Source of the DNA: an uncultured bacterium | GTDB taxonomy: Bacteria; Verrucomicrobiota; Verrucomicrobiia; Verrucomicrobiales; DEV007 | NCBI GenBank assembly: GCA_963977015.1 | Contig: CAXBMO010000008.1 | Span: 1 to 64,000, forward strand | Reading direction: 5' to 3' | Length of the DNA: 64,000 bases | In this document: positions 1 through 64,000 of the stretch, in pieces | Position numbering within the stretch: the first letter of the stretch is position 1 | Layout of the letters: each line of letters starts with the position of its first letter | Notes under the pieces: generated by a model | Databases searched by the model: none | Told to the model about the DNA's origin: nothing | The model's input: the letters and a program-made list of their open reading frames with translations, nothing else | Program-made: the position numbers and the translations under genes

Positions 1-204
<204 letters not shown>

Positions 205-286
205 TGATATCTGTTCTCAGATTTTGCTCGACTAAAGCAATTAAGAAAAGTAAACCATTCCAAGAAGTCACTACTTATAGACCATC

Positions 287-433
287 ATGAAGATCACCAA
301 AATCATCACAATTGCTCTCTTCCTCAGTGCCGCTGCGTTTCTCTCCAGCTGCGAAGAGGGAGGAGATGGCGAAACCTCTTCCGTTCCTCAACAAACTTCT
401 GCTCCCGGCTTGGTAGCAATGGCTAAGAGCTAG
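287..433 (+). CDS. small lipoprotein, 48 aa (MKITKIITIALFLSAAAFLSSCEEGG...)
   Basis: Translated by hand. Basic N-terminus, hydrophobic core and LSSC lipobox, followed by a terminator. Below the ORF-track length cutoff. Confidence 0.7.
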   Translation: MKITKIITIALFLSAAAFLSSCEEGGDGETSSVPQQTSAPGLVAMAKS

Positions 434-464
434 AGGCTACTCGATTGAGTAGCTTCATCCTGAA

Positions 465-502
465 GACGACCGCGTCACGTTTCCCGTGATGCGGTCGTTT
501 TT
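465..502 (+). terminator. intrinsic terminator
   Basis: Stem gacgaccgcgtcacg / cgtgatgcggtcgtt followed by a T-run. Confidence 0.7.
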
Positions 503-645
503 GCGTACCGATGGGGTGACCAGGCGATTTCGCGTACCCAAGTGGAGAAAACTTGGAAGGTCTTGGGAATTGTGGTAAATCAACTAAAGTTGTCTTGACG
601 GTATAATTAAGTTCTGCGAACAATTAACGCGCACAAATTCTCCAA

Positions 646-813
646 GTGAACAGCCAACGCCCAACATCAGCCGAAGAAGGCGCCTTTACCCTTCTCGAAG
701 TCATTGTCGCTCTGACCGCCATCGGAGTTCTCGCCGCGATCGCGGTAACGCATCGCGACGTCGAACTCCCTTCATCCCCTCCGGAAGAAACGGAGTGGTA
801 TGCTGATATTTAG
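646..813 (+). CDS. very short prepilin-type (type IV pilin N-methylation motif) protein, 55 aa
   Basis: GTG start; translates to MNSQRPTSAEEGA|FTLLEVIVALTAIGVLAAIAV..., the class III signal (G/A)-FTLxE followed by a hydrophobic helix. Confidence 0.7.
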   Translation: MNSQRPTSAEEGAFTLLEVIVALTAIGVLAAIAVTHRDVELPSSPPEETEWYADI

Positions 814-836
814 AGCGCCGTCTCGCTGAACCCGGT

Positions 837-2255
837 TTACTGAGTCAGCTTATCCTTCAGGAAATCGACGATCCGCTTCGTTTCCTGGCTCGTTTCGACG
901 TCTTCGTTGACCTTTTTACAGGCGTGGATCACGGTTCCATGATCACGACCTCCAAAGGCCTGCCCAATTTCCTTGAGAGAGGCGTGGGTCAACTCCCGCG
1001 AGAGATACATGGCCATCTGGCGAGGTTGCACGATCGTCGCCGTTCGGCTGCGCCCGCTTAAATCAGCCAATCGCACGTCAAAGTAGCTGGCCACTTCCTT
1101 CTGGACGTTGCTGACGGTGACGACACCGCTGGAAGCTTCTTCCATCAGGATATCGCGCAGATAGTCCTCTGCCTGAGCGACACTGACCTTGCCTTTGTAG
1201 AGGGAGACGTAGGAGGAGATCCGGAGGAGCGCACCTTCGAGGCGTCGCACGTTCTTGCCGATCTTTGCCGCGATAAACTCAAGGACCGGGGAATCGAGAT
1301 CGATGTTCCACTCGTGAGCCTTTTGGCGAAGAATCGCGATGCGGGTCTCGACATTTGGTGTAAGAATCTCTGCAGAGATGCCCCACTGGAAGCGAGAAAC
1401 GAGGCGTTTCTCCAGGCGTGGAATGTCGCCCGGAGGACGGTCGCTGGTCAAGACCAGCTGACTGTGGCTGTTGATCAAGGTATTGAAAGTATGAAAGAAC
1501 TCTTCCTGAGTGGCGTCCTTTCCAGCCACAAAATGAATGTCGTCGATCAGCAACACATCGACGGAGCGATACTTGGCTCGAAAATCGGCCAGCTTGTTCG
1601 CCTGCACCGCGTCGATGAAGTCATTGGTAAACTGTTCGGCGGTGACAAAGAGCACCTTCTTCTTGGGATGCTTTTCGAGAACCTGATGGCCGATGGCTGA
1701 CATGAGGTGGGTTTTGCCCAATCCTGTTCCGCCATAAAAGAGCACCGGATTGTACTGAGATCCCGGGGCCTGAGAGACGGCGCTGGCCGTTGCGTGGCAA
1801 TACTGGCTGTTGTCCCCAACCACAAACGACTTGAAGGTGAACTTCGGGTTCAAATTCGCGGCTTTGACCTTGCCGCTGGGAACTGGTTCCACACTTTGTC
1901 GAAATCGTGCTAAATCGTCTTCCGTGACGAGCGCATTGGGTTCCGCGGCTTCGTCATCGGCGAGTGGAGTTTCGTCTGCGTCAAGGTGGTGGGGTAATTC
2001 GCTCATATCTGATGCGGTGAGTTGAACCTTAATGGATGATCCTAGGTTCTTGGCAACGACTTCTTCAAGATCATTTCGGTAATAAGTTTCTAACCAGGTG
2101 ACGTGTAACGGAGTCGGAAATCGGACGCTCATTTGCTCGTCTGACAATCCTTCAATGACTCCATCGCAGAACCATCTGTCGACGATATCTTTACCAACGC
2201 GCTTGCCAAGTTGCTTGCTGATTTCCGACCATAGTTGGGGGGAAACGTCCGTCAT
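837..2255 (-). CDS. dnaA: chromosomal replication initiator protein DnaA
   Basis: LNPKFTF, Walker A GGTGLGKTHL, LLIDDI, QEEFFHTFN, RLVSRF and the domain IV GGRDHGTVIHA signature. Confidence 0.97.
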   Translation of the reverse strand: MTDVSPQLWSEISKQLGKRVGKDIVDRWFCDGVIEGLSDEQMSVRFPTPLHVTWLETYYRNDLEEVVAKNLGSSIKVQLTASDMSELPHHLDADETPLADDEAAEPNALVTEDDLARFRQSVEPVPSGKVKAANLNPKFTFKSFVVGDNSQYCHATASAVSQAPGSQYNPVLFYGGTGLGKTHLMSAIGHQVLEKHPKKKVLFVTAEQFTNDFIDAVQANKLADFRAKYRSVDVLLIDDIHFVAGKDATQEEFFHTFNTLINSHSQLVLTSDRPPGDIPRLEKRLVSRFQWGISAEILTPNVETRIAILRQKAHEWNIDLDSPVLEFIAAKIGKNVRRLEGALLRISSYVSLYKGKVSVAQAEDYLRDILMEEASSGVVTVSNVQKEVASYFDVRLADLSGRSRTATIVQPRQMAMYLSRELTHASLKEIGQAFGGRDHGTVIHACKKVNEDVETSQETKRIVDFLKDKLTQ

Positions 2256-2770
2256 GAGTGAGTTTCGAGTAGTTCTAGGGTTACTGGGTTTGTGTTTGGT
2301 AACATGCTCGCCAAGAACGACTTAGGGATGTCATGGCAATCCGTCGCAGACAAAGCTCCGCCCGAAACTGGTATGAATTTCGGCCCAACCTACCTTAGGA
2401 AGTTGAAGTGCGCTGGCGATGGATCGCCGATCCGTTGGTCGCGAATCAGGCGAGTGTTTGGTGTTAACTGGTGAGGGGAATTATAGAGGCCGGGAGTTGG
2501 TGAAAGACAACCGTTTTTTAAACTTTTGTGAGGATTTCTTCACTCCGTCGGGGCGGGTGCCCGATGATCCTAACAAGTTCACAAAAATTTGTCAGATTTC
2601 CCTGAAGTTGGCACAAAACTTCTTACAAAAATCATCGGGAAATGTCTTAGCGCCGGGACGGAAAAGCGCACCCTTCCAATTAAGGGGCTTATGTCGCATT
2701 TGTCCTATAAAGGCGAGAAAGGCGGGGTGCATTGTGCCGACTTCGTCACAGATCGACGAATCAGCGCCGC

Positions 2771-4519
2771 TTACTTCACGTTCAGCTTCCCGAAGAGCCA
2801 TGCGCACCCAAAGGTGATCGCGGCATTGACTGGGAAGAACCATGGAAAGGGAACGCTGGTGATCGGCCTTCCTTCGATTCCCATGAGCTTGAGAATGTTA
2901 AACAAATCAGGAAGCATCAAAGATGCGAGAAGCACTGAAATCGCCGTTCCAACCAGAATTCCTATGGTGCTCGCGCGGACCGGTAAAATCGCGCAAAGCA
3001 GAATCCCCAACATCGGGCCGTAGGTGTAGGAAACCATGCGGAAGGCAAAGCCGAGCAGGTTCTTCTCGCCCATTTGGTAGAGGACGTTGAGAAGAATGGC
3101 GAAGAGCGAGAGTCCGATACCCCAGCCAATCACCATCATCCGCGACTTCCAGACCATGTCCTTGCTGCCTTGGGCGTGCTCAAACTTCTCCCGGCCATAG
3201 ATCATCGACAGGGTGGTTTGGGAGAGCGCGGCCAGGATCGAGTCGAGGCTGGAAATCGCCGCGGCAAAGGCGCCGGCAATCAGCAACCCGGAAAGGCCGA
3301 CCGGTAGGACGGTGGTGATCCAGACGGGGAAGACGTTGTTCTTGTCCTGCACGAAAAGCCCAAACTCGGCTTCCGTGAGCGGCCTTGCCTGATACCAGGC
3401 GTAAAGCCCGGCGCTGACGAGCAGCATCAACACGGTGATCAACTGGGAAACGCTGCTCCAGATGATCGATTTCCGAGCTTCCGAGGCGTTGGCGCAGCAG
3501 AACATGCGCTGGGCCATCAGCTGATCGGTTCCAAACGCGGCGAAGTTCTGAAACGGCATCGCAAACAGCGCAATCCAGAAGGTGAAGATGAGGAACCCCT
3601 TTGTTTCGGGATCCTTGGCGCGGAACTCCCACAACTTCAGTTTGTTGCGTTTCGTAACGGTGGCGGGAATCGTCTTGTCGCCGATTTTGATGGTGGGTGA
3701 CTCGCCAAACAAGACCACTCCGGTCAGGGTCGGGATTCCATCGGTGGTGCGCTCCACCGCGACCAGCGAAGACGCTTCGCCATTTTCGTTTTCCACTCGG
3801 TAAACCGTTTCCTTCAGCGTTTGCTCATTCCAAACGAACTCAATCACGTCAGCTTGATGGTTGCTCTCGGAAATGGTGTTCCAGCCTCCTCCGATCCCGC
3901 TGATCAGCCAAATCAGGGCAAGGATTCCACCGCCCAGGAAGAGGAAAAACTGCACCACATCAGTCCAGATCACGGTTCGCATTCCGCCCATCAGGGTCCA
4001 TCCAATGGCGAAAATTCCGATGATGACGATGCAGCCTTCAATCGGCATTCCAGTCACGACCTTGAGGATGATGGCGGTGACGAGCACGCGAACGCTCTGT
4101 CCCAGAATCGCGCCGACCGAAAACAGAATGGTAACCAGCTTCTTGATCGATTCGCCGAGCCGGTTCCCCATAAAGTCATAGGGACTGTAAATTTCCTTCT
4201 CGTAATAAAGAGGAACGAGCCAGTATCCCACCGCGAATCGGGCGATGATGGACCCGAGTCCCCATTGCAGATAGGTGAAGTCGCCATTGACGGCAAACAC
4301 GGTGCCCGGCACGCCGATAAACGTCAGCGCGCTGATCTCCGTCGCGATAATCGATCCGGTAACCGCTTGCCAGGGAAGGCTGCGCCCGCCGAGAAAGAAG
4401 TCGCGAATCGTGCCTTGTTTCCCGCGAAGCGCGTGCCCGACCCAGGTGGTGAAGGCGAGATACAGAAAGACGACCATCCAGTCGATCGTCGTGAAAAATT
4501 CGTGAACGGATTGGTCCAT
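2771..4519 (-). CDS. sodium:solute symporter (SSS) family transporter
   Basis: DFFLGGRSLPW, ATEISALTFIGVP, GGMRTVIWTDVVQ, GTDQLMAQR and AAAISSLDS motifs; many TM helices. Confidence 0.9.
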   Translation of the reverse strand: MDQSVHEFFTTIDWMVVFLYLAFTTWVGHALRGKQGTIRDFFLGGRSLPWQAVTGSIIATEISALTFIGVPGTVFAVNGDFTYLQWGLGSIIARFAVGYWLVPLYYEKEIYSPYDFMGNRLGESIKKLVTILFSVGAILGQSVRVLVTAIILKVVTGMPIEGCIVIIGIFAIGWTLMGGMRTVIWTDVVQFFLFLGGGILALIWLISGIGGGWNTISESNHQADVIEFVWNEQTLKETVYRVENENGEASSLVAVERTTDGIPTLTGVVLFGESPTIKIGDKTIPATVTKRNKLKLWEFRAKDPETKGFLIFTFWIALFAMPFQNFAAFGTDQLMAQRMFCCANASEARKSIIWSSVSQLITVLMLLVSAGLYAWYQARPLTEAEFGLFVQDKNNVFPVWITTVLPVGLSGLLIAGAFAAAISSLDSILAALSQTTLSMIYGREKFEHAQGSKDMVWKSRMMVIGWGIGLSLFAILLNVLYQMGEKNLLGFAFRMVSYTYGPMLGILLCAILPVRASTIGILVGTAISVLLASLMLPDLFNILKLMGIEGRPITSVPFPWFFPVNAAITFGCAWLFGKLNVK

Positions 4520-4701
4520 GATGTCGGGGGCGGGGCGTGGTGTGGGGATTCGGGCAGAGTCGGGATTGCGGAATGGGTCAAACGCGTTTCATCCTGGCAG
4601 ATGGCGTTCGCCGCAGAGTGAGCGATCCTAACATCTGACCCCGGATTGTCGAGCGGAGGCTTCCCGTTGCGCGGCGACCAATTTCACGCCACGTTTTGGA
4701 C

Positions 4702-4953
4702 ATGCCTACCACAGACGAATTTCAGGAACTTGCCGATCTTCTCGAACGCCGTCTCCAGGTCATTGGCGACCACGAACTTCGTGATCGCGATCCCGATGCT
4801 CAGTTTGAGCAGCTCAAATCGGTTTCTGAGGCGATCATGGCGAAGCACGTCGAGCTGAAACCGCAAATTGACGCGCGGTTGAACCATTTCCTGGAGAATT
4901 GCAGCTACGACAAGGCGCTGGATTGGGTGCGTGGCCTGATGGCGAAAGCCTGA
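4702..4953 (+). CDS. hypothetical protein (83 aa, helical)
   Basis: Compact ORF filling the gap between convergent and divergent genes; natural amino-acid composition. Confidence 0.7.
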   Translation: MPTTDEFQELADLLERRLQVIGDHELRDRDPDAQFEQLKSVSEAIMAKHVELKPQIDARLNHFLENCSYDKALDWVRGLMAKA

Positions 4954-4954
4954 T

Positions 4955-6190
4955 TCAGTCGCCAAACATCGCTTCGCTGCTGACCATGGCGCCGCGCTCG
5001 TCGGTTACGCTGAGCAACCACGTCGTTGCCGCTTCGGGCAGGCTGCCTGCGGTGATGGTGCCGTTTTTGATGTCGGCTTCCACACTCTGCCAGGTTCGTT
5101 TGGAGCGACGGCCGGTATCCGTCGTGTAATGAAGCTGGGCCGTCTCGATGGCGGTTGAACTCTTGACCGCAGCGGAGACGATCCCGTTTTTGAGCGTTGG
5201 CGTCCCGATCTCCGGAAGCGGTGTCCCGTTCCGGCAGTGGGAATCAATGAACATGCCAATCTCCTTGGGCTTCCATCCGGCGGGATGACTGTGCCCCATC
5301 TTCACTTCGATCCGCTGGCTGCGCGGTCCCGAAACGAGCGAATACGATTTGGCGTAGCTGTCCAGGGGGTAGTGGACGTCGTGGGTTCCGTTCACGAAAA
5401 AAATCGGAATGCGGCAGTTCGGCAAATGGCTCGAAGGATCATAAAGCCGAATCCAGGTTCCGCGCTTGGCCGGTCCGAGTGCGTCGATCGAGTGCCGCTG
5501 CACCGATTCGCCCTGATAGAGGAATCCGCAGCCGTAGACCGGAACTGCGGCTTTGAAGCGATGGTCGACCGAAGCCACAATGCAGGTCGTGTAGCCGCCC
5601 CAACTGATTCCGGTTACGGCGGTGCGATCGGGGTCGACTTCCTTGAACCCGCGAATCAGCGAGTGGGCTCGAATCACGTTCGAAATCGCATGGTAAGGCC
5701 AATCGTCTTCGATCGTTCCACCCGCAGTTTGGAATTTCTCCGCGTGCGACTGGTGGGGGCCGCCGTTTTCGAGGCGGACCCGGCCGGAACGCCCATCGTG
5801 GGAGGCAAACGCGCCGGTTTCGGGATCGAACTCGGGTGCCGGAGGGCGGCTTCCCCCCAAATCCATCGCGATTGCCGCATATCCGCGCTTCGCCCAGAGG
5901 TTCACCCATTCCGCGAACGCGGTTCCGCCGCCACCATGCACCAACACCACGGCGGGAAAGGGACCATCCTGATCTTCACCGAGCGTTTTAGGCGACCCAT
6001 AAAATGCGAACACTTCGGTCTCCTTTCCCTGATACGGCAGCCCTTCGTAAAACAGCGAGCGAATCTGGCTCTGATCATCGTCCCACCGGAAGCCGGGCGC
6101 GTTGCTCAGTTCGTCCAGATTCCAGGGTTCCGCCCCGAGATTGGCGGAAATCAGCGCCGAAAGGATGAGAAAAGTGCTTGGAAATCGCAT
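4955..6190 (-). CDS. secreted alpha/beta hydrolase (acetylxylan esterase / dienelactone hydrolase-like)
   Basis: Signal peptide; VVLVHGGGG, nucleophile elbow GISWGG, NGTHD and a C-terminal His (GHSH). Confidence 0.85.
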   Translation of the reverse strand: MRFPSTFLILSALISANLGAEPWNLDELSNAPGFRWDDDQSQIRSLFYEGLPYQGKETEVFAFYGSPKTLGEDQDGPFPAVVLVHGGGGTAFAEWVNLWAKRGYAAIAMDLGGSRPPAPEFDPETGAFASHDGRSGRVRLENGGPHQSHAEKFQTAGGTIEDDWPYHAISNVIRAHSLIRGFKEVDPDRTAVTGISWGGYTTCIVASVDHRFKAAVPVYGCGFLYQGESVQRHSIDALGPAKRGTWIRLYDPSSHLPNCRIPIFFVNGTHDVHYPLDSYAKSYSLVSGPRSQRIEVKMGHSHPAGWKPKEIGMFIDSHCRNGTPLPEIGTPTLKNGIVSAAVKSSTAIETAQLHYTTDTGRRSKRTWQSVEADIKNGTITAGSLPEAATTWLLSVTDERGAMVSSEAMFGD

Positions 6191-6230
6191 GGGCGAACTT
6201 CTCCGCAGCCGACCTTTTTCGTCAAGCAAC

Positions 6231-6689
6231 CTATTCCTTCACCTCAACCATCACTTCCTCGTCCAGAATCGACAGCCAAAGGGGCTGATCCCGATGCCGC
6301 GTATCGAGCCAGTAACGGAGATCGACGACCTGCTCGGTTTCCGGCGCGATGACCGGTGGCGGAGAAAACGGGAGGAAAAAATCGGGAACCTCCAAACCGG
6401 ATTCGGTCTTCAACTTTGCGCGGGGCGTTTCGAGACTCACTTCCTGACTGGAAGGATTGCGATACCGAACCTGGAGTTCGAGCAGCCAATGCTCGGCGTC
6501 GTCTTGAATCAGCTTGGCCGCCTCGATCTTGAACGGTGCTTCCGGCTCGGCTTCAATCGGGGCGAGCACTGCGACTTCGCCCTCGTCGATCTGCTTCTTG
6601 GCTTCCTGATGGGTAAACAGCACGAAACCGATCCCAGCGGTCACAAAAACCAGCAGCATCCAGACTTCGAAGCGTTTTAGGATCGACAT
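6231..6689 (-). CDS. hypothetical membrane-anchored protein
   Basis: ATG at 6689 (MSILKRFEVWMLLVFVTAGIG). N-terminal TM followed by a beta-rich domain. The upstream part of the track ORF is an antisense shadow. Confidence 0.7.
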   Translation of the reverse strand: MSILKRFEVWMLLVFVTAGIGFVLFTHQEAKKQIDEGEVAVLAPIEAEPEAPFKIEAAKLIQDDAEHWLLELQVRYRNPSSQEVSLETPRAKLKTESGLEVPDFFLPFSPPPVIAPETEQVVDLRYWLDTRHRDQPLWLSILDEEVMVEVKE

Positions 6690-6749
6690 TGTGTTCGGTT
6701 CGACGAAGAAACTCCAGTTTCCTTTCCTTTTCAACTTCTCCTCCGATCC

Positions 6750-7499
6750 ATGCCGTCCGGCGAAACCCAGGCTCATCGCACCCTCAAGCACGCCGCGCTG
6801 TTTTGGGCCCAGTGCCAGGGATATTCGATCGCCGGTTTGGAAACCCGGGTGCCGAATTCCCGGTTTCGCGCGGATGTTGCCGCGTATCGGCCGGAGCGGG
6901 GCCGGAATCCTGGGATCGGCGTCACCGCCGTGTTCGAGTGCAAACAGTCGCGGCCCGATTTTCTGAAGGATCGCCACGGTCTCGACGAAAACCTCGCGCA
7001 ACTCCGCACGTTGAATGCGCGTCGCACCAAATTGGAGCACCAACTCGGCGTCCACTTTCCGTCGTTGCGCCAGGGAGATGCGCTGTTTCAGGACTTCGAG
7101 TCCGTGAATCTCGAAAACCTCGAGCATCAGGGTTACCGCCAATTGATGCGCGAAATCAGCGAGGTCGAGAGCCGGATCTACGGAAAAACCAAGTTTGACC
7201 GCATGATTCGCTGGAAGTGCGCGAATCTGTTTTACCTCGTCGCGCCGCGCGAGCTGTTGAAGCCGGAAGAGTTGCCGTCTGATTGGGGAATCCTCGCTCC
7301 GGCGGAAGGTCACGACCTGAGCGATGGGGACGTTCCCGCACCAGAGTTGGAACTCATCCGCAAACCCAGATTTCAGGATTTGCCGGAGTCAAGCCGCCTC
7401 GAACTGCTCCAGCGAATTGCCGCTTCCGCGACACGCCATTTTAACAAAGAAGCCGGAATTGATGGAGAGACGCTTTTCGAAGCGAAGCGAAGAGGGTAA
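6750..7499 (+). CDS. PD-(D/E)xK nuclease-like protein, MmcB-related
   Basis: RADVAAY...FECKQSRPDF and a later ANLFYLVAP...WGIL pattern resembling the MmcB/DUF1052 family. Confidence 0.6.
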   Translation: MPSGETQAHRTLKHAALFWAQCQGYSIAGLETRVPNSRFRADVAAYRPERGRNPGIGVTAVFECKQSRPDFLKDRHGLDENLAQLRTLNARRTKLEHQLGVHFPSLRQGDALFQDFESVNLENLEHQGYRQLMREISEVESRIYGKTKFDRMIRWKCANLFYLVAPRELLKPEELPSDWGILAPAEGHDLSDGDVPAPELELIRKPRFQDLPESSRLELLQRIAASATRHFNKEAGIDGETLFEAKRRG

Positions 7500-7579
7500 A
7501 CTGCGCCCGATCTTGCATCAAACACAGGATCGGATTGAAAAATCGGCATCCTGAAAGATGAGTGCCCCAACCTGAAAGC

Positions 7580-10177
7580 ATGAAAAATTCATCCTCGTTC
7601 GCGGATCTATCCATCAAACACAAGCAGACTGCGGTCATCATGGGCACAACGGCCCTCGCGCTGCTGTTGGCTTGTGCGGGATTTTTCGTCTTCGACTACG
7701 TCTCGATCCGCAAGGCGCTGAATGAAGAATTGGCGACTCTCTCCGGGGTCATCGCCTACAACAGCCGCGCTGCGGTCGAATTTGAGGATCCTGCCGGTGC
7801 GGAGGAAAACCTTGCGGCGTTGAGCGAGCATCAGCAGGTCATTGGCGCGCGCATTTTTGGTCCCGACAACACGACGTTTGCAACCTATGTGCGACCGGGG
7901 ATTTCCACCGAGAATTTTCCGGAAATTGCCGATGGCTCCAGTATCGAGGGGTTCCTGACTCAGTGGCGCGATATTGAGGTGGATGGAAAGCGCATTGGCT
8001 CGGTGTATCTCAAGGCCGACACCAGTCAACTCCGCAAGCGCCAGCAGCAATACGGCGTCATCGCAATCACCGTGCTGTCGATCTCCACGCTCGTCGCGTT
8101 CCTCTTCTCCGCCCAATTGCGACGCCTCATCGTGACGCCGATTACCGATTTGGCGGAGAAGGTCGATAAAATCGCGAGCGGAGACTACAGCTTGCGCGCT
8201 GAAAAACAGGGCAACGATGAATTGGGTCACCTCGTGGATGGGTTCAACGAGATGGTCGCGGAGATCCAGTCGCGAGACAAGGCGCTCGCAGAAATGGCGC
8301 TTTTTCCGGAGCTGAACCCGGCTCCGGTCGTCAAGATGGATGCGAAAGGTTCCATTCTTCTCGCCAACAACGCCGCCTGCGAAGTTTTCGAATCGAGATC
8401 GCTGACCGGCGAATCCTGGTATCGCCTTTGCCCGCCGAAAGATCGCGACGTTCTCGCGGAAGCCCTCGCCGCTGCGGAAAACGGGCACGGAACATCCCAG
8501 CAGGAAATTCAGCTTGGTGGTCGCAGCTTCCTTTTCACCTATCAGGTCGCGCCGGATCGCGAATATGTGAACGTTTATGGCGCGGACGCAACCGACCTTC
8601 GCCGCACCACCACCGAGCTGGAAAAAGCCCGCGATGAGGCGGAAACCGCGAACAAGTTCAAGAACGAATTTCTCGCCAACATGAGCCATGAGTTGCGCAC
8701 GCCGCTCAACGCGATTCTCGGGCTCAGTGAGGCGATGCAGCTTGGCGTTTATGGTGAGATTGAGGAGGGGAAACATAAGGCGCTCCTTCAGATTCAATCG
8801 AGCGGGCACCACTTGCTCGACCTCATCAACGACGTGCTCGATCTTTCCAAGATCGAGGCCAATCGCTTCGAGCTGGAACTCGGCAACGTCTCCGTTACGG
8901 ATCTTTGCGAGGCCAGCCTCGCCTTTGTCGCGGAGGAGGCGCGCCGCAAGCAAATCAACCTCACGACCAAAGTTGACGAAAAGATCGGATCAATCTATGC
9001 CGACGATCGCCGCCTCAAACAGTGCCTCGTCAATCTTCTGCACAACGCGGTCAAGTTCACCCGCGCCGGTGGAATGGTTAGTCTCGAAGTGAAGGCGATG
9101 GAGAACGTGAAAGCGGTTTCGTTCTCGGTTTCCGATACCGGGATCGGAATTCCCCAGGATCGCCTCAATCGCCTGTTCAAGCCCTTCAGTCAGGCGGACT
9201 CCAGCCTCTCACGCGAATTTGGGGGAACCGGACTTGGTCTCTCGCTGGTTTACAGCCTCGTCAATCTTCACAGCGGAAGCGTTAGTGTCGAGACCGAGGA
9301 AGGGAAGGGCAGTCGCTTTACCATCGTCGTTCCATGGCACCGGGTTGCCGGTGCTGACAAACCGAGCCCCAAGCAACTGGCCAGGACCTCGACGCGCGAC
9401 TTTGCGAAGGTTTTCCAGAAAGCTGTTCTCATCGAAGATTCCACCATCACGGCCGATCAGGTGACGCGCTACCTCAGCGACCTCAACGTCGAAACGGTGG
9501 TCCACACCGTCGGTCGTGGCGCCGTCGAAAAAGTTGCCGAGGCCAAACCGGGAATCGTCTTTCTCGATCTGCGTTTGCCGGACGTTTCCGGTTGGGCTGT
9601 GCTCGACCAACTGCGCCAGAATCCGGAAACCTCAGGCATTCCGATCGTCATCATCTCCATGTATGACGATCGTGCTCAGGGGCTTGAACGCGGTGCGGTT
9701 GATTATCTTATCAAGCCGGTTACGCCGGAGCGCTTGGTCGATTCACTCCAGCTTGCCGCCTTGGGTGCTTCCCGCGACAATCTTTCCGTTCCCGCCGCCA
9801 AACAGGATGGGGCTCACGTGGGCAAACGGCTGCTTCTCGTCGAAGACAACGAAGCGAACATTGTTCCCACGACGGACTACCTCGCCTCCCAGGGGTTCGA
9901 AGTTACCGTCGCCCGCAACGGGATCGAAGCCCTTCACAATGCCAAAATTGCCACTCCTGACATCATCCTCATGGATATCCAGATGCCGGAGATGGACGGA
10001 CTCGAGGCGACGCGTCGAATCCGGGGGGATCTCAAACTGCAGACGCCGATTATTGCCCTGACCGCCCTGGCGATGCCGGGCGACAAGGAGCGCTGTCTCG
10101 ACGCCGGAGTGGACGATTACATGTGCAAGCCGGTCAGCTATCGCGGCTTGTCCGAGGCGATCAGCAAACTGATCTAA
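7580..10177 (+). CDS. hybrid sensor histidine kinase (CHASE-like sensor, HAMP, PAS, HisKA, HATPase, two receiver domains)
   Basis: FLANMSHELRTPLNAI H-box, NLLHNAVKFT, DTGIGI, GGTGLGL; receiver motifs FLDLRLP and LMDIQMP. Confidence 0.95.
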   Translation: MKNSSSFADLSIKHKQTAVIMGTTALALLLACAGFFVFDYVSIRKALNEELATLSGVIAYNSRAAVEFEDPAGAEENLAALSEHQQVIGARIFGPDNTTFATYVRPGISTENFPEIADGSSIEGFLTQWRDIEVDGKRIGSVYLKADTSQLRKRQQQYGVIAITVLSISTLVAFLFSAQLRRLIVTPITDLAEKVDKIASGDYSLRAEKQGNDELGHLVDGFNEMVAEIQSRDKALAEMALFPELNPAPVVKMDAKGSILLANNAACEVFESRSLTGESWYRLCPPKDRDVLAEALAAAENGHGTSQQEIQLGGRSFLFTYQVAPDREYVNVYGADATDLRRTTTELEKARDEAETANKFKNEFLANMSHELRTPLNAILGLSEAMQLGVYGEIEEGKHKALLQIQSSGHHLLDLINDVLDLSKIEANRFELELGNVSVTDLCEASLAFVAEEARRKQINLTTKVDEKIGSIYADDRRLKQCLVNLLHNAVKFTRAGGMVSLEVKAMENVKAVSFSVSDTGIGIPQDRLNRLFKPFSQADSSLSREFGGTGLGLSLVYSLVNLHSGSVSVETEEGKGSRFTIVVPWHRVAGADKPSPKQLARTSTRDFAKVFQKAVLIEDSTITADQVTRYLSDLNVETVVHTVGRGAVEKVAEAKPGIVFLDLRLPDVSGWAVLDQLRQNPETSGIPIVIISMYDDRAQGLERGAVDYLIKPVTPERLVDSLQLAALGASRDNLSVPAAKQDGAHVGKRLLLVEDNEANIVPTTDYLASQGFEVTVARNGIEALHNAKIATPDIILMDIQMPEMDGLEATRRIRGDLKLQTPIIALTALAMPGDKERCLDAGVDDYMCKPVSYRGLSEAISKLI

Positions 10178-10192
10178 CCACGCCATCCGGGC

Positions 10193-10226
10193 AAAAAAAG
10201 AGCGCGATGTGATCGCGCTCTTTGTT
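10193..10226. terminator. bidirectional intrinsic terminator
   Basis: aaagagcgcgat-gtg-atcgcgctcttt hairpin flanked by A- and T-runs, between convergent genes. Confidence 0.8.
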
Positions 10227-10282
10227 GTAAGCAGGGAAAGGATGAAGGATGAACCGAATCACCCTCCATCCCTTATCGGGGC

Positions 10283-10408
10283 TCACTTGCCGTATTCGAC
10301 ATAGCCGGGAGCTGGAGCGTCCACTGCAGCTTTTTTGGCGCAGGAACTAACACTCATGGAGAGAGCTGCCGCAGCAACGGCGATGACGAGAATTTTTGCG
10401 AATTTCAT
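10283..10408 (-). CDS. small lipoprotein, 41 aa (MKFAKILVIAVAAAALSMSVSSCAKKAAVDAPAPGYVEYGK)
   Basis: Translated by hand. Signal peptide with VSSC lipobox; ends before the terminator. Confidence 0.7.
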   Translation of the reverse strand: MKFAKILVIAVAAAALSMSVSSCAKKAAVDAPAPGYVEYGK

Positions 10409-10594
10409 GCTAAACCTTGGTTAAGTGAGGGTTCAATAATTAAAGATCGGAGGGGTCATAAAGCAACCGTGGCTGAAACGCAATGCTTTTTCCGGAAAGT
10501 GAGGGGCAATCGATGGATGAAGCGCGCTTTTTTTGGGGGGCCTTTCCACCTTGGTGATTGCCAGGAGGGAGGTGGGAAGGTGAGGGCATGCCCG

Positions 10595-11326
10595 CTACAA
10601 AAGCGGAAGCGATTCGATGTCCAGATGTTGCTCGATGTCATCCATCGCCTCGGCGGTGGAAACGATGCGGGCGTAGCGGTTTCGCAGCGTCTTCAAACTG
10701 GCCTCGTGCAATTCCGGCGTCACCGTGGTGCATCCGTCGTTAACGAGGGTGACGAAGTAACCCAGGTCGCAGGCGTCGCGAACGGTGGTTTCGACACATT
10801 CATTGGTGTAAACGCCGACGACGTAGAGTGAGCTGATTCCCAGGTTGTTGAGGACGTAGTGCAGATTGGTGGACGAAAACACCCCGCTCGCCGTCTTGTT
10901 GATGACGATTTCATCGCCAACCGGGGCAACTTCCTCAAGAAAGCAGGCCTCGCCGGACCCGGGAGCGGCGTGCAGTTCCAACCGCTTGTGGCCCTTGGAC
11001 CGGTCCCGGCCATCGCGGGTCAGGGACTGAATCCGAACGTGAATGACTTCCAGATCGTGGAATCGAAAGCAGTTCTGCAGGTTGTGCACATTCGGCAACA
11101 CCGTGTCCCGCAATTGGCTGAAGTAATACTGCATCTCCTCCAGGGGAATCGGAGATTTCTCGTAGTCGCGAAACAGGCCGTGTCCTTCGGCTGCATCCAG
11201 ATACTGCATGTCGATGCAAAGCAGGGCGGTATCGCGATTGCGAAGATCTTTTTCGCGTTTCGGATTCTCGATAAACGAATCCTGATAGATCGGTTTGAGT
11301 GGATCGCCTTTGGGTGTCTCGGTCAT
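10595..11326 (-). CDS. isochorismatase-family cysteine hydrolase
   Basis: ALLCIDMQ (Asp), INKTASGVF (Lys) and GVYTNECVETTVRDA (Cys) catalytic triad motifs. Confidence 0.9.
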   Translation of the reverse strand: MTETPKGDPLKPIYQDSFIENPKREKDLRNRDTALLCIDMQYLDAAEGHGLFRDYEKSPIPLEEMQYYFSQLRDTVLPNVHNLQNCFRFHDLEVIHVRIQSLTRDGRDRSKGHKRLELHAAPGSGEACFLEEVAPVGDEIVINKTASGVFSSTNLHYVLNNLGISSLYVVGVYTNECVETTVRDACDLGYFVTLVNDGCTTVTPELHEASLKTLRNRYARIVSTAEAMDDIEQHLDIESLPLL

Positions 11327-12606
11327 TGACCAGACGATAACGGCTGGTTGCCGAGTTGGCAAAGTGCAGCAAGCATGAGATTGGCTCCGGCCTCGACGTC
11401 TTCCCAGGCGGTCCATTCTGCCGGAGAGTGGCTCATCCCGCCACGGCTCGGAACAAAGATCATCGCCATGGGGGCAATTCGGCCGACCAACTGCGCGTCG
11501 TGGGCCGCCCCGCTCAACATTTTCAGCGACCGGAGTCCGAGACGTTCCGCCTCTGTTTCCAACAGACTCACGAGCCGTTCCTCGGACGAAACCGGCAGGA
11601 TCTCACCTTGAAGATTGAACTCGAACTTCAGGCCGCGACGCCGAGAAATCGCCGCGAGCGCCTTTTGGAAGGCGAGCGAAAGATCGGCGAGGATCTCGGT
11701 CGAGGGATCGCGAAAATCGAGCGAAAACTCGACCATGCCGGGGACGGAATTCGGCGCACCCGGCAGAATTTCGGCCTTCCCGATGGTGGCCCGGCTGTTT
11801 TCTCCGCCGTTTTCCTCCAGGATTCGCGGCAATTCGTGGGCAAAGTCCGCCAGCCCCATGAACGCGTCCTTGCGGTAGTCCATCGGAGTCGTTCCGGCGT
11901 GGTTCGCTTCGCCCGTAAACCGAAGCGACCAGGATTGCAGCCCGGTGATGCTCGAAACGATGCCGACCTGAAGATGGCTCTCGTCCAGCACCGGACCCTG
12001 CTCGATGTGAAGTTCAAGATACGAGTCGATTTCATCGGGAGACCGGCGCGACTCCAGCGCTTTCATCGGGTCCAGCCCGTGGGCCAGCATCGCGTCACTG
12101 AGCTTGGTGCCGCCCAGGTCAACGGCGTTCTGAACCTTGTCGAGGGTGAGGATCCCGGTGAATGCTTCCGAGCCAAACGTGCCTCCGAAACGCCCTTCCT
12201 CGTCGCTGAACGCGATCAATTCCATGCTGCGTTCCGGCGAAAACTTGGCGGCTTTCAGAGTTCGCAGACATTCCAAACCAACCACCACACCCAGGGTTCC
12301 ATCGAGCATCCCGGCACAGGGCACGGTATCGATGTGGGAACCGACGAAGATGCGTGGCGAATCCGACTTCCCCTTCAAAACCCCAGAAATGTTGGCCGCG
12401 CCATCCGAATTGGGCTCCAGACCGTTTTCTTCAATCCGGTGAAGCAGCCAGCGCTTCCCTTCCATGTCCTCGTCCGTGAACGCCATCCGGTAGATGCCCC
12501 GGTCTCGCTCATGCTGACCGATCGCCGCGAGGGTGAGGATGTCGGACTTGATGCGCTCGATATCAACCCGGAGGTCGAGTGGCGAAGGTGAAAGGGATTT
12601 GGACAT
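11323..12606 (-). CDS. M20 Zn-dependent N-carbamoyl-L-amino acid amidohydrolase (allantoate amidohydrolase family)
   Basis: GSHIDTVP, DEEGRFG, ELHIEQGP, NHAGTTPM, SGAAHDA and SHSPAE motifs. Confidence 0.92.
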   Translation of the reverse strand: MSKSLSPSPLDLRVDIERIKSDILTLAAIGQHERDRGIYRMAFTDEDMEGKRWLLHRIEENGLEPNSDGAANISGVLKGKSDSPRIFVGSHIDTVPCAGMLDGTLGVVVGLECLRTLKAAKFSPERSMELIAFSDEEGRFGGTFGSEAFTGILTLDKVQNAVDLGGTKLSDAMLAHGLDPMKALESRRSPDEIDSYLELHIEQGPVLDESHLQVGIVSSITGLQSWSLRFTGEANHAGTTPMDYRKDAFMGLADFAHELPRILEENGGENSRATIGKAEILPGAPNSVPGMVEFSLDFRDPSTEILADLSLAFQKALAAISRRRGLKFEFNLQGEILPVSSEERLVSLLETEAERLGLRSLKMLSGAAHDAQLVGRIAPMAMIFVPSRGGMSHSPAEWTAWEDVEAGANLMLAALCQLGNQPLSSGQ

Positions 12607-14568
12607 TTAGTGCGAACTGACGAACTGCCGGTGAAGAATGTGAAGGGTCAGGAGGTGGTTGAGCAACGTGTCCTTGCGAACCAACGAAGTTCCATCGGTA
12701 TCCGCGCGGTAGTCTGTCAAAAATTTCGAAACCCGTTCGGGTGAGCAGATTCCCGCATCGGCCACCGTGCTTTCGCCGAGGTAGGCGTCGATCAGCTCAT
12801 TGACCTTGGCCCGCTTGCTTTCATCGGTGTGGGCGGGTGGAGCCATGAAGGCAAATTTCTCGCGCCGGTAGAGAACTTCGGGAAGAACGCCTTTCACCGC
12901 CTCGCGCAGAACATACTTTTCAATGTTGCCCTTGATTCGAAGGCTGGGCGGAACATCCACCGCGATCTTGGCGAGGTGATGGTCGAGAAACGCCGGACGG
13001 GATTCCATCGAGTTCGCCATGTCGACGCGATCGCCACCCCAGTTGAGGATCTGGCCTTCCAGTTGGCATTTCGACCACGTGTATTGGGCTTTGTCGAGCG
13101 GGTGACGTCCGTCGAGCATGGATTGGTCAATTCGCGAGGCGATTTCCGCGATCGGATCGTAATCGCGCAGCGTGTCCTGGACGTCGTCGGAAAGGAGTGG
13201 GCGGGCGAGGTCGAGGGTGTCCATCCACGGCTGAATCCATGAAGGTGTAAACCCGCAAAGCGCATCCCAGCTGGGATGGGAACGCTGGTTCTCAGCCAGG
13301 ATCGCGCCCTTGAAGAGCGAGTTGGTTCGCTCCAGCGCCGCCTGGTATTCCGCCCGAACATTGTCAGGTTCATGGCTGAGACCGTGGAGAAACATGTCGC
13401 GCTTCAACGCGGGATACCCGGCAAAGAGCTCATCAGCGCCTTCTCCGGTGATCACACAACGATAGCCGGAATCCCAGACCCGTTTCGACATCAGGTTCTT
13501 GGCGACACCGAGCGTGTTGTAAAAGGTCCGCTCCGCATGCCAGACGGTTTTGATATAGTTCTCGCCATAGAGATCTTCCGCTTTCAGATGGATCACCTCC
13601 TGGTCGGCATTCATCGATTCCGCCATCTCCTTGGCAATTGGCGCCTCGTCGTAATCGTCATCGTCGAAGGAGATGGTGTAGGCCTTGGTGGGCGATTGCA
13701 TCGCGCCCGTCGCGAGGCCGAGGATACAACAAGAATCAATGCCGCCGGAGAGATAACACCCGACGGGAACGTCAGCCTCAAGGCGCAGGACGATCGACCG
13801 AATCAGTTCCTCGCGAACCTTCTCAATATGTTCCTGCTCGTCGATTTCTCGAGGGCGATCTTCTTCGTTGGGAAAGTCGAAATCCCAGTAGCGTTGTTGG
13901 TGGATGTCCAGCTTGCCGTTCCGCTTGCGAATGCGAAGGAAATGACCGGGATCCAGCGAGATAATCCCTTCGAAGGCGCTCATGCCCGGCGCGATGGTCT
14001 GCATCAGTTGATGCAACGCGGCCTTGGGATCGAGGCGACGCGGGACATCGGGATGGGCCAGGACCGACTTGGCTTCCGATCCGTAAACGATCGTACTTTG
14101 ATCCGGCGAAACCCAGTAAAAGAGTGGTCTCACTCCGAAGCGATCCCGAATTAAAATCAGCTCATCCGCCTCGCAATCGTAAAGGGCAAAGGCGAACTCG
14201 CCGCGGAGATGCTCGGTAAAATCGAGACCGAACTTGCGATACAATCCCATCGCGATTTCCGAATCCGACTTCGTCAAAAACCGGTCGCCCTCGGCCATCA
14301 AGGTCGATCGATGGCGTTTGAAATCGTAAAACTCGCCGTTGGTCGTGAGGACGTATTTGCCGTCAGCCGCGTGAAGCGGTTGGCAGCCGCCTTCCAGGTC
14401 GTTGATCGCCAGACGCGTATGTCCCAACGCAACGCCTTTGCTGCGTTCGACATAGTGACCGTTCCCGTCCGGGCCGCGGTGGACAATGGTTTGCAATTGC
14501 CCTTCGAGAATCTCGGAGGTGTTGGAGGGAAGGGGAGTAGCCGAAAAGTGGCCTGCGATGCCGCACAT
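12607..14568 (-). CDS. asparagine synthase (glutamine-hydrolysing)-like amidotransferase
   Basis: Ntn Cys2 (MCGIAG), HRGPD, GHTRLAI, PP-loop LSGGIDS and TGEGADELFAGY. Confidence 0.92.
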   Translation of the reverse strand: MCGIAGHFSATPLPSNTSEILEGQLQTIVHRGPDGNGHYVERSKGVALGHTRLAINDLEGGCQPLHAADGKYVLTTNGEFYDFKRHRSTLMAEGDRFLTKSDSEIAMGLYRKFGLDFTEHLRGEFAFALYDCEADELILIRDRFGVRPLFYWVSPDQSTIVYGSEAKSVLAHPDVPRRLDPKAALHQLMQTIAPGMSAFEGIISLDPGHFLRIRKRNGKLDIHQQRYWDFDFPNEEDRPREIDEQEHIEKVREELIRSIVLRLEADVPVGCYLSGGIDSCCILGLATGAMQSPTKAYTISFDDDDYDEAPIAKEMAESMNADQEVIHLKAEDLYGENYIKTVWHAERTFYNTLGVAKNLMSKRVWDSGYRCVITGEGADELFAGYPALKRDMFLHGLSHEPDNVRAEYQAALERTNSLFKGAILAENQRSHPSWDALCGFTPSWIQPWMDTLDLARPLLSDDVQDTLRDYDPIAEIASRIDQSMLDGRHPLDKAQYTWSKCQLEGQILNWGGDRVDMANSMESRPAFLDHHLAKIAVDVPPSLRIKGNIEKYVLREAVKGVLPEVLYRREKFAFMAPPAHTDESKRAKVNELIDAYLGESTVADAGICSPERVSKFLTDYRADTDGTSLVRKDTLLNHLLTLHILHRQFVSSH

Positions 14569-14574
14569 GAGTGG

Positions 14575-15687
14575 TTAGGAAGGATTGGGTTCCAGATTGA
14601 TAAGGTTTGGGAGCGATTTGAGCCGGCCCAGCACCGCCATGAGAAGCGCCTGACGAATAAACACGGCTCCGTGTGCCTGTGAAAAATAGAGGTTGTGACT
14701 CGTTTTATCCAGCGAGGTATCCAGTTCATCCAGACGAGCGAGCGGGTGAAGGATGACCGCGCTTTCTTTGATTGGGCTTTCCGAGTTGAGCTTGAACCGG
14801 CTATCCATGTTCTTATAGGAATCCCCCAGAAAGGCGATGGAGTTCATATAGATCACATCAAGGTCGGGAAGATGTTCGCGCACGTCGTTGGAGACTTCGT
14901 ACTCAATATCCGCTTCCTTCAATTGCGCGATGACGTCTTCCCCAAAAGGGTCCGCCATCTCGGAAATCACCGTGACCTTGCCGATGTGCTCGCGGAAAAG
15001 CAGTGCCATGAGGAGAAACGACTTCACCGCCCGCATCGAACCCGGCGTGCCCAGAATTCCGAGATTCAACCGGTGATCTCCATCCTGGTGAGGGCCGGCG
15101 AGAGCGGGTTTCCATTTGAGCAACGCAAACCAATCCGCCAAAGCCTGGGTCGGATGCTCTCCAGAGCCGTTGCCCGCATTGATGAGCGGAATGCGAAGAT
15201 TCTCGAGGATCTGCTCCGGCGCGTCGGTTTCGGTGTGGCGCATGATGACGAGATCCGCATACGCGTTGAACATCTCTCCAATGTCGGAAAGGGATTCACC
15301 CTTGGCCTGACCGGTGGTTCGACCGTCCGCGATGGAGATCACTTTTCCATCCAACCGAAGAATCGCGCTCTCAAAACTGGTTCGGGTGCGGGTCGAAGCT
15401 TCGAAAAACGCGGTGACGGCAATCTTTCCATCCAACGGATGATAGGGCCAGATCTCGATCTTCTCGAGAATCGCCGCCAGCTTGCAGAGTTCCACCACCT
15501 GGTCGAACGAGAACTGGCCCGCGTTAAGAATATTCTGACCATCCAATTGGGCCAAAATTTCCAAACATACCGGATTGTCGATGAAGAGTCCCGACGGCTC
15601 TGGCCGGATCGCGTCCGAGTCTGCCGGGGGCTCAAGATTGGGAATAATTCGGTTTTCCCTCAGCGGGGATTGTGAGGTCGGATCCAT
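14575..15687 (-). CDS. aspartate/ornithine carbamoyltransferase-family protein (atypical ATCase paralogue)
   Basis: FFEASTRTRTSFE, KGESL, NAGNGSGEHPTQAL and HPLAR present; the ATCase TRxQxER motif is replaced by YMNSIAFL. Confidence 0.88.
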   Translation of the reverse strand: MDPTSQSPLRENRIIPNLEPPADSDAIRPEPSGLFIDNPVCLEILAQLDGQNILNAGQFSFDQVVELCKLAAILEKIEIWPYHPLDGKIAVTAFFEASTRTRTSFESAILRLDGKVISIADGRTTGQAKGESLSDIGEMFNAYADLVIMRHTETDAPEQILENLRIPLINAGNGSGEHPTQALADWFALLKWKPALAGPHQDGDHRLNLGILGTPGSMRAVKSFLLMALLFREHIGKVTVISEMADPFGEDVIAQLKEADIEYEVSNDVREHLPDLDVIYMNSIAFLGDSYKNMDSRFKLNSESPIKESAVILHPLARLDELDTSLDKTSHNLYFSQAHGAVFIRQALLMAVLGRLKSLPNLINLEPNPS

Positions 15688-15723
15688 GACAAGTTTCTGG
15701 TTTCGAGGTTGGGGCAGCTGGCG

Positions 15724-15843
15724 CTACCAAAGCGTTTTGTTCTTCCAATCCCGGATCAATAGCAGGATCAGGGCCAAGGCTCCCGTGGTGGTCCAGAGGA
15801 GAGCCATGACGATCAGGAATTGAAGGAAGGATGCTGAAAACAT
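15724..15843 (-). CDS. small membrane protein, 39 aa (MFSASFLQFLIVMALLWTTTGALALILLLIRDWKNKTLW)
   Basis: Translated by hand. One long hydrophobic helix and a basic C-terminus; fills the operon gap exactly. Confidence 0.7.
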   Translation of the reverse strand: MFSASFLQFLIVMALLWTTTGALALILLLIRDWKNKTLW

Positions 15844-15856
15844 GGGAGGGTTTGAG

Positions 15857-17293
15857 TTAGTCGAGAGATGCCGCCTCCTGATGAAGCGGAGCTGGCCGGA
15901 TGTAACGTGCCGAAATCGTGAAAATCATCGAAATCCCTGCGCCAACGAGGGAGGCGGTGAACCATCCCAGGGTGAAATACGCGACTACCCCCAAAATGGA
16001 TCCGGCCAGAATGCCGGCGATGACGATTGGCCGATTGATTTGCGACCAGTAAAGTCCTGCAATCACCGGCCAAATCAGACTCGCCACCAGGGGGCCGGAG
16101 ATAAAGAGCGCATTGATAATCGGCCATTTCGGGGCGGCAAGAATCCAGGTGAGAACGCCGACGCCGATGATGACTCGCCCCGCGATTTTGCGGAAATTCC
16201 TGTCATCGAGCGATTTCTTGAACAGGCCCTCCTGCACGTCGCGAATCAGCAGATCCGACGTCGCCGCGAGCAGGGAGTCGATGGAGGACGCCATCGAGCA
16301 AAAAAGAACGATGAGGATGAGCACCCCGGCAAAGGCTCCGAACCCGGCATTTGCCATCACCGCCGAAGCGACCACCGGGCCCACCTGATTTTCATCAGCA
16401 ATATTGATTCCCAGCGGTCCCGCCGCCAGGGCAATGAATCCAGCCGCAATCGGAATTGGAAACCAGAGTATCCCTGACAAGAGAAAGGCTTTGGGGGCAA
16501 TCTCCTTGCGCATGGCAAAGGCCCGCGACCACCAGACGTTGTTGTGGAAGACCTCACCAAACCCGAACAGCATGTTGTTGAACACCGCGAGCAGGGCCGC
16601 TGGCATCACGACCTTCAGAAGGGACGGTTGGTAGGTGCTGATGTGGGTGTAGGCTTCGGAGAAATCGATCTGAATCGCCACCATCACGCCAATAAACACA
16701 ATGCCGATGAGGATGATCAGGCTCTGGATGAAATCGGTGCCGATCACGGCGTAAAGACCGCCAAACAAGGTGTAGAGCACGCAGACGACGAGGATGAGCG
16801 ACATGCCCTGGAGATAGGGAATCCCCGCCAGCGCCAACATCAACTCGCCTCCCGCGATTGCCATACTGACAAGCCACGAAAGGGAATAGAGCATCGTGAT
16901 GATCAGAAAAATCGACCATCCGACCCGCCCGTAGCGCATGCGGAAAAAATCACCCGCCGTCACGCCTTTCGGTAGGAGCTTGCGAATGCGTATCGCGAAA
17001 AACGCGAACAAAATGAGCCCGAAACTCGCCGTCGAATAGGCCACCATTCCCCAGACGCCCAACGTCAGCGCGAAAACCGGAGCCAACATCGTCGTGTTGG
17101 AGGTCACCCAGGTCGCCATTGCCGTGGCGGAGCCGAGCGAGAGGCCGACGTTGCGTCCGGCGAGCATGAAACCCTCGGAACTTTTCGCCTTTTTTCCCCA
17201 GAAAATGCCGAGGCCGACCCAAAGTAATCCCAACAAGATCACAATCGCCCAACCGGTGCCAACCGAGATGGAATTGGCGAGGAGATCGATCAA
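15857..17293 (-). CDS. sodium:solute symporter family protein (Dur3/PutP-like)
   Basis: FMLAGRNVG, YTLFGGLYAVIGTDFIQ and SMASSIDSLL motifs, multiple TMs. Probable TTG start overlapping the upstream stop. Confidence 0.88.
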   Translation of the reverse strand: MIDLLANSISVGTGWAIVILLGLLWVGLGIFWGKKAKSSEGFMLAGRNVGLSLGSATAMATWVTSNTTMLAPVFALTLGVWGMVAYSTASFGLILFAFFAIRIRKLLPKGVTAGDFFRMRYGRVGWSIFLIITMLYSLSWLVSMAIAGGELMLALAGIPYLQGMSLILVVCVLYTLFGGLYAVIGTDFIQSLIILIGIVFIGVMVAIQIDFSEAYTHISTYQPSLLKVVMPAALLAVFNNMLFGFGEVFHNNVWWSRAFAMRKEIAPKAFLLSGILWFPIPIAAGFIALAAGPLGINIADENQVGPVVASAVMANAGFGAFAGVLILIVLFCSMASSIDSLLAATSDLLIRDVQEGLFKKSLDDRNFRKIAGRVIIGVGVLTWILAAPKWPIINALFISGPLVASLIWPVIAGLYWSQINRPIVIAGILAGSILGVVAYFTLGWFTASLVGAGISMIFTISARYIRPAPLHQEAASLD

Positions 17294-17688
17294 GAATTCT
17301 CCCTTCGATTCGCATTGAAATGTCCGAGAAAAATGGCGGCAAACGTTGCCCCGACCACGATGCTGCCGAGGGCCAACAGGGTGAAAAGCTGGGTTCGGGA
17401 CGTGAAGACCACTCTGATTTCCAGCGGTGGAGACCAAGCGGGACTTGCTTCGCCAGAAATCTCGCCGACGCGGAAAAAGTGGGATCCTTCCGGCAGCCCC
17501 GTCAGGACCGAAGCAGAGTCGCGGCCCTGGTAACGGACCACGGGGGCGGAAAAGCCAGCCGTCGGCGCCTGTTGAATCACGACCTCAGACGCTTCCGGAA
17601 CATTCCAGCGCAGGGTCACCGTCCCACGATCCGAGATGCTGCCATCCAGAGTTTCCCGATCGGTGAAGTCTACCTGCTCGGCCTTCAA
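17290..17688 (-). CDS. hypothetical protein, beta-sandwich-like domain with C-terminal TM anchor
   Basis: First ORF of the operon. VTLRW...FFRV...WS pattern resembles FN3; C-terminal hydrophobic helix. Confidence 0.65.
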   Translation of the reverse strand: MKAEQVDFTDRETLDGSISDRGTVTLRWNVPEASEVVIQQAPTAGFSAPVVRYQGRDSASVLTGLPEGSHFFRVGEISGEASPAWSPPLEIRVVFTSRTQLFTLLALGSIVVGATFAAIFLGHFNANRRENS

Positions 17689-17925
17689 TGGTCCCCCGCA
17701 AAGTAGAAAAGCGATTGCCAGGGGAAGGTAGTTGGGGCGGATAAAACAGATAGTTCGTCAAATGAAGCCGTGACTCAGCCAAACATTGCTTGGCGAGGGT
17801 TCAAGATGTTTTCTGCCAAAACCTCCAAGGGCTGGGTTGCGGACCCGAAATCAAGTCGTCCCTTTGGTGAATGGTGAGGGCATCTTCTCGCTTGATTCGC
17901 GAACCGTCAGTGCGGACTCGTTGAC

Positions 17926-19977
17926 ATGCCCCTTAAGATCGTTGCCGTTTTGCTCCTGCTTTCCTACCTCGCCTGGGGAGAACATGGTGGCACGAAAACG
18001 TTGGAGGCGGCAAACCGGGCGCTCCAGCAACAGTTCCGCGGAATCCTCACCAATGAATCCGTTCCCGTGTTTTGGACCGATGACGGAGCTGCGGCGGTCT
18101 ATCACGTGGAGCTGGCGCCCGGAAAACGGGAGTGGCGGCGATTGGATCTGGCGTCGGGTGAAGTGACGTCGTTGCCGGAAAAGCCCGATGCGATGACGAA
18201 GGGGGAAAAGCAGCCGCCTCGCGACAACGGGACGACGGCCGCGCTCGAATCGCGAAGGGGCGAGATTTCCTATGACGGGAAGCATACCGCGGAGTTTCGC
18301 GAAGGGGCGCTGTTCTTGAACGGAGAGGAGAAAGCCGGGTTGCTGCCGGAGGGGTGGAAGTGGGAGGGCAAGCCGATGTGGTCGCCGGATTCGACGCGCG
18401 TCGTCGTTTGGAAAACCACGCAACATCCGGTTCGCGAGGTTCGCTATGTGCGATCGTCGCCTGACGAACAACTTCAGCCGGAGCATTTTACGCATCCCTA
18501 TCCCAAGCCGGGCGACCTCCTGAATTTGCCCCACCCGGTCATTCTGTTTGTCGATGGCCGCGAGCCGATCGAGGTGGATCCGATGCTGATTGAGAATCCC
18601 TTCAGCCTTCGAAATTTTGGTTGGCGTCAGGATTCCGAGCGCTTCGTGTTCGAATTCATCGAACGCGGGTTTGGCAAGTTTCGCGTCATCGAAATCCAGA
18701 CGGAAACGCGAACCCAGCGAGCCTTGATCGATGAAACGGACGAGAAGTTCATCCTCGTGTTTGGAAATACGTTTCGCCGCGATTTGAAGGGCGGGGACGA
18801 GATTCTCTGGCTGTCCGAACGCGATGGCTGGAATCATCTCTACTTGATCGACGGGAGGTCCGGAGCGGTGATTCGGCAACTGACGAGCGGCGAATGGATC
18901 GTCCGGGAAGTTGTCGACGTGAATGAGCGCACGCGGACGGCGATCGTGAAAATCCAGGGTTACGACGCTGGGGAGGATCCCTATCATGCGCACTTCGCCA
19001 CGGTGAATCTGGACACGGGGAAGTTGATGCGGCTCACGGAGGGCGACGGAACCCACGAGTTGACCTGGTCGCCAACCGGCGAGTATTACCTGGATCGTTG
19101 GTCGCGCGTCGACCTTCCGCCGGTTCACGAGATTCGCCGATTTTCCGACGGCGCGAAGATCGCAACCCTGGCTGAGGCGAGCGGGCTCGACGCCTTGGCG
19201 AAGACCGGTTGGCAGAAGCCGGAGCGCTTCGTGACCAGGGATCGCAACGGCGAGTTCGACATTCACGGCATCATCCTGCGACCGGCGAATTTTGATCCGA
19301 ACAAGAAGTATCCGGTGGTCGAGGCAATCTACGCCGGCCCGCATGGATCCTTCACGCCGAAGAGTTGGAGGCTGCAATTTGGTGCCATGTCAGGAATGGC
19401 GAATGCCGGTTTCATCGTCGTGAAGCTGGATGGGCTGGGGACGAATCATCGCGGGAAGAAGTTTCAGCAGGTCGCCTACCAAAACCTGATCGATTCCGGG
19501 TTTCCCGATCGCGTGAAGTGGATCCGCGAAGCCGCGAAACAGGTTCCGCAAATGGATCTGGATCGCGTCGGGTTGTATGGCGGGTCGGCTGGCGGACAAA
19601 GCACGTTGGCGGGACTGCTGACCCATCCGGACTTCTACAAGGCGGGCGCGGCGGATTGCGGTTGTCACGACAATCGGATGGACAAGATCTGGTGGAACGA
19701 GCAATGGATGGATTGGCCGGTTGGTCCTCATTATGCGGCCAACGCCAACGCCACCCACATCGAGGCGCTGCAAGGCGCGTTGCTCCTGACCGTCGGTGAA
19801 CTGGACAAAAACGTGGACCCGGCTTCGACCTTGCAGGTTGTGGATGCGCTGATCAAAGCGGACAAGGATTTCGAGTTTTTCCTCGTGCCGGGAGCCGGTC
19901 ACGGAATCGGCGAGGCGCCCTATCTCCGCCGCAAGCGGATCGAGTTTTTTCAACGCCATCTCGGAGCCCCCCAATGA
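17926..19977 (+). CDS. S9 family peptidase (DPP IV N-terminal domain plus peptidase domain)
   Basis: YPKPGD, SERDGWNHLY, GGSAGG nucleophile, GELDKNVDP and GAGHG. Confidence 0.92.
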   Translation: MPLKIVAVLLLLSYLAWGEHGGTKTLEAANRALQQQFRGILTNESVPVFWTDDGAAAVYHVELAPGKREWRRLDLASGEVTSLPEKPDAMTKGEKQPPRDNGTTAALESRRGEISYDGKHTAEFREGALFLNGEEKAGLLPEGWKWEGKPMWSPDSTRVVVWKTTQHPVREVRYVRSSPDEQLQPEHFTHPYPKPGDLLNLPHPVILFVDGREPIEVDPMLIENPFSLRNFGWRQDSERFVFEFIERGFGKFRVIEIQTETRTQRALIDETDEKFILVFGNTFRRDLKGGDEILWLSERDGWNHLYLIDGRSGAVIRQLTSGEWIVREVVDVNERTRTAIVKIQGYDAGEDPYHAHFATVNLDTGKLMRLTEGDGTHELTWSPTGEYYLDRWSRVDLPPVHEIRRFSDGAKIATLAEASGLDALAKTGWQKPERFVTRDRNGEFDIHGIILRPANFDPNKKYPVVEAIYAGPHGSFTPKSWRLQFGAMSGMANAGFIVVKLDGLGTNHRGKKFQQVAYQNLIDSGFPDRVKWIREAAKQVPQMDLDRVGLYGGSAGGQSTLAGLLTHPDFYKAGAADCGCHDNRMDKIWWNEQWMDWPVGPHYAANANATHIEALQGALLLTVGELDKNVDPASTLQVVDALIKADKDFEFFLVPGAGHGIGEAPYLRRKRIEFFQRHLGAPQ

Positions 19978-20587
19978 CGACCCAGGAAACCGCCGCGAGC
20001 TACAACGCCATCGCCGAACATTGGAGTGGAGCCGCGTTTAACCGTGATAATGGGATCGAGCAGCATCTGCGGGCGATTCGGTTTGTGACGCAACGTGGCG
20101 AGGCGATCGATATCGGTTGTGGCAGCAGCGGGAGATTCATCGATCTGCTTCTCGAACACGGGTTCGCCGTCGAAGGGCTGGACATTTCCGCAGCGATGCT
20201 GGACCTCGCCAGAACGCGTCACCCTGACGTTCCTTTTCACCAGGCCGACATCGTCACGTGGACGTTTCCCAAGCACTTCGACCTCATCTCCGCCTGGGAT
20301 AGCATCTGGCATGTTCCGCTCGATCAACAGCAAGCGGTTTTCGAAAAACTCTGCGAGGGATTGAACCCGGGAGGAGTGCTGATCTTCACCTCGGGCGGGC
20401 TGGACGAGCCGGATGAAGTGACGAACCCCTGTCATGGTCAGCCGCTTTATCACGCTGCGTTGGGCATTCCCAAACTTCTTGAGATCGCGGCGCAACAGGG
20501 CTGCGTTTGCCGGCATCTGGAATATGATCAGCCGGAGAAAGAGAATCCGGGAAAACACCTGTATCTCATTCTTCAAAACAACGTTAG
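19974..20587 (+). CDS. class I SAM-dependent methyltransferase (natural stop appears out of frame; track ORF reads on to 21479)
   Basis: IDIGCGSG, GLDISAAML and LNPGGVLIF motifs. The domain ends at HLYLILQ; a TAG at 20585-20587 is one base out of frame. Confidence 0.75.
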
Positions 20588-20599
20588 ACTTGGAGGAAG

Positions 20600-21367
20600 A
20601 TGTCGACCACCGCCGAACCCGATCTTGACCAACGACTGCTTTGGCGGAATGCGCCGAAGGGCCGAAAGCCGGTCATGTTTCAAACCTGGCGCCAGCTGCT
20701 GTTTCTCCATTGGGTGGTCGAGCCGGAGATGCTGGCGAGCACGTTGCCGAAAGGTCTCCATCTCGATCTGTTTGAGGGGCGGGCCTACCTTGGCGTGGTC
20801 CCGTTTTACATGCGAAACATCAGGCCCCGAGGGTTGCCGACGGTGCCCGGCCTCTCCAACTTTCTCGAGCTCAATGTTCGCACCTACGTTCATGATGATG
20901 CGGGCGATCCCGGAGTCTGGTTTCACTCGCTCGACGCCAATAACCGGGTTGCCTGTGCCACGGCCCGGACCCTCTTCAAGCTTCCCTACCACGACGCGCA
21001 AATGCGATCAACCGAAGGCGACTGGGTCGATTATGAAGCGCAGCGGTTTGGGCGGGATGAGCCCGCGAGGTATCGCTACAGAGGCACGGGAGCCGCAACG
21101 CTGGCGGAGCCCGGCACGCTCGACTTTTTCCTCGTGGAACGTTACCTGCTTTTTTCTCATCATCCTGGTTCGGGAGGTATCATGCGTGGCCAGGTCCATC
21201 ATCAGCCCTATCGAATTCATGAGGCTGAAGTCGAGGCGATGTCCGTCGCGCCGATTGCCTGGAACGGAATGGAGGCGCCGCTCGGCGAGCCCGATCACGT
21301 CTGTCTCGCCGCCGATGTTGATGTGCAGATTTTTGGGCTCGAACCGGCAGGCAAAGGCGGAGCCTGA
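20600..21367 (+). CDS. YqjF/DUF2071 family protein
   Basis: MFQTWRQLLFLHW, FLELNVRTYV, GVWFHSLDA and FLVERY; GGAGG RBS upstream. Confidence 0.88.
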   Translation: MSTTAEPDLDQRLLWRNAPKGRKPVMFQTWRQLLFLHWVVEPEMLASTLPKGLHLDLFEGRAYLGVVPFYMRNIRPRGLPTVPGLSNFLELNVRTYVHDDAGDPGVWFHSLDANNRVACATARTLFKLPYHDAQMRSTEGDWVDYEAQRFGRDEPARYRYRGTGAATLAEPGTLDFFLVERYLLFSHHPGSGGIMRGQVHHQPYRIHEAEVEAMSVAPIAWNGMEAPLGEPDHVCLAADVDVQIFGLEPAGKGGA

Positions 21368-21491
21368 GGTGGAACCGTTCGTTCCGCTTTCGCCGATGGC
21401 GCAAACGTGTTTCCGGGCGTCAGGCCAAGCGATGTCGAATCTGAAAAGCGGCTTGTGTTACCGGTTTCATCGACGATGAACAAGCTTGGCA

Positions 21492-21989
21492 ATGGAAAGC
21501 GAACTTCAAACTCGAACTGCCTATCACGAAGCGGGACACGCGGTGTTGGCCGTGTTACAAGGCGCCGAGATCGAGAGCCTGTCGATCGAGTTGGACTGGG
21601 AGGATGCCGGTCGGGAACGGTTTGGAGCGACGCGGGTCCGGTGGCCGGATGACGCGTGGTCCGAGCGCGAAGTCGCGATTCGTGAAGTAAAGATCGCCTT
21701 GGCCGGACCGGTCGCGGAAATGATTTACGACGGGAACCAGTATGAACCGGAGATGCTCCATGCCTGGCAGGAAGACTGGGACATGGCGGTCGAGCGGGCG
21801 GGCGACTATTTGCCGAAATCGCAGTCCCTCGCCGAATACCTTTCGCGCATCACCTACGAGCTGATCCGCTTCTTCGAGCGCAGCGACGTCTGGGCGACGG
21901 TCGCCGCCCTCGCGGACCAACTCGAAGCTCATGAAGCGCTCGGCGCCGAAGAAGTCGCCGTAGTGATGGAGGCGTGGCCGATCGTTTAG
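21492..21989 (+). CDS. stand-alone M41/FtsH-like zinc metallopeptidase domain protein
   Basis: TAYHEAGHAV (HExxH) and LAGPVAE motifs, with no AAA domain. Confidence 0.75.
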   Translation: MESELQTRTAYHEAGHAVLAVLQGAEIESLSIELDWEDAGRERFGATRVRWPDDAWSEREVAIREVKIALAGPVAEMIYDGNQYEPEMLHAWQEDWDMAVERAGDYLPKSQSLAEYLSRITYELIRFFERSDVWATVAALADQLEAHEALGAEEVAVVMEAWPIV

Positions 21990-22147
21990 GCGAACGTGGT
22001 AGAAAGGAGCAGGGATACGTTTTACGGGATGCCTCCGTCGTTCGAACGTACCCTCCATTCCATGAGCGACGCCAAAACGGGAACTCACTACGCTTCCGCG
22101 GCGGCCTCTGGATTGAATTCGCTGGCGATTGATGATACCATGCAGCC

Positions 22148-22432
22148 ATGACCGAAACCCTGACGCTTGATGAAGGTGGGCGATTGGTGCTATCTGAAGC
22201 CGCCTTACGCCTGCTTGCCCTGAAACCGGGCTCGCAACTGCGAGCCAACGTGTCGGCAACGGGGATCGAAATTCTGCCGGAGACCGAGCAGGAAGGGGAG
22301 GTTTTGGAGGTAAGCGAAACCGTTCTTGAGAACGGCGTGTTGGTTTTGGCGTCAACGGGAGTCAAGGCAAACATAGCGTCCGCAGTTCGGGACGAACGAG
22401 ATGAATTGGCGGACCGGGCAATTCCACGGTGA
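22148..22432 (+). CDS. AbrB/MazE-like antitoxin
   Basis: LTLDEGGRLVLS...LALKPGSQL pattern; overlaps the PIN gene by 4 nt (GTGA). Confidence 0.7.
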   Translation: MTETLTLDEGGRLVLSEAALRLLALKPGSQLRANVSATGIEILPETEQEGEVLEVSETVLENGVLVLASTGVKANIASAVRDERDELADRAIPR

Positions 22433-22848
22433 ACAGCTACCTTGATAGTTCGGTTGTGGTTGCAGCGTTGTTATCCGGGCAGGCAAGTCACGCGGAATGC
22501 TTAAATCTTCTGAATGCTGGAGATAGCGCGATCCTTCAGCACGGGTTACTCGAGACCTTTGCGACAATGACAGGCGGCAAACTAGGATTTCGCGTTGATG
22601 CAGACGTGGCAGCCGAGTTGCTCGCCAAAACCGTGCTTCCGAAGGTTGATGTTATCGAACTCAGCACGCAAGAGGTGATGGCAGCATTCAAGGAAGCTCG
22701 GAAACATGGGGTTCGTGGGGGTGCAGTTTACGACTACATCCACCTGATCGCTGCCCGGATGGTCAACGCGACCAAGCTTTACACGCTGAACCTGTCAGAC
22801 TTTCAGGCGTTACGGCAAAGCGGCGATCCTGAGGTCGTGCGCCCCTAA
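22429..22848 (+). CDS. PIN-domain (VapC-like) toxin
   Basis: YLDSSVVVA, E in LLETF, VYDYIH and LYTLNLSDF acidic PIN residues. Confidence 0.88.
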   Translation: MNSYLDSSVVVAALLSGQASHAECLNLLNAGDSAILQHGLLETFATMTGGKLGFRVDADVAAELLAKTVLPKVDVIELSTQEVMAAFKEARKHGVRGGAVYDYIHLIAARMVNATKLYTLNLSDFQALRQSGDPEVVRP

Positions 22849-22999
22849 ACGTGGTGACATTCTCTCGGCGTGTTGTTACAACGCACCACCGAATGATCAA
22901 GCAATCCCGCCCCGCGCCCCGATCGTCTGGGCTGCGTAGCTTCGATTGGCAATCGAAGACGGAATTCGACTGCCAGTCGAATCTACAAACTCGACCGCC

Positions 23000-23908
23000 C
23001 TACCCCAAATCTGCCGCCTGCAGAAAGACGTCAACGTGCGCGGCGATGGACGTTTCGAGCGGTTCGCCGTAACCGCCGCCCATCGTGATGAGGAGCGGAA
23101 GGTGGTGGTCTTTTGCGAATTGAAAGACGAGCTGGTTGCGGGTTTGCAGGCCTCCGCGGGTCAGGCTGAGTTGTCCCAACCGGTCGGTGATCAATCCATC
23201 GACGCCGGCTTGGTAGAAGAGAATGTCGGGCTCGAAACGCTCGAACTCGGATTCGAGGAATTCGTGCAGGGTCTCGAGGTATTCGTCATCGCCGGTGTTC
23301 TTGGCGAAGACCTGATCATGATCGGACCGCATTTTGCGGAAGGGAAAGTTGTCGCCGCAATGAAAGGACACCGTCCTCACGGTTGGGTCGTTTTCGAAAA
23401 TGGCGGCGGTGCCGTCGCCCTGGTGAACGTCGAGATCGAGGATCAGCACGCGTTTCATCCCATGGTCGCGTTGGGCAATTCGCGCCGAAATCGCCAGATC
23501 GTTGAAGATGCAATACCCGGAGCCGAAATCGAAATAGGCGTGATGAGTCCCGCCCCCCAGGTTCCCGGCGACTCCGCCCGATTCCGCAATTTTGCGCGTC
23601 GCGGAAATGGTGCCGTTGGTGAGGATCAAGGTTCGTTCGACGATCGCGTCGGTCCAGGGTTGCAGGCCGATGCGCTTGCATTCCTTGTCGCCGAGCGAGC
23701 CGGTCAAAAAGCGACTCGTGTAATCCGGGCAATGGGCGAGATGAAGATCATCGAGACAGGGCAACTTTTCGGGCTCATGAAACCAAACGCGCTCGCTCGG
23801 GCCCAATTCCTCGATTCCCCGGCGAACGCGTGCATATCGCTCCCGTGGGAATCGCGCTTCGGGAGCAATTCCGTCCGTGTAGATGGGGGCGTGCCAGAGA
23901 TGAAGCAT
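23000..23908 (-). CDS. histone deacetylase family protein
   Basis: GGGTHHA, GYCIFND, LDLDVHQGDGT, QAGVD and GGGY motifs. Confidence 0.93.
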   Translation of the reverse strand: MLHLWHAPIYTDGIAPEARFPRERYARVRRGIEELGPSERVWFHEPEKLPCLDDLHLAHCPDYTSRFLTGSLGDKECKRIGLQPWTDAIVERTLILTNGTISATRKIAESGGVAGNLGGGTHHAYFDFGSGYCIFNDLAISARIAQRDHGMKRVLILDLDVHQGDGTAAIFENDPTVRTVSFHCGDNFPFRKMRSDHDQVFAKNTGDDEYLETLHEFLESEFERFEPDILFYQAGVDGLITDRLGQLSLTRGGLQTRNQLVFQFAKDHHLPLLITMGGGYGEPLETSIAAHVDVFLQAADLG

Positions 23909-23997
23909 GATTTGGGTTCAATACGGCTGAGCGGTCGAATGTGAGACTTCCCAATCCGTGGGTTGCCAGACTCCCATTCTTGTCTTACCTCCCGGTC

Positions 23998-26097
23998 ATG
24001 AAAACCTCATTTTCAATTCTCGTTACCTGTTTCGTCGCGGCGTTTCCCGCCTTCGCGGACGAAAGCGCGGATGTGGTGATTTACGGCGGCACTTCTGCCG
24101 GCGTCATCGCGGCAGTTCAGGCCAAAAAGCTGGGAAAATCGGCAATCATCGTCGGTCCGGACAAGCATTTGGGCGGTCTTTCCTCGGGCGGGCTCGGTTG
24201 GACGGACACCGGCAACAAGGCTGTGATCGGCGGGCTTTCGCGCGATTTTTATCACCGGATTTGGAAGGAATATCAGAAGGAGGAAACCTGGAAGTTTCAG
24301 AAGCAGAGCGAGTACGGCGGAAAAGGGCAGGGGACGGAGGCGATCGATGGCGAAAATCGCACGATGTGGATCTTTGAGCCGAGCGTGGCGGAAACCGTGT
24401 TCGAAAGCTACATTGCGGATTTCGAGATCCCGGTGTTTCGCGACGAATGGCTCGACCGGGAGAACGGAGTCGAGAAAACGGATGGCAAAATCACGTCGAT
24501 CACGATGCTGAGCGGCAAAAAGTTCACCGGCAAGATGTTCATCGACGCGACCTATGAAGGTGATCTGGTTGCCACGGCGGGCGTTGACACTCACGTGGGC
24601 CGCGAGGGACGCGATGTTTACGGCGAAGATTGGAATGGAGTGCAAACCAGCGTGTTGCATCACCGCCATCACTTCGATGCGATCCCGGACAAAAAGCGAA
24701 TCAGCCCCTATGTCGTTCCGGGCGACCCGAGCAGTGGAGTGCTTCCCCGAATTTCGGCTGAGGATCCCGGGGAGAGGTTTAGCGGCGATGAGAAGGTGCA
24801 GGCCTACTGTTTCCGGATGTGCCTGACGAACGATCCGGAGAATCGCATTCCGTTTTCCGAGCCTCCAGGTTATGACGTGAAGCAATACGAGCTGCTTGCG
24901 CGGATCTACGAAGCGGGCTGGAGAGACACCTTTGGCAAGTTCGATCCGATTCCGAATCACAAGACGGACACCAACAACCACGGGCCGATGAGCACGGACA
25001 ACATCGGGTTCAACTACGACTATCCCGAGGCGAGTTACGAGCGGCGCAGGGAGATCATCCAGGAACACGAGACCTATCAGAAAGGCTGGCTCTGGTTTCA
25101 TTGCAGCGATCCCCGCGTGCCGAAAGAAATCCAGGAACGCATGAAAACCTGGGGCCTGCCGAAGGACGAGTTTCAGGACAATGGCAACTGGTCGCACCAG
25201 CTCTACATTCGCGAGGCCCGTCGCATGGTTGGTCAGTTTGTGATGACCGAGAACGAGTTGCTGCAGCGCAATCCCACGCCGGATTCGGTCGGGATGGGAA
25301 GCTACACCATCGATTCGCACAACACCCAGCGCTACATCACGCCGGAAGGTTATGTGCAGAACGAAGGCGACATCGGCGTGAAGTGCCCGCCTTACAAGAT
25401 CGCCTACGGTTCCTTGATTCCCAAAAAGGAACAGTGCCAGAATCTTCTCGTGCCGGTTTGTGTTTCGAGTTCCCACATCGCCTTCGGGTCGATCCGGATG
25501 GAGCCGGTCTTCATGATCCTCGGACAAAGTGCGGCGACCGCGGCGGCTTTCGCGATTGATGACGACATCGCGGTTCAGGATCTTGACTACGCCAAATTGC
25601 GCGAGCAATTGGTCAAGGACGGCCAGATTCTCGAGTATGGCTCCTCCAAACCCTTTCGCGCTTCGCTCCAGCCCCGGGATCTGGAAGGCATCGTCGTTGA
25701 TGACCAGGACGCCACGCTTACCGGCCAGTGGTCGCCGAGTTCGGTTGATCCCGCTTTTGTTGGGAAAGGCTATCTCCACGACGGAAAACAGGACAATGGT
25801 TCGATGAAGATTCGGTTCGAGGTTTCCGTTCCCGAGTCCGGTCAGTACGAAGTTCGCCTCGGTTATCCGGCGAATCCCAATCGCGCTTCGAATGTTCCCG
25901 TCACCGTGATTCACCCGGGCGGAGCGACTACCGTGACCGTTGATCAACGCAAGACGCCTGCCCACATGGAGTTGTTCCATTCGTTGGGAAGTTTTTCGCT
26001 CACGGCTGACAAACCGCTCGTTGTCGAGGTCTCGAACGAAGGCACCAAAGGCTACGTGGTGGTTGATTCCGTTCAGGTATTACCTGCCAAGCCATGA
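23998..26097 (+). CDS. secreted FAD-dependent oxidoreductase with C-terminal xanthan-lyase/golvesin-like beta domain
   Basis: Signal peptide, DVVIYGGTSAG, FIDATYEGDL, LYIREARRM and SSSHIAFGSIRMEP; C-terminal GIVVDD...GYVVVDSV domain. Confidence 0.85.
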   Translation: MKTSFSILVTCFVAAFPAFADESADVVIYGGTSAGVIAAVQAKKLGKSAIIVGPDKHLGGLSSGGLGWTDTGNKAVIGGLSRDFYHRIWKEYQKEETWKFQKQSEYGGKGQGTEAIDGENRTMWIFEPSVAETVFESYIADFEIPVFRDEWLDRENGVEKTDGKITSITMLSGKKFTGKMFIDATYEGDLVATAGVDTHVGREGRDVYGEDWNGVQTSVLHHRHHFDAIPDKKRISPYVVPGDPSSGVLPRISAEDPGERFSGDEKVQAYCFRMCLTNDPENRIPFSEPPGYDVKQYELLARIYEAGWRDTFGKFDPIPNHKTDTNNHGPMSTDNIGFNYDYPEASYERRREIIQEHETYQKGWLWFHCSDPRVPKEIQERMKTWGLPKDEFQDNGNWSHQLYIREARRMVGQFVMTENELLQRNPTPDSVGMGSYTIDSHNTQRYITPEGYVQNEGDIGVKCPPYKIAYGSLIPKKEQCQNLLVPVCVSSSHIAFGSIRMEPVFMILGQSAATAAAFAIDDDIAVQDLDYAKLREQLVKDGQILEYGSSKPFRASLQPRDLEGIVVDDQDATLTGQWSPSSVDPAFVGKGYLHDGKQDNGSMKIRFEVSVPESGQYEVRLGYPANPNRASNVPVTVIHPGGATTVTVDQRKTPAHMELFHSLGSFSLTADKPLVVEVSNEGTKGYVVVDSVQVLPAKP

Positions 26098-27092
26098 AAG
26101 CGCTGGTCCTCAACGCGACTCATCAGCCGCTCGATCTCGAAGAACGCCCAGCGCCGAAACCGGGAGCGGGCCAGGTCGTCGTTCGGATGAAGGCGGCGTC
26201 GCTCAATCGTCGCGACTATTGGATTACCCAGGGGCAATATCCCGGCATCGAACCACCTGTCATCCTGGGTTCGGACGGCGCCGGAACGGTGCTCGAGCTT
26301 GGCGAAGGGGTTTCGCAGGACTGGCTTCATCGGGAAGTCATCATCAACCCTGGGGTGGATTGGGGCGACGACGAAGCGGCGCAGTCGAATCAATTCACCA
26401 TTCTTGGCTTGCCGCAGGACGGCACGTTCGCGACCGAGCTCCTCGTCTCGGCATCGCAGCTTCACGCCAAGCCTGCTCACCTCAATTGGGAAGCTGCCGC
26501 GGCCCTGCCCCTGGCGGGTGTCACCGCCTATCGTGCCGTCTTCTCGCAGGGAAATCTCAAACCCGGCCAAACCGTCTTGATCACCGGAATCGGGGGGGGC
26601 GTCGCGACGTTTGCCCTGCAATTCGCGGTCGCGGCGGGCGCGAACGTCTGGGTGACTTCCTCCTCACTGGATAAAATCAACCGCGCCATCCAGCTCGGCG
26701 CCAAAGGCGGATTCAACTACCGCGAGGAGTCGTGGGGGAAGGAAGCCCGCGAAAAAATGGGAGCCCCCAACCTGATCATCGACAGCGCCGCTGGCAAAGG
26801 CTACACCGCCCTGCTCAACCTTGCCGCACCGGGAGCCCGAATCGTGAACTACGGAGCCACCGCCGGCCCACCGGAGAAGATCGACATGTTCAAGCTCTTC
26901 TGGAAGCAGCTTCAGTTGATCGGAACGACCATGGGCTCGCCCGCCGACTTCAGCGCCATGCTCGACTTCGTCGAGGCCAGGCAGATCCAGCCCATCGTCG
27001 ACGCAACCTTTCCGTTGGAAGAGGGGAACACCGCGATTGAGCAGATGGAAAAATCGCCCCAATTCGGCAAGTACGTATTGAAGATCAGCTGA
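26094..27092 (+). CDS. MDR-family (zinc-binding dehydrogenase/quinone oxidoreductase) protein
   Basis: AASLNRRD, LGSDGAG, ITGIGGGVA and QFGKYVL motifs. Confidence 0.9.
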   Translation: MKALVLNATHQPLDLEERPAPKPGAGQVVVRMKAASLNRRDYWITQGQYPGIEPPVILGSDGAGTVLELGEGVSQDWLHREVIINPGVDWGDDEAAQSNQFTILGLPQDGTFATELLVSASQLHAKPAHLNWEAAAALPLAGVTAYRAVFSQGNLKPGQTVLITGIGGGVATFALQFAVAAGANVWVTSSSLDKINRAIQLGAKGGFNYREESWGKEAREKMGAPNLIIDSAAGKGYTALLNLAAPGARIVNYGATAGPPEKIDMFKLFWKQLQLIGTTMGSPADFSAMLDFVEARQIQPIVDATFPLEEGNTAIEQMEKSPQFGKYVLKIS

Positions 27093-27260
27093 ACGAACGT
27101 TGCCCGGGAAGAACCGGCGGCAAAACCTGGCGCGTCGCTCCGTCATCACCGATTTGGTGGGGATGTTCCACCGTCCTCGTTTTTGATTGCGCCGCTACTC
27201 GAGGTGCCCATCGTGTTGGCCCTACCTATCGTCATCGACGCTCCAATTTAAAAATCCATC

Positions 27261-29138
27261 ATGGGACCCATCCAAAGAACCGCTCTGTATCTCCTCACCA
27301 TCTTTTGCATCTCTGCGAACGTCTCCGCGGCGGAGTTTTATCAGATTCGGGATGGCATTCCCAACAGCCAGCATTTCCTGAAGAACGACCGGGTCGGCAA
27401 TCAATACTTTTTCTTTATCGGCAACTCGGTTTTGGCGGGAACCGGCCTGAAAGACAAGGACCTGCGTTACTCCAACCAGATCATGCAGGGGATCAAAAAA
27501 TACTTCCCGGATGCCTCACCGCGCGAGAAGCGTTACATGGAGGACGGCGGAAGTTGGTTCGGACTTTACCGCACCAGTGGCGGACAACCGGTGTTCGGAG
27601 AAATCATCGCCAGCGGCCATCTTGCCATTCTCGACTTTGCCGCGGATGACCGGGATGTGGAGATCGAACAAGCCAAAGCCAATCTGGAAGGGCTGGTCCG
27701 GCAAATTACGCTCTATCGTGCGACTCACAGCCGGATCTTGATCTATACCCTGACTCCGGAAATGCTGGAGGCTTACCGGGCCGGGAAAACGCCCGATTAT
27801 ATTCAAGTCAGCGAGCAAATTGCCGATCACTACGGCATTCCTTCCTTGAACCTCGCCAAATATGCAGCCGATCAAATCCTCGCCGGGGAAATCTCCTTTG
27901 AAGCGTTTTCGGCGGACGGGATCAACCCCACTGATGCGGGAGCGAAACTCTATGCGGAAGCGGTCGGGACGTTCATGGATGATCTCATGACCGCCTTTCC
28001 GGTTCCTGACAAAACCAAAAAGCTCGATCTCCCCGAGCCTCTTTTTCCCGCGACCAACGACCAGGGCCGGATCGTGGCTTACGAGAACCCCGTGGTGAAA
28101 CGCTCCGGCAGCTGGCAGCCTGGACAGGAAAGCCCGATCCCTCCGTTCCGCCACCTTCTCGTATCGGAAAAGCCCGGTGACACGCTGTCATTGAAGTTCA
28201 CGGGCTCGGAAATCGGCATCATCGATGTGGTCGGTCAAGACAGCGCGACCTGGGATTACTCGGTGGATGGAGCGCCTTTCCAAGCCCTTCCGGCTCCAAG
28301 CGGTCCGTCTGATCTGGAAATGCGTCCGGTTTCCCTGATGAAAGGATTGGAGCGCGACAAAGAGCATGAGTTGGTTCTCAAGGTAGCGTCACCGGGGACC
28401 GCAAGGTTGGGTGGTTTTCTCCTCAACGGCAATGTGGAAGATGCCTACGCCGGAATGAATGCGCTGGAACGCATCGACGCGATCTATGCGGCGATGGATC
28501 CCGTTGTCTACTCTCCTCCCGCAGGGCGCTTCGCCAACATCCCCGAAACGATGAACACGTTGCGCAGCGGAGGCGAGTTACGAATGGTGCTGCTGGGCGA
28601 TAGTATCATGGGTAATACATCGTCTTCCTTGTTTGAGCATCTGCTGATGCGCCACTACCCGAAATGCAAGATCAAGAAAATTGCCTCCCTGCGAAGCTCA
28701 ACCGGCTGCACCTACTATCAGGAAGACAATCGGGTTGAAGACTATGTATTACGCCACGACCCTGATTTACTCGTCATTGGTGGCATCTCCAACCGGGGCG
28801 ACGCGGAAGCCGTTCGCTCCGTCATCAAACAGGTCCGCGCCAAAAAGCCGGATACCGAAGTCCTCCTCCTCACACCGGTTTTTGGATCGGTGAACGATGA
28901 ACATCTCAAAAACTTCACGCCGGAAATCGACACCACGACCGATAACTTCCGCTTCAAGATGCAGAACGTCGCGGCGGAAGAAAACTGTGCCTTCTTCGAC
29001 ATGAGCGGTCCCTGGTGGTCCTACATCGAGAACAGCGGGAAGACCTACGGCTGGTTCAAAGGTGACGCCGTACATGCGAATCAGCGCGGCTGCCAGATTA
29101 TCGCTCGTCTGCTGGAGAGCTGGTTCCGTGAATCGTAG
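27261..29138 (+). CDS. secreted tandem SGNH/GDSL hydrolase
   Basis: First domain FIGNSV...DGINP (His replaced by Asn); second domain LLGDSI...DAVHAN. Confidence 0.8.
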   Translation: MGPIQRTALYLLTIFCISANVSAAEFYQIRDGIPNSQHFLKNDRVGNQYFFFIGNSVLAGTGLKDKDLRYSNQIMQGIKKYFPDASPREKRYMEDGGSWFGLYRTSGGQPVFGEIIASGHLAILDFAADDRDVEIEQAKANLEGLVRQITLYRATHSRILIYTLTPEMLEAYRAGKTPDYIQVSEQIADHYGIPSLNLAKYAADQILAGEISFEAFSADGINPTDAGAKLYAEAVGTFMDDLMTAFPVPDKTKKLDLPEPLFPATNDQGRIVAYENPVVKRSGSWQPGQESPIPPFRHLLVSEKPGDTLSLKFTGSEIGIIDVVGQDSATWDYSVDGAPFQALPAPSGPSDLEMRPVSLMKGLERDKEHELVLKVASPGTARLGGFLLNGNVEDAYAGMNALERIDAIYAAMDPVVYSPPAGRFANIPETMNTLRSGGELRMVLLGDSIMGNTSSSLFEHLLMRHYPKCKIKKIASLRSSTGCTYYQEDNRVEDYVLRHDPDLLVIGGISNRGDAEAVRSVIKQVRAKKPDTEVLLLTPVFGSVNDEHLKNFTPEIDTTTDNFRFKMQNVAAEENCAFFDMSGPWWSYIENSGKTYGWFKGDAVHANQRGCQIIARLLESWFRES

Positions 29139-29165
29139 GCGGAATGGTGCAAGGTTAGCCAACTG

Positions 29166-29415
29166 AGTTCTCCTCCGGGCTCGCCCCGGTGGGTGCGCGA
29201 TCAACCACCAGATCCATCTCCAAAGACCAATCGCCACCTCCGGTTTCATGCCGGTGGAGCGCTGACTCCTTCCAGGCGCACGATCTGGTTTTTGACGGTT
29301 CCAAGCGGTGTCAGCGCTCGACTGGCGCAAGGCCAGCCGGGGCGAGCGTATGGATGGAATTGGTCTGGTGGTTGGTCTCGATTCCACGGGAATAAATCCC
29401 TGTGGAGACCTGGGC
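29166..29415. repeat. ~250-bp palindromic REPIN/MITE-like element, copy 1
   Basis: Arms gatcaaccaccaga / tctggtggttggtc, terminal hairpin ccacgggaataaatccctgtgg; a reverse-complement homologue lies at 34425-34680. Confidence 0.75.
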
Positions 29416-29590
29416 AAATTTTCCGATGAACCCGCTTAATCTAGCGACATTCGGGCTAGCCCGCATTTCTTACGAAGCGCAGCAGGAATGCCAATGGGCA
29501 AGCCGCAGCTGCGGGCGCAATCTGATCAGACCCGGGATCAATCGTGAGAGCGTTCACCTGGCGACCGAGTTGGCAAAATGTGAAACGCCG

Positions 29591-29926
29591 TCAAGCATTG
29601 CCACCACCGTCTGGTTCGGTGGTGTTGGGTCGAGTCATCAAGTAGAGCTGCAAGGGGATACTGAAAGCCAGGCTGCCGAGGATCGACATACAGACAAAGA
29701 AAACCCATCCCGGTCGCTTCCATCCCATTTTGGCAATGATGAAGGCCAGAAAGACCAGGAGCAGAAATGCTTCGCCGATAAATACGAGCGCCAAGCCATT
29801 CTTCATTCCTGTAGCATAGGTCTCTGTGGCGATCAGTGCATAGTAGAGGAACGGGCAGTTGATCACCAGAAAGCCAAGAATTGCGGTGGCGAGAAGGAGA
29901 GGGCGGATTTCTTTGAGCTTTTCCAT
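29591..29926 (-). CDS. small membrane protein (DUF2834-like)
   Basis: Three hydrophobic segments ending SLAFSIPLQLYL; ATG at 29926. Confidence 0.65.
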   Translation of the reverse strand: MEKLKEIRPLLLATAILGFLVINCPFLYYALIATETYATGMKNGLALVFIGEAFLLLVFLAFIIAKMGWKRPGWVFFVCMSILGSLAFSIPLQLYLMTRPNTTEPDGGGNA

Positions 29927-30098
29927 TTTTGTTTTCAGATTCAGCGAACCGTCAACATGGCCGCTGGGATCATTGGGGTGCAAGAGCCCGGTCAGGAGGA
30001 CCAAAGGCTGAAATGAGCACCATCAAAGTAACCGGGGCAAGCACGATATCGGCTTGGGCGCTGGGGGATTTGACAGGTTGGTTGAGGTGTGAGGGGGC

Positions 30099-30545
30099 TC
30101 AACGTTCCGGAAACACCACTGCTTGCTGGCCGACCTGCATCGTGCGGCCGCCATGTTCAGCGGCATGGGATTCCGCTTCTTCCGGCGAGGAAAACCAAAG
30201 ATTCGGATATCCGAACCGGGATCTCAGGACATCAAACGGCAACAGCGCCTTCGGCTCTTTGCCAACCAGGGCGTCCCGATATTCCTTCCATCCCGGAAAT
30301 CCCGCTTCAATGGCCAGGGCTCGCAACACATGCTTCCGCTGCACATCTCCACGGCGGCGGCTTAGTTCTGGCAGGGAGATTCCGTGAAAGACCTGGGTGG
30401 ACAAAAGTCTTCTCAAGACGGGCAACGAGTTTGCCAATGAGTCCGAAGTGGCCGCGCGATGCAGCTTCTTGGCTTCACGTAAGACCAGACCGGCAACTTG
30501 GCGGCCTGGGAGATCATTGTTTTCAATGGATGGATCAATCTGCAT
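30099..30545 (-). CDS. hypothetical protein
   Basis: ORF with natural composition (QRKHVL...AIEAGFPGW...NLWFSS); start at MQIDPS is uncertain. Confidence 0.65.
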   Translation of the reverse strand: MQIDPSIENNDLPGRQVAGLVLREAKKLHRAATSDSLANSLPVLRRLLSTQVFHGISLPELSRRRGDVQRKHVLRALAIEAGFPGWKEYRDALVGKEPKALLPFDVLRSRFGYPNLWFSSPEEAESHAAEHGGRTMQVGQQAVVFPER

Positions 30546-30930
30546 AACAACTCTTCGATTTGGCCTCCTCGCTCTTGGCCGAAGTTGGGTATGCAAAACA
30601 ATGCTTGCGTAGGTAGTTTCTGGTGCGCGTGCTTTTGCGAGATGGACGTCCAGTAAATCCGAGGAGAAAGGAGCTCAAAAGTTTTGATCGTGCAAGAGAA
30701 TCTTGTCGCCGAACGCCCAGTTGGGTGCGCGGCAGGGCCGGATCGGGCGCCGGTCCTGAATTCAACGGTTCCAGCATCCTCATGGCGTCGGCGGAGTGGG
30801 CGCATTGCGGACGTCCGGTGGAACGCGTTCAAGGTTGGCGGTCGTGCATCACGAGCGAAAGCGGCGTCAAGCTGCCGCAGTTCAAGGACGCGAAATCGTG
30901 GATTGGGGTTTCGCGTTCATCGCACCATTT

Positions 30931-31151
30931 CGCAATCCCGTTGGGATTGAATATCGGTTGGCCGGTTTGGTCCCAAGGTAGCCTGCGGCAACCGTTGGGC
31001 TGTTCGTTCGCAATCCCGTTGGGATTGGCAAAGCCTTCAGGCCTCGATCAACCACAACGTGGTTGCGCATGGAAAGCCCAGGGTTGGCCAAGCGCAGCGG
31101 CCTACCCTGGGAACATGGCCACCAATCATCCTCAACCACAACGTGGTTGCG
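30931..31151. repeat. REP-like palindrome cluster, two inverted units
   Basis: cgcaatcccgttgggattg at 30931 and 31009, caaccacaacgtggttgcg at 31049 and 31133; each pair flanks a ccc(a/g)gg...ggg hairpin. Confidence 0.75.
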
Positions 31152-31335
31152 AAATCGCGGGTGCGGATTCACCACCGTTGTTTCGGACGCCTGGTTTCCG
31201 CCAATCCGTTGATCGGCGGAGGCCGGTGGTCTGCGACCCTTCCGGAGGCAATTTGCCCGGCCGATTTTGAAGCACGACTCCCGTTCGGTTGCGGTTGACC
31301 GCCTGCCGACCCTCGTCTTTGATCCTTCCATGTTC

Positions 31336-34300
31336 ATGAAACCCTTGTTCACCGGTCTTTTCTTGCTTCTTGGTGGATTCCTGGTTGCGCAGGAGTCGTC
31401 CCATCCAGCTTCGGCGGAAGCCGAGTTTCTTGGCGGCATTCGCCAACTGACGTTCGCGGGGAAACGCGCGGGCGAGGGCTACTTCAGCGCCGATGGCACG
31501 AAGCTGATTTTTCAGAGCGAGCGTGAGGAGGACAATCCGTTCTTCCAGATTTATCTGATGGATTTGGAGACCGGGGATATCGAGCGGGTTTCGCCTGGTC
31601 ACGGAAAGACGACGTGTGCCTGGATTCATCCTGATGGGACGAAGGTGATGTTTGCATCGACCCAGGATGATCCCGAGGCGAAGGCGGAACAGGCGGCGGA
31701 GTTCAAGATGCGGGAGGAGGGGACGCAGCGTCGTTATTCCTGGGATTACGACGAGTATTTCGAGATTTACGAGTATGATCTCGCGGCGAAAACGTGGACG
31801 AATCTGACCAACGCGAAGGGCTACGATGCGGAGGGGTGCTATTCGCCGGACGGGAAACACATCGTCTATGCTTCGAACCGGAATTGGCACCAGGAGCCGG
31901 CTCAGTTTCCCAAGGAAGACCGGATCTGGTTTGGGATGAACCCGTCATTCGGGCTGGATATTTACCTGGCGAACGCGGATGGCTCGAATCCCCGTCAATT
32001 GACGAAATCGCCGGGTTATGACGGTGGGCCGTTTTTCAATGCGGATGGTTCCAAGATCTGTTGGCGACGTTTCAGCCGCGAGGGCGATCAGGCCGAGGTG
32101 TTCACGATGAACGCGGATGGCACGGGCGAGAAGCAGTTGACGACGCTGGGCGCGATGTCGTGGGCACCGTATTTTCATCCGAGCGGCGAGTATCTGATTT
32201 TCGCGACCAATCTTCAGGGCTTTGCGAACTTTGAGCTCTACATGGTGGATGCGGCGGGCGAGAAGGAGCCGGTTCGCGTTACGTCGACGGATGGTTTTGA
32301 CGGCTTGCCCTGTTTTTCGCCGGACGGTTCCCAACTCGCCTGGACCACCAATCGCACGCCAAACAAGACGTCGCAGATTTTTCTCGCCTCGTGGAATCAT
32401 GAAGCCGCGCTTTCCGCGCTCGGGAAATCCGGGGAACGCCAGGTCCGTTCGACGGAGCTGATGGCGCCAAGCCAGGACGAGGAAAACGTGAGCGCCGCTG
32501 CCGGAATTCGCGATGCGAAGCCTGAGATTCTTGAATCGGATCTTCGCGCCCAGATCGGGTTTTTGGCGAGCGATGAATTGGAGGGGCGCCTGACCGGAAC
32601 CGAAGGAGAACAAATGGCGACGGCTTATGTCGCGAAAGCGTTCGAAACCTGGGGCCTCAGCGCGTGGGACGAGAATCCATCGAGCATCAGCTACTTTCAA
32701 CCGTTCGAGTTCACCGCGGGCGTTGATCTCGGGAAGGGCAATGAGTTGTGGATCGAGGAAGGCGACGCGCGTTGGAAGGCGGAACTGGACAAGGATTGGC
32801 GACCGCTCTCGTTTTCCCAGCTCGGCAGGATCGATGCGCTGGATGTCGTCTTTGCCGGTTATGGCATCGATGTTCCGGCAGGGCAGGCCGAGTCGGAAGG
32901 CACGCAGAGCGAACTCTACACCAGCTACTATCATACCGACGTGGAAGGGAAGTGGGTGATGATGCTGCGGTATATTCCCGAGGGACTTTCCGGCGACAAG
33001 CGGCGCACGTTCCTGCGGTATGCGAGCCTGCGCTACAAGGCGATGTTGGCTCGGCAAAAGGGAGCCAAGGGGGTGATTTTTGTGAGCGGGCCGAATTCCG
33101 AGGTGAAGGAGGAGCTGGTTCCCCTCAGCTTCGATGCCTCGTTGGCCGATTCCGGGATTGCCGCGATTTCGGTAACGACGGAACTGGGCGCGAAATTGCT
33201 CGCGGCCGCCGGGAAAGACCTTGCCGAGATCCAGACGAGTCTGGACAAGGGCGAGATGATGATTGGAGTGAAGATTCCGGACGTGAAGTTCGACGCGCGG
33301 GTCGATATCAATCAACGGACGGAGAACGGGCGCAATGTGATTGGCCGGTTGAAGGCGAAATCGGTGGAGGCCAGGAAACGTCCGGCGCTGATTATCGGTG
33401 CCCACATCGATCATCTCGGCAACAAGGCCAACTCCGCCTCCCGGGCGTTCGGCAAGGAGAAGTTCGAGATTCACAACGGGGCCGATGACAATGCGAGTGG
33501 AACGGCCGGTCTCATGGAGATTGCGCATTATCTGGCCGATGCCCAACAGTCCGGGAAGATCGAGCTGCAACGCGATGTCGTCTTCGCGGCGTGGTCCGGT
33601 GAGGAAATGGGGTTGCTCGGAAGCGCGAGTTTCGTCAGCGAAGTTGCGAAGAAGGCGAAGAACGATGCGGATGCAGAGTTGGGCGACGTGTTTTCGGCTT
33701 ATCTCAATATGGACATGATCGGTCGTCTCGAAAAGACGTTGGTGTTGCAGGGAGTCGGGTCCAGTTCCGTCTGGCCCAGTATCATCGAGCGGCGCAACGT
33801 GCCGGTTGGCTTGCCGGTCACGATTCAACAGGACACGTATCTGTCGACCGATGCGACGTCGTTTTACCTCCGCGGCGTTCCAATTCTCAGCGCCTTTACC
33901 GGAGCGCACGAAGACTATCATCGCCCGACCGATACGGCCGACAAGATCAACTACGAAGGCACGCAGAAGATCACCAAATTGATGGGACTCGTCGCGCGGG
34001 GACTCGCGACTTCAGCCGAAGAGCCGGACTACATCAAAGTGGAACGCTCCAAGCAAAAAGGCCGCCGCGCCAATCTCCGCGCCTATCTCGGCACGATTCC
34101 CGATTATGCGGGCAACGATGTGGAAGGTGTGAAGATTTCAGGAGTGAGCAAGGGTGGTCCGGCGGAAAAAGCGGGACTTGAGGGCGGCGACATCATTGTC
34201 GAGCTCGACGGAAAAGAGCTGAAGAACATTTACGATTACACCTACGTGCTCGAAGCGCTGAAAGTCGGTGTGGAAGCGAAAATCGCGGTGATGCGCAAAG

Positions 34301-34344
34301 GCGAGCGCGTCGAGATGACGATCACGCCGGAATCGCGGGATTAG
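31336..34344 (+). CDS. secreted M28 aminopeptidase with TolB-like PD40 repeats, PA domain and PDZ domain
   Basis: EGYFSADG/YDGGPFF/SWAPYF repeats; GAHIDHLG, NGADDNASG, SGEEMG and HEDYH; C-terminal GPAEKAGL PDZ. Confidence 0.92.
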   Translation: MKPLFTGLFLLLGGFLVAQESSHPASAEAEFLGGIRQLTFAGKRAGEGYFSADGTKLIFQSEREEDNPFFQIYLMDLETGDIERVSPGHGKTTCAWIHPDGTKVMFASTQDDPEAKAEQAAEFKMREEGTQRRYSWDYDEYFEIYEYDLAAKTWTNLTNAKGYDAEGCYSPDGKHIVYASNRNWHQEPAQFPKEDRIWFGMNPSFGLDIYLANADGSNPRQLTKSPGYDGGPFFNADGSKICWRRFSREGDQAEVFTMNADGTGEKQLTTLGAMSWAPYFHPSGEYLIFATNLQGFANFELYMVDAAGEKEPVRVTSTDGFDGLPCFSPDGSQLAWTTNRTPNKTSQIFLASWNHEAALSALGKSGERQVRSTELMAPSQDEENVSAAAGIRDAKPEILESDLRAQIGFLASDELEGRLTGTEGEQMATAYVAKAFETWGLSAWDENPSSISYFQPFEFTAGVDLGKGNELWIEEGDARWKAELDKDWRPLSFSQLGRIDALDVVFAGYGIDVPAGQAESEGTQSELYTSYYHTDVEGKWVMMLRYIPEGLSGDKRRTFLRYASLRYKAMLARQKGAKGVIFVSGPNSEVKEELVPLSFDASLADSGIAAISVTTELGAKLLAAAGKDLAEIQTSLDKGEMMIGVKIPDVKFDARVDINQRTENGRNVIGRLKAKSVEARKRPALIIGAHIDHLGNKANSASRAFGKEKFEIHNGADDNASGTAGLMEIAHYLADAQQSGKIELQRDVVFAAWSGEEMGLLGSASFVSEVAKKAKNDADAELGDVFSAYLNMDMIGRLEKTLVLQGVGSSSVWPSIIERRNVPVGLPVTIQQDTYLSTDATSFYLRGVPILSAFTGAHEDYHRPTDTADKINYEGTQKITKLMGLVARGLATSAEEPDYIKVERSKQKGRRANLRAYLGTIPDYAGNDVEGVKISGVSKGGPAEKAGLEGGDIIVELDGKELKNIYDYTYVLEALKVGVEAKIAVMRKGERVEMTITPESRD

Positions 34345-34424
34345 GGTAGCCCATCGTCCGTCATCATTTTCAATCACTCGCCAGTCCCCGAGCGGATTGT
34401 CCTGGCCGTTCAAGCTTGGGAATC

Positions 34425-34680
34425 GCCCCGGGTCTCCACGCGAGCTTGTCTCCGTGGAACCGAGATCAACCACCAGAATCGCAACGAATTATTCCGCCCC
34501 GGCTGGCCTTGTGCCGGTCGAGCGATGACTCTGCCCTCGAAGCTCGAAAGAGAATCTGGCGGCGTTTTAGCGGGGAGTCAGCGCTCAATCGGGGTAAACC
34601 CGATTGGGGCGGCCTTTGGTTGGGCGGAAGTCTGGTGGTTGGTCTCGGTACCACGGGGATGAACCCCGGTGGAGTCCTGC
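34425..34680. repeat. ~250-bp palindromic REPIN/MITE-like element, copy 2 (inverted relative to copy 1)
   Basis: gatcaaccaccaga / tctggtggttggtc arms; ccccggctggccttg is the reverse complement of copy-1 caaggccagccgggg. Confidence 0.75.
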
Positions 34681-34792
34681 GATCCACGAGCCTCATGGGA
34701 CTACTTTTAGGCCATCGTTGCCCGTCACTTTCATTCGCACCCGCAGGACGGACTACACTGGACAGCTTCGCAAAATCCGTCAGACTATGGGG

Positions 34793-35032
34793 ATGGACGA
34801 CCAACCAACCATCGCTGACAAGAAGCCCGCTGTGATGAAACTCGAACCGGGAGATTACTGGTGGTGTGCGTGTGGAAAGTCCGTGAATCAGCCCTTCTGT
34901 GACGGAAGCCACAAGGGAACCGGGTTCGGCCCGCAGAAGGTGACGATCGACGAAGAGAAAACCGTCGCGTTTTGCAACTGCAAGCACAGCGCCAACCAAC
35001 CGTTTTGCGACGGGACTCACGCGAAGCTGTAG
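34793..35032 (+). CDS. CDGSH iron-sulfur domain protein (two motifs)
   Basis: WCACGKS..QPFCDGSH and FCNCKHS..QPFCDGTH. Confidence 0.93.
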   Translation: MDDQPTIADKKPAVMKLEPGDYWWCACGKSVNQPFCDGSHKGTGFGPQKVTIDEEKTVAFCNCKHSANQPFCDGTHAKL

Positions 35033-35049
35033 GGTCGCGGGAAACGCGT

Positions 35050-35511
35050 TCAGACGATTTCGACCTCGGTTCCCACACCGACCTGGTCGTAGAGCGCGAT
35101 GACGTCGGCGTTCTTCATGCGGACGCAGCCGATGCTGGCGGGTTCGCCGATCTTTTCCTCGTCGTTCGTGCCGTGAATGTAGATGTAGCGTTCCTTGGTG
35201 TTGGCGTTCTGCTCTTCCAGTCCTTCCAGCCAGAGAATTCGCGTGAGGACCATGTCCTCGTCGACGCTTTCGGCGGGATTCCAGGTTCCGACCGGTTTGC
35301 GGCCCTTGAAGATGGTGCCTTCCGGCGCGTCATCGCCGAACTCCTCGGCAACCCGGAATTTGCCGAGAGGAGTCTTGAAGCTGCCTTCCTCCGAACCGAG
35401 CCCGAATTTGGAGGTGGAGATGGGCCAGGAATGCACGACCTGGTCACCATCCATCAGGCGGAGTTCTTGATCGGTGACAGACACTTGAATTTTCGGCTGG
35501 CTTTGTTGCAT
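35050..35511 (-). CDS. L,D-transpeptidase (YkuD) family protein
   Basis: TPLGKF and YIYIHGTN...ASIGCVRM (HxxxC-type catalytic motif). Confidence 0.9.
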   Translation of the reverse strand: MQQSQPKIQVSVTDQELRLMDGDQVVHSWPISTSKFGLGSEEGSFKTPLGKFRVAEEFGDDAPEGTIFKGRKPVGTWNPAESVDEDMVLTRILWLEGLEEQNANTKERYIYIHGTNDEEKIGEPASIGCVRMKNADVIALYDQVGVGTEVEIV

Positions 35512-35559
35512 AGCACTCACACATTGGTAGGTTGTCTGCCCATTTCAAATCACGAATTC

Positions 35560-36561
35560 ATGAGTCAACCAAAACACCTGGCGATTGTCGGAGCAACGGG
35601 AGCTGTCGGCCAAGAAATGCTCAATTGTCTGGAGCAACGTCAGTTCCCGGTCGCGAGTTTGAAGCTTCTTGCCAGCGCACGTTCCAAGGGCAAGTGCATC
35701 CCCTTTCATGGCGAGCAGTTGGTGGTGGAGGAGTTGACTCCCGAATCGTTCGAGGGCGTTGAAATTGCGTTGTTCAGTGCGGGTGGCGGGATTTCCAAGG
35801 ACTTTGCGAAGTATGCCGTCGATGCGGGCGCGCTCGTGATCGACAACTCGTCCACGTTTCGCATGGATGAAGGCGTCCCGTTGGTGATCCCGGAAATCAA
35901 CGCCGAAGCGGCAAAGAGTCATTCGGGAATCATCGCGAATCCCAACTGCACCACGATCGTGACGTTGATGGGGCTGAACCCGCTTCACCGGAAGTGGACG
36001 GCGCAAAAAATCGTCGCGGCAAGTTATCAGGCGGTCTCCGGAAGTGGGGCGGCGGGAATCGCCGAGCTGGATGCGCAGGTAAAGGCGATTCACTCCGGAT
36101 CGAAAGTTCAGCCGAAGGTTTATCCTCATCAGATCGCGTTCAACGTCATTGCCGACATTGGTGGAGTGGGGGAGAATGGTTACACGAGCGAGGAAATGAA
36201 GATGCAGAACGAAGGTCGCAAGATCCTCGGGCATGGAGAGTTGGCCGCCTCGGTCACCTGTGTTCGCGTTCCGGTTTACAAATCGCACTCCATCGCCGCC
36301 TGGGTTCAGTTTGAGGAAACTCCTGATGTGGAAGAAGCTCGCGAGCTGATCGAGAAGGCGGAGGGCGTCCAATTGGTCGACGACCGTCAACTGGGCAGGT
36401 ATCCGACGCCGTTGGATTCGACGGATGGAGATGATTGCCTTGTTGGGCGTATTCGCCGGGATCTGGTGTTCGAAAACGGGCTTAGCTTCTGGGTGGTTGG
36501 CGATCAGGTGCGTAAAGGCGCCGCGCTCAACGCCGTGCAGATTGCGGAATTATTCGTATAA
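35560..36561 (+). CDS. asd: aspartate-semialdehyde dehydrogenase
   Basis: IVGATGAVG, IDNSSTFRM, IANPNCTT, SYQAVSGSG, TCVRVPV and RKGAALNAVQIAE. Confidence 0.97.
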   Translation: MSQPKHLAIVGATGAVGQEMLNCLEQRQFPVASLKLLASARSKGKCIPFHGEQLVVEELTPESFEGVEIALFSAGGGISKDFAKYAVDAGALVIDNSSTFRMDEGVPLVIPEINAEAAKSHSGIIANPNCTTIVTLMGLNPLHRKWTAQKIVAASYQAVSGSGAAGIAELDAQVKAIHSGSKVQPKVYPHQIAFNVIADIGGVGENGYTSEEMKMQNEGRKILGHGELAASVTCVRVPVYKSHSIAAWVQFEETPDVEEARELIEKAEGVQLVDDRQLGRYPTPLDSTDGDDCLVGRIRRDLVFENGLSFWVVGDQVRKGAALNAVQIAELFV

Positions 36562-36722
36562 TGGTGGCTCTCGAAATTACGGGCGTTGTTGGGTTTGCTT
36601 AGCCTAACGCGGTCAAGCCCTTTTTCGTCGGCAAATCGCCGCCAAGAATACGTTGAGATCTCAGCAGGATGAGTAGGTTGGTCACCGAAACCCCGGACCA
36701 ACTGTTTTACAACACACTCAGA

Positions 36723-37124
36723 ATGATGCAGATCCTGCGACATCAACTGGGCTCCGGAATTCGGGGCATCACTATTTGTTCACTCCTTTTTCTGGGAGGC
36801 AATTTCGCCTTGGGCGAGGAACCCGCGCCGGAACGGAAACGGCAGGTCATTCCCCGAATCACCAACCCGTCCTTTGGAAAAGTGATCACCTCCAGCGGTC
36901 GCGTCTCGGTTCGCAGCATCTCGACAAGGAGCCCGATCAATACCAGCCACCCTTCCATCGTCAGCGCCATCACGGTCGGAGATCAAACCATCGTGATTCC
37001 CAAAGAGGAAAAGGCCGGAGCGGACAAGGCCGAAGCGAAGGAGGAAGTGGAAGTCGCCAAGCCGGAAAAGCCGCTCAATCCGGTATCCGGCAATGTGCGC
37101 CGCGCTTACGCCGGTGATTATTGA
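36723..37124 (+). CDS. hypothetical secreted protein
   Basis: Signal-like hydrophobic segment; fills the gap between asd and the convergent gene. Start uncertain. Confidence 0.55.
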   Translation: MMQILRHQLGSGIRGITICSLLFLGGNFALGEEPAPERKRQVIPRITNPSFGKVITSSGRVSVRSISTRSPINTSHPSIVSAITVGDQTIVIPKEEKAGADKAEAKEEVEVAKPEKPLNPVSGNVRRAYAGDY

Positions 37125-38164
37125 TCCGGCTCGGAGCTGGATTCGACGAGCGCCGGATAGCGCAGGGTTTGGCCGACGTAGATCGTGTCGCCGGTCATTT
37201 TGTTGATCGACTTCAACGTATCGATCGTCGTGTCGAATTCACGCGCCAGCTTCCAGAGGGTATCGCCCGCCTGGATCTCGTAGGTCTCCAGATCCCGGTT
37301 TCCGGCGATGGGCTTGGCGATGAGCGCCGGTCGCGGCTTGGGGGAGGCGACCTTCACGGTTTGCGCCGGTTTGGATTGCTTTACCGGGACGATTGGCTTG
37401 CCGCGTTCCTGTTTCAGCAGCCAGTCGTAAAGCTCCTGCTTTTTGTAGACGGGAACGATGATGTTGCCGTGGTTTCCGCCGGGAATCACCGTCATGGTCG
37501 CGTTTCCGCCCTGCTGGTTCACTGCGTCCACCAGTTTTTGATGAGGCTCCAACGGCGTGATCGCGTCTTCGGCGCCATGAAACGCCCAAATCGGCAAATT
37601 GGTGAGCTTCTTGGCCAGAGAAACGCCGCCGTATCCACAAAGGGGAACCATCGCGGCGAATCGATCGGGATTGGTCGCCGCCAGATACCAGGCTCCGCCG
37701 CCCCCGAGGCTCACGCCCGTCAGATAAATGCGGTTTTCGTCAATGCGATAGAGTTCCGTGAGTTCATCGATCAACTCGAGAAGTGAGCGATAGGGCCAGG
37801 AACCGGCCGGAAGCTGCGGCGACACTGCGATGAAGGGGAATCCCGGCTTCTTATCGAGAAAGGACGGCGGTCCGTAGCGGCGAACCCGCGAAAAATCGTT
37901 CCCGCGCGCGCTCCGTCCGTGCAGGTAAAACATCAGTGGCCATTTCTTGTCGGAATCCTCGTAGCCTTTCGGCAAGTGGAGCAGATAGCGCCACGGTTCG
38001 GGCTGAACGTCTTCGCCTTCCGCCGGAGGCGGGCTGGATTCCCGGGGAACGAGGGTTGTCGCGGTGACTTCGCGCTGGGCTGCGAACGCTGCGGTCAGCG
38101 AGCCTGCCAAAAGCGCCATCGCAAACCAACGGCGAATAATCGTGACTGGGCGAGGGAGAGCCAT
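37118..38164 (-). CDS. secreted alpha/beta hydrolase (predicted peptidase/esterase) with C-terminal LysM domain
   Basis: YLHGRS, GVSLGG, WAFHGAED and GGNH; LysM YEIQAGDTLWKLAREF...IYVGQTL. Confidence 0.88.
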   Translation of the reverse strand: MALPRPVTIIRRWFAMALLAGSLTAAFAAQREVTATTLVPRESSPPPAEGEDVQPEPWRYLLHLPKGYEDSDKKWPLMFYLHGRSARGNDFSRVRRYGPPSFLDKKPGFPFIAVSPQLPAGSWPYRSLLELIDELTELYRIDENRIYLTGVSLGGGGAWYLAATNPDRFAAMVPLCGYGGVSLAKKLTNLPIWAFHGAEDAITPLEPHQKLVDAVNQQGGNATMTVIPGGNHGNIIVPVYKKQELYDWLLKQERGKPIVPVKQSKPAQTVKVASPKPRPALIAKPIAGNRDLETYEIQAGDTLWKLAREFDTTIDTLKSINKMTGDTIYVGQTLRYPALVESSSEPDQ

Positions 38165-38201
38165 CGTGAAAAATTCCGGATTCAACCTCACCAGTCGAAT
38201 C

Positions 38202-38513
38202 TCAATCGCTCTGCTTGCGCTTGATGTAGCGAATCACGAAGAGGAACAGAAACGCGCCGAGAAGCGCCACCACCACCTGATTGATGTCGATGTTGATCGA
38301 TCCGAGATCGAACGAGATGTACTTGCTCAGCAACTTGTCCCAAAGATAACCGCCGAGAATCGCGCCCATAATCCCCACCAGCATGTTGCCCATGAAGCCG
38401 AACGCGCGGTCGCGGAGCAACGCACCGAGGATGGTTCCGACGATGACTCCGACGATCAGGAGTTCGACCCACGGATTGCTCAGGAAGTTGGCGAGAAGAG
38501 GGAGAAAAGGCAT
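38202..38513 (-). CDS. GlsB/YeaQ/YmgE (transglycosylase-associated) membrane protein
   Basis: GFMGNMLVGIMGAILGG...VVALLGAFLFL pattern. Confidence 0.8.
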   Translation of the reverse strand: MPFLPLLANFLSNPWVELLIVGVIVGTILGALLRDRAFGFMGNMLVGIMGAILGGYLWDKLLSKYISFDLGSINIDINQVVVALLGAFLFLFVIRYIKRKQSD

Positions 38514-38567
38514 CAGGGGACTATAGAAGCCTCGTCATTGGATAGGTCAATTCCTAATCCGCCGGGA

Positions 38568-39575
38568 TCACGTCCCGATGATTCCCTCGTACAAACCGGG
38601 ATCACGACACTCGTCCAGCGTCAAAATGCGGAGGCGGGCCCTTGCTTCCTCGCCATCCACATTGCCAGCCGTGTCGCGAAACCGGCGCAGGAATCGCGTA
38701 AACTGCGCAATCTCATCTGCCTCGATTTCGCGAAAGTCGGCGGAGTTGGGATCGGGATGGGCATTGCGGCCGAGCCGTGAAAGGACGTTGTCGCGAAGCT
38801 GGCCGAACGCCGTCGGGATATCGATCAACGCGGGTTCGCCGGATTTCCGGATGTTCCAGACATAGCCCGTGATTTTCCGGCCCGGCGCCTGGGTTTCGAC
38901 CTTGAGGATCTTCTTCCGTTTGCTCAGTTCCTCAATCATCTCCCGCGTCGCGAAATCGATCCGCGGCGGAATGATGACCTCCAGTGGTGGCCGGTCGCCC
39001 TTGCGATATTTTTTGGGAAGCCGGCCCATCAGCGACGACTTGAGAACCGGCACCACGAAGTTGTTGAAATAGCCACGCGCCAACCCGTGGGCGGAGGAAA
39101 GCGTGCTGAGGGGAAACCCGAAAAAGTCGGTCAACGGGTTGTCAGGAAACTTGCCGAGGTAATGGTCGTTCAGCGTCGTTTCGATGACCGGCTTCAACTT
39201 CTGTTGCGCATCTCCCGATTGGCCTTTCACCAGTCGAAAACAACGATAGGCGGCGCGATCAAAGGAAACGGCGTCCAACTCCTCATCCTCGGTATCGACC
39301 AACTTCACGGGAACGCAGGCCCGTCCCATCGCATCCAGCACCGCGATTTCGTAGAGCACGTTGGGATTGTTCTGCGTCATGTCCGCGACCACCAGGGTCG
39401 AGCGATCGGCGGACCGAATCACGTGGTGCATGATGTTTCCGGCCTCATCGACCTCAGGGGTAAACACGTGAAATTCGTCTCCCAGCACCGGGGCAATCAC
39501 CTCATGAGCGAGCCAATTGAGATGCGGGAGATGGTCCTTGTTCATCGGTCCGATGACGAAGCACTTTTTCTTCAT
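38568..39575 (-). CDS. nucleoside 2-deoxyribosyltransferase/TIR-like effector fused to a prokaryotic STING domain
   Basis: N-terminus CFVIGPM...LVVADMTQNNPNVLYEIA; C-terminus SAHGLARGYFNNFVVPV, LEVIIP, LIDIPTA and EADEIAQFTRFL. Confidence 0.75.
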   Translation of the reverse strand: MKKKCFVIGPMNKDHLPHLNWLAHEVIAPVLGDEFHVFTPEVDEAGNIMHHVIRSADRSTLVVADMTQNNPNVLYEIAVLDAMGRACVPVKLVDTEDEELDAVSFDRAAYRCFRLVKGQSGDAQQKLKPVIETTLNDHYLGKFPDNPLTDFFGFPLSTLSSAHGLARGYFNNFVVPVLKSSLMGRLPKKYRKGDRPPLEVIIPPRIDFATREMIEELSKRKKILKVETQAPGRKITGYVWNIRKSGEPALIDIPTAFGQLRDNVLSRLGRNAHPDPNSADFREIEADEIAQFTRFLRRFRDTAGNVDGEEARARLRILTLDECRDPGLYEGIIGT

Positions 39576-39698
39576 GATAGAGTGGGGTTTTGGGGCGCAA
39601 CCATTGCTCATTCACGGTTGCCGGAATCGATTCGCGGTCCACTGAAATCTGACCGAAAACTGGTGGTGCTGCCCAAACTCGTTCGCTAGCATGGACCC

Positions 39699-40301
39699 AT
39701 GAAACCCCTTTTCCCCGTTGTTCTTCTACTCGCGACGTCCTTGCTTTCCGCAGAACAAATCCCCATCTTCAACGGCGAGGACCTGTCCGGGTGGGAAGCG
39801 CGCGGCAAGGCGGAATGGCGGGTGGAGGATGGCGTCATCGTCGGGGGCCAGGATGGCGACCCCAAGCGAGCTGGGACCCTTCGCACCACGCGGCTTTTCG
39901 CGGATTTTGACTTCGAATGCGAGTTCATGATCGATGAGCACGGGAAGTACAACAGCGGCATCTATCTGCGCGATGTTCCCGGTGCGAAAGGGCGGCGTTA
40001 CCAGGTCAACATCGGGCGGGGCGTGGTGGGTGAATACGTCGGTCTCTATCGCGATGACTGGCTCGATACCGGCGATGAAAAAGACAAGATCCGGAAGCCG
40101 AATGCCTGGAATCAACTTCGCATTCGGGCCGAAGGTCCCAGGATCCAGGTTTGGCTCAACCGGCAACCGATCGTGGACTACACCGAAGCCGATCCCCAGG
40201 AAATCGACCTCGCGGCGGGCTCCCTCACCCTGCAAACCTACGGAGCCGAGGGCCACGCCGGTTGGGTCAAGTTCCGGAACCTGCGGCTGACGGAACTCTA
40301 A
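39699..40301 (+). CDS. DUF1080 (3-keto-disaccharide hydrolase) family protein
   Basis: IFNGEDLSGW, NSGIYLR, WNQLRI and VKFRNLRL. Confidence 0.88.
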   Translation: MKPLFPVVLLLATSLLSAEQIPIFNGEDLSGWEARGKAEWRVEDGVIVGGQDGDPKRAGTLRTTRLFADFDFECEFMIDEHGKYNSGIYLRDVPGAKGRRYQVNIGRGVVGEYVGLYRDDWLDTGDEKDKIRKPNAWNQLRIRAEGPRIQVWLNRQPIVDYTEADPQEIDLAAGSLTLQTYGAEGHAGWVKFRNLRLTEL

Positions 40302-40323
40302 TCTCGAGCTTCACCGTGAGGCG

Positions 40324-40788
40324 CTAACGAACCAGTTTGGCACGAAGCGCCTCGGCCTGGTCTTCCGGGTAGGAACCCAGCAGTGGGTCAATCGTGAACC
40401 CGCCGTGAATCCGTTCGCCGCGCAGGTACATCCAGTCACTGATCTCGTCCCGGCTTAGTTTCCATGGATCGCCGAATTTTACGTTCTTGACGATTCCGGG
40501 ATCATTCCCGATCAGCCCGCTGAATTGCCCCGCACTGTACTCGACGTCGGTAATCCAGAAATGCTCCGTCCCGTTGTCATCCGTGATCGGCGCCTTCACG
40601 GAAAAGGAATCCGCGCTCCGGCTCTTCAGCTCCGTGATGAATTCGTCGACCGTGGATCGCGCCTTCTCCACCGCCGCATCCATTTCCGCCTCATCATAAG
40701 AGTTGACCAGGGTTTCAGGTTTGGAGCTTTCCGGCGAGCAACTCACCATCAAGCTGAGAACGCAGAGGAGAAAAAGGGATTTATGCAT
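40324..40788 (-). CDS. YegJ/DUF2314 family lipoprotein
   Basis: MVSC lipobox, EMDAAVEKAR, EHFWI and ISDWMY...GGFT. Confidence 0.85.
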   Translation of the reverse strand: MHKSLFLLCVLSLMVSCSPESSKPETLVNSYDEAEMDAAVEKARSTVDEFITELKSRSADSFSVKAPITDDNGTEHFWITDVEYSAGQFSGLIGNDPGIVKNVKFGDPWKLSRDEISDWMYLRGERIHGGFTIDPLLGSYPEDQAEALRAKLVR

Positions 40789-40891
40789 CCCGGAATTCAA
40801 TCGGGTTCCTCACCGGTTGACCAGACTTTTTGCGCGCGAAAAACGCAACGTTGCGAATCGAGCGCGATGAGTTGTTGAAACCCAGCTTCCC

Positions 40892-41608
40892 TTATTCCTC
40901 GAGCTGCGCGAAAATCCCGGCTCCGGCCTTGGCGGAGATTCCCTGATTCCTGGCGTAGGCTTTTCCGGCCGCGATGCGATGATCGGCGAAACTTCCGCCG
41001 CGTCGCCAGGATTCGATGACGTCGTGGAGCAGGAAGGCTCCGGGATACATGAGTTGGCGGGTGGTGAGGATGGTGCGGCAGCCGGCGTTGCGAAGCCGGT
41101 CGCCAAAGTAGCGTTCGCTGAGGCAACTGAGAACGATGACGTCGGTTGGACTGCCGGGGTTGGCCCTGGGCGCCGGGAGCTGGAAATCCATGAGTCCGTT
41201 GTGGCCGATGAAGGCGACGAGGTCGTGGGTGCCGCTGGTGCTGGCGGCTTCGAAATCGAGGAGGCATTGTTTCATCTCGGAGCCGCGATAGGCGTCGGCG
41301 GTGATCTTCAGATCGGCGGCGACGTGGTGGAAGGTGAGGCGGCGCAGAATGGTCGGAGTGACGTCCTTCTCCGAGGCGGTTCTTTTCCAGTTCCTGCTGT
41401 TCTGAAAATAGAGGGCGAATCCATCGGAGCAGCCCCAGTAGAGATTGTTGTCCGGGTCGTTGCCATTCCCGATTCGGGCTCCGACAGGAATGATGCCCTG
41501 GGTTTCGTTATCGCAGAGCGCGACGAAGACGCGGATGGATCTGGGCTCGGCATGGACGGTGGCGAGGAAGCCGAAACTGAGAAGGCAGAGCGTGAGGAGC
41601 GCCTTCAT
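40892..41608 (-). CDS. conserved hypothetical secreted protein
   Basis: Signal peptide; VALCDN, NNLYWG and GHNGLMD segments look conserved. Confidence 0.75.
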   Translation of the reverse strand: MKALLTLCLLSFGFLATVHAEPRSIRVFVALCDNETQGIIPVGARIGNGNDPDNNLYWGCSDGFALYFQNSRNWKRTASEKDVTPTILRRLTFHHVAADLKITADAYRGSEMKQCLLDFEAASTSGTHDLVAFIGHNGLMDFQLPAPRANPGSPTDVIVLSCLSERYFGDRLRNAGCRTILTTRQLMYPGAFLLHDVIESWRRGGSFADHRIAAGKAYARNQGISAKAGAGIFAQLEE

Positions 41609-42153
41609 TCGGCGGCGTCGGCTTTGGCCTTGATGGCGTCGGCGATTCTCCGAAAGGTGTTCTTCTCGACCTTCACTTTCTTGGTGTCCTTGTCGACGGT
41701 GAAGACTATGCCGGCCTGGACGTTGTCCTCTTTTTCGATGGGGGAGGGTGGAATGCCGAAGCGGTCGGCGTTGGGATCGGGATCGCGGGAGCCGTCGGTG
41801 TTGGACGAGGCGAGGCGTTCTTCCAGGTCATCGAGGGCGAGTTCGAGGCGGGAGATGGAGGCGACCGGAACGGCGTTGGGCGAGATGGAGGTGGCAACGG
41901 CTTCCCGCGGACGGGGACGGGTTTCGCCCGGTGAGGAGACCGTTGAGGCAGGTTGGTCAGTTTGCGAGGGCGGGCGGGCGTCGGGTTGGTCGTCAGACTG
42001 AACGCGAATCTTGTGAGGTGGATGAATCGTGACCGGCGTCTCGGGAGCGGCTGCGGTTGGCCGGGGGGGATTCCGGAGCTTCGCGGCAAAGAGGAGCACG
42101 ACGACCACGCCGATGGAAAGCAGGAGGAGTAAGCTGGATTTTCGAGGGCTCAC
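41605..42153 (-). CDS. hypothetical membrane-anchored Pro-rich protein
   Basis: N-terminal TM; overlaps the next gene by 4 nt (ATGA). Confidence 0.6.
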   Translation of the reverse strand: MSPRKSSLLLLLSIGVVVVLLFAAKLRNPPRPTAAAPETPVTIHPPHKIRVQSDDQPDARPPSQTDQPASTVSSPGETRPRPREAVATSISPNAVPVASISRLELALDDLEERLASSNTDGSRDPDPNADRFGIPPSPIEKEDNVQAGIVFTVDKDTKKVKVEKNTFRRIADAIKAKADAAE

Positions 42154-42192
42154 GATGGAATTCGACGAAAGTATCGCGAATTCTGCTCAAAC

Positions 42193-43965
42193 TCAATCCC
42201 CTTGCGAAACGGGCGCCTCAAACCAGGTCGTTTTGCTGTGCTGACGGAGGAGGCGCCAGAACTCAAGAATGGAGGTGGTCTTCGCCCCGTTTTTCACGTT
42301 GGCGGCGCCAATTTCGAAGGCGATGCGCCATTGTCGCGCGAGGTCGCGATAGGCTCGCAAGAGATTGAAGCCGGGTTGATAAATGTGGGTCGCCTCCGCG
42401 CTGACGCCGTTGAGCTCGAGCACCTTGAAATCGCGGCCTTCCTGGAGCGCCTCGATGCTGGGCACGCGCAGGTCGTAGCGGCCAAAGTAGAATCCGTCGA
42501 ATTGCCGGGTGAGGTCGTCGATGGCATCGAGCAATGGTTCGGTGAGGAGATCCCGCGCGTCGGTAAAGAGCGCGCCCCGGCAATGGGTGCCCACTTCGGT
42601 AAGCGTAACGTGCTCGCCGTCGTCCGGAATCCAGTCGATGCGGTCCTCGTGTTTTCGGAGGAAGAACTTGGCCATTCGCATTGCGCGTGGATCGTCGAGG
42701 ATCAGGCGCTCGAGATTGTGCTTACCATTGCCGGTCACGCTGGTCAGTTGCTTGCGGTTGATCGAGAAGATCTCGCCGCGTTCGGCGCCCGGCATGCGCC
42801 AGTAGAACACGCCGAACTCGAGGCCGTCGACGTATTCCTGGGCGATGAGGTCGCCCCGGCAATCGAGGAGAAAGCGTAACGCGGTGAGTTCGCCGCGAAC
42901 GATGCCGACGCCCTGGCCGCGTTCGCCAATGTCCGGTTTCAGGACGATCGGGTAACTCAGGTTCTCGGCTTCCATCCAGGTCGTGAGTTTCTCCAGTCGC
43001 CGGGCCGGTTCCTCGGCGGCGTGAATCAAGGTCCACCGCGCGATGCGGGGTTCCATGGCTTTCTCGCCCGCCAATCCCGTGAGAATCTGGCTTTTGGATT
43101 CGAGCGCCATGCCGCTGTGGGGAATCGCCGGGTTGGCAGCGGTGAAAACCGTCAACCCGCGATGCTTGATCCCGAGCCAGAGGATGTAGAGGACGACCGG
43201 CGGATAGAAGCGCCACATGGGCCAGAACTCCCATTCCGTAAATCGGCGCCATCGGCCGAGAAGCCGGCGCCTGCCTTTGTGGCTCAGCAAGGGGACGATG
43301 AATTCGATCGCCAACCAGGCCACGATGATGGCGCCGATCAGGGCAGGCCAGATGTACTTCTCATAACCGGACATCCATTCCTGCACAGCTTCGCCCCACT
43401 CTTTGGCCAACCAAACGATGACGGGCGTCCAGAGGCCTCCGGCGAGGGCGAGAAAGAGGCTGAACTTCCAAAGGGAATACCGAACCACCCCGGCGGCCAC
43501 GTAGGCTGGGACGCGGGTTCCCGGTAGGAACCGCGATGTGAAGAGGACCCAGCCTCCATGCTCATTGAAGAGGTGTTCGCCGCGTTTCAACCGCTTGGGC
43601 GAAAGCACCAATCGCAGGATCTTGAGTTTGCCGGCGCGTTCTCCGAGAAAGCGTCCGATGAGGTAAAGGCCGATGTCGCCGCCGAGGATGCCAATCCAAC
43701 ACCAGAAGACCGCTGCCGCGAAGGTGATGGTTCCCTCGCTGGCCAGGACTCCGGCAGTGACGCAGGTGAGGTCTTCGCTGGTGAGGGTGGCGAGGGCGAT
43801 GAGCGGACCAACGAGCCAGGGCGAAACCGATTCCACGTTGTCCAGTCCACCGGCGAGTTGGCTACAACCGGATAAGCCGAATGCGCCGAGCAAAAAAACC
43901 AAAGACCAGAGCAGGCGCTTGCTGAAGGGTCGCGGCCTGAGCCTGGCTGAGGAAGGAGGAGTCAT
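42193..43965 (-). CDS. DedA/VTT membrane domain fused to an ATP-grasp ligase domain
   Basis: SEDLTC, GDIGLYLIGR and SRFLPGTR (DedA); IVLKPDIGERGQG, IAQEYV, GRYDLR and VLELNG (ATP-grasp). Confidence 0.85.
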   Translation of the reverse strand: MTPPSSARLRPRPFSKRLLWSLVFLLGAFGLSGCSQLAGGLDNVESVSPWLVGPLIALATLTSEDLTCVTAGVLASEGTITFAAAVFWCWIGILGGDIGLYLIGRFLGERAGKLKILRLVLSPKRLKRGEHLFNEHGGWVLFTSRFLPGTRVPAYVAAGVVRYSLWKFSLFLALAGGLWTPVIVWLAKEWGEAVQEWMSGYEKYIWPALIGAIIVAWLAIEFIVPLLSHKGRRRLLGRWRRFTEWEFWPMWRFYPPVVLYILWLGIKHRGLTVFTAANPAIPHSGMALESKSQILTGLAGEKAMEPRIARWTLIHAAEEPARRLEKLTTWMEAENLSYPIVLKPDIGERGQGVGIVRGELTALRFLLDCRGDLIAQEYVDGLEFGVFYWRMPGAERGEIFSINRKQLTSVTGNGKHNLERLILDDPRAMRMAKFFLRKHEDRIDWIPDDGEHVTLTEVGTHCRGALFTDARDLLTEPLLDAIDDLTRQFDGFYFGRYDLRVPSIEALQEGRDFKVLELNGVSAEATHIYQPGFNLLRAYRDLARQWRIAFEIGAANVKNGAKTTSILEFWRLLRQHSKTTWFEAPVSQGD

Positions 43966-44720
43966 TCGGTTTCGGGATGGCTCCTGTTGAGGATGACGCT
44001 GGTGAGTTCGCTGTTGCCGAGGTGATCCATCGGCAGCGACTCATAGGTAAAGGTGACCGAGTCAGGGCGAACTGAGATTCGGCTGATGCTCCAGGTTTGC
44101 GCGTCCGGACGATTCATTTTGACGGTATGTGCGCTGGGATGCCCATCCTGATCATCGTGATGATAGGCGTTGAGAACCTCGGCAGTGGGATGGGCACGGG
44201 AGAGCATGTCGATGAGAAGGGTTTGACGTTCCGCCACGACTTCTTTTGTCAAAAAGGAGGACGAACATACCGGAATCTCGGGATTGTGGTCGGGGCCCGT
44301 CATTTGAATCCCGTCAAATTGCCAAAGCCACGCGCGAAATCGCGGCTGATGGGAAAACGCCATCAAGGTGAAGGCGCGATAGGTGGAGAGGTTCAGCTGA
44401 TGGAGAGCGTGATCCACTTCCTCCAACGTCGCGCAAGCCGCCAGATCGGTGACCAGGAGTCCTCGACTCCGGAACTTCCCGCGCACCTCCTCCGGCGCCT
44501 CTTTCTCGTAGTAATTGAGGATGGCGACCGTCAAGCCGGCTTGGTTCGCCAGGAGCCAGGTTCCGCCGGCATTGGCATCGGTCGCGGCGACAAAGGAAAG
44601 CCCATTCGAGGCTTCGTGAACCTGAGGGGGAAGGGCCGCGAGGCGAGTCTTGCGCTCATCGCGATTGAAGAAGACTTCGTAGCCTTCTTTCGCAGTATCC
44701 CACCATGTCAGGGTGCACAT
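43962..44720 (-). CDS. NRDE/TANGO2 family Ntn-hydrolase
   Basis: MCT start (Cys2), FNRDE, GGTWL and SRGLLV. Confidence 0.9.
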   Translation of the reverse strand: MCTLTWWDTAKEGYEVFFNRDERKTRLAALPPQVHEASNGLSFVAATDANAGGTWLLANQAGLTVAILNYYEKEAPEEVRGKFRSRGLLVTDLAACATLEEVDHALHQLNLSTYRAFTLMAFSHQPRFRAWLWQFDGIQMTGPDHNPEIPVCSSSFLTKEVVAERQTLLIDMLSRAHPTAEVLNAYHHDDQDGHPSAHTVKMNRPDAQTWSISRISVRPDSVTFTYESLPMDHLGNSELTSVILNRSHPETE

Positions 44721-44821
44721 GGTGTGTTTGTTAGCATCTTTAAGACATCAAGCAAGCTGATCGCGGTTCCCTTGACGGAATTTGGCTTGCAAAGGCTGGG
44801 AAACCTTCATTACATCCTAAC

Positions 44822-45865
44822 ATGGCTGAGTACAAGGTAGCTTGTCCGCAATGTGGGCAATATGTTTCGGGCGACGAGACGTTTTTGGGAATCACCGTGC
44901 AATGTCCAATTTGCTCGACTCAATTTCAATTTCCGGAAAATCTGGCCCCATCGGAACCGGTTTCCCCGCCGGCAGGTCCGCCAGCAGCGGCGGCGGGAGG
45001 GGTTGCGGCAGCGGGGCCGGCGACCGATCCCGGCCAATATTTCAACGTTCCGACGCCATCAGGTCATGCGCCATCGACGGTGGTCGAGAGATCGAGTTCA
45101 CTGGCGACCTGGTCTCTGATTCTTGGGATTTTGGGATTGCTCTCTGTTGGGTGCACGTTTGGCGTTCCGAGCCTGCTTGCGGTCATCTTCGGAATCGTGG
45201 CGTTGGTCAAGATTTCGGGATCAGGTGGAATCCTGGTCGGAAAGGTGAAGGCGATCATCGGGACCGTGCTCGGCCTCGCGTCCCTGGCGATGGGAGTCTC
45301 GTTCCTCCTGATCGCGATCAATGCCGAGCCCATCGTGGAGACCGCTTTCGACAAGGCGGAGAGCAAGATTTCCTCCTCATCCGATGGAGAGATCGGGTTC
45401 GGCAATACCGAGGAAGCCGGGGCGATCGCGACAACGTTTGCGACGCGAATGAAGGCGATCCGCGAATTGGCGATCGACGGCAAAGACTCGACGGTCTCGT
45501 TGAGCGGCAACCAATTCCTCACCTTCTGTCAGCTGAACGAAGATTCTGCGGCGTTTCTCGTTCATGTCCCGGGCTTGCGGAACTACACCGAAGAAGCCAA
45601 GGAGTTCATTGCCGAGGCGGCGTGGAGCGTTGCGCAGGATCTCTTGATGGAGACTTCGTTGCCGGATGGCAGCCAGTTGGGAGTCGGGACGAAGGGCTTT
45701 TTGCTCTACGACCGGATTTTGGTCGGAAGCCACCTGAAGTCCTATCATGAGGACGATTCTGAAAAAACCGGCATCAAATTGGAGAACGGCGAGGAGGAAG
45801 ATCTGGAGTGGTTCTTTCCCCAGCCCGAGCCTGAGGAAGGAGCCGAAAGTAGCAGTCTTGAGTGA
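44822..45865 (+). CDS. membrane protein with N-terminal zinc ribbon and DUF4190-like TM pair
   Basis: CPQC...CPIC; SLATWSLILGILG...AVIFGIVALVKI...G..KAIIG. Confidence 0.75.
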   Translation: MAEYKVACPQCGQYVSGDETFLGITVQCPICSTQFQFPENLAPSEPVSPPAGPPAAAAGGVAAAGPATDPGQYFNVPTPSGHAPSTVVERSSSLATWSLILGILGLLSVGCTFGVPSLLAVIFGIVALVKISGSGGILVGKVKAIIGTVLGLASLAMGVSFLLIAINAEPIVETAFDKAESKISSSSDGEIGFGNTEEAGAIATTFATRMKAIRELAIDGKDSTVSLSGNQFLTFCQLNEDSAAFLVHVPGLRNYTEEAKEFIAEAAWSVAQDLLMETSLPDGSQLGVGTKGFLLYDRILVGSHLKSYHEDDSEKTGIKLENGEEEDLEWFFPQPEPEEGAESSSLE

Positions 45866-46071
45866 GTTTGTAAGCTGTGTGTCAGGACAGGAGTCGAAGT
45901 GGTTGCCGGTAGGCGGATTGGAGAAACCCACTCTGATTCTCGATTAAGGCTCGTACGGAAATTCCCTATCCCGTCTACTCCTAACTACAAGCAGGATATC
46001 TGCAAAACTTCGCAATAGCGCAAGTGAAGCGAATTGAGGACTCTAACTACCCTACCTCCCAAGTCCGATTC

Positions 46072-46494
46072 ATGAAACCCCTCACTCAAGGCCGTCCCCT
46101 TTGCCACGTTCCGATTCGCATTAATCAGGAAGACATCGACAAGATGAATTATTGGCTCAACGAAGCCGGTGTCGCCAATCCTGCGTCTGAAAACGCCATC
46201 TGTTATGCCATTCAGCGCCTGGTGTTGCCGAAAACGAAAGTCCTTCTCAGGCAAAAATCTGGGAAGGTGAGGGTCGCCTTGGGACCAACGTCGATCGAGC
46301 TGCCCAGTGATCTGGCGTCCTGGTATCGGGAGGCGCTCATGGGTGCTGATGTCAGTCCCATTCGTGGATTCTTAACCCTGCCGCGGACACTGCTTTCCAG
46401 CGAGGCACGGAAGTTGGTGGCATCTTCCCAACCGGCAGCCGAACGGACGAAGCCAAAGGCACCGAAGCGTTCTTTGACCGTGGAAGCTGCCTGA
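46072..46494 (+). CDS. hypothetical protein
   Basis: Only plausible ORF in the interval; no recognised motif. Confidence 0.55.
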   Translation: MKPLTQGRPLCHVPIRINQEDIDKMNYWLNEAGVANPASENAICYAIQRLVLPKTKVLLRQKSGKVRVALGPTSIELPSDLASWYREALMGADVSPIRGFLTLPRTLLSSEARKLVASSQPAAERTKPKAPKRSLTVEAA

Positions 46495-46670
46495 ACGCCC
46501 ATTGGCGGGGTGATAGGGTGTTCTGATAAATTTTGTTATCAGCGTAAAATCGTGGAATTCTGGACATTCCCAATTTTAGCGGTTTCGGATCGCAAAAACC
46601 GGCGCAAGATGTCAGTCTTCAAAATTACGCGTTTACTTTTTATTTACTAACATTTAATTTACCTGAACAA

Positions 46671-47231
46671 ATGGCAATCGTCGCAACCAACCTCAAAAAA
46701 GGCCAATGCATCGACTACAAAGGCGAAAAAGGCATCGTCTTGAATCTGGAACACCGCACGCCAGGCAAGGGAAACGCCCTCATCATGGCGACGGTCCGTT
46801 CCTTTACGAGCGGCAAGACCAAGGACATTCGCTTCGCGTCCGGTGACAAGGTGGATCTCGTCAATGCCGACCGCCAGAAGTTGGAGTTCAACTACAACGA
46901 TCAGGAAGGCTATCACTTCATGGATCCGAACACCTATGAAATGGTGACCTTGGATGCGAGCTTGTTGGAAGGAAGCGAGTTGCTCCTCAAGGAAAACCTG
47001 GAATGTGAAGTTCTCTTTCTCGATGAGAACCCGGTCAGTGTGGAATTGCCATCCAACGTTGAACTCAAGGTGATCGAAGCTGCCGAAGGGTTGAAGGGCG
47101 ATACCGCCAACAATCCGACGAAACCGGCAAAGGTGGAAACCGGTCTCGAAATTCAGGTTCCTCTCTTCATCAAGGAAGGGGACATCCTGAAAATCAGCAC
47201 CGAAGACAAGAAATACGTCGGTCGAATCTGA
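46671..47231 (+). CDS. efp: elongation factor P
   Basis: TPGKG loop, KGDTA, KPAKVETG and VPLFIKEG. Confidence 0.97.
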   Translation: MAIVATNLKKGQCIDYKGEKGIVLNLEHRTPGKGNALIMATVRSFTSGKTKDIRFASGDKVDLVNADRQKLEFNYNDQEGYHFMDPNTYEMVTLDASLLEGSELLLKENLECEVLFLDENPVSVELPSNVELKVIEAAEGLKGDTANNPTKPAKVETGLEIQVPLFIKEGDILKISTEDKKYVGRI

Positions 47232-47247
47232 CCGATGCCGAGCTGAG

Positions 47248-48012
47248 ATGCCCCGCCGAAAGCCTGCTGATTCCCAATCCTTGCACGCCTACGTGGATGG
47301 GGCCATCGCCCGGACCCGGCCCGGGCAAATCGAGTTCAATCCTCTGAACCTGCTCCTCGGGATCGTCTTGATCCCTCTGGTTTGGGTCACGCTCTCAACC
47401 GTTTGGCACGCCGTGGCGACGGTCACGGTGCAGCATTCCTTTTGGAAGACGCCCCAGTTCTGGTTCTTCCACATGGGGATCGCGCTTTGGACCCTCTTTT
47501 ACATCGGTTTCCGCGGTCCGTTCATGATGTTTGCCTACGTCTTTGGGCATGAATGGACCCACGCTTGTTTTGCGATCCTTTGCGGTGGGAAACTGCTCCG
47601 CAAACCGGTCATCACGCCGAGTGGCGGCGAAGTGGTCACGACGAAGAACAACCTGATCATCTCGCTATCGCCCTACTTTGTTCCCTTTTACTCCGTGTTG
47701 TTGGGAATCCTTTACCTGGTGTTGGGCGCGTTCTTCGAGCTTGGGACGGACTTTGAGCGATGGTTTTATGGATTGACCGGATTCAGCTGGGGTTTCCACA
47801 TCACCTTTACGTTTTGGATGCTGGTGCGCAGTCAGCCCGATCTTCATTACAACGGTCGATTCTTCTCCCTCACCTTCATTGCCCTCGTCAACGTCTTGAT
47901 TCTCGCGGCGCTATTCGTCATGGCATCTCCCACGGTAGGCTGGTTGGAATTCGGGCAGGTCTGGTGGGCCACGGTTCAGGATCTGGGGGCTCGCCTTTGG
48001 GTGTTTCGTTAG
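47248..48012 (+). CDS. membrane protein with HExxH (M50-like metalloprotease)
   Basis: YVFGHEWTHA, ISLSPYFVP and QPDL; multiple TMs. Confidence 0.75.
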   Translation: MPRRKPADSQSLHAYVDGAIARTRPGQIEFNPLNLLLGIVLIPLVWVTLSTVWHAVATVTVQHSFWKTPQFWFFHMGIALWTLFYIGFRGPFMMFAYVFGHEWTHACFAILCGGKLLRKPVITPSGGEVVTTKNNLIISLSPYFVPFYSVLLGILYLVLGAFFELGTDFERWFYGLTGFSWGFHITFTFWMLVRSQPDLHYNGRFFSLTFIALVNVLILAALFVMASPTVGWLEFGQVWWATVQDLGARLWVFR

Positions 48013-48085
48013 TCGATTCGGTTCGACTTTCAGTTGCGCACGGCGTGCACTGGGTAAGGCTTGCGCTGACTCTAACATTGTGTTC

Positions 48086-49507
48086 ATGCCTGTTCTTGCC
48101 CAGTCCACTTCGCCAGACGCATCGCCTACCGTGGCGCCGGAAACCACGGAGCCCTTGCTTCCGCCGGTCATCGAGTCGCTTCACGAACTCAAAGGCGTTC
48201 CCGGGAACATTGCGGACAAGCTGTGTGACCTCGGCTTCACGGAAAGCGTGATCGATCCACTGACCCGGGCGATTCTGGTCATCGGAATCGCGCTCGTTGC
48301 ATTGGCGGTCCACTTCGCCGCCCGCACCACCCTGACGCGGGGGTTCGTCTGGCTCATCAAGAAGTCCGAAATCACCTGGGACGACGCCTTTGTCCGAAGC
48401 CGCGCCCTGAAATGGCTCGCGCATCTGTTGCCGGCGCTGGTCGTGCTGATCCTGGGACAGATCCTCCTCACCGATCCGTTTCCCCAACTCGCTGCCTTCG
48501 TGCAATCCGCCGCCAAGCTCTACCTGATCGTGGTCGGCGTGCTCGTGATCAATGCGTTTCTGAACGGTCTCGGCTTGATCACGCGAAAGTCCAAAGTGGG
48601 GGACGACATCCCGCTGGATAGCCTCGTCCAGGTGTCGAAACTGTTGTTGTTCGTCACCGCGATTCTCGTCACCGTCGCGACCCTCACCGGGCGCGACATT
48701 CTCAAGATCCTCGCCGGAATGGGCGCGTTCGCCGCCGTCTTGATGCTCGTCTTCAAGGATGCCATTCTCGGGCTGGTCGCAGGGATTCAACTCGCCGCCA
48801 ACCGGATGATCCGCCCGGGCGATTGGATCGAGATGCCGAAGCATGGCGCCGATGGAAACGTCATCGCGGTGGGTCTCACCACCGTTAAAGTTCAAAACTG
48901 GGACAAGACCATTACGACGCTTCCGACCTATTCGCTGATCAGCGATTCCTTCAAGAACTGGCGCGGGATGGATGAATCGCGCGGACGGCGGATCAAGCGT
49001 TCGCTCTTCATCGACATGAACACGGTGAAACTCTGCAGTGAACCCATGTTGGAGCGCCTATCCCGCATCGAATACATCGAGGATTACATGGAGGAGAAGA
49101 ACCAGGAAATCGCGGAGTGGAACAAGACTCACGTGGTCGATCCTGACGATGTGGTGAATTCGCGGCGGCTTACGAATCTGGGAACGTTTCGTGCCTACAT
49201 CCTCGCCTACCTCAAGAATCACCCGGTCATCAATCAGGAGATGACGCTCTTGGTTCGTCAACTCGCGCCCGGCGAACATGGGTTGCCGATTGAAATCTAT
49301 TGTTTCAGCTCCGACAAACGCTGGGTGAACTACGAGGATGTTCAGAGCGATATCTTCGATCACCTCATCGCGATCGCCCCGGAATTCGATCTGCGGATTT
49401 TCCAGACCCCGAGCGGCGCGGATCTCCGGCAGCTGACGAATAACGTCCTGCCGACGACTCCGAAGCGAAAGGCCACGAAAAAGGCGGCGCGAACAACGGC
49501 CAAGTAA
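48086..49507 (+). CDS. MscS-family mechanosensitive channel (YbdG-like)
   Basis: FKDAILGLVAGIQL, GDWIEMP, VQNWDKTITT and SFKNWRGM...GRRIKRS. Confidence 0.93.
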   Translation: MPVLAQSTSPDASPTVAPETTEPLLPPVIESLHELKGVPGNIADKLCDLGFTESVIDPLTRAILVIGIALVALAVHFAARTTLTRGFVWLIKKSEITWDDAFVRSRALKWLAHLLPALVVLILGQILLTDPFPQLAAFVQSAAKLYLIVVGVLVINAFLNGLGLITRKSKVGDDIPLDSLVQVSKLLLFVTAILVTVATLTGRDILKILAGMGAFAAVLMLVFKDAILGLVAGIQLAANRMIRPGDWIEMPKHGADGNVIAVGLTTVKVQNWDKTITTLPTYSLISDSFKNWRGMDESRGRRIKRSLFIDMNTVKLCSEPMLERLSRIEYIEDYMEEKNQEIAEWNKTHVVDPDDVVNSRRLTNLGTFRAYILAYLKNHPVINQEMTLLVRQLAPGEHGLPIEIYCFSSDKRWVNYEDVQSDIFDHLIAIAPEFDLRIFQTPSGADLRQLTNNVLPTTPKRKATKKAARTTAK

Positions 49508-49543
49508 GCTTGCGTTTGAAACCGGTGTTGCTTGAGTCTTGGG

Positions 49544-52303
49544 ATGAACCCCTTGACCCTTCTTGTCGTGGCATCGCTCTCGGCGGCGTTGCCGAATTGG
49601 ATTTGGAACCGTGCGGAACGTGACGGGACGGGGACGGTGGAGTTTGCCCAGGTCGTTGATCTCAAGGAGAAACCGAAATCGGCCAATCTCACGGCGACCG
49701 CGGATTTCGCGTCGTTGCAGATTCGGATCAATGGCAGGGTCGTCGCCAACGCGGAAGCCTATGATCCTCCGTTGAGCCTGGACGTCGCAGACTTCCTTTC
49801 GCGTGGCGAAAATCGTCTCACGTTTCACGCGGAAGGCGTTGAGGGACCGTCCGCCATCGCGGCGAGATTGACGGTGAATGGGAAGACACTCCTCCTTTCA
49901 GGAAGCGGTTGGGAGTCTGCCATCAGTTTCGGCGAAACGCGCCCCGGGCGCTTTGAATCGAACGTGTTTGCCGAGATCAGTCCGCTGGATGAGTACAACC
50001 AATGGAAGGAAGCCAGTGCCGGCGATTCAGCAGTGGGTGCCAAACTCACCGGGCTTCCTCCCGGGTTTGAAGCGGAGCTGCTGCGACTCGCCGAACCCGA
50101 GGAAGGAAGCTGGGTGAGTCTGGAACTTGACCCGAAAGGAAGGCTTCTCATCGGGAGGGAGAAAGCGGGGATCCTTCGCCTGACATTGCCGGAGTCGGGT
50201 GATTCCGGGATCAGCGTTGAAGTTGTGAACGAGGACCTGAAGGAGTGTCGAGGATTGCTGTGGGCGCACGATTCCCTGTATGCCAACGCGAACAATTCGA
50301 AGGGGCTTTATCGATTACGCGATACCAATGGTGATGACCAGTTTGATGAGATTCAACTTTTGAAATCGACGGAGGGTGGGGTGGGGCATGGTCGCAATGA
50401 CCTCGCGCAGGGCCCGGACGGTAGGCTCTACGCGATTCACGGAGATTCGGTCAAACCACCCGAGGGGGTAAACTGGAGAACTGCAAAGGAAGACGAAGCC
50501 GTGAAACCGCAGGGTTATGTTGTGACGTTTGATCCTGACGGAATCAACTGGGAAATCGTGGCGCGTGGATTGCGGAATCCCTACGGCATCGCCTTCCATC
50601 CGGATGGCGAGATGTTCACCTATGATGCCGACAACGAAGGCGACATTGGGCTGCCGCTCTATCGCCCGGCGCGGGTTAATCACCTCGTTCCCGGAGCAAA
50701 TTACGGCTGGCGACAAGCCGACGATACCTGGAGCTGGCCGGTGTATGCACCGGACGGCTGGCCGACGACGCTCGATTTGGGGCGGGGATCGCCAACCGCG
50801 GTGAAATTCGGGACGCGGAGCAACTTTCCGGCGCAATTTCGCGAGTCGTTGTTTGTTCTCGACTGGGCCTATGGCCGCGTCATTGCGGTTCAGTTGATCC
50901 CGCGGGGGGCCAGTTATCATGCCAGCGCGAAGACCTTTCTCCGCGGCCGTCCGCTCAATGTCACGGACCTCGAGTTTGGGAAAGATGGTTCGATGTTTCT
51001 CATCACCGGAGGCAGGAAAACCCAGGCGGCACTCTATCGCATTCGCTACGTCGGCGAGCCTGCGGAAGAAGCGGAGCCAACCGCGCAATCCAGGGCGCGC
51101 AGCGGGTTCTCGGCGAAACGGAGAGAGCTGCGCCGGGTTTTGGAATCGGGCGAGGCGACTCCGGACCAGCTTCAACCGCACCTGACCTCAGCCGATCCCT
51201 GGATTCGTGGCGCGGCGCGGTTTGCGCTCGAGCGCATTCTCGAATCCGAACCTCGGAGTCTCCCGGCAGCGCGATCCCTATCCGAGCAGGTCGCCCTGCT
51301 GCTGCTTCAAACCCGGTTGGGCCGGGAGATCCCGCGATCCTGGGCCAAGGTCGCGTTGTCCGGGCTCCCTGCTCGCCATGACAAACTGTCGTTGCTGCGT
51401 TCCTACGAAATCGCCGGCGTCACCTGGCCGGAGATCGCGGATCAGCTTCTCCCGCATTATCCGGGCGCTGATGCCGGCCTCAATCGCGAGATCGGCAAGA
51501 CCCTGGTTCGCCTTCAAAACCCGGATGCCATCGCGCCTTCGCTGCAGTGGCTCGGCGAGGCGAATTCCCAGCCCGACCGTCTCCACATTCTGGAGCAACT
51601 GAGCGCCCTGAAATCCGGATGGAAACCGGAGCAGCGCGAGACCTATTTTCGGGCGCTGCTCCATGCCAAGCGGTTCTCGAATGGCGATCGCAATCTCCCG
51701 GGCTTTCTCCTCGAAATCGAGAATCGCGCCCTGGAGAACGTGCCGGAAGCGCAACGCGCAGCGTTCGCTGCGTTGTTGCAGGACCAGCCGGAACCCGCTC
51801 CCGTCGTTGAGCGTGAACCGCGCGAGTTCGTCAAGAACTGGCAACGTCGCGACCTTGTCCCACTCGATCTCGACGGGCGAAATCGGGAACGCGGCGTCAA
51901 GCTGTTTCACGCGGCCCAATGCAGCCGCTGTCATCAGTTTGGGAAGATTGGCACGCCGGTGGGACCGGATCTCACCATGGTGAGCCGCCGGTTTGCGCCG
52001 GTCGATCTCCTCGAGTCGATTCTTGACCCGTCGTCCGTCGTCTCTGAAGCACACCAGAACCTGCTCATCCAGAAAGCAGATGGTTCGACGCTCCTCGGGC
52101 GATTGATCCGCGAGGATATCCGGAAATCGCAGCTGATGATTTCGGTCAATCCGTTTGCGCCGACTCAACTGACCACGGTCGCCAAGTCCGAGATTGTCGC
52201 CTTGGAGCCATCGACCGTTTCACCCATGCCGATGGGGCTCTTGAACGCCTTTCATCGCGACGAAATTCTCGACCTGCTCGCCTACCTCACGGCGGTGCGG
52301 TAA
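49544..52303 (+). CDS. PVC-type membrane-bound dehydrogenase-domain / heme-binding (CxxCH) protein
   Basis: Beta-propeller GLRNPYG, HEAT-like region, CSRCH, GPDLT and SPMPMGL. Confidence 0.88.
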   Translation: MNPLTLLVVASLSAALPNWIWNRAERDGTGTVEFAQVVDLKEKPKSANLTATADFASLQIRINGRVVANAEAYDPPLSLDVADFLSRGENRLTFHAEGVEGPSAIAARLTVNGKTLLLSGSGWESAISFGETRPGRFESNVFAEISPLDEYNQWKEASAGDSAVGAKLTGLPPGFEAELLRLAEPEEGSWVSLELDPKGRLLIGREKAGILRLTLPESGDSGISVEVVNEDLKECRGLLWAHDSLYANANNSKGLYRLRDTNGDDQFDEIQLLKSTEGGVGHGRNDLAQGPDGRLYAIHGDSVKPPEGVNWRTAKEDEAVKPQGYVVTFDPDGINWEIVARGLRNPYGIAFHPDGEMFTYDADNEGDIGLPLYRPARVNHLVPGANYGWRQADDTWSWPVYAPDGWPTTLDLGRGSPTAVKFGTRSNFPAQFRESLFVLDWAYGRVIAVQLIPRGASYHASAKTFLRGRPLNVTDLEFGKDGSMFLITGGRKTQAALYRIRYVGEPAEEAEPTAQSRARSGFSAKRRELRRVLESGEATPDQLQPHLTSADPWIRGAARFALERILESEPRSLPAARSLSEQVALLLLQTRLGREIPRSWAKVALSGLPARHDKLSLLRSYEIAGVTWPEIADQLLPHYPGADAGLNREIGKTLVRLQNPDAIAPSLQWLGEANSQPDRLHILEQLSALKSGWKPEQRETYFRALLHAKRFSNGDRNLPGFLLEIENRALENVPEAQRAAFAALLQDQPEPAPVVEREPREFVKNWQRRDLVPLDLDGRNRERGVKLFHAAQCSRCHQFGKIGTPVGPDLTMVSRRFAPVDLLESILDPSSVVSEAHQNLLIQKADGSTLLGRLIREDIRKSQLMISVNPFAPTQLTTVAKSEIVALEPSTVSPMPMGLLNAFHRDEILDLLAYLTAVR

Positions 52304-52320
52304 CCGGGGAACTCGGAATC

Positions 52321-54129
52321 CTACGACTTGCGACCGGAATCCCGCGAAACGGTCGGGAGACTGGAGAGAGCCGGACGCTCGCGCTCCTTGCGAAGGGAAA
52401 ACTCGGCGTTCACCAATCGCCAGACGGCGACCGCCAGCACCGGCAGGGTCAGGTGAATCAGGAAATCCGGCCACCATTCCAGAAACGAACCGATGCCCCA
52501 TTTCAACACCGCCGCCGTCAGGCCGAGCACGCTGAGTAGACTCAGCAGAAGGGCCGAGAAGCCAACCGTGAACCGGCTCCAGATGCCGGCGCATCCCACC
52601 AGGGTCGCGATTCCCAGCGAACGAAGCAGCAGGGGATAGGTGTCCTTGTCGAAATCGGGATACAACGCCATTGCGTAACTCTTCGCGGCATTGAACTGGG
52701 GTTTGCCGAAGGGAAGCTCGCCCAGCACGGGGAGCGAAAACTTCGAATCTAGGCCGAGCATCATCGCGCCGTAAATCGCAAAGCCAAAAACGAGCGCCAG
52801 GCGAAGAAAGGTCCAGCCCGCAGTCTTCCAATGGGTCATCGTCGCCATCAAAAAGCCAATCGGCACCAGGACGGGGAGCAAAAGTGGCCCAAGGGCCGAA
52901 ATCCCGGAACTCGCCTTCCAATCCACCACGGTGAGCCATCCGAGCGGGACGAGACTCAGCAAAATCAGCGACATGGTCAGCCAACGCGGCCGGCCAATCA
53001 TGGCCGCGACGCCTGCGACGGCCAAGGTCGAACCCATCGTCAGCTTCAGCCAACCGACATCCGCAGAAAGAAACAACGGCCCGGCCAACGCGGCAAACAA
53101 CGCCGCAACCGTCGATCGCAGCAAAAACGTGCCGCCCTTCGAAGGCGGCGCTTGCCGATTCGACGACGTTTCCGGCTTCGACTCCCGCTCCTGCCCGCTC
53201 AGCACAATCTCCGTCGGCGCCATCATCGGATTGCGCAAAATGTGCTCCATATCCTCCTGAAAATCCTCCGCCGACTGGTAGCGATCCTCCGGATCAGGCT
53301 GCAGCGCCTGGAGGACGATGTCGTTGTAGCGCGGATCAATGTCCGGCGCCCCGTCCGCGGGACCTCGAAACGCGCCGCGAGGAAGTTTCCCCGTCAGCAA
53401 CTGGTAAAACATCGCCCCCACCGCAAACAAATCCGCGCGCCCATCCACCGCACAACCCAAATCGAGCGCCTCCGGCGCCACGTAATCCGGCGTCCCAATC
53501 ATGAGGTGCGGCTTCGTGTCGATGTTTCCGCCCGCCCCCAACGCCTTCGCCACCCCAAAATCCGCCACCTTCACCCGTCCCCGCCGATCCAGCAGAATAT
53601 TCGCCGGCTTGATGTCGCGGTGGATAATGCCCCGCTCATGCGCCGAACTCAGGGCATCCAGCACCTGGGAAATGATCGAATGCGCCTCATCGGGCCGCAA
53701 CTTTCCCCCCTTCTCCTTCAAATACTGCCGCACGTCGGACCCCTCGATGAACTCCATCACAAAATACAGCAGCCGTCCCCCCGTCGCCGCCACCTCGCCC
53801 GAATCGTGCACATGCACAATCGACGGATGATCCAGCTTCGCCATCGCCTTCGCCTCCTGCTTGAAGCGATCCACAAACTGCAGATCGTGCGCCTCCTCCG
53901 CCAGCCCGATCGGCAGAATCTTCACCGCCACATCGCGATCCAGCGCCGTTTGCACCGCTTTAAACACCGCACCCATGCCACCGCGCCCCACAAAATCGGT
54001 GACCTCATACTGGGTCAGGATTTCGTCGAGTTGCTCGATCGTCGGGACTCTCGGGCCCGAAAGCGGTTCGGTTGGCAGCTCCAGCGGATTCACAAAAGTA
54101 GTGGGGTTTGCTAGTGCCGATCCTGACAA
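52321..54129 (-). CDS. serine/threonine protein kinase with C-terminal multi-TM region
   Basis: GRGGMGAV, VAVKIL, HRDIKPAN, DFG and GTPDYVAPE; start uncertain. Confidence 0.92.
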   Translation of the reverse strand: MSGSALANPTTFVNPLELPTEPLSGPRVPTIEQLDEILTQYEVTDFVGRGGMGAVFKAVQTALDRDVAVKILPIGLAEEAHDLQFVDRFKQEAKAMAKLDHPSIVHVHDSGEVAATGGRLLYFVMEFIEGSDVRQYLKEKGGKLRPDEAHSIISQVLDALSSAHERGIIHRDIKPANILLDRRGRVKVADFGVAKALGAGGNIDTKPHLMIGTPDYVAPEALDLGCAVDGRADLFAVGAMFYQLLTGKLPRGAFRGPADGAPDIDPRYNDIVLQALQPDPEDRYQSAEDFQEDMEHILRNPMMAPTEIVLSGQERESKPETSSNRQAPPSKGGTFLLRSTVAALFAALAGPLFLSADVGWLKLTMGSTLAVAGVAAMIGRPRWLTMSLILLSLVPLGWLTVVDWKASSGISALGPLLLPVLVPIGFLMATMTHWKTAGWTFLRLALVFGFAIYGAMMLGLDSKFSLPVLGELPFGKPQFNAAKSYAMALYPDFDKDTYPLLLRSLGIATLVGCAGIWSRFTVGFSALLLSLLSVLGLTAAVLKWGIGSFLEWWPDFLIHLTLPVLAVAVWRLVNAEFSLRKERERPALSSLPTVSRDSGRKS

Positions 54130-54358
54130 CTTTCACCTTCTTTTTGGCGAATTAGATCAGCGCAAAGCAGCAATTCCGGCCACCTTAACAAACCCGGAGC
54201 ATGGACCGCAAGACCGCCCTTGGCGTTCACCGAAAAAACGGCACCGGCCCCCTGCAACGGGGAAAAACCGGCAAAATTTTTGGCCGCGCCCCAAAGAAGT
54301 CCCTTTCATCGGCCAAGAGATGGGCTATGCATTCCATCCTGGCCAAAATCAGCACCAA

Positions 54359-54442
54359 GCCGACGTGGCGGAATTGGTAGACGCAACGGACTTAAAATCC
54401 GTTGATCTTCGGATCGTGCGGGTTCGAGTCCCGCCGTCGGTA
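54359..54442 (+). tRNA. tRNA-Leu (anticodon TAA); CCA not encoded
   Basis: Acceptor stem gccgacg/cgtcggt, D-loop ggaattggtagac, anticodon arm acgga-ctTAAaa-tccgt, long variable arm, T-loop gttcgagtc. Confidence 0.95.
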
Positions 54443-54863
54443 GCTGGTAATTAGGAGGTTACGAAGCGGTGGGGGGTGCGGTGAGAGATGGGACTCTGAA
54501 ATTCCCTGGTTTATCCCAAAAATCTTTGTCGGGTTTGTTTTTGCCTTTCCACTTCGCAAACCGATTTACACCTTTTTTGCTATTCTACTTCTGGAGCGGG
54601 AACAGAGTGAGGAACCGGCAATTTTTTAAGGGTGTCTATCGAAAGGGAGCGTCAGGGTAGGTTGCGGAAGTAATGGTCTATTCTTTCGCGAAGACTTCCG
54701 ACAATCTTAGATTCACTAATTAGATTGGATTTGGTCCATCCATCCAGTTGATCCTTGGAGGAGGTGGACCGTGGACAGCGGGCATTAGTTTGCGTGAAAA
54801 AGCGACCCAATTTCGTCGGGATGAATCTTTACAAACCGGGACGGCTTTTTAAACTCGCCGGCC

Positions 54864-56306
54864 ATGGCGAAGGTGTTTCTCAGCTACCGGCGGGCTGATC
54901 CGCTCCCCAACTGGCAGGTCAAACGCATCGGAAAGATGTGCGAAGAATGCGGTTTCGAGGAAGTTTTTGTGGATCGCGACACCTGGACGATTCCTCCAGG
55001 ATCGAATTACCGGGATGAGATCGACAAGGCGGTCCGGGCCTCGGATGTGGTGCTGGTACTGATCGGCGACCGGTGGCAAGCGCTTCTTGACCAGAAGGGC
55101 GACGATCCCAATGACATGGTTCAGCTTGAGATCCGCCTGGGATTGGAATTGAAGAAAACGGTGGTACCGCTCCTGCTGGGCGGGACCATGCCGGGACTGG
55201 ACGATTTGCCGGAACGTCTCCAGCAATTTCACTACTGCAATGGCCAGAGCTTCGAGCCGGACACGATGGACAGCCTGCTGCCGCTGCTCCTCAAGGGGCT
55301 GGTGGGCAAGAGCGAGGCGGAACCGACTTCGGTTGTCACTCCACCTTTGCCGCAGCCGGAACCCGTTGCCGCGAACCCACTTCAGAATTACGCGGCCAAG
55401 GCGCAGCAACGGGCCGAGGAGGAAGTCCTGCGCCAGCAGCGCCTTGCCGAACGGCAGCAATCCTGGGGTGAACAGTTCGAGCAATTCCAGGAATTGCGCC
55501 AGAACCCGCATCTTAGTTTCGAGGAGATCCGCGAAGCTCTGCAGAGCCTGTGCCGGCACTGGGAGGTGGCGTTTCCCCAGGATTGGGACGGGGAAACCGA
55601 TTTGTTGACCGAGTGGGAAGGCGACTGCCCCGTGGTTAGGGCCGCGATGAAGTTACCCTTCGAGCAGATTTTCGATCTCGGCAACGGCGTCCAGATGCCG
55701 TTCTGCTACATTCCCGCCGGGAGCTTCGAACGTGAAGGCTTCACCGTCACTTTGACCAAGGATTTCTGGATGGCGAAGTATCCTGTGAACCAAGGCGAAT
55801 GGACCGCAATCATGGGGAGCAATCCGAGCCACTTCAAGGATGGAGGAGACCGCGCCCCGGTGGAGCAAGTGAGTTGGAACGAAGCTCAGGAATTCTGCGC
55901 CAAGTTTGAGGGCTTGCGCCTCCCGACAGAAGCCGAATGGGAATACGCCTGCCGCGCCGGAACCACCGGCGACTACAATGTCGAGGGTGCCTCTCTGGAC
56001 GAACTGGGCTGGTATTTTGAGAACAGCGGGAAAACCACCCACCCGGTGGGCGAGAAGAAGCCGAACGCCTGGGGCCTCTATGACATGCACGGCAACGTCT
56101 GGGAGTGGTGCGAGGATTGGTATGGCGAGTGCCCTAAGCAGGATGTATCGGTTCCTACGGGTCCTAAGGAACAGGCCAAGTTCCGAGGGTTCCGGGGTGG
56201 CTGCTGGGCCTTCGACGCGTCCAACTGCCGGTCGGCTTCCCGCGACTGGAACGTCCCGGGCATCTGGGGCAGCCACCTGGGTTTTCGCCCATTCCGGTCT
56301 CGCTAA
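54864..56306 (+). CDS. TIR domain + coiled linker + FGE-sulfatase (SUMF1/C-type lectin fold) protein; probable DGR target
   Basis: KVFLSYRR...VFVD...LEIRLGL (TIR_2); RLPTEAEWEYACRAG, PNAWGLYDMHGNVWEWC and RGGCW...LGFR (FGE). Confidence 0.88.
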   Translation: MAKVFLSYRRADPLPNWQVKRIGKMCEECGFEEVFVDRDTWTIPPGSNYRDEIDKAVRASDVVLVLIGDRWQALLDQKGDDPNDMVQLEIRLGLELKKTVVPLLLGGTMPGLDDLPERLQQFHYCNGQSFEPDTMDSLLPLLLKGLVGKSEAEPTSVVTPPLPQPEPVAANPLQNYAAKAQQRAEEEVLRQQRLAERQQSWGEQFEQFQELRQNPHLSFEEIREALQSLCRHWEVAFPQDWDGETDLLTEWEGDCPVVRAAMKLPFEQIFDLGNGVQMPFCYIPAGSFEREGFTVTLTKDFWMAKYPVNQGEWTAIMGSNPSHFKDGGDRAPVEQVSWNEAQEFCAKFEGLRLPTEAEWEYACRAGTTGDYNVEGASLDELGWYFENSGKTTHPVGEKKPNAWGLYDMHGNVWEWCEDWYGECPKQDVSVPTGPKEQAKFRGFRGGCWAFDASNCRSASRDWNVPGIWGSHLGFRPFRSR

Positions 56307-56377
56307 CATTCGCTACAGGAAAGGAACAGGCGTAGCCCTTGGGCGCCAGCGCGTCTGGAACGAGCGAGGGACGAGCG

Positions 56378-56394
56378 GCCCGGGGGACCCGGGC
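56378..56394 (+). other. perfect GC hairpin with GGA triloop downstream of the putative variable region
   Basis: GCCCGGG-GGA-CCCGGGC, about 70 nt after the stop codon. Confidence 0.6.
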
Positions 56395-56681
56395 GGTTAG
56401 GACAACGGTGTTGAGGGCGGAGCGGCGCGTACTTTGCGCTTGAATTCCTGCGACGCGGTACAGCGTTAGGGCATCGTGGCCTTCCAAATCCCGGTGGCGG
56501 ACGGCGAGTCCGCGCAAGCCGAGTTAAACGTGTCTTTGGCGGGGAAAAAGGTGTTCCGGCTTGAGCAGCATTTTGTGGCCGATGGCCCGGGCCTGTGATC
56601 GAGAGGGCCAGAATCGGTGACCGCATCGCCAGTGCCGGGACGGAACGCGGGTTCGATTTCAGGGCCGCACTGCGAAAGCAC

Positions 56682-56751
56682 GTAGCTCCGGCGTCTCGCC
56701 GGTGATTCCCGAAGCCAGCGAAACGAAACACCGGCGGGACGCCGGTGCTAC
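56682..56751. repeat. GTAG-type REP doublet (inverted pair)
   Basis: GTAGctccggcgtctcgccggtg ... caccggcgggacgccggtgCTAC. Confidence 0.8.
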
Positions 56752-56779
56752 CCTTGCTCTGGGACTCCGTGGGCGCTGC

Positions 56780-57535
56780 TCAATCCAGCGGCAGCAACTC
56801 CACCTTGCGGAATTCGCAGGGATGGCTCTCGCTCTGCAGGGAAATCGTTCCCCCTTCGAGGATGGTTCCATCGTCCAAGTGGGGCCCCTGGTATTCCAGG
56901 ACGACCTCTCCCTCGATGATGTGCTTGAAACTCATCGAGCCATCGACCACGACTTCCGCAGTCACCCACTGGTCGCCATGGTAGGTCTTTGAGTTGGACG
57001 TGATGCAGTGTTTTTTCAGCGGCTTTCCGTCCATGATCACGTCGGTCCCGGGCGTGCACAGGTTCAGGGTCGTGCGTTCCCCTTCGCCCTTGCCACCGAG
57101 CAACTGGACTTCGATGGAGTCGGGGAAATCCTGGTCGACCTTCATCGATTTGGGATCCTGCCCGTGCAGCATCAGTCCGCTGTTCCGAAATGCCCAACCC
57201 GGGCCACCCTTCAATTGTTCGCCAAGGAACCGGTATTCCACGCGAAGGCGATACCGGGAGTAGGGAGTCTGGAAGAAGAGATGCCCGAAGGTCTCGTTGA
57301 ACTCTTCGTAGTTCTCGTAGTTTACCTGGATGACCCCATCGACAACCCGGAACGTGTTGCGCTTGTCTTCCCCAAACGCCTCGTAGCGAATCTTGGGCGT
57401 CCAGCCGGTCAGGTCTTTCCCGTTGAAGAGCTGAATCCAGTTTTCAGGTTCGTTTTGCGTTTCCTTTCCTTCTTGGGCCAGGGCGGGGGATAACGCGCAG
57501 AAAATGCAAAGGATCAGGGGTAGGGGATTTTTCAT
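56780..57535 (-). CDS. DUF1080 family protein
   Basis: Signal peptide, LFNGKDLTGW, NSGLMLH and ISLQSESHPCEFRKVEL. Confidence 0.9.
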   Translation of the reverse strand: MKNPLPLILCIFCALSPALAQEGKETQNEPENWIQLFNGKDLTGWTPKIRYEAFGEDKRNTFRVVDGVIQVNYENYEEFNETFGHLFFQTPYSRYRLRVEYRFLGEQLKGGPGWAFRNSGLMLHGQDPKSMKVDQDFPDSIEVQLLGGKGEGERTTLNLCTPGTDVIMDGKPLKKHCITSNSKTYHGDQWVTAEVVVDGSMSFKHIIEGEVVLEYQGPHLDDGTILEGGTISLQSESHPCEFRKVELLPLD

Positions 57536-57715
57536 GTTGGTTCAACTCTAGAGACATTCTGGCGATTTTCCACCCAACAGAAGCGCCAAAGATGCTTCCG
57601 TTTGACGTCAATGGCGGGCACTGGACGCCGCTGACCGGTCACAAGTCGGCAACCATTCTGACTGGCCTCGCCATTCGGCTGGTGTCCGCGATGAGAAGTA
57701 TGCTAGGATTTGGCG

Positions 57716-58678
57716 ATGCTCTTTCAGCGGGACCATGTGCGCCAAACGATGAACCGGCTTGCGGACAAGCATGGGATTTACCTTGGAACCTCGTCCTGGA
57801 AATATCCCGATTGGTGCGGCCTGCTCTACGATGAGGAGAATTATCTTCACAATCGCCGTTTTTCCAAGGCACGGTTTGAGCGGGAGTGTCTCCGCGAGTA
57901 TGCCCAGACGTTTCGCAGCGTTTGCGTGGATGCGACCTACTATCGCTATCCCAAGGAGTCCTACCTGCACGGGCTCGCCGAACAAGTTCCCGCGGGCTTC
58001 AAGCTGTCGTTCAAAGTGCCGGACGATATCACCATCAAGACGTATCCGGAACTGAAGGCGTTTGGCGGTCGGGCGGGAAAGCCCAACCACGATTTTCTGG
58101 ATGTGGCCATGGCCCGGTATGGGTTCCTGCGCATGTTGGAGCCGATCCGCGATCAGGTGGGACTGATCGCCTTTGAGTTCTCCCACTTCGGTCACGATGA
58201 CTTCGAGCGGGGACGCGATTTCGTCGATGCCCTCGATCGATTCTTCCAGGAGATGCCCGACGGATGGCAATTCGGAGTTGAAGTGCGCAATCGGAACCTG
58301 CTGCATCCCGCCTACTTCGAAATGCTCAGCCGTCATGGGGTTGCCCACATCTACAATCAGTGGACGCACATGCCATCCGTTCGAGAGCAACTCGAGATCT
58401 CTCCGCTTCAGGATCAACCGTTCGTTGCCGCGCGTTTCCTGATTTCAGAGGGGCGACCCCATGCGTGGGCACGAGAGAAGATGGCGCCGTTCAACCGGAT
58501 TTACGAAGTCGATCCGGACTCGCGGGCGACTCTTCAACAGATGCTGGACTGGCTGGGCGCAAACCGGCAGCCGGGGAATCCGTCATCGGACTTTCTTTAC
58601 ATCGGGAACGAATTGGAAGGCTGTGGGCTCCACACTCTGGCGGATGTGGTGGAAACCTGCGACTGGCTCAAGGTCTGA
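57716..58678 (+). CDS. DUF72 (YecE) family protein
   Basis: YLGTSSWKYPDW, VDATYY, FKVPDDIT and VEVRN. Confidence 0.88.
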   Translation: MLFQRDHVRQTMNRLADKHGIYLGTSSWKYPDWCGLLYDEENYLHNRRFSKARFERECLREYAQTFRSVCVDATYYRYPKESYLHGLAEQVPAGFKLSFKVPDDITIKTYPELKAFGGRAGKPNHDFLDVAMARYGFLRMLEPIRDQVGLIAFEFSHFGHDDFERGRDFVDALDRFFQEMPDGWQFGVEVRNRNLLHPAYFEMLSRHGVAHIYNQWTHMPSVREQLEISPLQDQPFVAARFLISEGRPHAWAREKMAPFNRIYEVDPDSRATLQQMLDWLGANRQPGNPSSDFLYIGNELEGCGLHTLADVVETCDWLKV

Positions 58679-58867
58679 AAGCTTGGAGGCGCTTCACGGG
58701 CGTTGATGCCCCCGGTTCGGAATTGTGGCCAATTCCGCTACGGAACATGGGGGGAACCGGTTCCTGAGGGAAGGCTTCAACAAGCCGTCGGAAGTCCCCC
58801 GATTGGATGGCGCGCAGATTTGCTTGCAGTCCCGTTCCCATCTGACGATGATGGGGGGCGGATAACC

Positions 58868-60076
58868 ATGCGGATTTCGATCGTCACCGATACTTTCTCT
58901 CCCAATCTCAACGGGGTCGCCATGACCCTGGAGCGATTCAGCAGGGGGCTTTTGGAGCGAGGGCATGGGGTGCATCTCATCTCTCCGGTTAAGGCGGCCG
59001 GCGATTCCTTGACCGGGTTTTCGGGCTTTTATCGTTACCGGACCGACCGAGTTCCTCTCCCCGGTTATTCCGGACTGAGACTTGGAGTGCCGACGTCGAG
59101 GAAGCTGAGGAAGATTTGGAAGGACAATCGTCCGGACATCATTTATGTCGCGACGGAAACGGCCATGGGCGTTACGGCTCTCCGGGTTGCCCGGAAGCGC
59201 GAAATACCGGTCGCTTCCGGTTTCCACACGAATTTTCACTCGTATTCCAAGGACTACAGTCTTCCCTTCCTGGAGGATATGGCGACGGATTATCTGCGCC
59301 GGGTGCATAACGAGACGGACGCGACCTTTGTGCCGGTCGAGGATGTGGCGGAGGAGCTTCGGAAGGAAGGATTTAAGAATGTCCAGGTCTTGGGGCGAGG
59401 GGTCGATACGGCGCTCTTCAATCCGGAGAAGAGACGATCTAAGGCGTTGCGGGAATCCTGGGGAGTCTCACCGGACGATCCCGTGGTCCTTTACGTGGGG
59501 CGAATCGCAGCGGAAAAGAACCTGGATCTCTTTTTCAAGGCCTGCGATGCCATGCGGGAGAAAGTGCCGGCGTTGAAAGTCGTTGTCGTTGGGGATGGCC
59601 CGCTGCTCGGAAATTTGAAGGACGCCCACCCGGAGGTGATTTTTGAAGGGGTGAAACGGGATGAGGAACTCGCGGCCTGCTATGCCTCGGCAGATCTATT
59701 CCCGTTTCCAAGCACCTCGGAGACGTACGGCAATGTCGTGGTTGAGGCTCTTGCGAGTGGCCTTCAGGTGGTGGCGTTCGATTATGCGGCGCCGGCCAAA
59801 TTCATCGAGGATGGCAAGAATGGCCACCTCTGCCCGATGGGCGACAAGGAAGCATTTATCGCGGCTTGTCTCCGGGCGATCGAGAATCCCGCTGCCCCCG
59901 AGCTGCGGGCTGCGGCGGTCGATTCTGCCTCGGGGCAGTCTTGGGATCGGGTGGTCAGCAATTTCGAAGCCGCTTTGGAGAAGATCGTGGCCGAGTATCA
60001 GCCGCGCGGCCCGATCTCTTTTGACATCGATTTGAAGGCGCCCTGGGGGAAGGATGCCAAAGCAGGGAAAAAGTAG
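58868..60076 (+). CDS. GT4 family glycosyltransferase
   Basis: MRISIVTDTF..NGVA, RGVD, YVGRIAAEKN and ETYGNVVVEALASG. Confidence 0.93.
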   Translation: MRISIVTDTFSPNLNGVAMTLERFSRGLLERGHGVHLISPVKAAGDSLTGFSGFYRYRTDRVPLPGYSGLRLGVPTSRKLRKIWKDNRPDIIYVATETAMGVTALRVARKREIPVASGFHTNFHSYSKDYSLPFLEDMATDYLRRVHNETDATFVPVEDVAEELRKEGFKNVQVLGRGVDTALFNPEKRRSKALRESWGVSPDDPVVLYVGRIAAEKNLDLFFKACDAMREKVPALKVVVVGDGPLLGNLKDAHPEVIFEGVKRDEELAACYASADLFPFPSTSETYGNVVVEALASGLQVVAFDYAAPAKFIEDGKNGHLCPMGDKEAFIAACLRAIENPAAPELRAAAVDSASGQSWDRVVSNFEAALEKIVAEYQPRGPISFDIDLKAPWGKDAKAGKK

Positions 60077-60191
60077 CTCAGGCTTTGGAGGTGGGTCCAA
60101 GTGCGTTTCCCTTTTCGCGAAGACGAGCACGTTGAAGTTCTCCCGCGTTTGATTTGAAGGAGATAGGGGTTTCAGCGATCGGGTTGGAGCC

Positions 60192-60818
60192 ATGTGGGAC
60201 CGCAACCGTTGGAATCAATTCATCTATGCGCTCTGGGCTCCGGTTTATGATTGGTTTGTAGATCGGAGTTTCTTCGCGACGGCGCGGGAACACGCCTTGG
60301 GCATGCTGAATTTGCAGGCGGGCGAAGAGGTTTTGTTGGTCGGGGTTGGCACCGGGCCTGACTTCAAGTTCCTTCCGGAGGGAATCCGTGCCACCGGGAT
60401 CGATCTCAGCGAAGCGATGCTCGAAAAGGCTCGGGAAAAATTGCCGTTGAAGGGAAAAGAGGTGGTTGTTCAGCGGGCCAACGCCGAGAACCTTCCGTTT
60501 CCAGACGAATCGTTCGATGCTGCGATTCTCATCCTGATCCTCAGTGTGGTCGGTGATGGAAAGACGGCCATGCGGGAAACCCTACGAGTTCTGCGGCCTG
60601 GTGGGCGAGCCGTGGTCTTCGACAAATTCATTGAGCAGGGCCGCAAGCCATCCTTCGCGAGAAGATTGCTGAACACGTTCCTCACCAAACCTTTCGGAAC
60701 GGATATCAATCGGAGTCTGGAGCCCATGCTCGAGGGGTTGTCCGGTCAAATCGTCGATGATCAACCCAGCCTCTTGAACGGAGCATACCGCCGAATTCTG
60801 ATCTTCAAGAAGCCGTGA
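60192..60818 (+). CDS. class I SAM methyltransferase (PmtA-like)
   Basis: YALWAPVYD, VGVGTG, GIDLSEAML and RVLRPGG. Confidence 0.85.
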   Translation: MWDRNRWNQFIYALWAPVYDWFVDRSFFATAREHALGMLNLQAGEEVLLVGVGTGPDFKFLPEGIRATGIDLSEAMLEKAREKLPLKGKEVVVQRANAENLPFPDESFDAAILILILSVVGDGKTAMRETLRVLRPGGRAVVFDKFIEQGRKPSFARRLLNTFLTKPFGTDINRSLEPMLEGLSGQIVDDQPSLLNGAYRRILIFKKP

Positions 60819-60827
60819 CGGGCGGGT

Positions 60828-61295
60828 TTACGGGATTTCCGGCTTCTCTGGAATCAACCCCTTGGCCTTCTTCTCCTCGTATTCCCTGCGGAGTTGGCTG
60901 GTGTAGGGATTCGGAGGGAGGAGCGTTGCGGGAATGGGCGCCCGGCGATAGGCGCCTTCGATGGGGGGATAATTCTCGGCCAGGTAGGTGACGATCTTGT
61001 CTTCCAGCTTCGGATCCACCAGCCAGATGAGCCCGTGATCCTTCTGCATCCAGTCGACCACCGATTGCCAGGTGCTGCGGGTTCCGCGCTGGCGCAGGAA
61101 TTGCTGGGGAGAATGACAGATGATGCAGTTGGCCCGGGTCAACTCCCAGTTCTCGGCGATGATCATTCCGGTGAGCGGATCCCGTTCCACCGCTTCGTCT
61201 CCGGAGTCTTGTGCTCGCACGATCCCGGCCAGCATCAACCAGATCAGGCCAGTGGCGATCAGGATCAGGGAAACGGGTTTGGATTTCAGTTCCAT
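60828..61295 (-). CDS. monoheme c-type cytochrome (SorB-like partner)
   Basis: Signal peptide, CIICH and WMQKDHGL; GAAGGAG RBS; directly downstream of the Mo enzyme. Confidence 0.8.
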   Translation of the reverse strand: MELKSKPVSLILIATGLIWLMLAGIVRAQDSGDEAVERDPLTGMIIAENWELTRANCIICHSPQQFLRQRGTRSTWQSVVDWMQKDHGLIWLVDPKLEDKIVTYLAENYPPIEGAYRRAPIPATLLPPNPYTSQLRREYEEKKAKGLIPEKPEIP

Positions 61296-61321
61296 CAGGT
61301 CTCCTTCATGTTGGTGCCGGT

Positions 61322-62644
61322 TCAAACGGCCTGGACCGCGATTCGATGACAGGCATTGTTCAAGTACCCTTTCGGATTCCACCCGGGCAGAATCATGGGC
61401 TGGCTGATTCCGTTCTCATCCACGGCCCGGGACCAGACCTCGTAGTAACCCTTGAGGGGGAAGTTGATTCCGCCCAGTGACCAGTGCTGCCACGCCAGGC
61501 GGTTGACCGGCTTCTCAAGCTTGGCTTTCCGCCACGTCGCGCCGAAGTCGATCGACACGGAAACCTCCTTCACCCTGGCATCGCCCACCCAGGCATGACC
61601 GCGGCAGGAGAACGGCTCGCCCTGCGGATGCTCGATTCCGGACTTGGGATGGGTAACCAGGGACTTCACCGGCATGGCCTCGATGATCTTCATGTCCTCG
61701 TCCGGCACTTCCGATCCCGGCGCCACGGGATGCTTGGGCACCCGGTAGGATTTTCCGGTCATCTTGGATCCGTCATGGACTTGGTTGCGCACCACGATCT
61801 TCTTGAGCCACTTGCCGCTGGTCGACGCGGGCCACCCCGAGGTCACGATGCGAAGGGGGTAACCATTCAGGTAGGGGATGTCCGCCCCGTTCATGGCAAA
61901 GGCGATGAGCGACTCGTCTTCCAGCGCCTTGGCGATGGGCACCCCGCGCGAAATGGCGACCTTGGTCGGGTCTCCGCTCAAGTGCGTGTCCCGGCCATAG
62001 TAGCCGGTGTAAACCGCATCGTCCTTGATTCCGCAGGCCTTCAGCACATCACCGAGCCGGACACCCGTCCACATCGGGCAGCCGACCGCGCCCACGGTCC
62101 ACTGGTTGCCGGTGGCGGGAGGGTTGAATTCACTTCGACCGTTGCCGCCGCACTCGATCGTCAGTTGATAGGTGTAATGCTTGAACGTCTCTTTCAGTTC
62201 GGGAAGCGTGAACGTCTTCGGAGTTTCGATGGATTCGCCGCCGATCTCCAACGACCACTGGGCCGGATCGATGCCGTCCATGGCCGGGGGAATTCCGTTG
62301 TTGCGGACGAAGAGCCGATTGTCCGGCGTCACCTCGTCATCCAGCAAATGGGCCGGGGTTTCCGCGTTGATCGGCCGATCGTTCAGGACGGTGAGCCCTT
62401 CTTTTCCCTCCAACTGGAACGGTTCATCCGACTGCGCCAGCGCCGCGGGAATCATCCCGGCCGGAAAGTGCTCGCCAAAAATGATCCTTCCACCTACCGC
62501 GGCCGACATCGTCATCCAGGCCGCGCGGCTCAGAAAGCCCCGGCGGGTCGTTGGATTCGTCTGTCGCCCCCACACCAGTTCATCCGCACGTTCTGAGTCT
62601 TCGGCATAGAGTTCATGAATGCCGCGTTGGGGTTTCGGTTTCAC
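61322..62644 (-). CDS. Tat-exported sulfite oxidase-family molybdoenzyme (SorA-like)
   Basis: TTRRGFLS Tat motif, FVRNNG, ECGGNGR (Mo-ligand Cys), NGYPLR, SGKWL and WNPKGY. Start uncertain (GTG 62644 or upstream). Confidence 0.9.
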   Translation of the reverse strand: MKPKPQRGIHELYAEDSERADELVWGRQTNPTTRRGFLSRAAWMTMSAAVGGRIIFGEHFPAGMIPAALAQSDEPFQLEGKEGLTVLNDRPINAETPAHLLDDEVTPDNRLFVRNNGIPPAMDGIDPAQWSLEIGGESIETPKTFTLPELKETFKHYTYQLTIECGGNGRSEFNPPATGNQWTVGAVGCPMWTGVRLGDVLKACGIKDDAVYTGYYGRDTHLSGDPTKVAISRGVPIAKALEDESLIAFAMNGADIPYLNGYPLRIVTSGWPASTSGKWLKKIVVRNQVHDGSKMTGKSYRVPKHPVAPGSEVPDEDMKIIEAMPVKSLVTHPKSGIEHPQGEPFSCRGHAWVGDARVKEVSVSIDFGATWRKAKLEKPVNRLAWQHWSLGGINFPLKGYYEVWSRAVDENGISQPMILPGWNPKGYLNNACHRIAVQAV

Positions 62645-62775
62645 AACGCCCCATTTTCCAAAAACCAGCGGTTCCTGTCCAGCATCAAGGCGGGCAACCA
62701 AATCCGAAAACGTGCGCACTCAAGCGTACGAAATTCTCGGATCCCGCTCTGGGTTATTGTGACCGGTCGAGGGTT

Positions 62776-64000
62776 TTACTTCTCGAGCACGGGAACCACG
62801 CGATCGGAAATTTCGCGGGTCAGGATTTCGTAGGCGGCTCTGATCCAATGATAGCCGTCGCCGTTGGCCAACTCGAGCTTCCCGGCCAGGAGGGAATAGG
62901 CATCAATGACTTCGATGCCTTCCTCCTGCATGACGTGTTCGGAAATCGTGTTGAGCCGGACCACCACGTCATTCTTTGCGCCGAATTGATCGACCGGTTG
63001 GTCTTTTGCGGGCTTCGGGGCCGTATGCGGCGTGGTCATGAGATAGAAGAGTTTGGCCTGGGGCGCCCCGGTCTTGAAGCATTGCGCCAGGTCGCGCATC
63101 CGGTTGTGAACGACCTCGTCCGAAACCTGTTCGGGAGTCCAATGCAGGGAGTGCAGGCCGTTGTTAAACACGATGGCGTCGAACTTGTAACGGCTGGCCA
63201 TTTCGGTCAGGGCGGCTTTGGGCACATCGCCCCCGACGAAGTGAACGCAGTGGAAAACATAGGCCTGATGTTTCAACATTTCAGGAATGAATGAGCCCCG
63301 ATAGCCCATGGAAATGGAGTCGCCGTAGATCAGGATTTTGGGCCATTCCGGGTGCTCGATTTTCGGCACATCCAGAGCCCAGCCCTTGCCAGCCACGGCA
63401 CCCCGGGGATTGTCGCTTTGGCCTTCTCTCCCGGACACATAGTTGTATGACGGACCGTAGACTTTCACGCTGCTGATCACCGCGGGCATGGATTGAACGG
63501 ACTGATTCAGATTGCGCCCGATCCACATCGGCTCGTCGTTGGGAATCATCGCCATGTAGCAGCGTTTGAGCAGTCCGTTGTTGAGGTAAAACGAGGCGTA
63601 TCCGTCACGGACGGCGATGGTGAAGGTGTAGGGCGTATTGATTTGCGGCCCGGCTTTTCCGCCGATGCCCGAAGCCTTCATGAAGATGTTGTTGACGTAG
63701 GCGCCAATGCGACGGGCGTAGTAGGGCTCCTTTCGGTAGTTCATGTCGATGGTGAAGCCATCATCGGTTTCGCCGCTGCTTTGCTTGCTCATCACCGTGA
63801 GCAGCGAATGCTCAATCAGCTCGGAAATCTCGACCGTGACCTGAACGGTGAAGTTCTTCTGGTCGGGAAACGCCGTGGCTGGAACGGCGAAAGCGGCCCC
63901 GTCCTTGAGGATGACCTTGCCGTCTGCCTGGCTGATCGCGCCCGACTGTAGTTCTGCCGGAATGGGATCGCTGGCCAGGTCCCAAAGCGGCGTGTCGTCC
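62776..64000 (-). CDS. SGNH/GDSL hydrolase with N-terminal LamG-like beta domain (5'-partial)
   Basis: IYGDSISMGY, FNNGLH and DGYHW; the frame stays open to the window end. Confidence 0.8.
   Translation of the reverse strand, partial: DDTPLWDLASDPIPAELQSGAISQADGKVILKDGAAFAVPATAFPDQKNFTVQVTVEISELIEHSLLTVMSKQSSGETDDGFTIDMNYRKEPYYARRIGAYVNNIFMKASGIGGKAGPQINTPYTFTIAVRDGYASFYLNNGLLKRCYMAMIPNDEPMWIGRNLNQSVQSMPAVISSVKVYGPSYNYVSGREGQSDNPRGAVAGKGWALDVPKIEHPEWPKILIYGDSISMGYRGSFIPEMLKHQAYVFHCVHFVGGDVPKAALTEMASRYKFDAIVFNNGLHSLHWTPEQVSDEVVHNRMRDLAQCFKTGAPQAKLFYLMTTPHTAPKPAKDQPVDQFGAKNDVVVRLNTISEHVMQEEGIEVIDAYSLLAGKLELANGDGYHWIRAAYEILTREISDRVVPVLEK

What the first reader, a model, noticed from the sequence alone, without database searches (positions are those of the whole stretch)
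10595..17688. Seven-gene operon: candidate pathway for a carbamoyl-amino-acid amide compatible solute
Seen: tightly coupled genes (overlapping, abutting or separated by under 40 nt) for an FN3-like membrane protein, an SSS symporter, a 39-aa membrane peptide, a carbamoyltransferase, an AsnB-like amidotransferase, an M20 N-carbamoylase and an isochorismatase-family hydrolase. Established: the osmolyte NAGGN is made by N-acylation plus amidation by an AsnB paralogue (AsnO), and N-carbamoyl-L-glutamine 1-amide is a known osmolyte of Ectothiorhodospira. I am not aware of its genes being assigned. Inference: the carbamoyltransferase caps the alpha-amine, the AsnB paralogue amidates the carboxylate, the two hydrolases reverse these steps and the symporter imports the compound. 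That would be a complete synthesis, uptake and recycling module.
Basis: partly seen in the sequence, partly recalled or inferred. Interest (0 to 1): 0.78.

Follow-up and report, generated by a model that had tools for sequence, protein, structure and literature searches.

The report
Candidate carbamoyl-amino-acid-amide solute operon
A marine-type Verrucomicrobium carries an intact copy of a widely shared but uncharacterised seven-gene operon that probably makes, re-imports and breaks down a small uncharged "urea-capped, amidated" amino acid, the best candidate being a salt-protection compound known since 1991 whose genes were never identified.

Summary
In detail: seven co-directional, translationally coupled minus-strand genes (10595-17688, probably to ~17751). 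They encode an FN3-fold membrane-anchored protein, a DUR3-like SSS symporter, a 39-aa peptide, a non-aspartate "pseudo-ATCase", a Gln-dependent AsnB-family amidotransferase, an M20 L-carbamoylase-like hydrolase and a Cys-hydrolase of the isochorismatase family.

The module recurs in all 79 related genome loci examined, from six phyla by record title. In the window's own family the enzyme genes co-occur strictly: carbamoyltransferase in 33 of 134 genomes, amidotransferase orthologue next to it in all 33.

The carbamoyltransferase keeps the carbamoyl-phosphate and alpha-carboxylate ligands but lacks the RxQxER aspartate motif. It matches the marine pseudo-ATCase subgroup (HPLA, SIA) described in 2013 with unknown function. 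The symporter keeps part of the DUR3 urea site in an enlarged pocket.

The same carbamoyltransferase family occurs in Ectothiorhodospira mobilis and relatives, the lineage in which N-carbamoyl-glutamine amide was discovered.

Synthesis, uptake and turnover of such a solute is the best reading (about 0.4), but it is unproven. No product or salt regulation is shown, and published NMR passages on Rhodopirellula baltica, a reported carrier, name no such solute.

The parts
17290..17688 (-). FN3-fold, C-terminally membrane-anchored accessory protein of the symporter. 132 aa from TTG 17688; the true start is probably upstream, near 17721-17751, at a non-canonical codon, adding a signal peptide.
   Evidence: No Pfam or NCBIfam hit. 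AlphaFold model pLDDT 93.7: beta-sandwich residues ~17-93 plus helix 98-131. Foldseek top hits are FN3 domains. Orthologues have signal peptides. Found in 61 of 79 loci. Predicted to bind the SSS: ipSAE 0.78, best control 0.00.
15857..17293 (-). SSS-family symporter, 478 aa, DUR3-like, with a conserved enlarged urea-type pocket.
   Evidence: PF00474. Best solved relatives are DUR3 urea-H+ symporters (87 bits; the next family scores 39 bits). Of 9 AtDUR3 urea-site residues, 4 are identical, 2 conservative and 3 replaced by smaller residues; the proton pair D312/E402 is N/L. Eight of the nine urea-site positions are unchanged in 60 of 60 family sequences including the window's (G244 in 59 of 60, F/Y397 52/8; the D312 position is N 44, S 16). 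Found in 75 of 79 loci, median 66% identity.
15724..15843 (-). 39-aa hydrophobic peptide, probably a small transporter subunit.
   Evidence: ORF, sequence. No family hit. tblastn-detectable in the same position in 48 of 79 loci, median 56% identity.
14575..15687 (-). Carbamoyl-phosphate-dependent transcarbamylase of the marine pseudo-ATCase subgroup (HPLA, SIA). Not an aspartate enzyme.
   Evidence: PF02729 + PF00185. Below every NCBIfam ATCase and OTCase cut-off. STRTR, HPTQ, R105, R167 and K84 kept; RxQxER replaced; HPLA instead of HPLP. Canonical pyrB lies at C3:72488-73381. Found in 79 of 79 loci.
12607..14568 (-). Glutamine-hydrolysing AsnB-family amidotransferase, 653 aa.
   Evidence: GATase_7 + Asn_synthase. 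TIGR01536 375 > 267, but AsnB PRK09431 241 < 499 and NAGGN AsnO TIGR03104 248 < 570. Cys2 and the SGGIDS PP-loop are conserved in 68 sequences. Orthologue adjacent to the CTase in all 33 CTase-positive genomes of the family.
11323..12606 (-). M20 amidohydrolase of the hydantoinase/carbamoylase family (N-carbamoyl-L-amino-acid hydrolase-like).
   Evidence: TIGR01879 339 > 204; NF006771 475 > 399; ErtE model 352 < 520. Best solved relative is the L-N-carbamoylase 3n5f (233 bits), with metal-ligand and carboxylate-binding motifs aligned. Found in 56 of 79 loci.
10595..11326 (-). Isochorismatase-family cysteine amidohydrolase, 243 aa from ATG 11326.
   Evidence: PF00857. Best solved relatives are triuret/biuret hydrolases, RutB and N-carbamoylsarcosine amidase. 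D39, K134 and C177 are conserved in 39 sequences. Orthologue in 29 of 33 CTase-positive and 3 of 101 CTase-negative genomes of the family.
17689..17925 (.). Upstream region shared with a divergent DPP-IV-like peptidase gene. It holds the probable 5' end of the FN3 gene and the unknown promoter.
   Evidence: Sequence. No Rfam match. No sigma-54 match and no widely shared k-mer in 48 upstream regions. Consensus promoter and terminator hits are no more frequent than in shuffles.

Best explanation
The seven genes form one operon for a small uncharged ureido-amide solute.

Inferred steps:
1. The pseudo-ATCase transfers a carbamoyl group from carbamoyl phosphate to the alpha-amino group of a neutral amino acid, most likely L-glutamine.
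2. The AsnB-family enzyme uses glutamine and ATP to amidate the remaining carboxylate. This gives an N-carbamoyl amino-acid amide. [quoted passage not shown]
3. A three-part transporter takes the compound up, or back up after leakage. The parts are a DUR3-like SSS core, a periplasmic FN3 subunit anchored by one helix, and a 39-aa peptide.
4. The cysteine amidohydrolase removes the amide, and the M20 carbamoylase then removes the carbamoyl group, returning the amino acid when the pool must shrink.

The likely role is a compatible solute in marine and saline bacteria.

Shown here: gene content, coupling, conservation, co-occurrence, active-site motifs, and the family's presence in Ectothiorhodospira. 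Inferred: substrates, product, direction of each step, and the osmotic role.
For: (1) Gene content and coupling.

(2) The core SSS-CTase-AsnB is kept in 75 to 79 of 79 genome loci. By record title these come from Verrucomicrobiota, Bacteroidota, Planctomycetota, Myxococcota, Vampirovibrionales and Oligoflexales. It is also kept in metagenome locus L089, whose CTase belongs to the proteobacterial branch.

(3) Family census of 134 genomes. CTase is in 33. The AsnB orthologue (at least 71% identity) is adjacent in all 33, plus one contig-truncated copy. The Isoch orthologue is in 29 of those 33 and in 3 of 101 others, sometimes on another contig. The genes therefore behave as one functional unit.

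(4) The CTase keeps all carbamoyl-phosphate ligands and the alpha-carboxylate ligands R167 and K84. It lacks R229 and Q231 of RxQxER, which bind the aspartate beta-carboxylate. This points to an amino acid without a second carboxylate.

(5) The amidotransferase has Cys2 and the PP-loop. NAGGN is recalled as a precedent for N-capping plus AsnB-type amidation.

(6) M20 aligns best with an L-N-carbamoylase, with the carboxylate-binding Arg and Asn conserved (residue roles recalled). Isoch has the D-K-C triad, and its nearest structures hydrolyse terminal carbamoyl or amide groups.

(7) The symporter keeps W93, T98, Y117 and W338 of the DUR3 urea site. W95, Q124 and N305 are replaced by T, G and G, with T and the first G in 60 of 60 sequences and the second G in 59 of 60. 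That is a pocket suited to a substituted urea.

(8) The same CTase family (42-44% identity, same motifs) is in Ectothiorhodospira mobilis, E. shaposhnikovii, E. magna, E. lacustris, Thiorhodospira sibirica, Thioalkalivibrio and many marine Gamma- and Alphaproteobacteria. CGA was found in E. marismortui, 'also known as E. mobilis' (PMC1224877, passage). T. sibirica is described as lacking annotated osmotic genes, with CGA named as a candidate (PMC7824335, passage).

(9) By my recollection of their physiology (no call), several named carriers are autotrophs: Thioalkalivibrio, Thiohalobacter, and Nitrosococcus and Synechococcus per PMC4016543. This fits homeostasis better than heterotrophic catabolism.

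(10) In 9 loci M20-Isoch form a divergent unit upstream of the transporter-CTase-AsnB unit. The transporter travels with the synthetic genes.

(11) The own genome has no ectoine synthase, OtsA or Ngg above cut-off.
Against: No metabolite, enzyme activity or salt-dependent expression is shown for any member.

Here, and in 36 of 79 loci, the synthetic and hydrolytic genes are colinear on the same strand. In the window they are also translationally coupled. Without further control that would be a futile cycle.

Barba et al. 2013 list Rhodopirellula baltica as a carrier of the subgroup. In the passages I read of a 1H-NMR study at up to 260% artificial sea water, only sucrose, glutamate, trehalose and MGG are named. 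'carbamoyl', 'unknown' and 'unidentified' occur 0 times.

The own genome has a sucrose-phosphate synthase (664 bits), so another osmolyte route exists.

A solute with four nitrogens is costly in nitrogen-poor sea water.

I could not check adjacency of the amidotransferase in Ectothiorhodospira genomes.

The amidotransferase passes the generic asparagine-synthase model and is the only such gene in the genome.
Confidence: 0.42

Rival explanations
1. Uptake and catabolism, or nitrogen scavenging, of an external ureide or carbamoyl-amide compound, for example from algae. The DUR3-like symporter imports it and the two hydrolases release ammonia. The transcarbamylase works phosphorolytically to recover carbamoyl phosphate.
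For: The symporter is closest to urea transporters. M20 passes an 'allantoate amidohydrolase' subfamily model. The nearest solved relatives of Isoch are biuret/triuret hydrolases and RutB. Catabolic transcarbamylases exist: PTCase, and UGTCase of the same ATCase branch.
Against: An ATP- and glutamine-consuming amidotransferase has no place in such a route, yet it is the CTase's most constant partner (77 of 79 loci; 33 of 33 genomes). There is no carbamate kinase in the genome (best 29.5 bits against 358). The transporter stays with CTase-AsnB, not with the hydrolases, when the module splits. About 15 fully flanked loci have no M20 or Isoch within 8 kb. Many carriers are, by my recollection, autotrophs (names).
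Confidence: 0.15
2. A biosynthetic route to something other than an osmolyte. The carbamoyl group could be a transient protecting group (carbamoylate, amidate, decarbamoylate) yielding an amino-acid amide. Alternatively the ureido-amide could serve as a nitrogen store or signal.
For: The same enzyme logic applies. A linear use of CTase, AsnB and M20 would avoid the futile-cycle objection for the colinear operon. The R. baltica NMR passages name no such bulk solute. The amidotransferase is the only AsnB-type gene in a genome that has AsnRS but no AsnA.
Against: This leaves the Isoch hydrolase and the dedicated ureide-type importer unexplained. In the family, 50 of 134 genomes have no AsnB-like gene at E <= 1e-30, so the lineage does not depend on one. 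M20 and Isoch are missing near the core in many loci.
Confidence: 0.15
3. Ureido-to-guanidino conversion. The PP-loop domain of the AsnB-family enzyme adenylates the ureido oxygen, as argininosuccinate synthetase does, and ammonia from glutamine makes an N-amidino (guanidino) acid.
For: Only chemical analogy between PP-loop ATP pyrophosphatases (recalled). The domain content would permit it.
Against: No known AsnB-family member does this, to my knowledge (recalled). The two hydrolases belong to ureido- and amide-hydrolysing families, not to the arginase-type guanidino hydrolases. No supporting neighbour genes were found.
Confidence: 0.05
4. Ordinary housekeeping: an aspartate carbamoyltransferase for pyrimidines and an asparagine synthetase that happen to lie together.
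For: Public records name the CTase relatives 'aspartate carbamoyltransferase'. TIGR01536 is passed. There is no other AsnB or AsnA in the genome.
Against: A canonical pyrB is present elsewhere (258.6 bits against 237). The window's CTase fails all ATCase equivalog cut-offs and lacks RxQxER. The module is accessory: 33 of 134 genomes of the family and 5 of 401 sampled across the phylum. CTase and AsnB are strictly linked across phyla.
Confidence: 0.03

Closest known systems
Marine 'pseudo-ATCase' subgroup and its syntenic block (Barba, Dutoit, Legrain & Labedan 2013, PMC4016543; passages read)
   Same: The window's CTase has the subgroup's two diagnostic motifs: HPLA in place of HP[LG]P, and SIA in place of RxQ. 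It sits between a Na+ symporter and the gene that paper calls a 'putative asparaginase' (here an AsnB-family amidotransferase), with a HyuC-like carbamoylase next to it. The paper says the carriers are marine.
   Different: Nothing structural; this is a new verrucomicrobial member. The paper left the function open and did not mention the FN3 protein, the 39-aa peptide, the isochorismatase-family hydrolase or an osmolyte. Its table and text number the subgroups differently.
NAGGN (N-acetylglutaminylglutamine amide) osmolyte system, asnO-ngg 'trio' (recalled; models TIGR03104 and TIGR03103)
   Same: A glutamine-derived solute is made uncharged by capping the amine and amidating the carboxylate with an AsnB-family amidotransferase. 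That operon also carries a hydrolase (recalled).
   Different: Here the cap would come from carbamoyl phosphate through a transcarbamylase, not from a GNAT/ATP-grasp enzyme. The amidotransferase scores 248 against a cut-off of 570 for TIGR03104. No Ngg is in the genome (29.5 against 569). A dedicated transporter and two hydrolases are attached.
Aspartate carbamoyltransferase catalytic chain PyrB
   Same: Same fold and the same carbamoyl-phosphate site (STRTR, R105, HPTQ); R167 and K84 kept.
   Different: RxQxER absent, HPLA instead of HPLP, below all equivalog cut-offs, accessory distribution, and a separate true pyrB in the genome.
Ureidoglycine carbamoyltransferase (UGTCase, Rubrobacter xylanophilus)
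   Same: Also a non-aspartate member of the ATCase branch.
   Different: UGTCase has H[ST]LP and lies with carbamate kinase and allantoinase. The window's enzyme has HPLA, and the genome has no carbamate kinase above cut-off.
DUR3 urea-proton symporter (Arabidopsis; PDB 9j7c; PMC11840088)
   Same: Closest solved relative of the SSS protein (87 bits). W93, T98, Y117 and W338 of the urea site are kept.
   Different: W95, Q124 and N305 become T, G and G; Y315 becomes W; Y461 becomes F; the proton pair D312/E402 becomes N/L. The protein is shorter (478 aa) and comes with two small partner proteins.
L-N-carbamoylase / HyuC (PDB 3n5f), and the biuret/triuret hydrolase, RutB and N-carbamoylsarcosine amidase group
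   Same: M20: 233 bits to 3n5f with ligand motifs aligned. Isoch: Cys-hydrolase triad, and its nearest structures act on terminal carbamoyl or amide groups.
   Different: Neither passes a substrate-specific equivalog: ErtE 352 < 520, AllC 259 < 598, BiuH 70 < 370, RutB 57 < 378. No hydantoinase is present.

Membership tests
Aspartate carbamoyltransferase (PyrB) | RxQxER motif of the 240s loop (R229 and Q231 bind the aspartate beta-carboxylate) | tested here: not met
   The motif is defined in PMC4581275 sections 5 and 8. The window has N-S-I-A-F-L-G-D at this place, and the same holds across the family.
Aspartate carbamoyltransferase (PyrB) | Score above the NCBIfam equivalog cut-offs | tested here: not met
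   NF002032 168 against 263; TIGR00670 166.4 against 236.95. The genome's true pyrB scores 258.6.
Transcarbamylase superfamily | SxRT, HPxQ and conserved Arg105 carbamoyl-phosphate site | tested here: met
   STRTR, MRH and HPTQ are present. They are invariant in alignments A1 and A5.
Marine pseudo-ATCase subgroup (Barba et al. 2013) | HPLA at H265-P268, and AIA/AIS/SIA at R230-Q232 | tested here: met
   Table 1 of PMC4016543. The window has HPLA and SIA.
Marine pseudo-ATCase subgroup (Barba et al. 2013) | Synteny with a Na+ symporter, an 'asparaginase' (AsnB-like) gene and a HyuC-like gene | tested here: met
Ureidoglycine carbamoyltransferase | H[ST]LP motif; neighbours carbamate kinase and allantoinase | tested here: not met
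   The window has HPLA. The best carbamate kinase match in the genome is 29.5 bits against 358. Neither neighbour occurs among the conserved families.
Asparagine synthetase B family (glutamine-hydrolysing amidotransferase) | N-terminal Cys nucleophile, GATase domain, PP-loop SGGxDS | tested here: met
   MCGI and SGGIDS are conserved in 68 sequences. Domains. TIGR01536 375 > 267.
Housekeeping AsnB (PRK09431) and NAGGN AsnO (TIGR03104) | Score above the equivalog cut-off | tested here: not met
   240.7 against 499 and 248.3 against 570.
NAGGN system | Ngg (GNAT/ATP-grasp, TIGR03103) present | tested here: not met
   Best 29.5 bits against 569 in the own genome, which is 95% complete.
DUR3 urea transporter | Urea-site residues W93, W95, T98, Y117, Q124, N305, Y315, W338, Y461 and proton pair D312/E402 | tested here: not met
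   4 of 9 identical, 2 conservative, 3 replaced by smaller residues; the proton pair is N/L. The alignment is at low identity, so single positions are less certain.
Hydantoinase/carbamoylase-family M20 amidase | TIGR01879 cut-off; metal-ligand motifs | tested here: met
   338.8 against 204. The His, Asp, Glu and His motifs align with 3n5f (roles recalled).
Isochorismatase-like cysteine hydrolase | Asp-Lys-Cys triad | tested here: met
   D39, K134 and C177 are conserved in 39 sequences. PF00857 116.7 bits.
Compatible-solute pathway (functional class) | Product accumulates with salinity; genes are salt-induced | not testable with these tools
   No RNA holder was listed. No metabolite data exist for any carrier other than E. 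marismortui.

The most novel reading that the evidence does not exclude
[quoted passage not shown] Such ureido-amide solutes would then be common in marine and soda-lake bacteria of many phyla, not a curiosity of one purple sulfur bacterium. The module would also include a new kind of heteromeric SSS transporter whose core binds a periplasmic FN3 subunit and a 39-aa peptide.
Probability: 0.3. Interest if true: 0.8.

Novelty: new variant of a known kind. Interest (0 to 1): 0.66.

Why it matters
N-carbamoyl-glutamine amide has been known as an osmolyte since 1991. My four literature searches that bear on this found no genes assigned to it.

If this module makes it, several things follow:
- An orphan metabolite gets its pathway.
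- A large set of genes annotated 'aspartate carbamoyltransferase' and 'asparagine synthase' in marine genomes is re-annotated.
- A new transcarbamylase specificity and a new ureide-type transporter with an FN3 partner are defined.
- Nitrogen-rich ureido solutes enter models of osmoadaptation and dissolved organic nitrogen cycling in the sea.

The test is simple: two genes in E. coli, or NMR of any cultured carrier.

Tried and rejected
RNA and regulatory searches that gave nothing:
- Rfam scan of 9500-19000: nothing at E <= 1.
- Sigma-54 pattern and shared k-mers in 48 upstream regions: no match at up to 2 mismatches; the best k-mer is shared by 6 regions.
- Consensus promoter and terminator scan: 2 and 11 hits against 2.5 and 9.2 expected.
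- RNA runs: none was listed.

Searches for further copies or context:
- tblastn of the Ectothiorhodospira CTase against plasmids: no match.
- Metagenome scan with the second-tier alignment: its patterns mostly caught ordinary ATCases. Of the 14 best of 80 loci that I checked, only L086-L089 carried the module or the family's CTase.
- Their flanks added no informative neighbour.
- Scan notebook look-ups by place, by the window's own CTase and by words gave nothing. A look-up with an Ectothiorhodospira member did.

An error of mine: the SSS identities printed came from a query one base out of frame and are void. replace them.

Ideas considered and dropped:
- A new urea-assimilation route. The genome already has urea carboxylase (1806 bits) and no urease, and I found no chemistry that needs the amidotransferase.
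- Purine catabolism through a UGTCase-type enzyme. The motifs and carbamate kinase are missing.
- Housekeeping pyrB and asnB.

Literature with no bearing found: the main text of the R. baltica salt-shock transcriptome paper (PMC2754498) does not mention the locus. Its supplementary tables, which I could not open, may hold the answer.

Full report
**1. What is there**

The window is contig C8 of a 6.89-Mb genome in 51 contigs, 95.3% complete. Its nearest protein relatives are Verrucomicrobiales or Akkermansiaceae-type bacteria.

Seven ORFs lie head to tail on the minus strand between 10595 and 17688.

Pfam and NCBIfam give:
- an SSS symporter;
- an Asp/Orn-type carbamoyltransferase (CTase);
- an AsnB-family glutamine amidotransferase;
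- an M20 amidase of the hydantoinase/carbamoylase family;
- an isochorismatase-family hydrolase.

The 132-aa and 39-aa products match no family.

Read from the sequence, the genes overlap by 4 nt, abut, or are 6 to 36 nt apart. The likely start of the SSS gene is the TTG at 17293. The likely start of the hydrolase is the ATG at 11326.

The 132-aa protein was modelled from 20 orthologues (pLDDT 93.7). It is a beta-sandwich followed by one long helix. Its best PDB match is an FN3 domain (2db8, E 4.4e-4), and several of the next matches are FN3 domains and adnectins.

Orthologues start with a signal peptide. In the window the matching hydrophobic stretch lies in frame upstream of the TTG but without a canonical start codon. 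The gene probably begins near 17721-17751.

**2. It is a conserved module, not a chance neighbourhood**

A scan of one genome per species returned 79 loci with a close CTase relative. By tblastn with the window's proteins (the SSS figures are void because of my frame error):

| Protein | Loci of 79 | Median identity |
|---|---|---|
| CTase | 79 | 79% |
| AsnB | 77 (at least one of the two misses, L031, ends just after the CTase; L080 is only 1.8 kb) | 79% |
| SSS | 75 | 66% |
| FN3 protein | 61 | 42% |
| 39-aa peptide | 48 | 56% |
| M20 | 56 | 68% |
| Isoch | 49 | 74% |

M20 and Isoch lie as follows relative to the core:
- colinear downstream in 36 loci;
- a divergent pair upstream in 9;
- convergent downstream in 3;
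- only one of the two in 6;
- absent from the locus in 25, of which about 15 have full 8-kb flanks.

Clustering all 994 ORFs of these loci gave no further recurrent family. The next group, in 11 loci, lies antisense to the CTase (example L019:7806-8984), and the one after it occurs in 7 loci. There is no regulator, carbamate kinase or hydantoinase.

By record title the loci are from Verrucomicrobiota, Bacteroidota, Planctomycetota, Myxococcota, Vampirovibrionales and Oligoflexales.

**3. Census**

In the 134 species genomes of the window's own family:
- The CTase occurs in 33 (26 of 79 high-quality genomes; 12 of 30 genera).
- An AsnB orthologue of at least 71% identity lies next to it in all 33. 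A further one sits at a contig end in G010.
- All other AsnB-like hits are at most 41% identical, and 50 genomes have none at E <= 1e-30.
- The Isoch orthologue is in 32 genomes. Of these, 29 are CTase-positive, and some carry it on a different contig. Of 101 CTase-negative genomes, 3 have it, G010 included. Four CTase-positive genomes lack it.

Across a phylum-wide sample the CTase is in 5 of 401 genomes, the window's own included. The module is therefore accessory, patchy and inherited as a unit. In the own genome every member is single-copy.

**4. The carbamoyltransferase**

A canonical pyrB (258.6 bits, above cut-off) and an OTCase-like gene lie elsewhere in the genome. The window's enzyme is below every ATCase and OTCase equivalog cut-off.

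Alignments were made to solved ATCases, to the genome's own PyrB and within the family. They show the following:
- STRTR, R105, HPTQ, R167 and K84 are kept.
- The RxQxER stretch is replaced by N-S-I-A-F-L-G-D.
- HPLP is replaced by HPLA.

According to Shi et al. 2015 (PMC4581275, sections 5 and 8 read):
[quoted passage not shown] - R167 and K84 hold the alpha-carboxylate.

The motifs of OTCase (DxxxSMG, HCLP), DPT/DBTCase (HDLP) and UGTCase (H[ST]LP) are also absent.

Their Table 1 defines a 'pseudo-ATCase' group by exactly HPLA and AIA/AIS/SIA. Their text says:
- the marine subgroup lies between a Na+ symporter and a 'putative asparaginase';
- it usually has a HyuC-like gene next to it;
- it occurs in R. 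baltica, Nitrosococcus oceani, Synechococcus WH 8102 and Kangiella.

They left the function open. The window's gene is a member of that subgroup.

My inference is that the acceptor is an alpha-amino acid with no second carboxylate.

**5. The other enzymes**

- Amidotransferase. Cys2 and the SGGIDS PP-loop are conserved in 68 sequences. It passes only the generic model TIGR01536, not the AsnB or NAGGN-AsnO equivalogs. Its best solved relative is a hydroxyamidotransferase (7ylz, 171 bits), ahead of E. coli AsnB (126 bits).
- M20. It aligns over its whole length with the L-N-carbamoylase 3n5f (233 bits), with the metal-ligand motifs and the Asn and Arg that I recall as carboxylate binders. Its substrate should therefore carry a free carboxylate next to the ureido group.
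- Isoch. It has the Asp-Lys-Cys triad. Its nearest structures are triuret/biuret hydrolases, RutB and N-carbamoylsarcosine amidase.

**6. The transporter**

The best solved relatives of the SSS protein are DUR3 urea-proton symporters (87 bits; the next family scores 39 bits).

I mapped the residues reported for Arabidopsis DUR3 (PMC11840088, passages) onto the HMMER alignment:

| DUR3 residue | Window |
|---|---|
| W93, T98, Y117, W338 | kept |
| Y315 | W |
| Y461 | F |
| W95 | T |
| Q124 | G |
| N305 | G |
| D312 / E402 (proton pair) | N / L |

Eight of the nine urea-site positions are unchanged in 60 of 60 family sequences, counting G244 at 59 of 60. The exceptions are F/Y397 (52/8) and, outside the urea site, the D312 position (N 44, S 16). 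The alignment is at low identity, so single positions carry some risk.

The picture is a urea-type pocket with added room, as expected for a substituted urea.

A complex prediction of the SSS with the FN3 protein gave ipSAE 0.77, 0.78 and 0.78, against a best control of 0.00. The runs agree in at least 90% of contacts, and the partner pLDDT is 81-82. The mark was reached by 58 of 80 solved complexes and 2 of 110 mismatched pairs. These counts hold only roughly, because my own alignments were used. The model supports binding; it does not show it.

**7. Link to the known solute**

A profile of the more distant CTase relatives and a search with one of them listed many named Proteobacteria:
- Ectothiorhodospira sp., E. 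lacustris, E. magna;
- Thiorhodospira sibirica;
- Thioalkalivibrio, Thiohalobacter, Thiohalophilus, Thiothrix nivea;
- Idiomarina, Aliikangiella, Pleionea, Pseudoalteromonas rubra;
- Kordiimonas, Emcibacter, Gimibacter, Rhodomicrobium.

Cluster members add E. mobilis, E. shaposhnikovii and Ectothiorhodospira sp. PHS-1. The members I aligned (11 from these genera) are 40-44% identical to the window's enzyme and share its motifs.

Metagenome locus L089 has a CTase 68% identical to the Thiothrix protein and 60% to the E. lacustris protein. It has the same FN3-SSS-CTase-AsnB order.

Passages from two papers connect this to the solute:
[quoted passage not shown] I could not inspect gene order in those genomes. 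That is a lead, not my evidence.

Only three papers in the library mention the compound, and none assigns genes. No paper holds the gene combination.

**8. Against the osmolyte reading**

- Nothing here shows a product or salt control.
- In this window the synthetic and hydrolytic genes are translationally coupled.
- The genome has a sucrose-phosphate synthase.
- The NMR study of R. baltica (PMC3694870) examined a carrier according to Barba et al. In the passages I read it reports sucrose, glutamate, trehalose and MGG up to 260% sea water, and contains no word of a carbamoyl or unidentified compound.
- The salt-shock transcriptome paper does not mention the locus in its main text.
- The amidotransferase is the only AsnB-type gene in a genome with AsnRS, GatB and no AsnA. 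A side role in asparagine supply therefore cannot be excluded.

**9. Verdict**

The best reading (about 0.4) is a module that makes, re-imports and degrades an N-carbamoyl amino-acid amide, CGA being the leading candidate.

Rivals:
- ureide catabolism (0.15);
- another biosynthetic use of transient carbamoylation or a nitrogen store (0.15);
- ureido-to-guanidino chemistry (0.05);
- housekeeping (0.03).

The synteny was published in 2013 without a function. The osmolyte assignment is, as far as my searches reach, not in print, although several earlier notes of this scan reached the same idea on other genomes.

Noticed in passing
window 17689-17760 (minus strand): The FN3 gene's signal-peptide-like segment is in frame upstream of the first canonical start codon and is bounded by a TGA at 17758-17760. 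Close relatives (L007, L015, L020) show the same. Several orthologues have a conserved Ile just before the hydrophobic stretch, so initiation at an AUC/AUU-type or CUG codon is possible.
   Followed up: partly
own genome (G000), whole: AsnRS and GatB are present, while AsnA is absent and the only AsnB-type gene is the one in this operon. 50 of 134 genomes of the family have no AsnB-like gene at all. The lineage seems to rely on tRNA-dependent or imported asparagine.
   Followed up: partly
window 837-2255 (-): A dnaA gene (Bac_DnaA, DnaA_C) lies about 8 kb from the operon, so the window may sit near the replication origin.
   Followed up: no
window 2771-4519 (-): A second, unrelated SSS-family transporter (582 aa). 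It did not appear among the tblastn matches to the operon's SSS at E <= 1e-5.
   Followed up: no
window 7562-10177 (+): A hybrid histidine kinase with CHASE8, HAMP, HisKA, HATPase and two receiver stretches lies just downstream of the operon. It is matched near the module in only 5 of the 79 loci (25-34% identity), so it is probably unrelated.
   Followed up: partly
window 23941-26097 (+): A 718-aa protein joining an FAD_oxidored domain to a Golvesin C-terminal domain.
   Followed up: no
G000:C1:98195-101761: Full-length urea carboxylase (1806 bits) with no urease alpha subunit in the genome. Urea would be used through the ATP-dependent amidolyase route.
   Followed up: no
G050:C409, G011:C76, G481:C1 (CTase orthologues): Three orthologues of the carbamoyltransferase in related genomes carry one in-frame stop each (TGA, TGA, TAA). 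The cause is either decay of the module or assembly errors.
   Followed up: no
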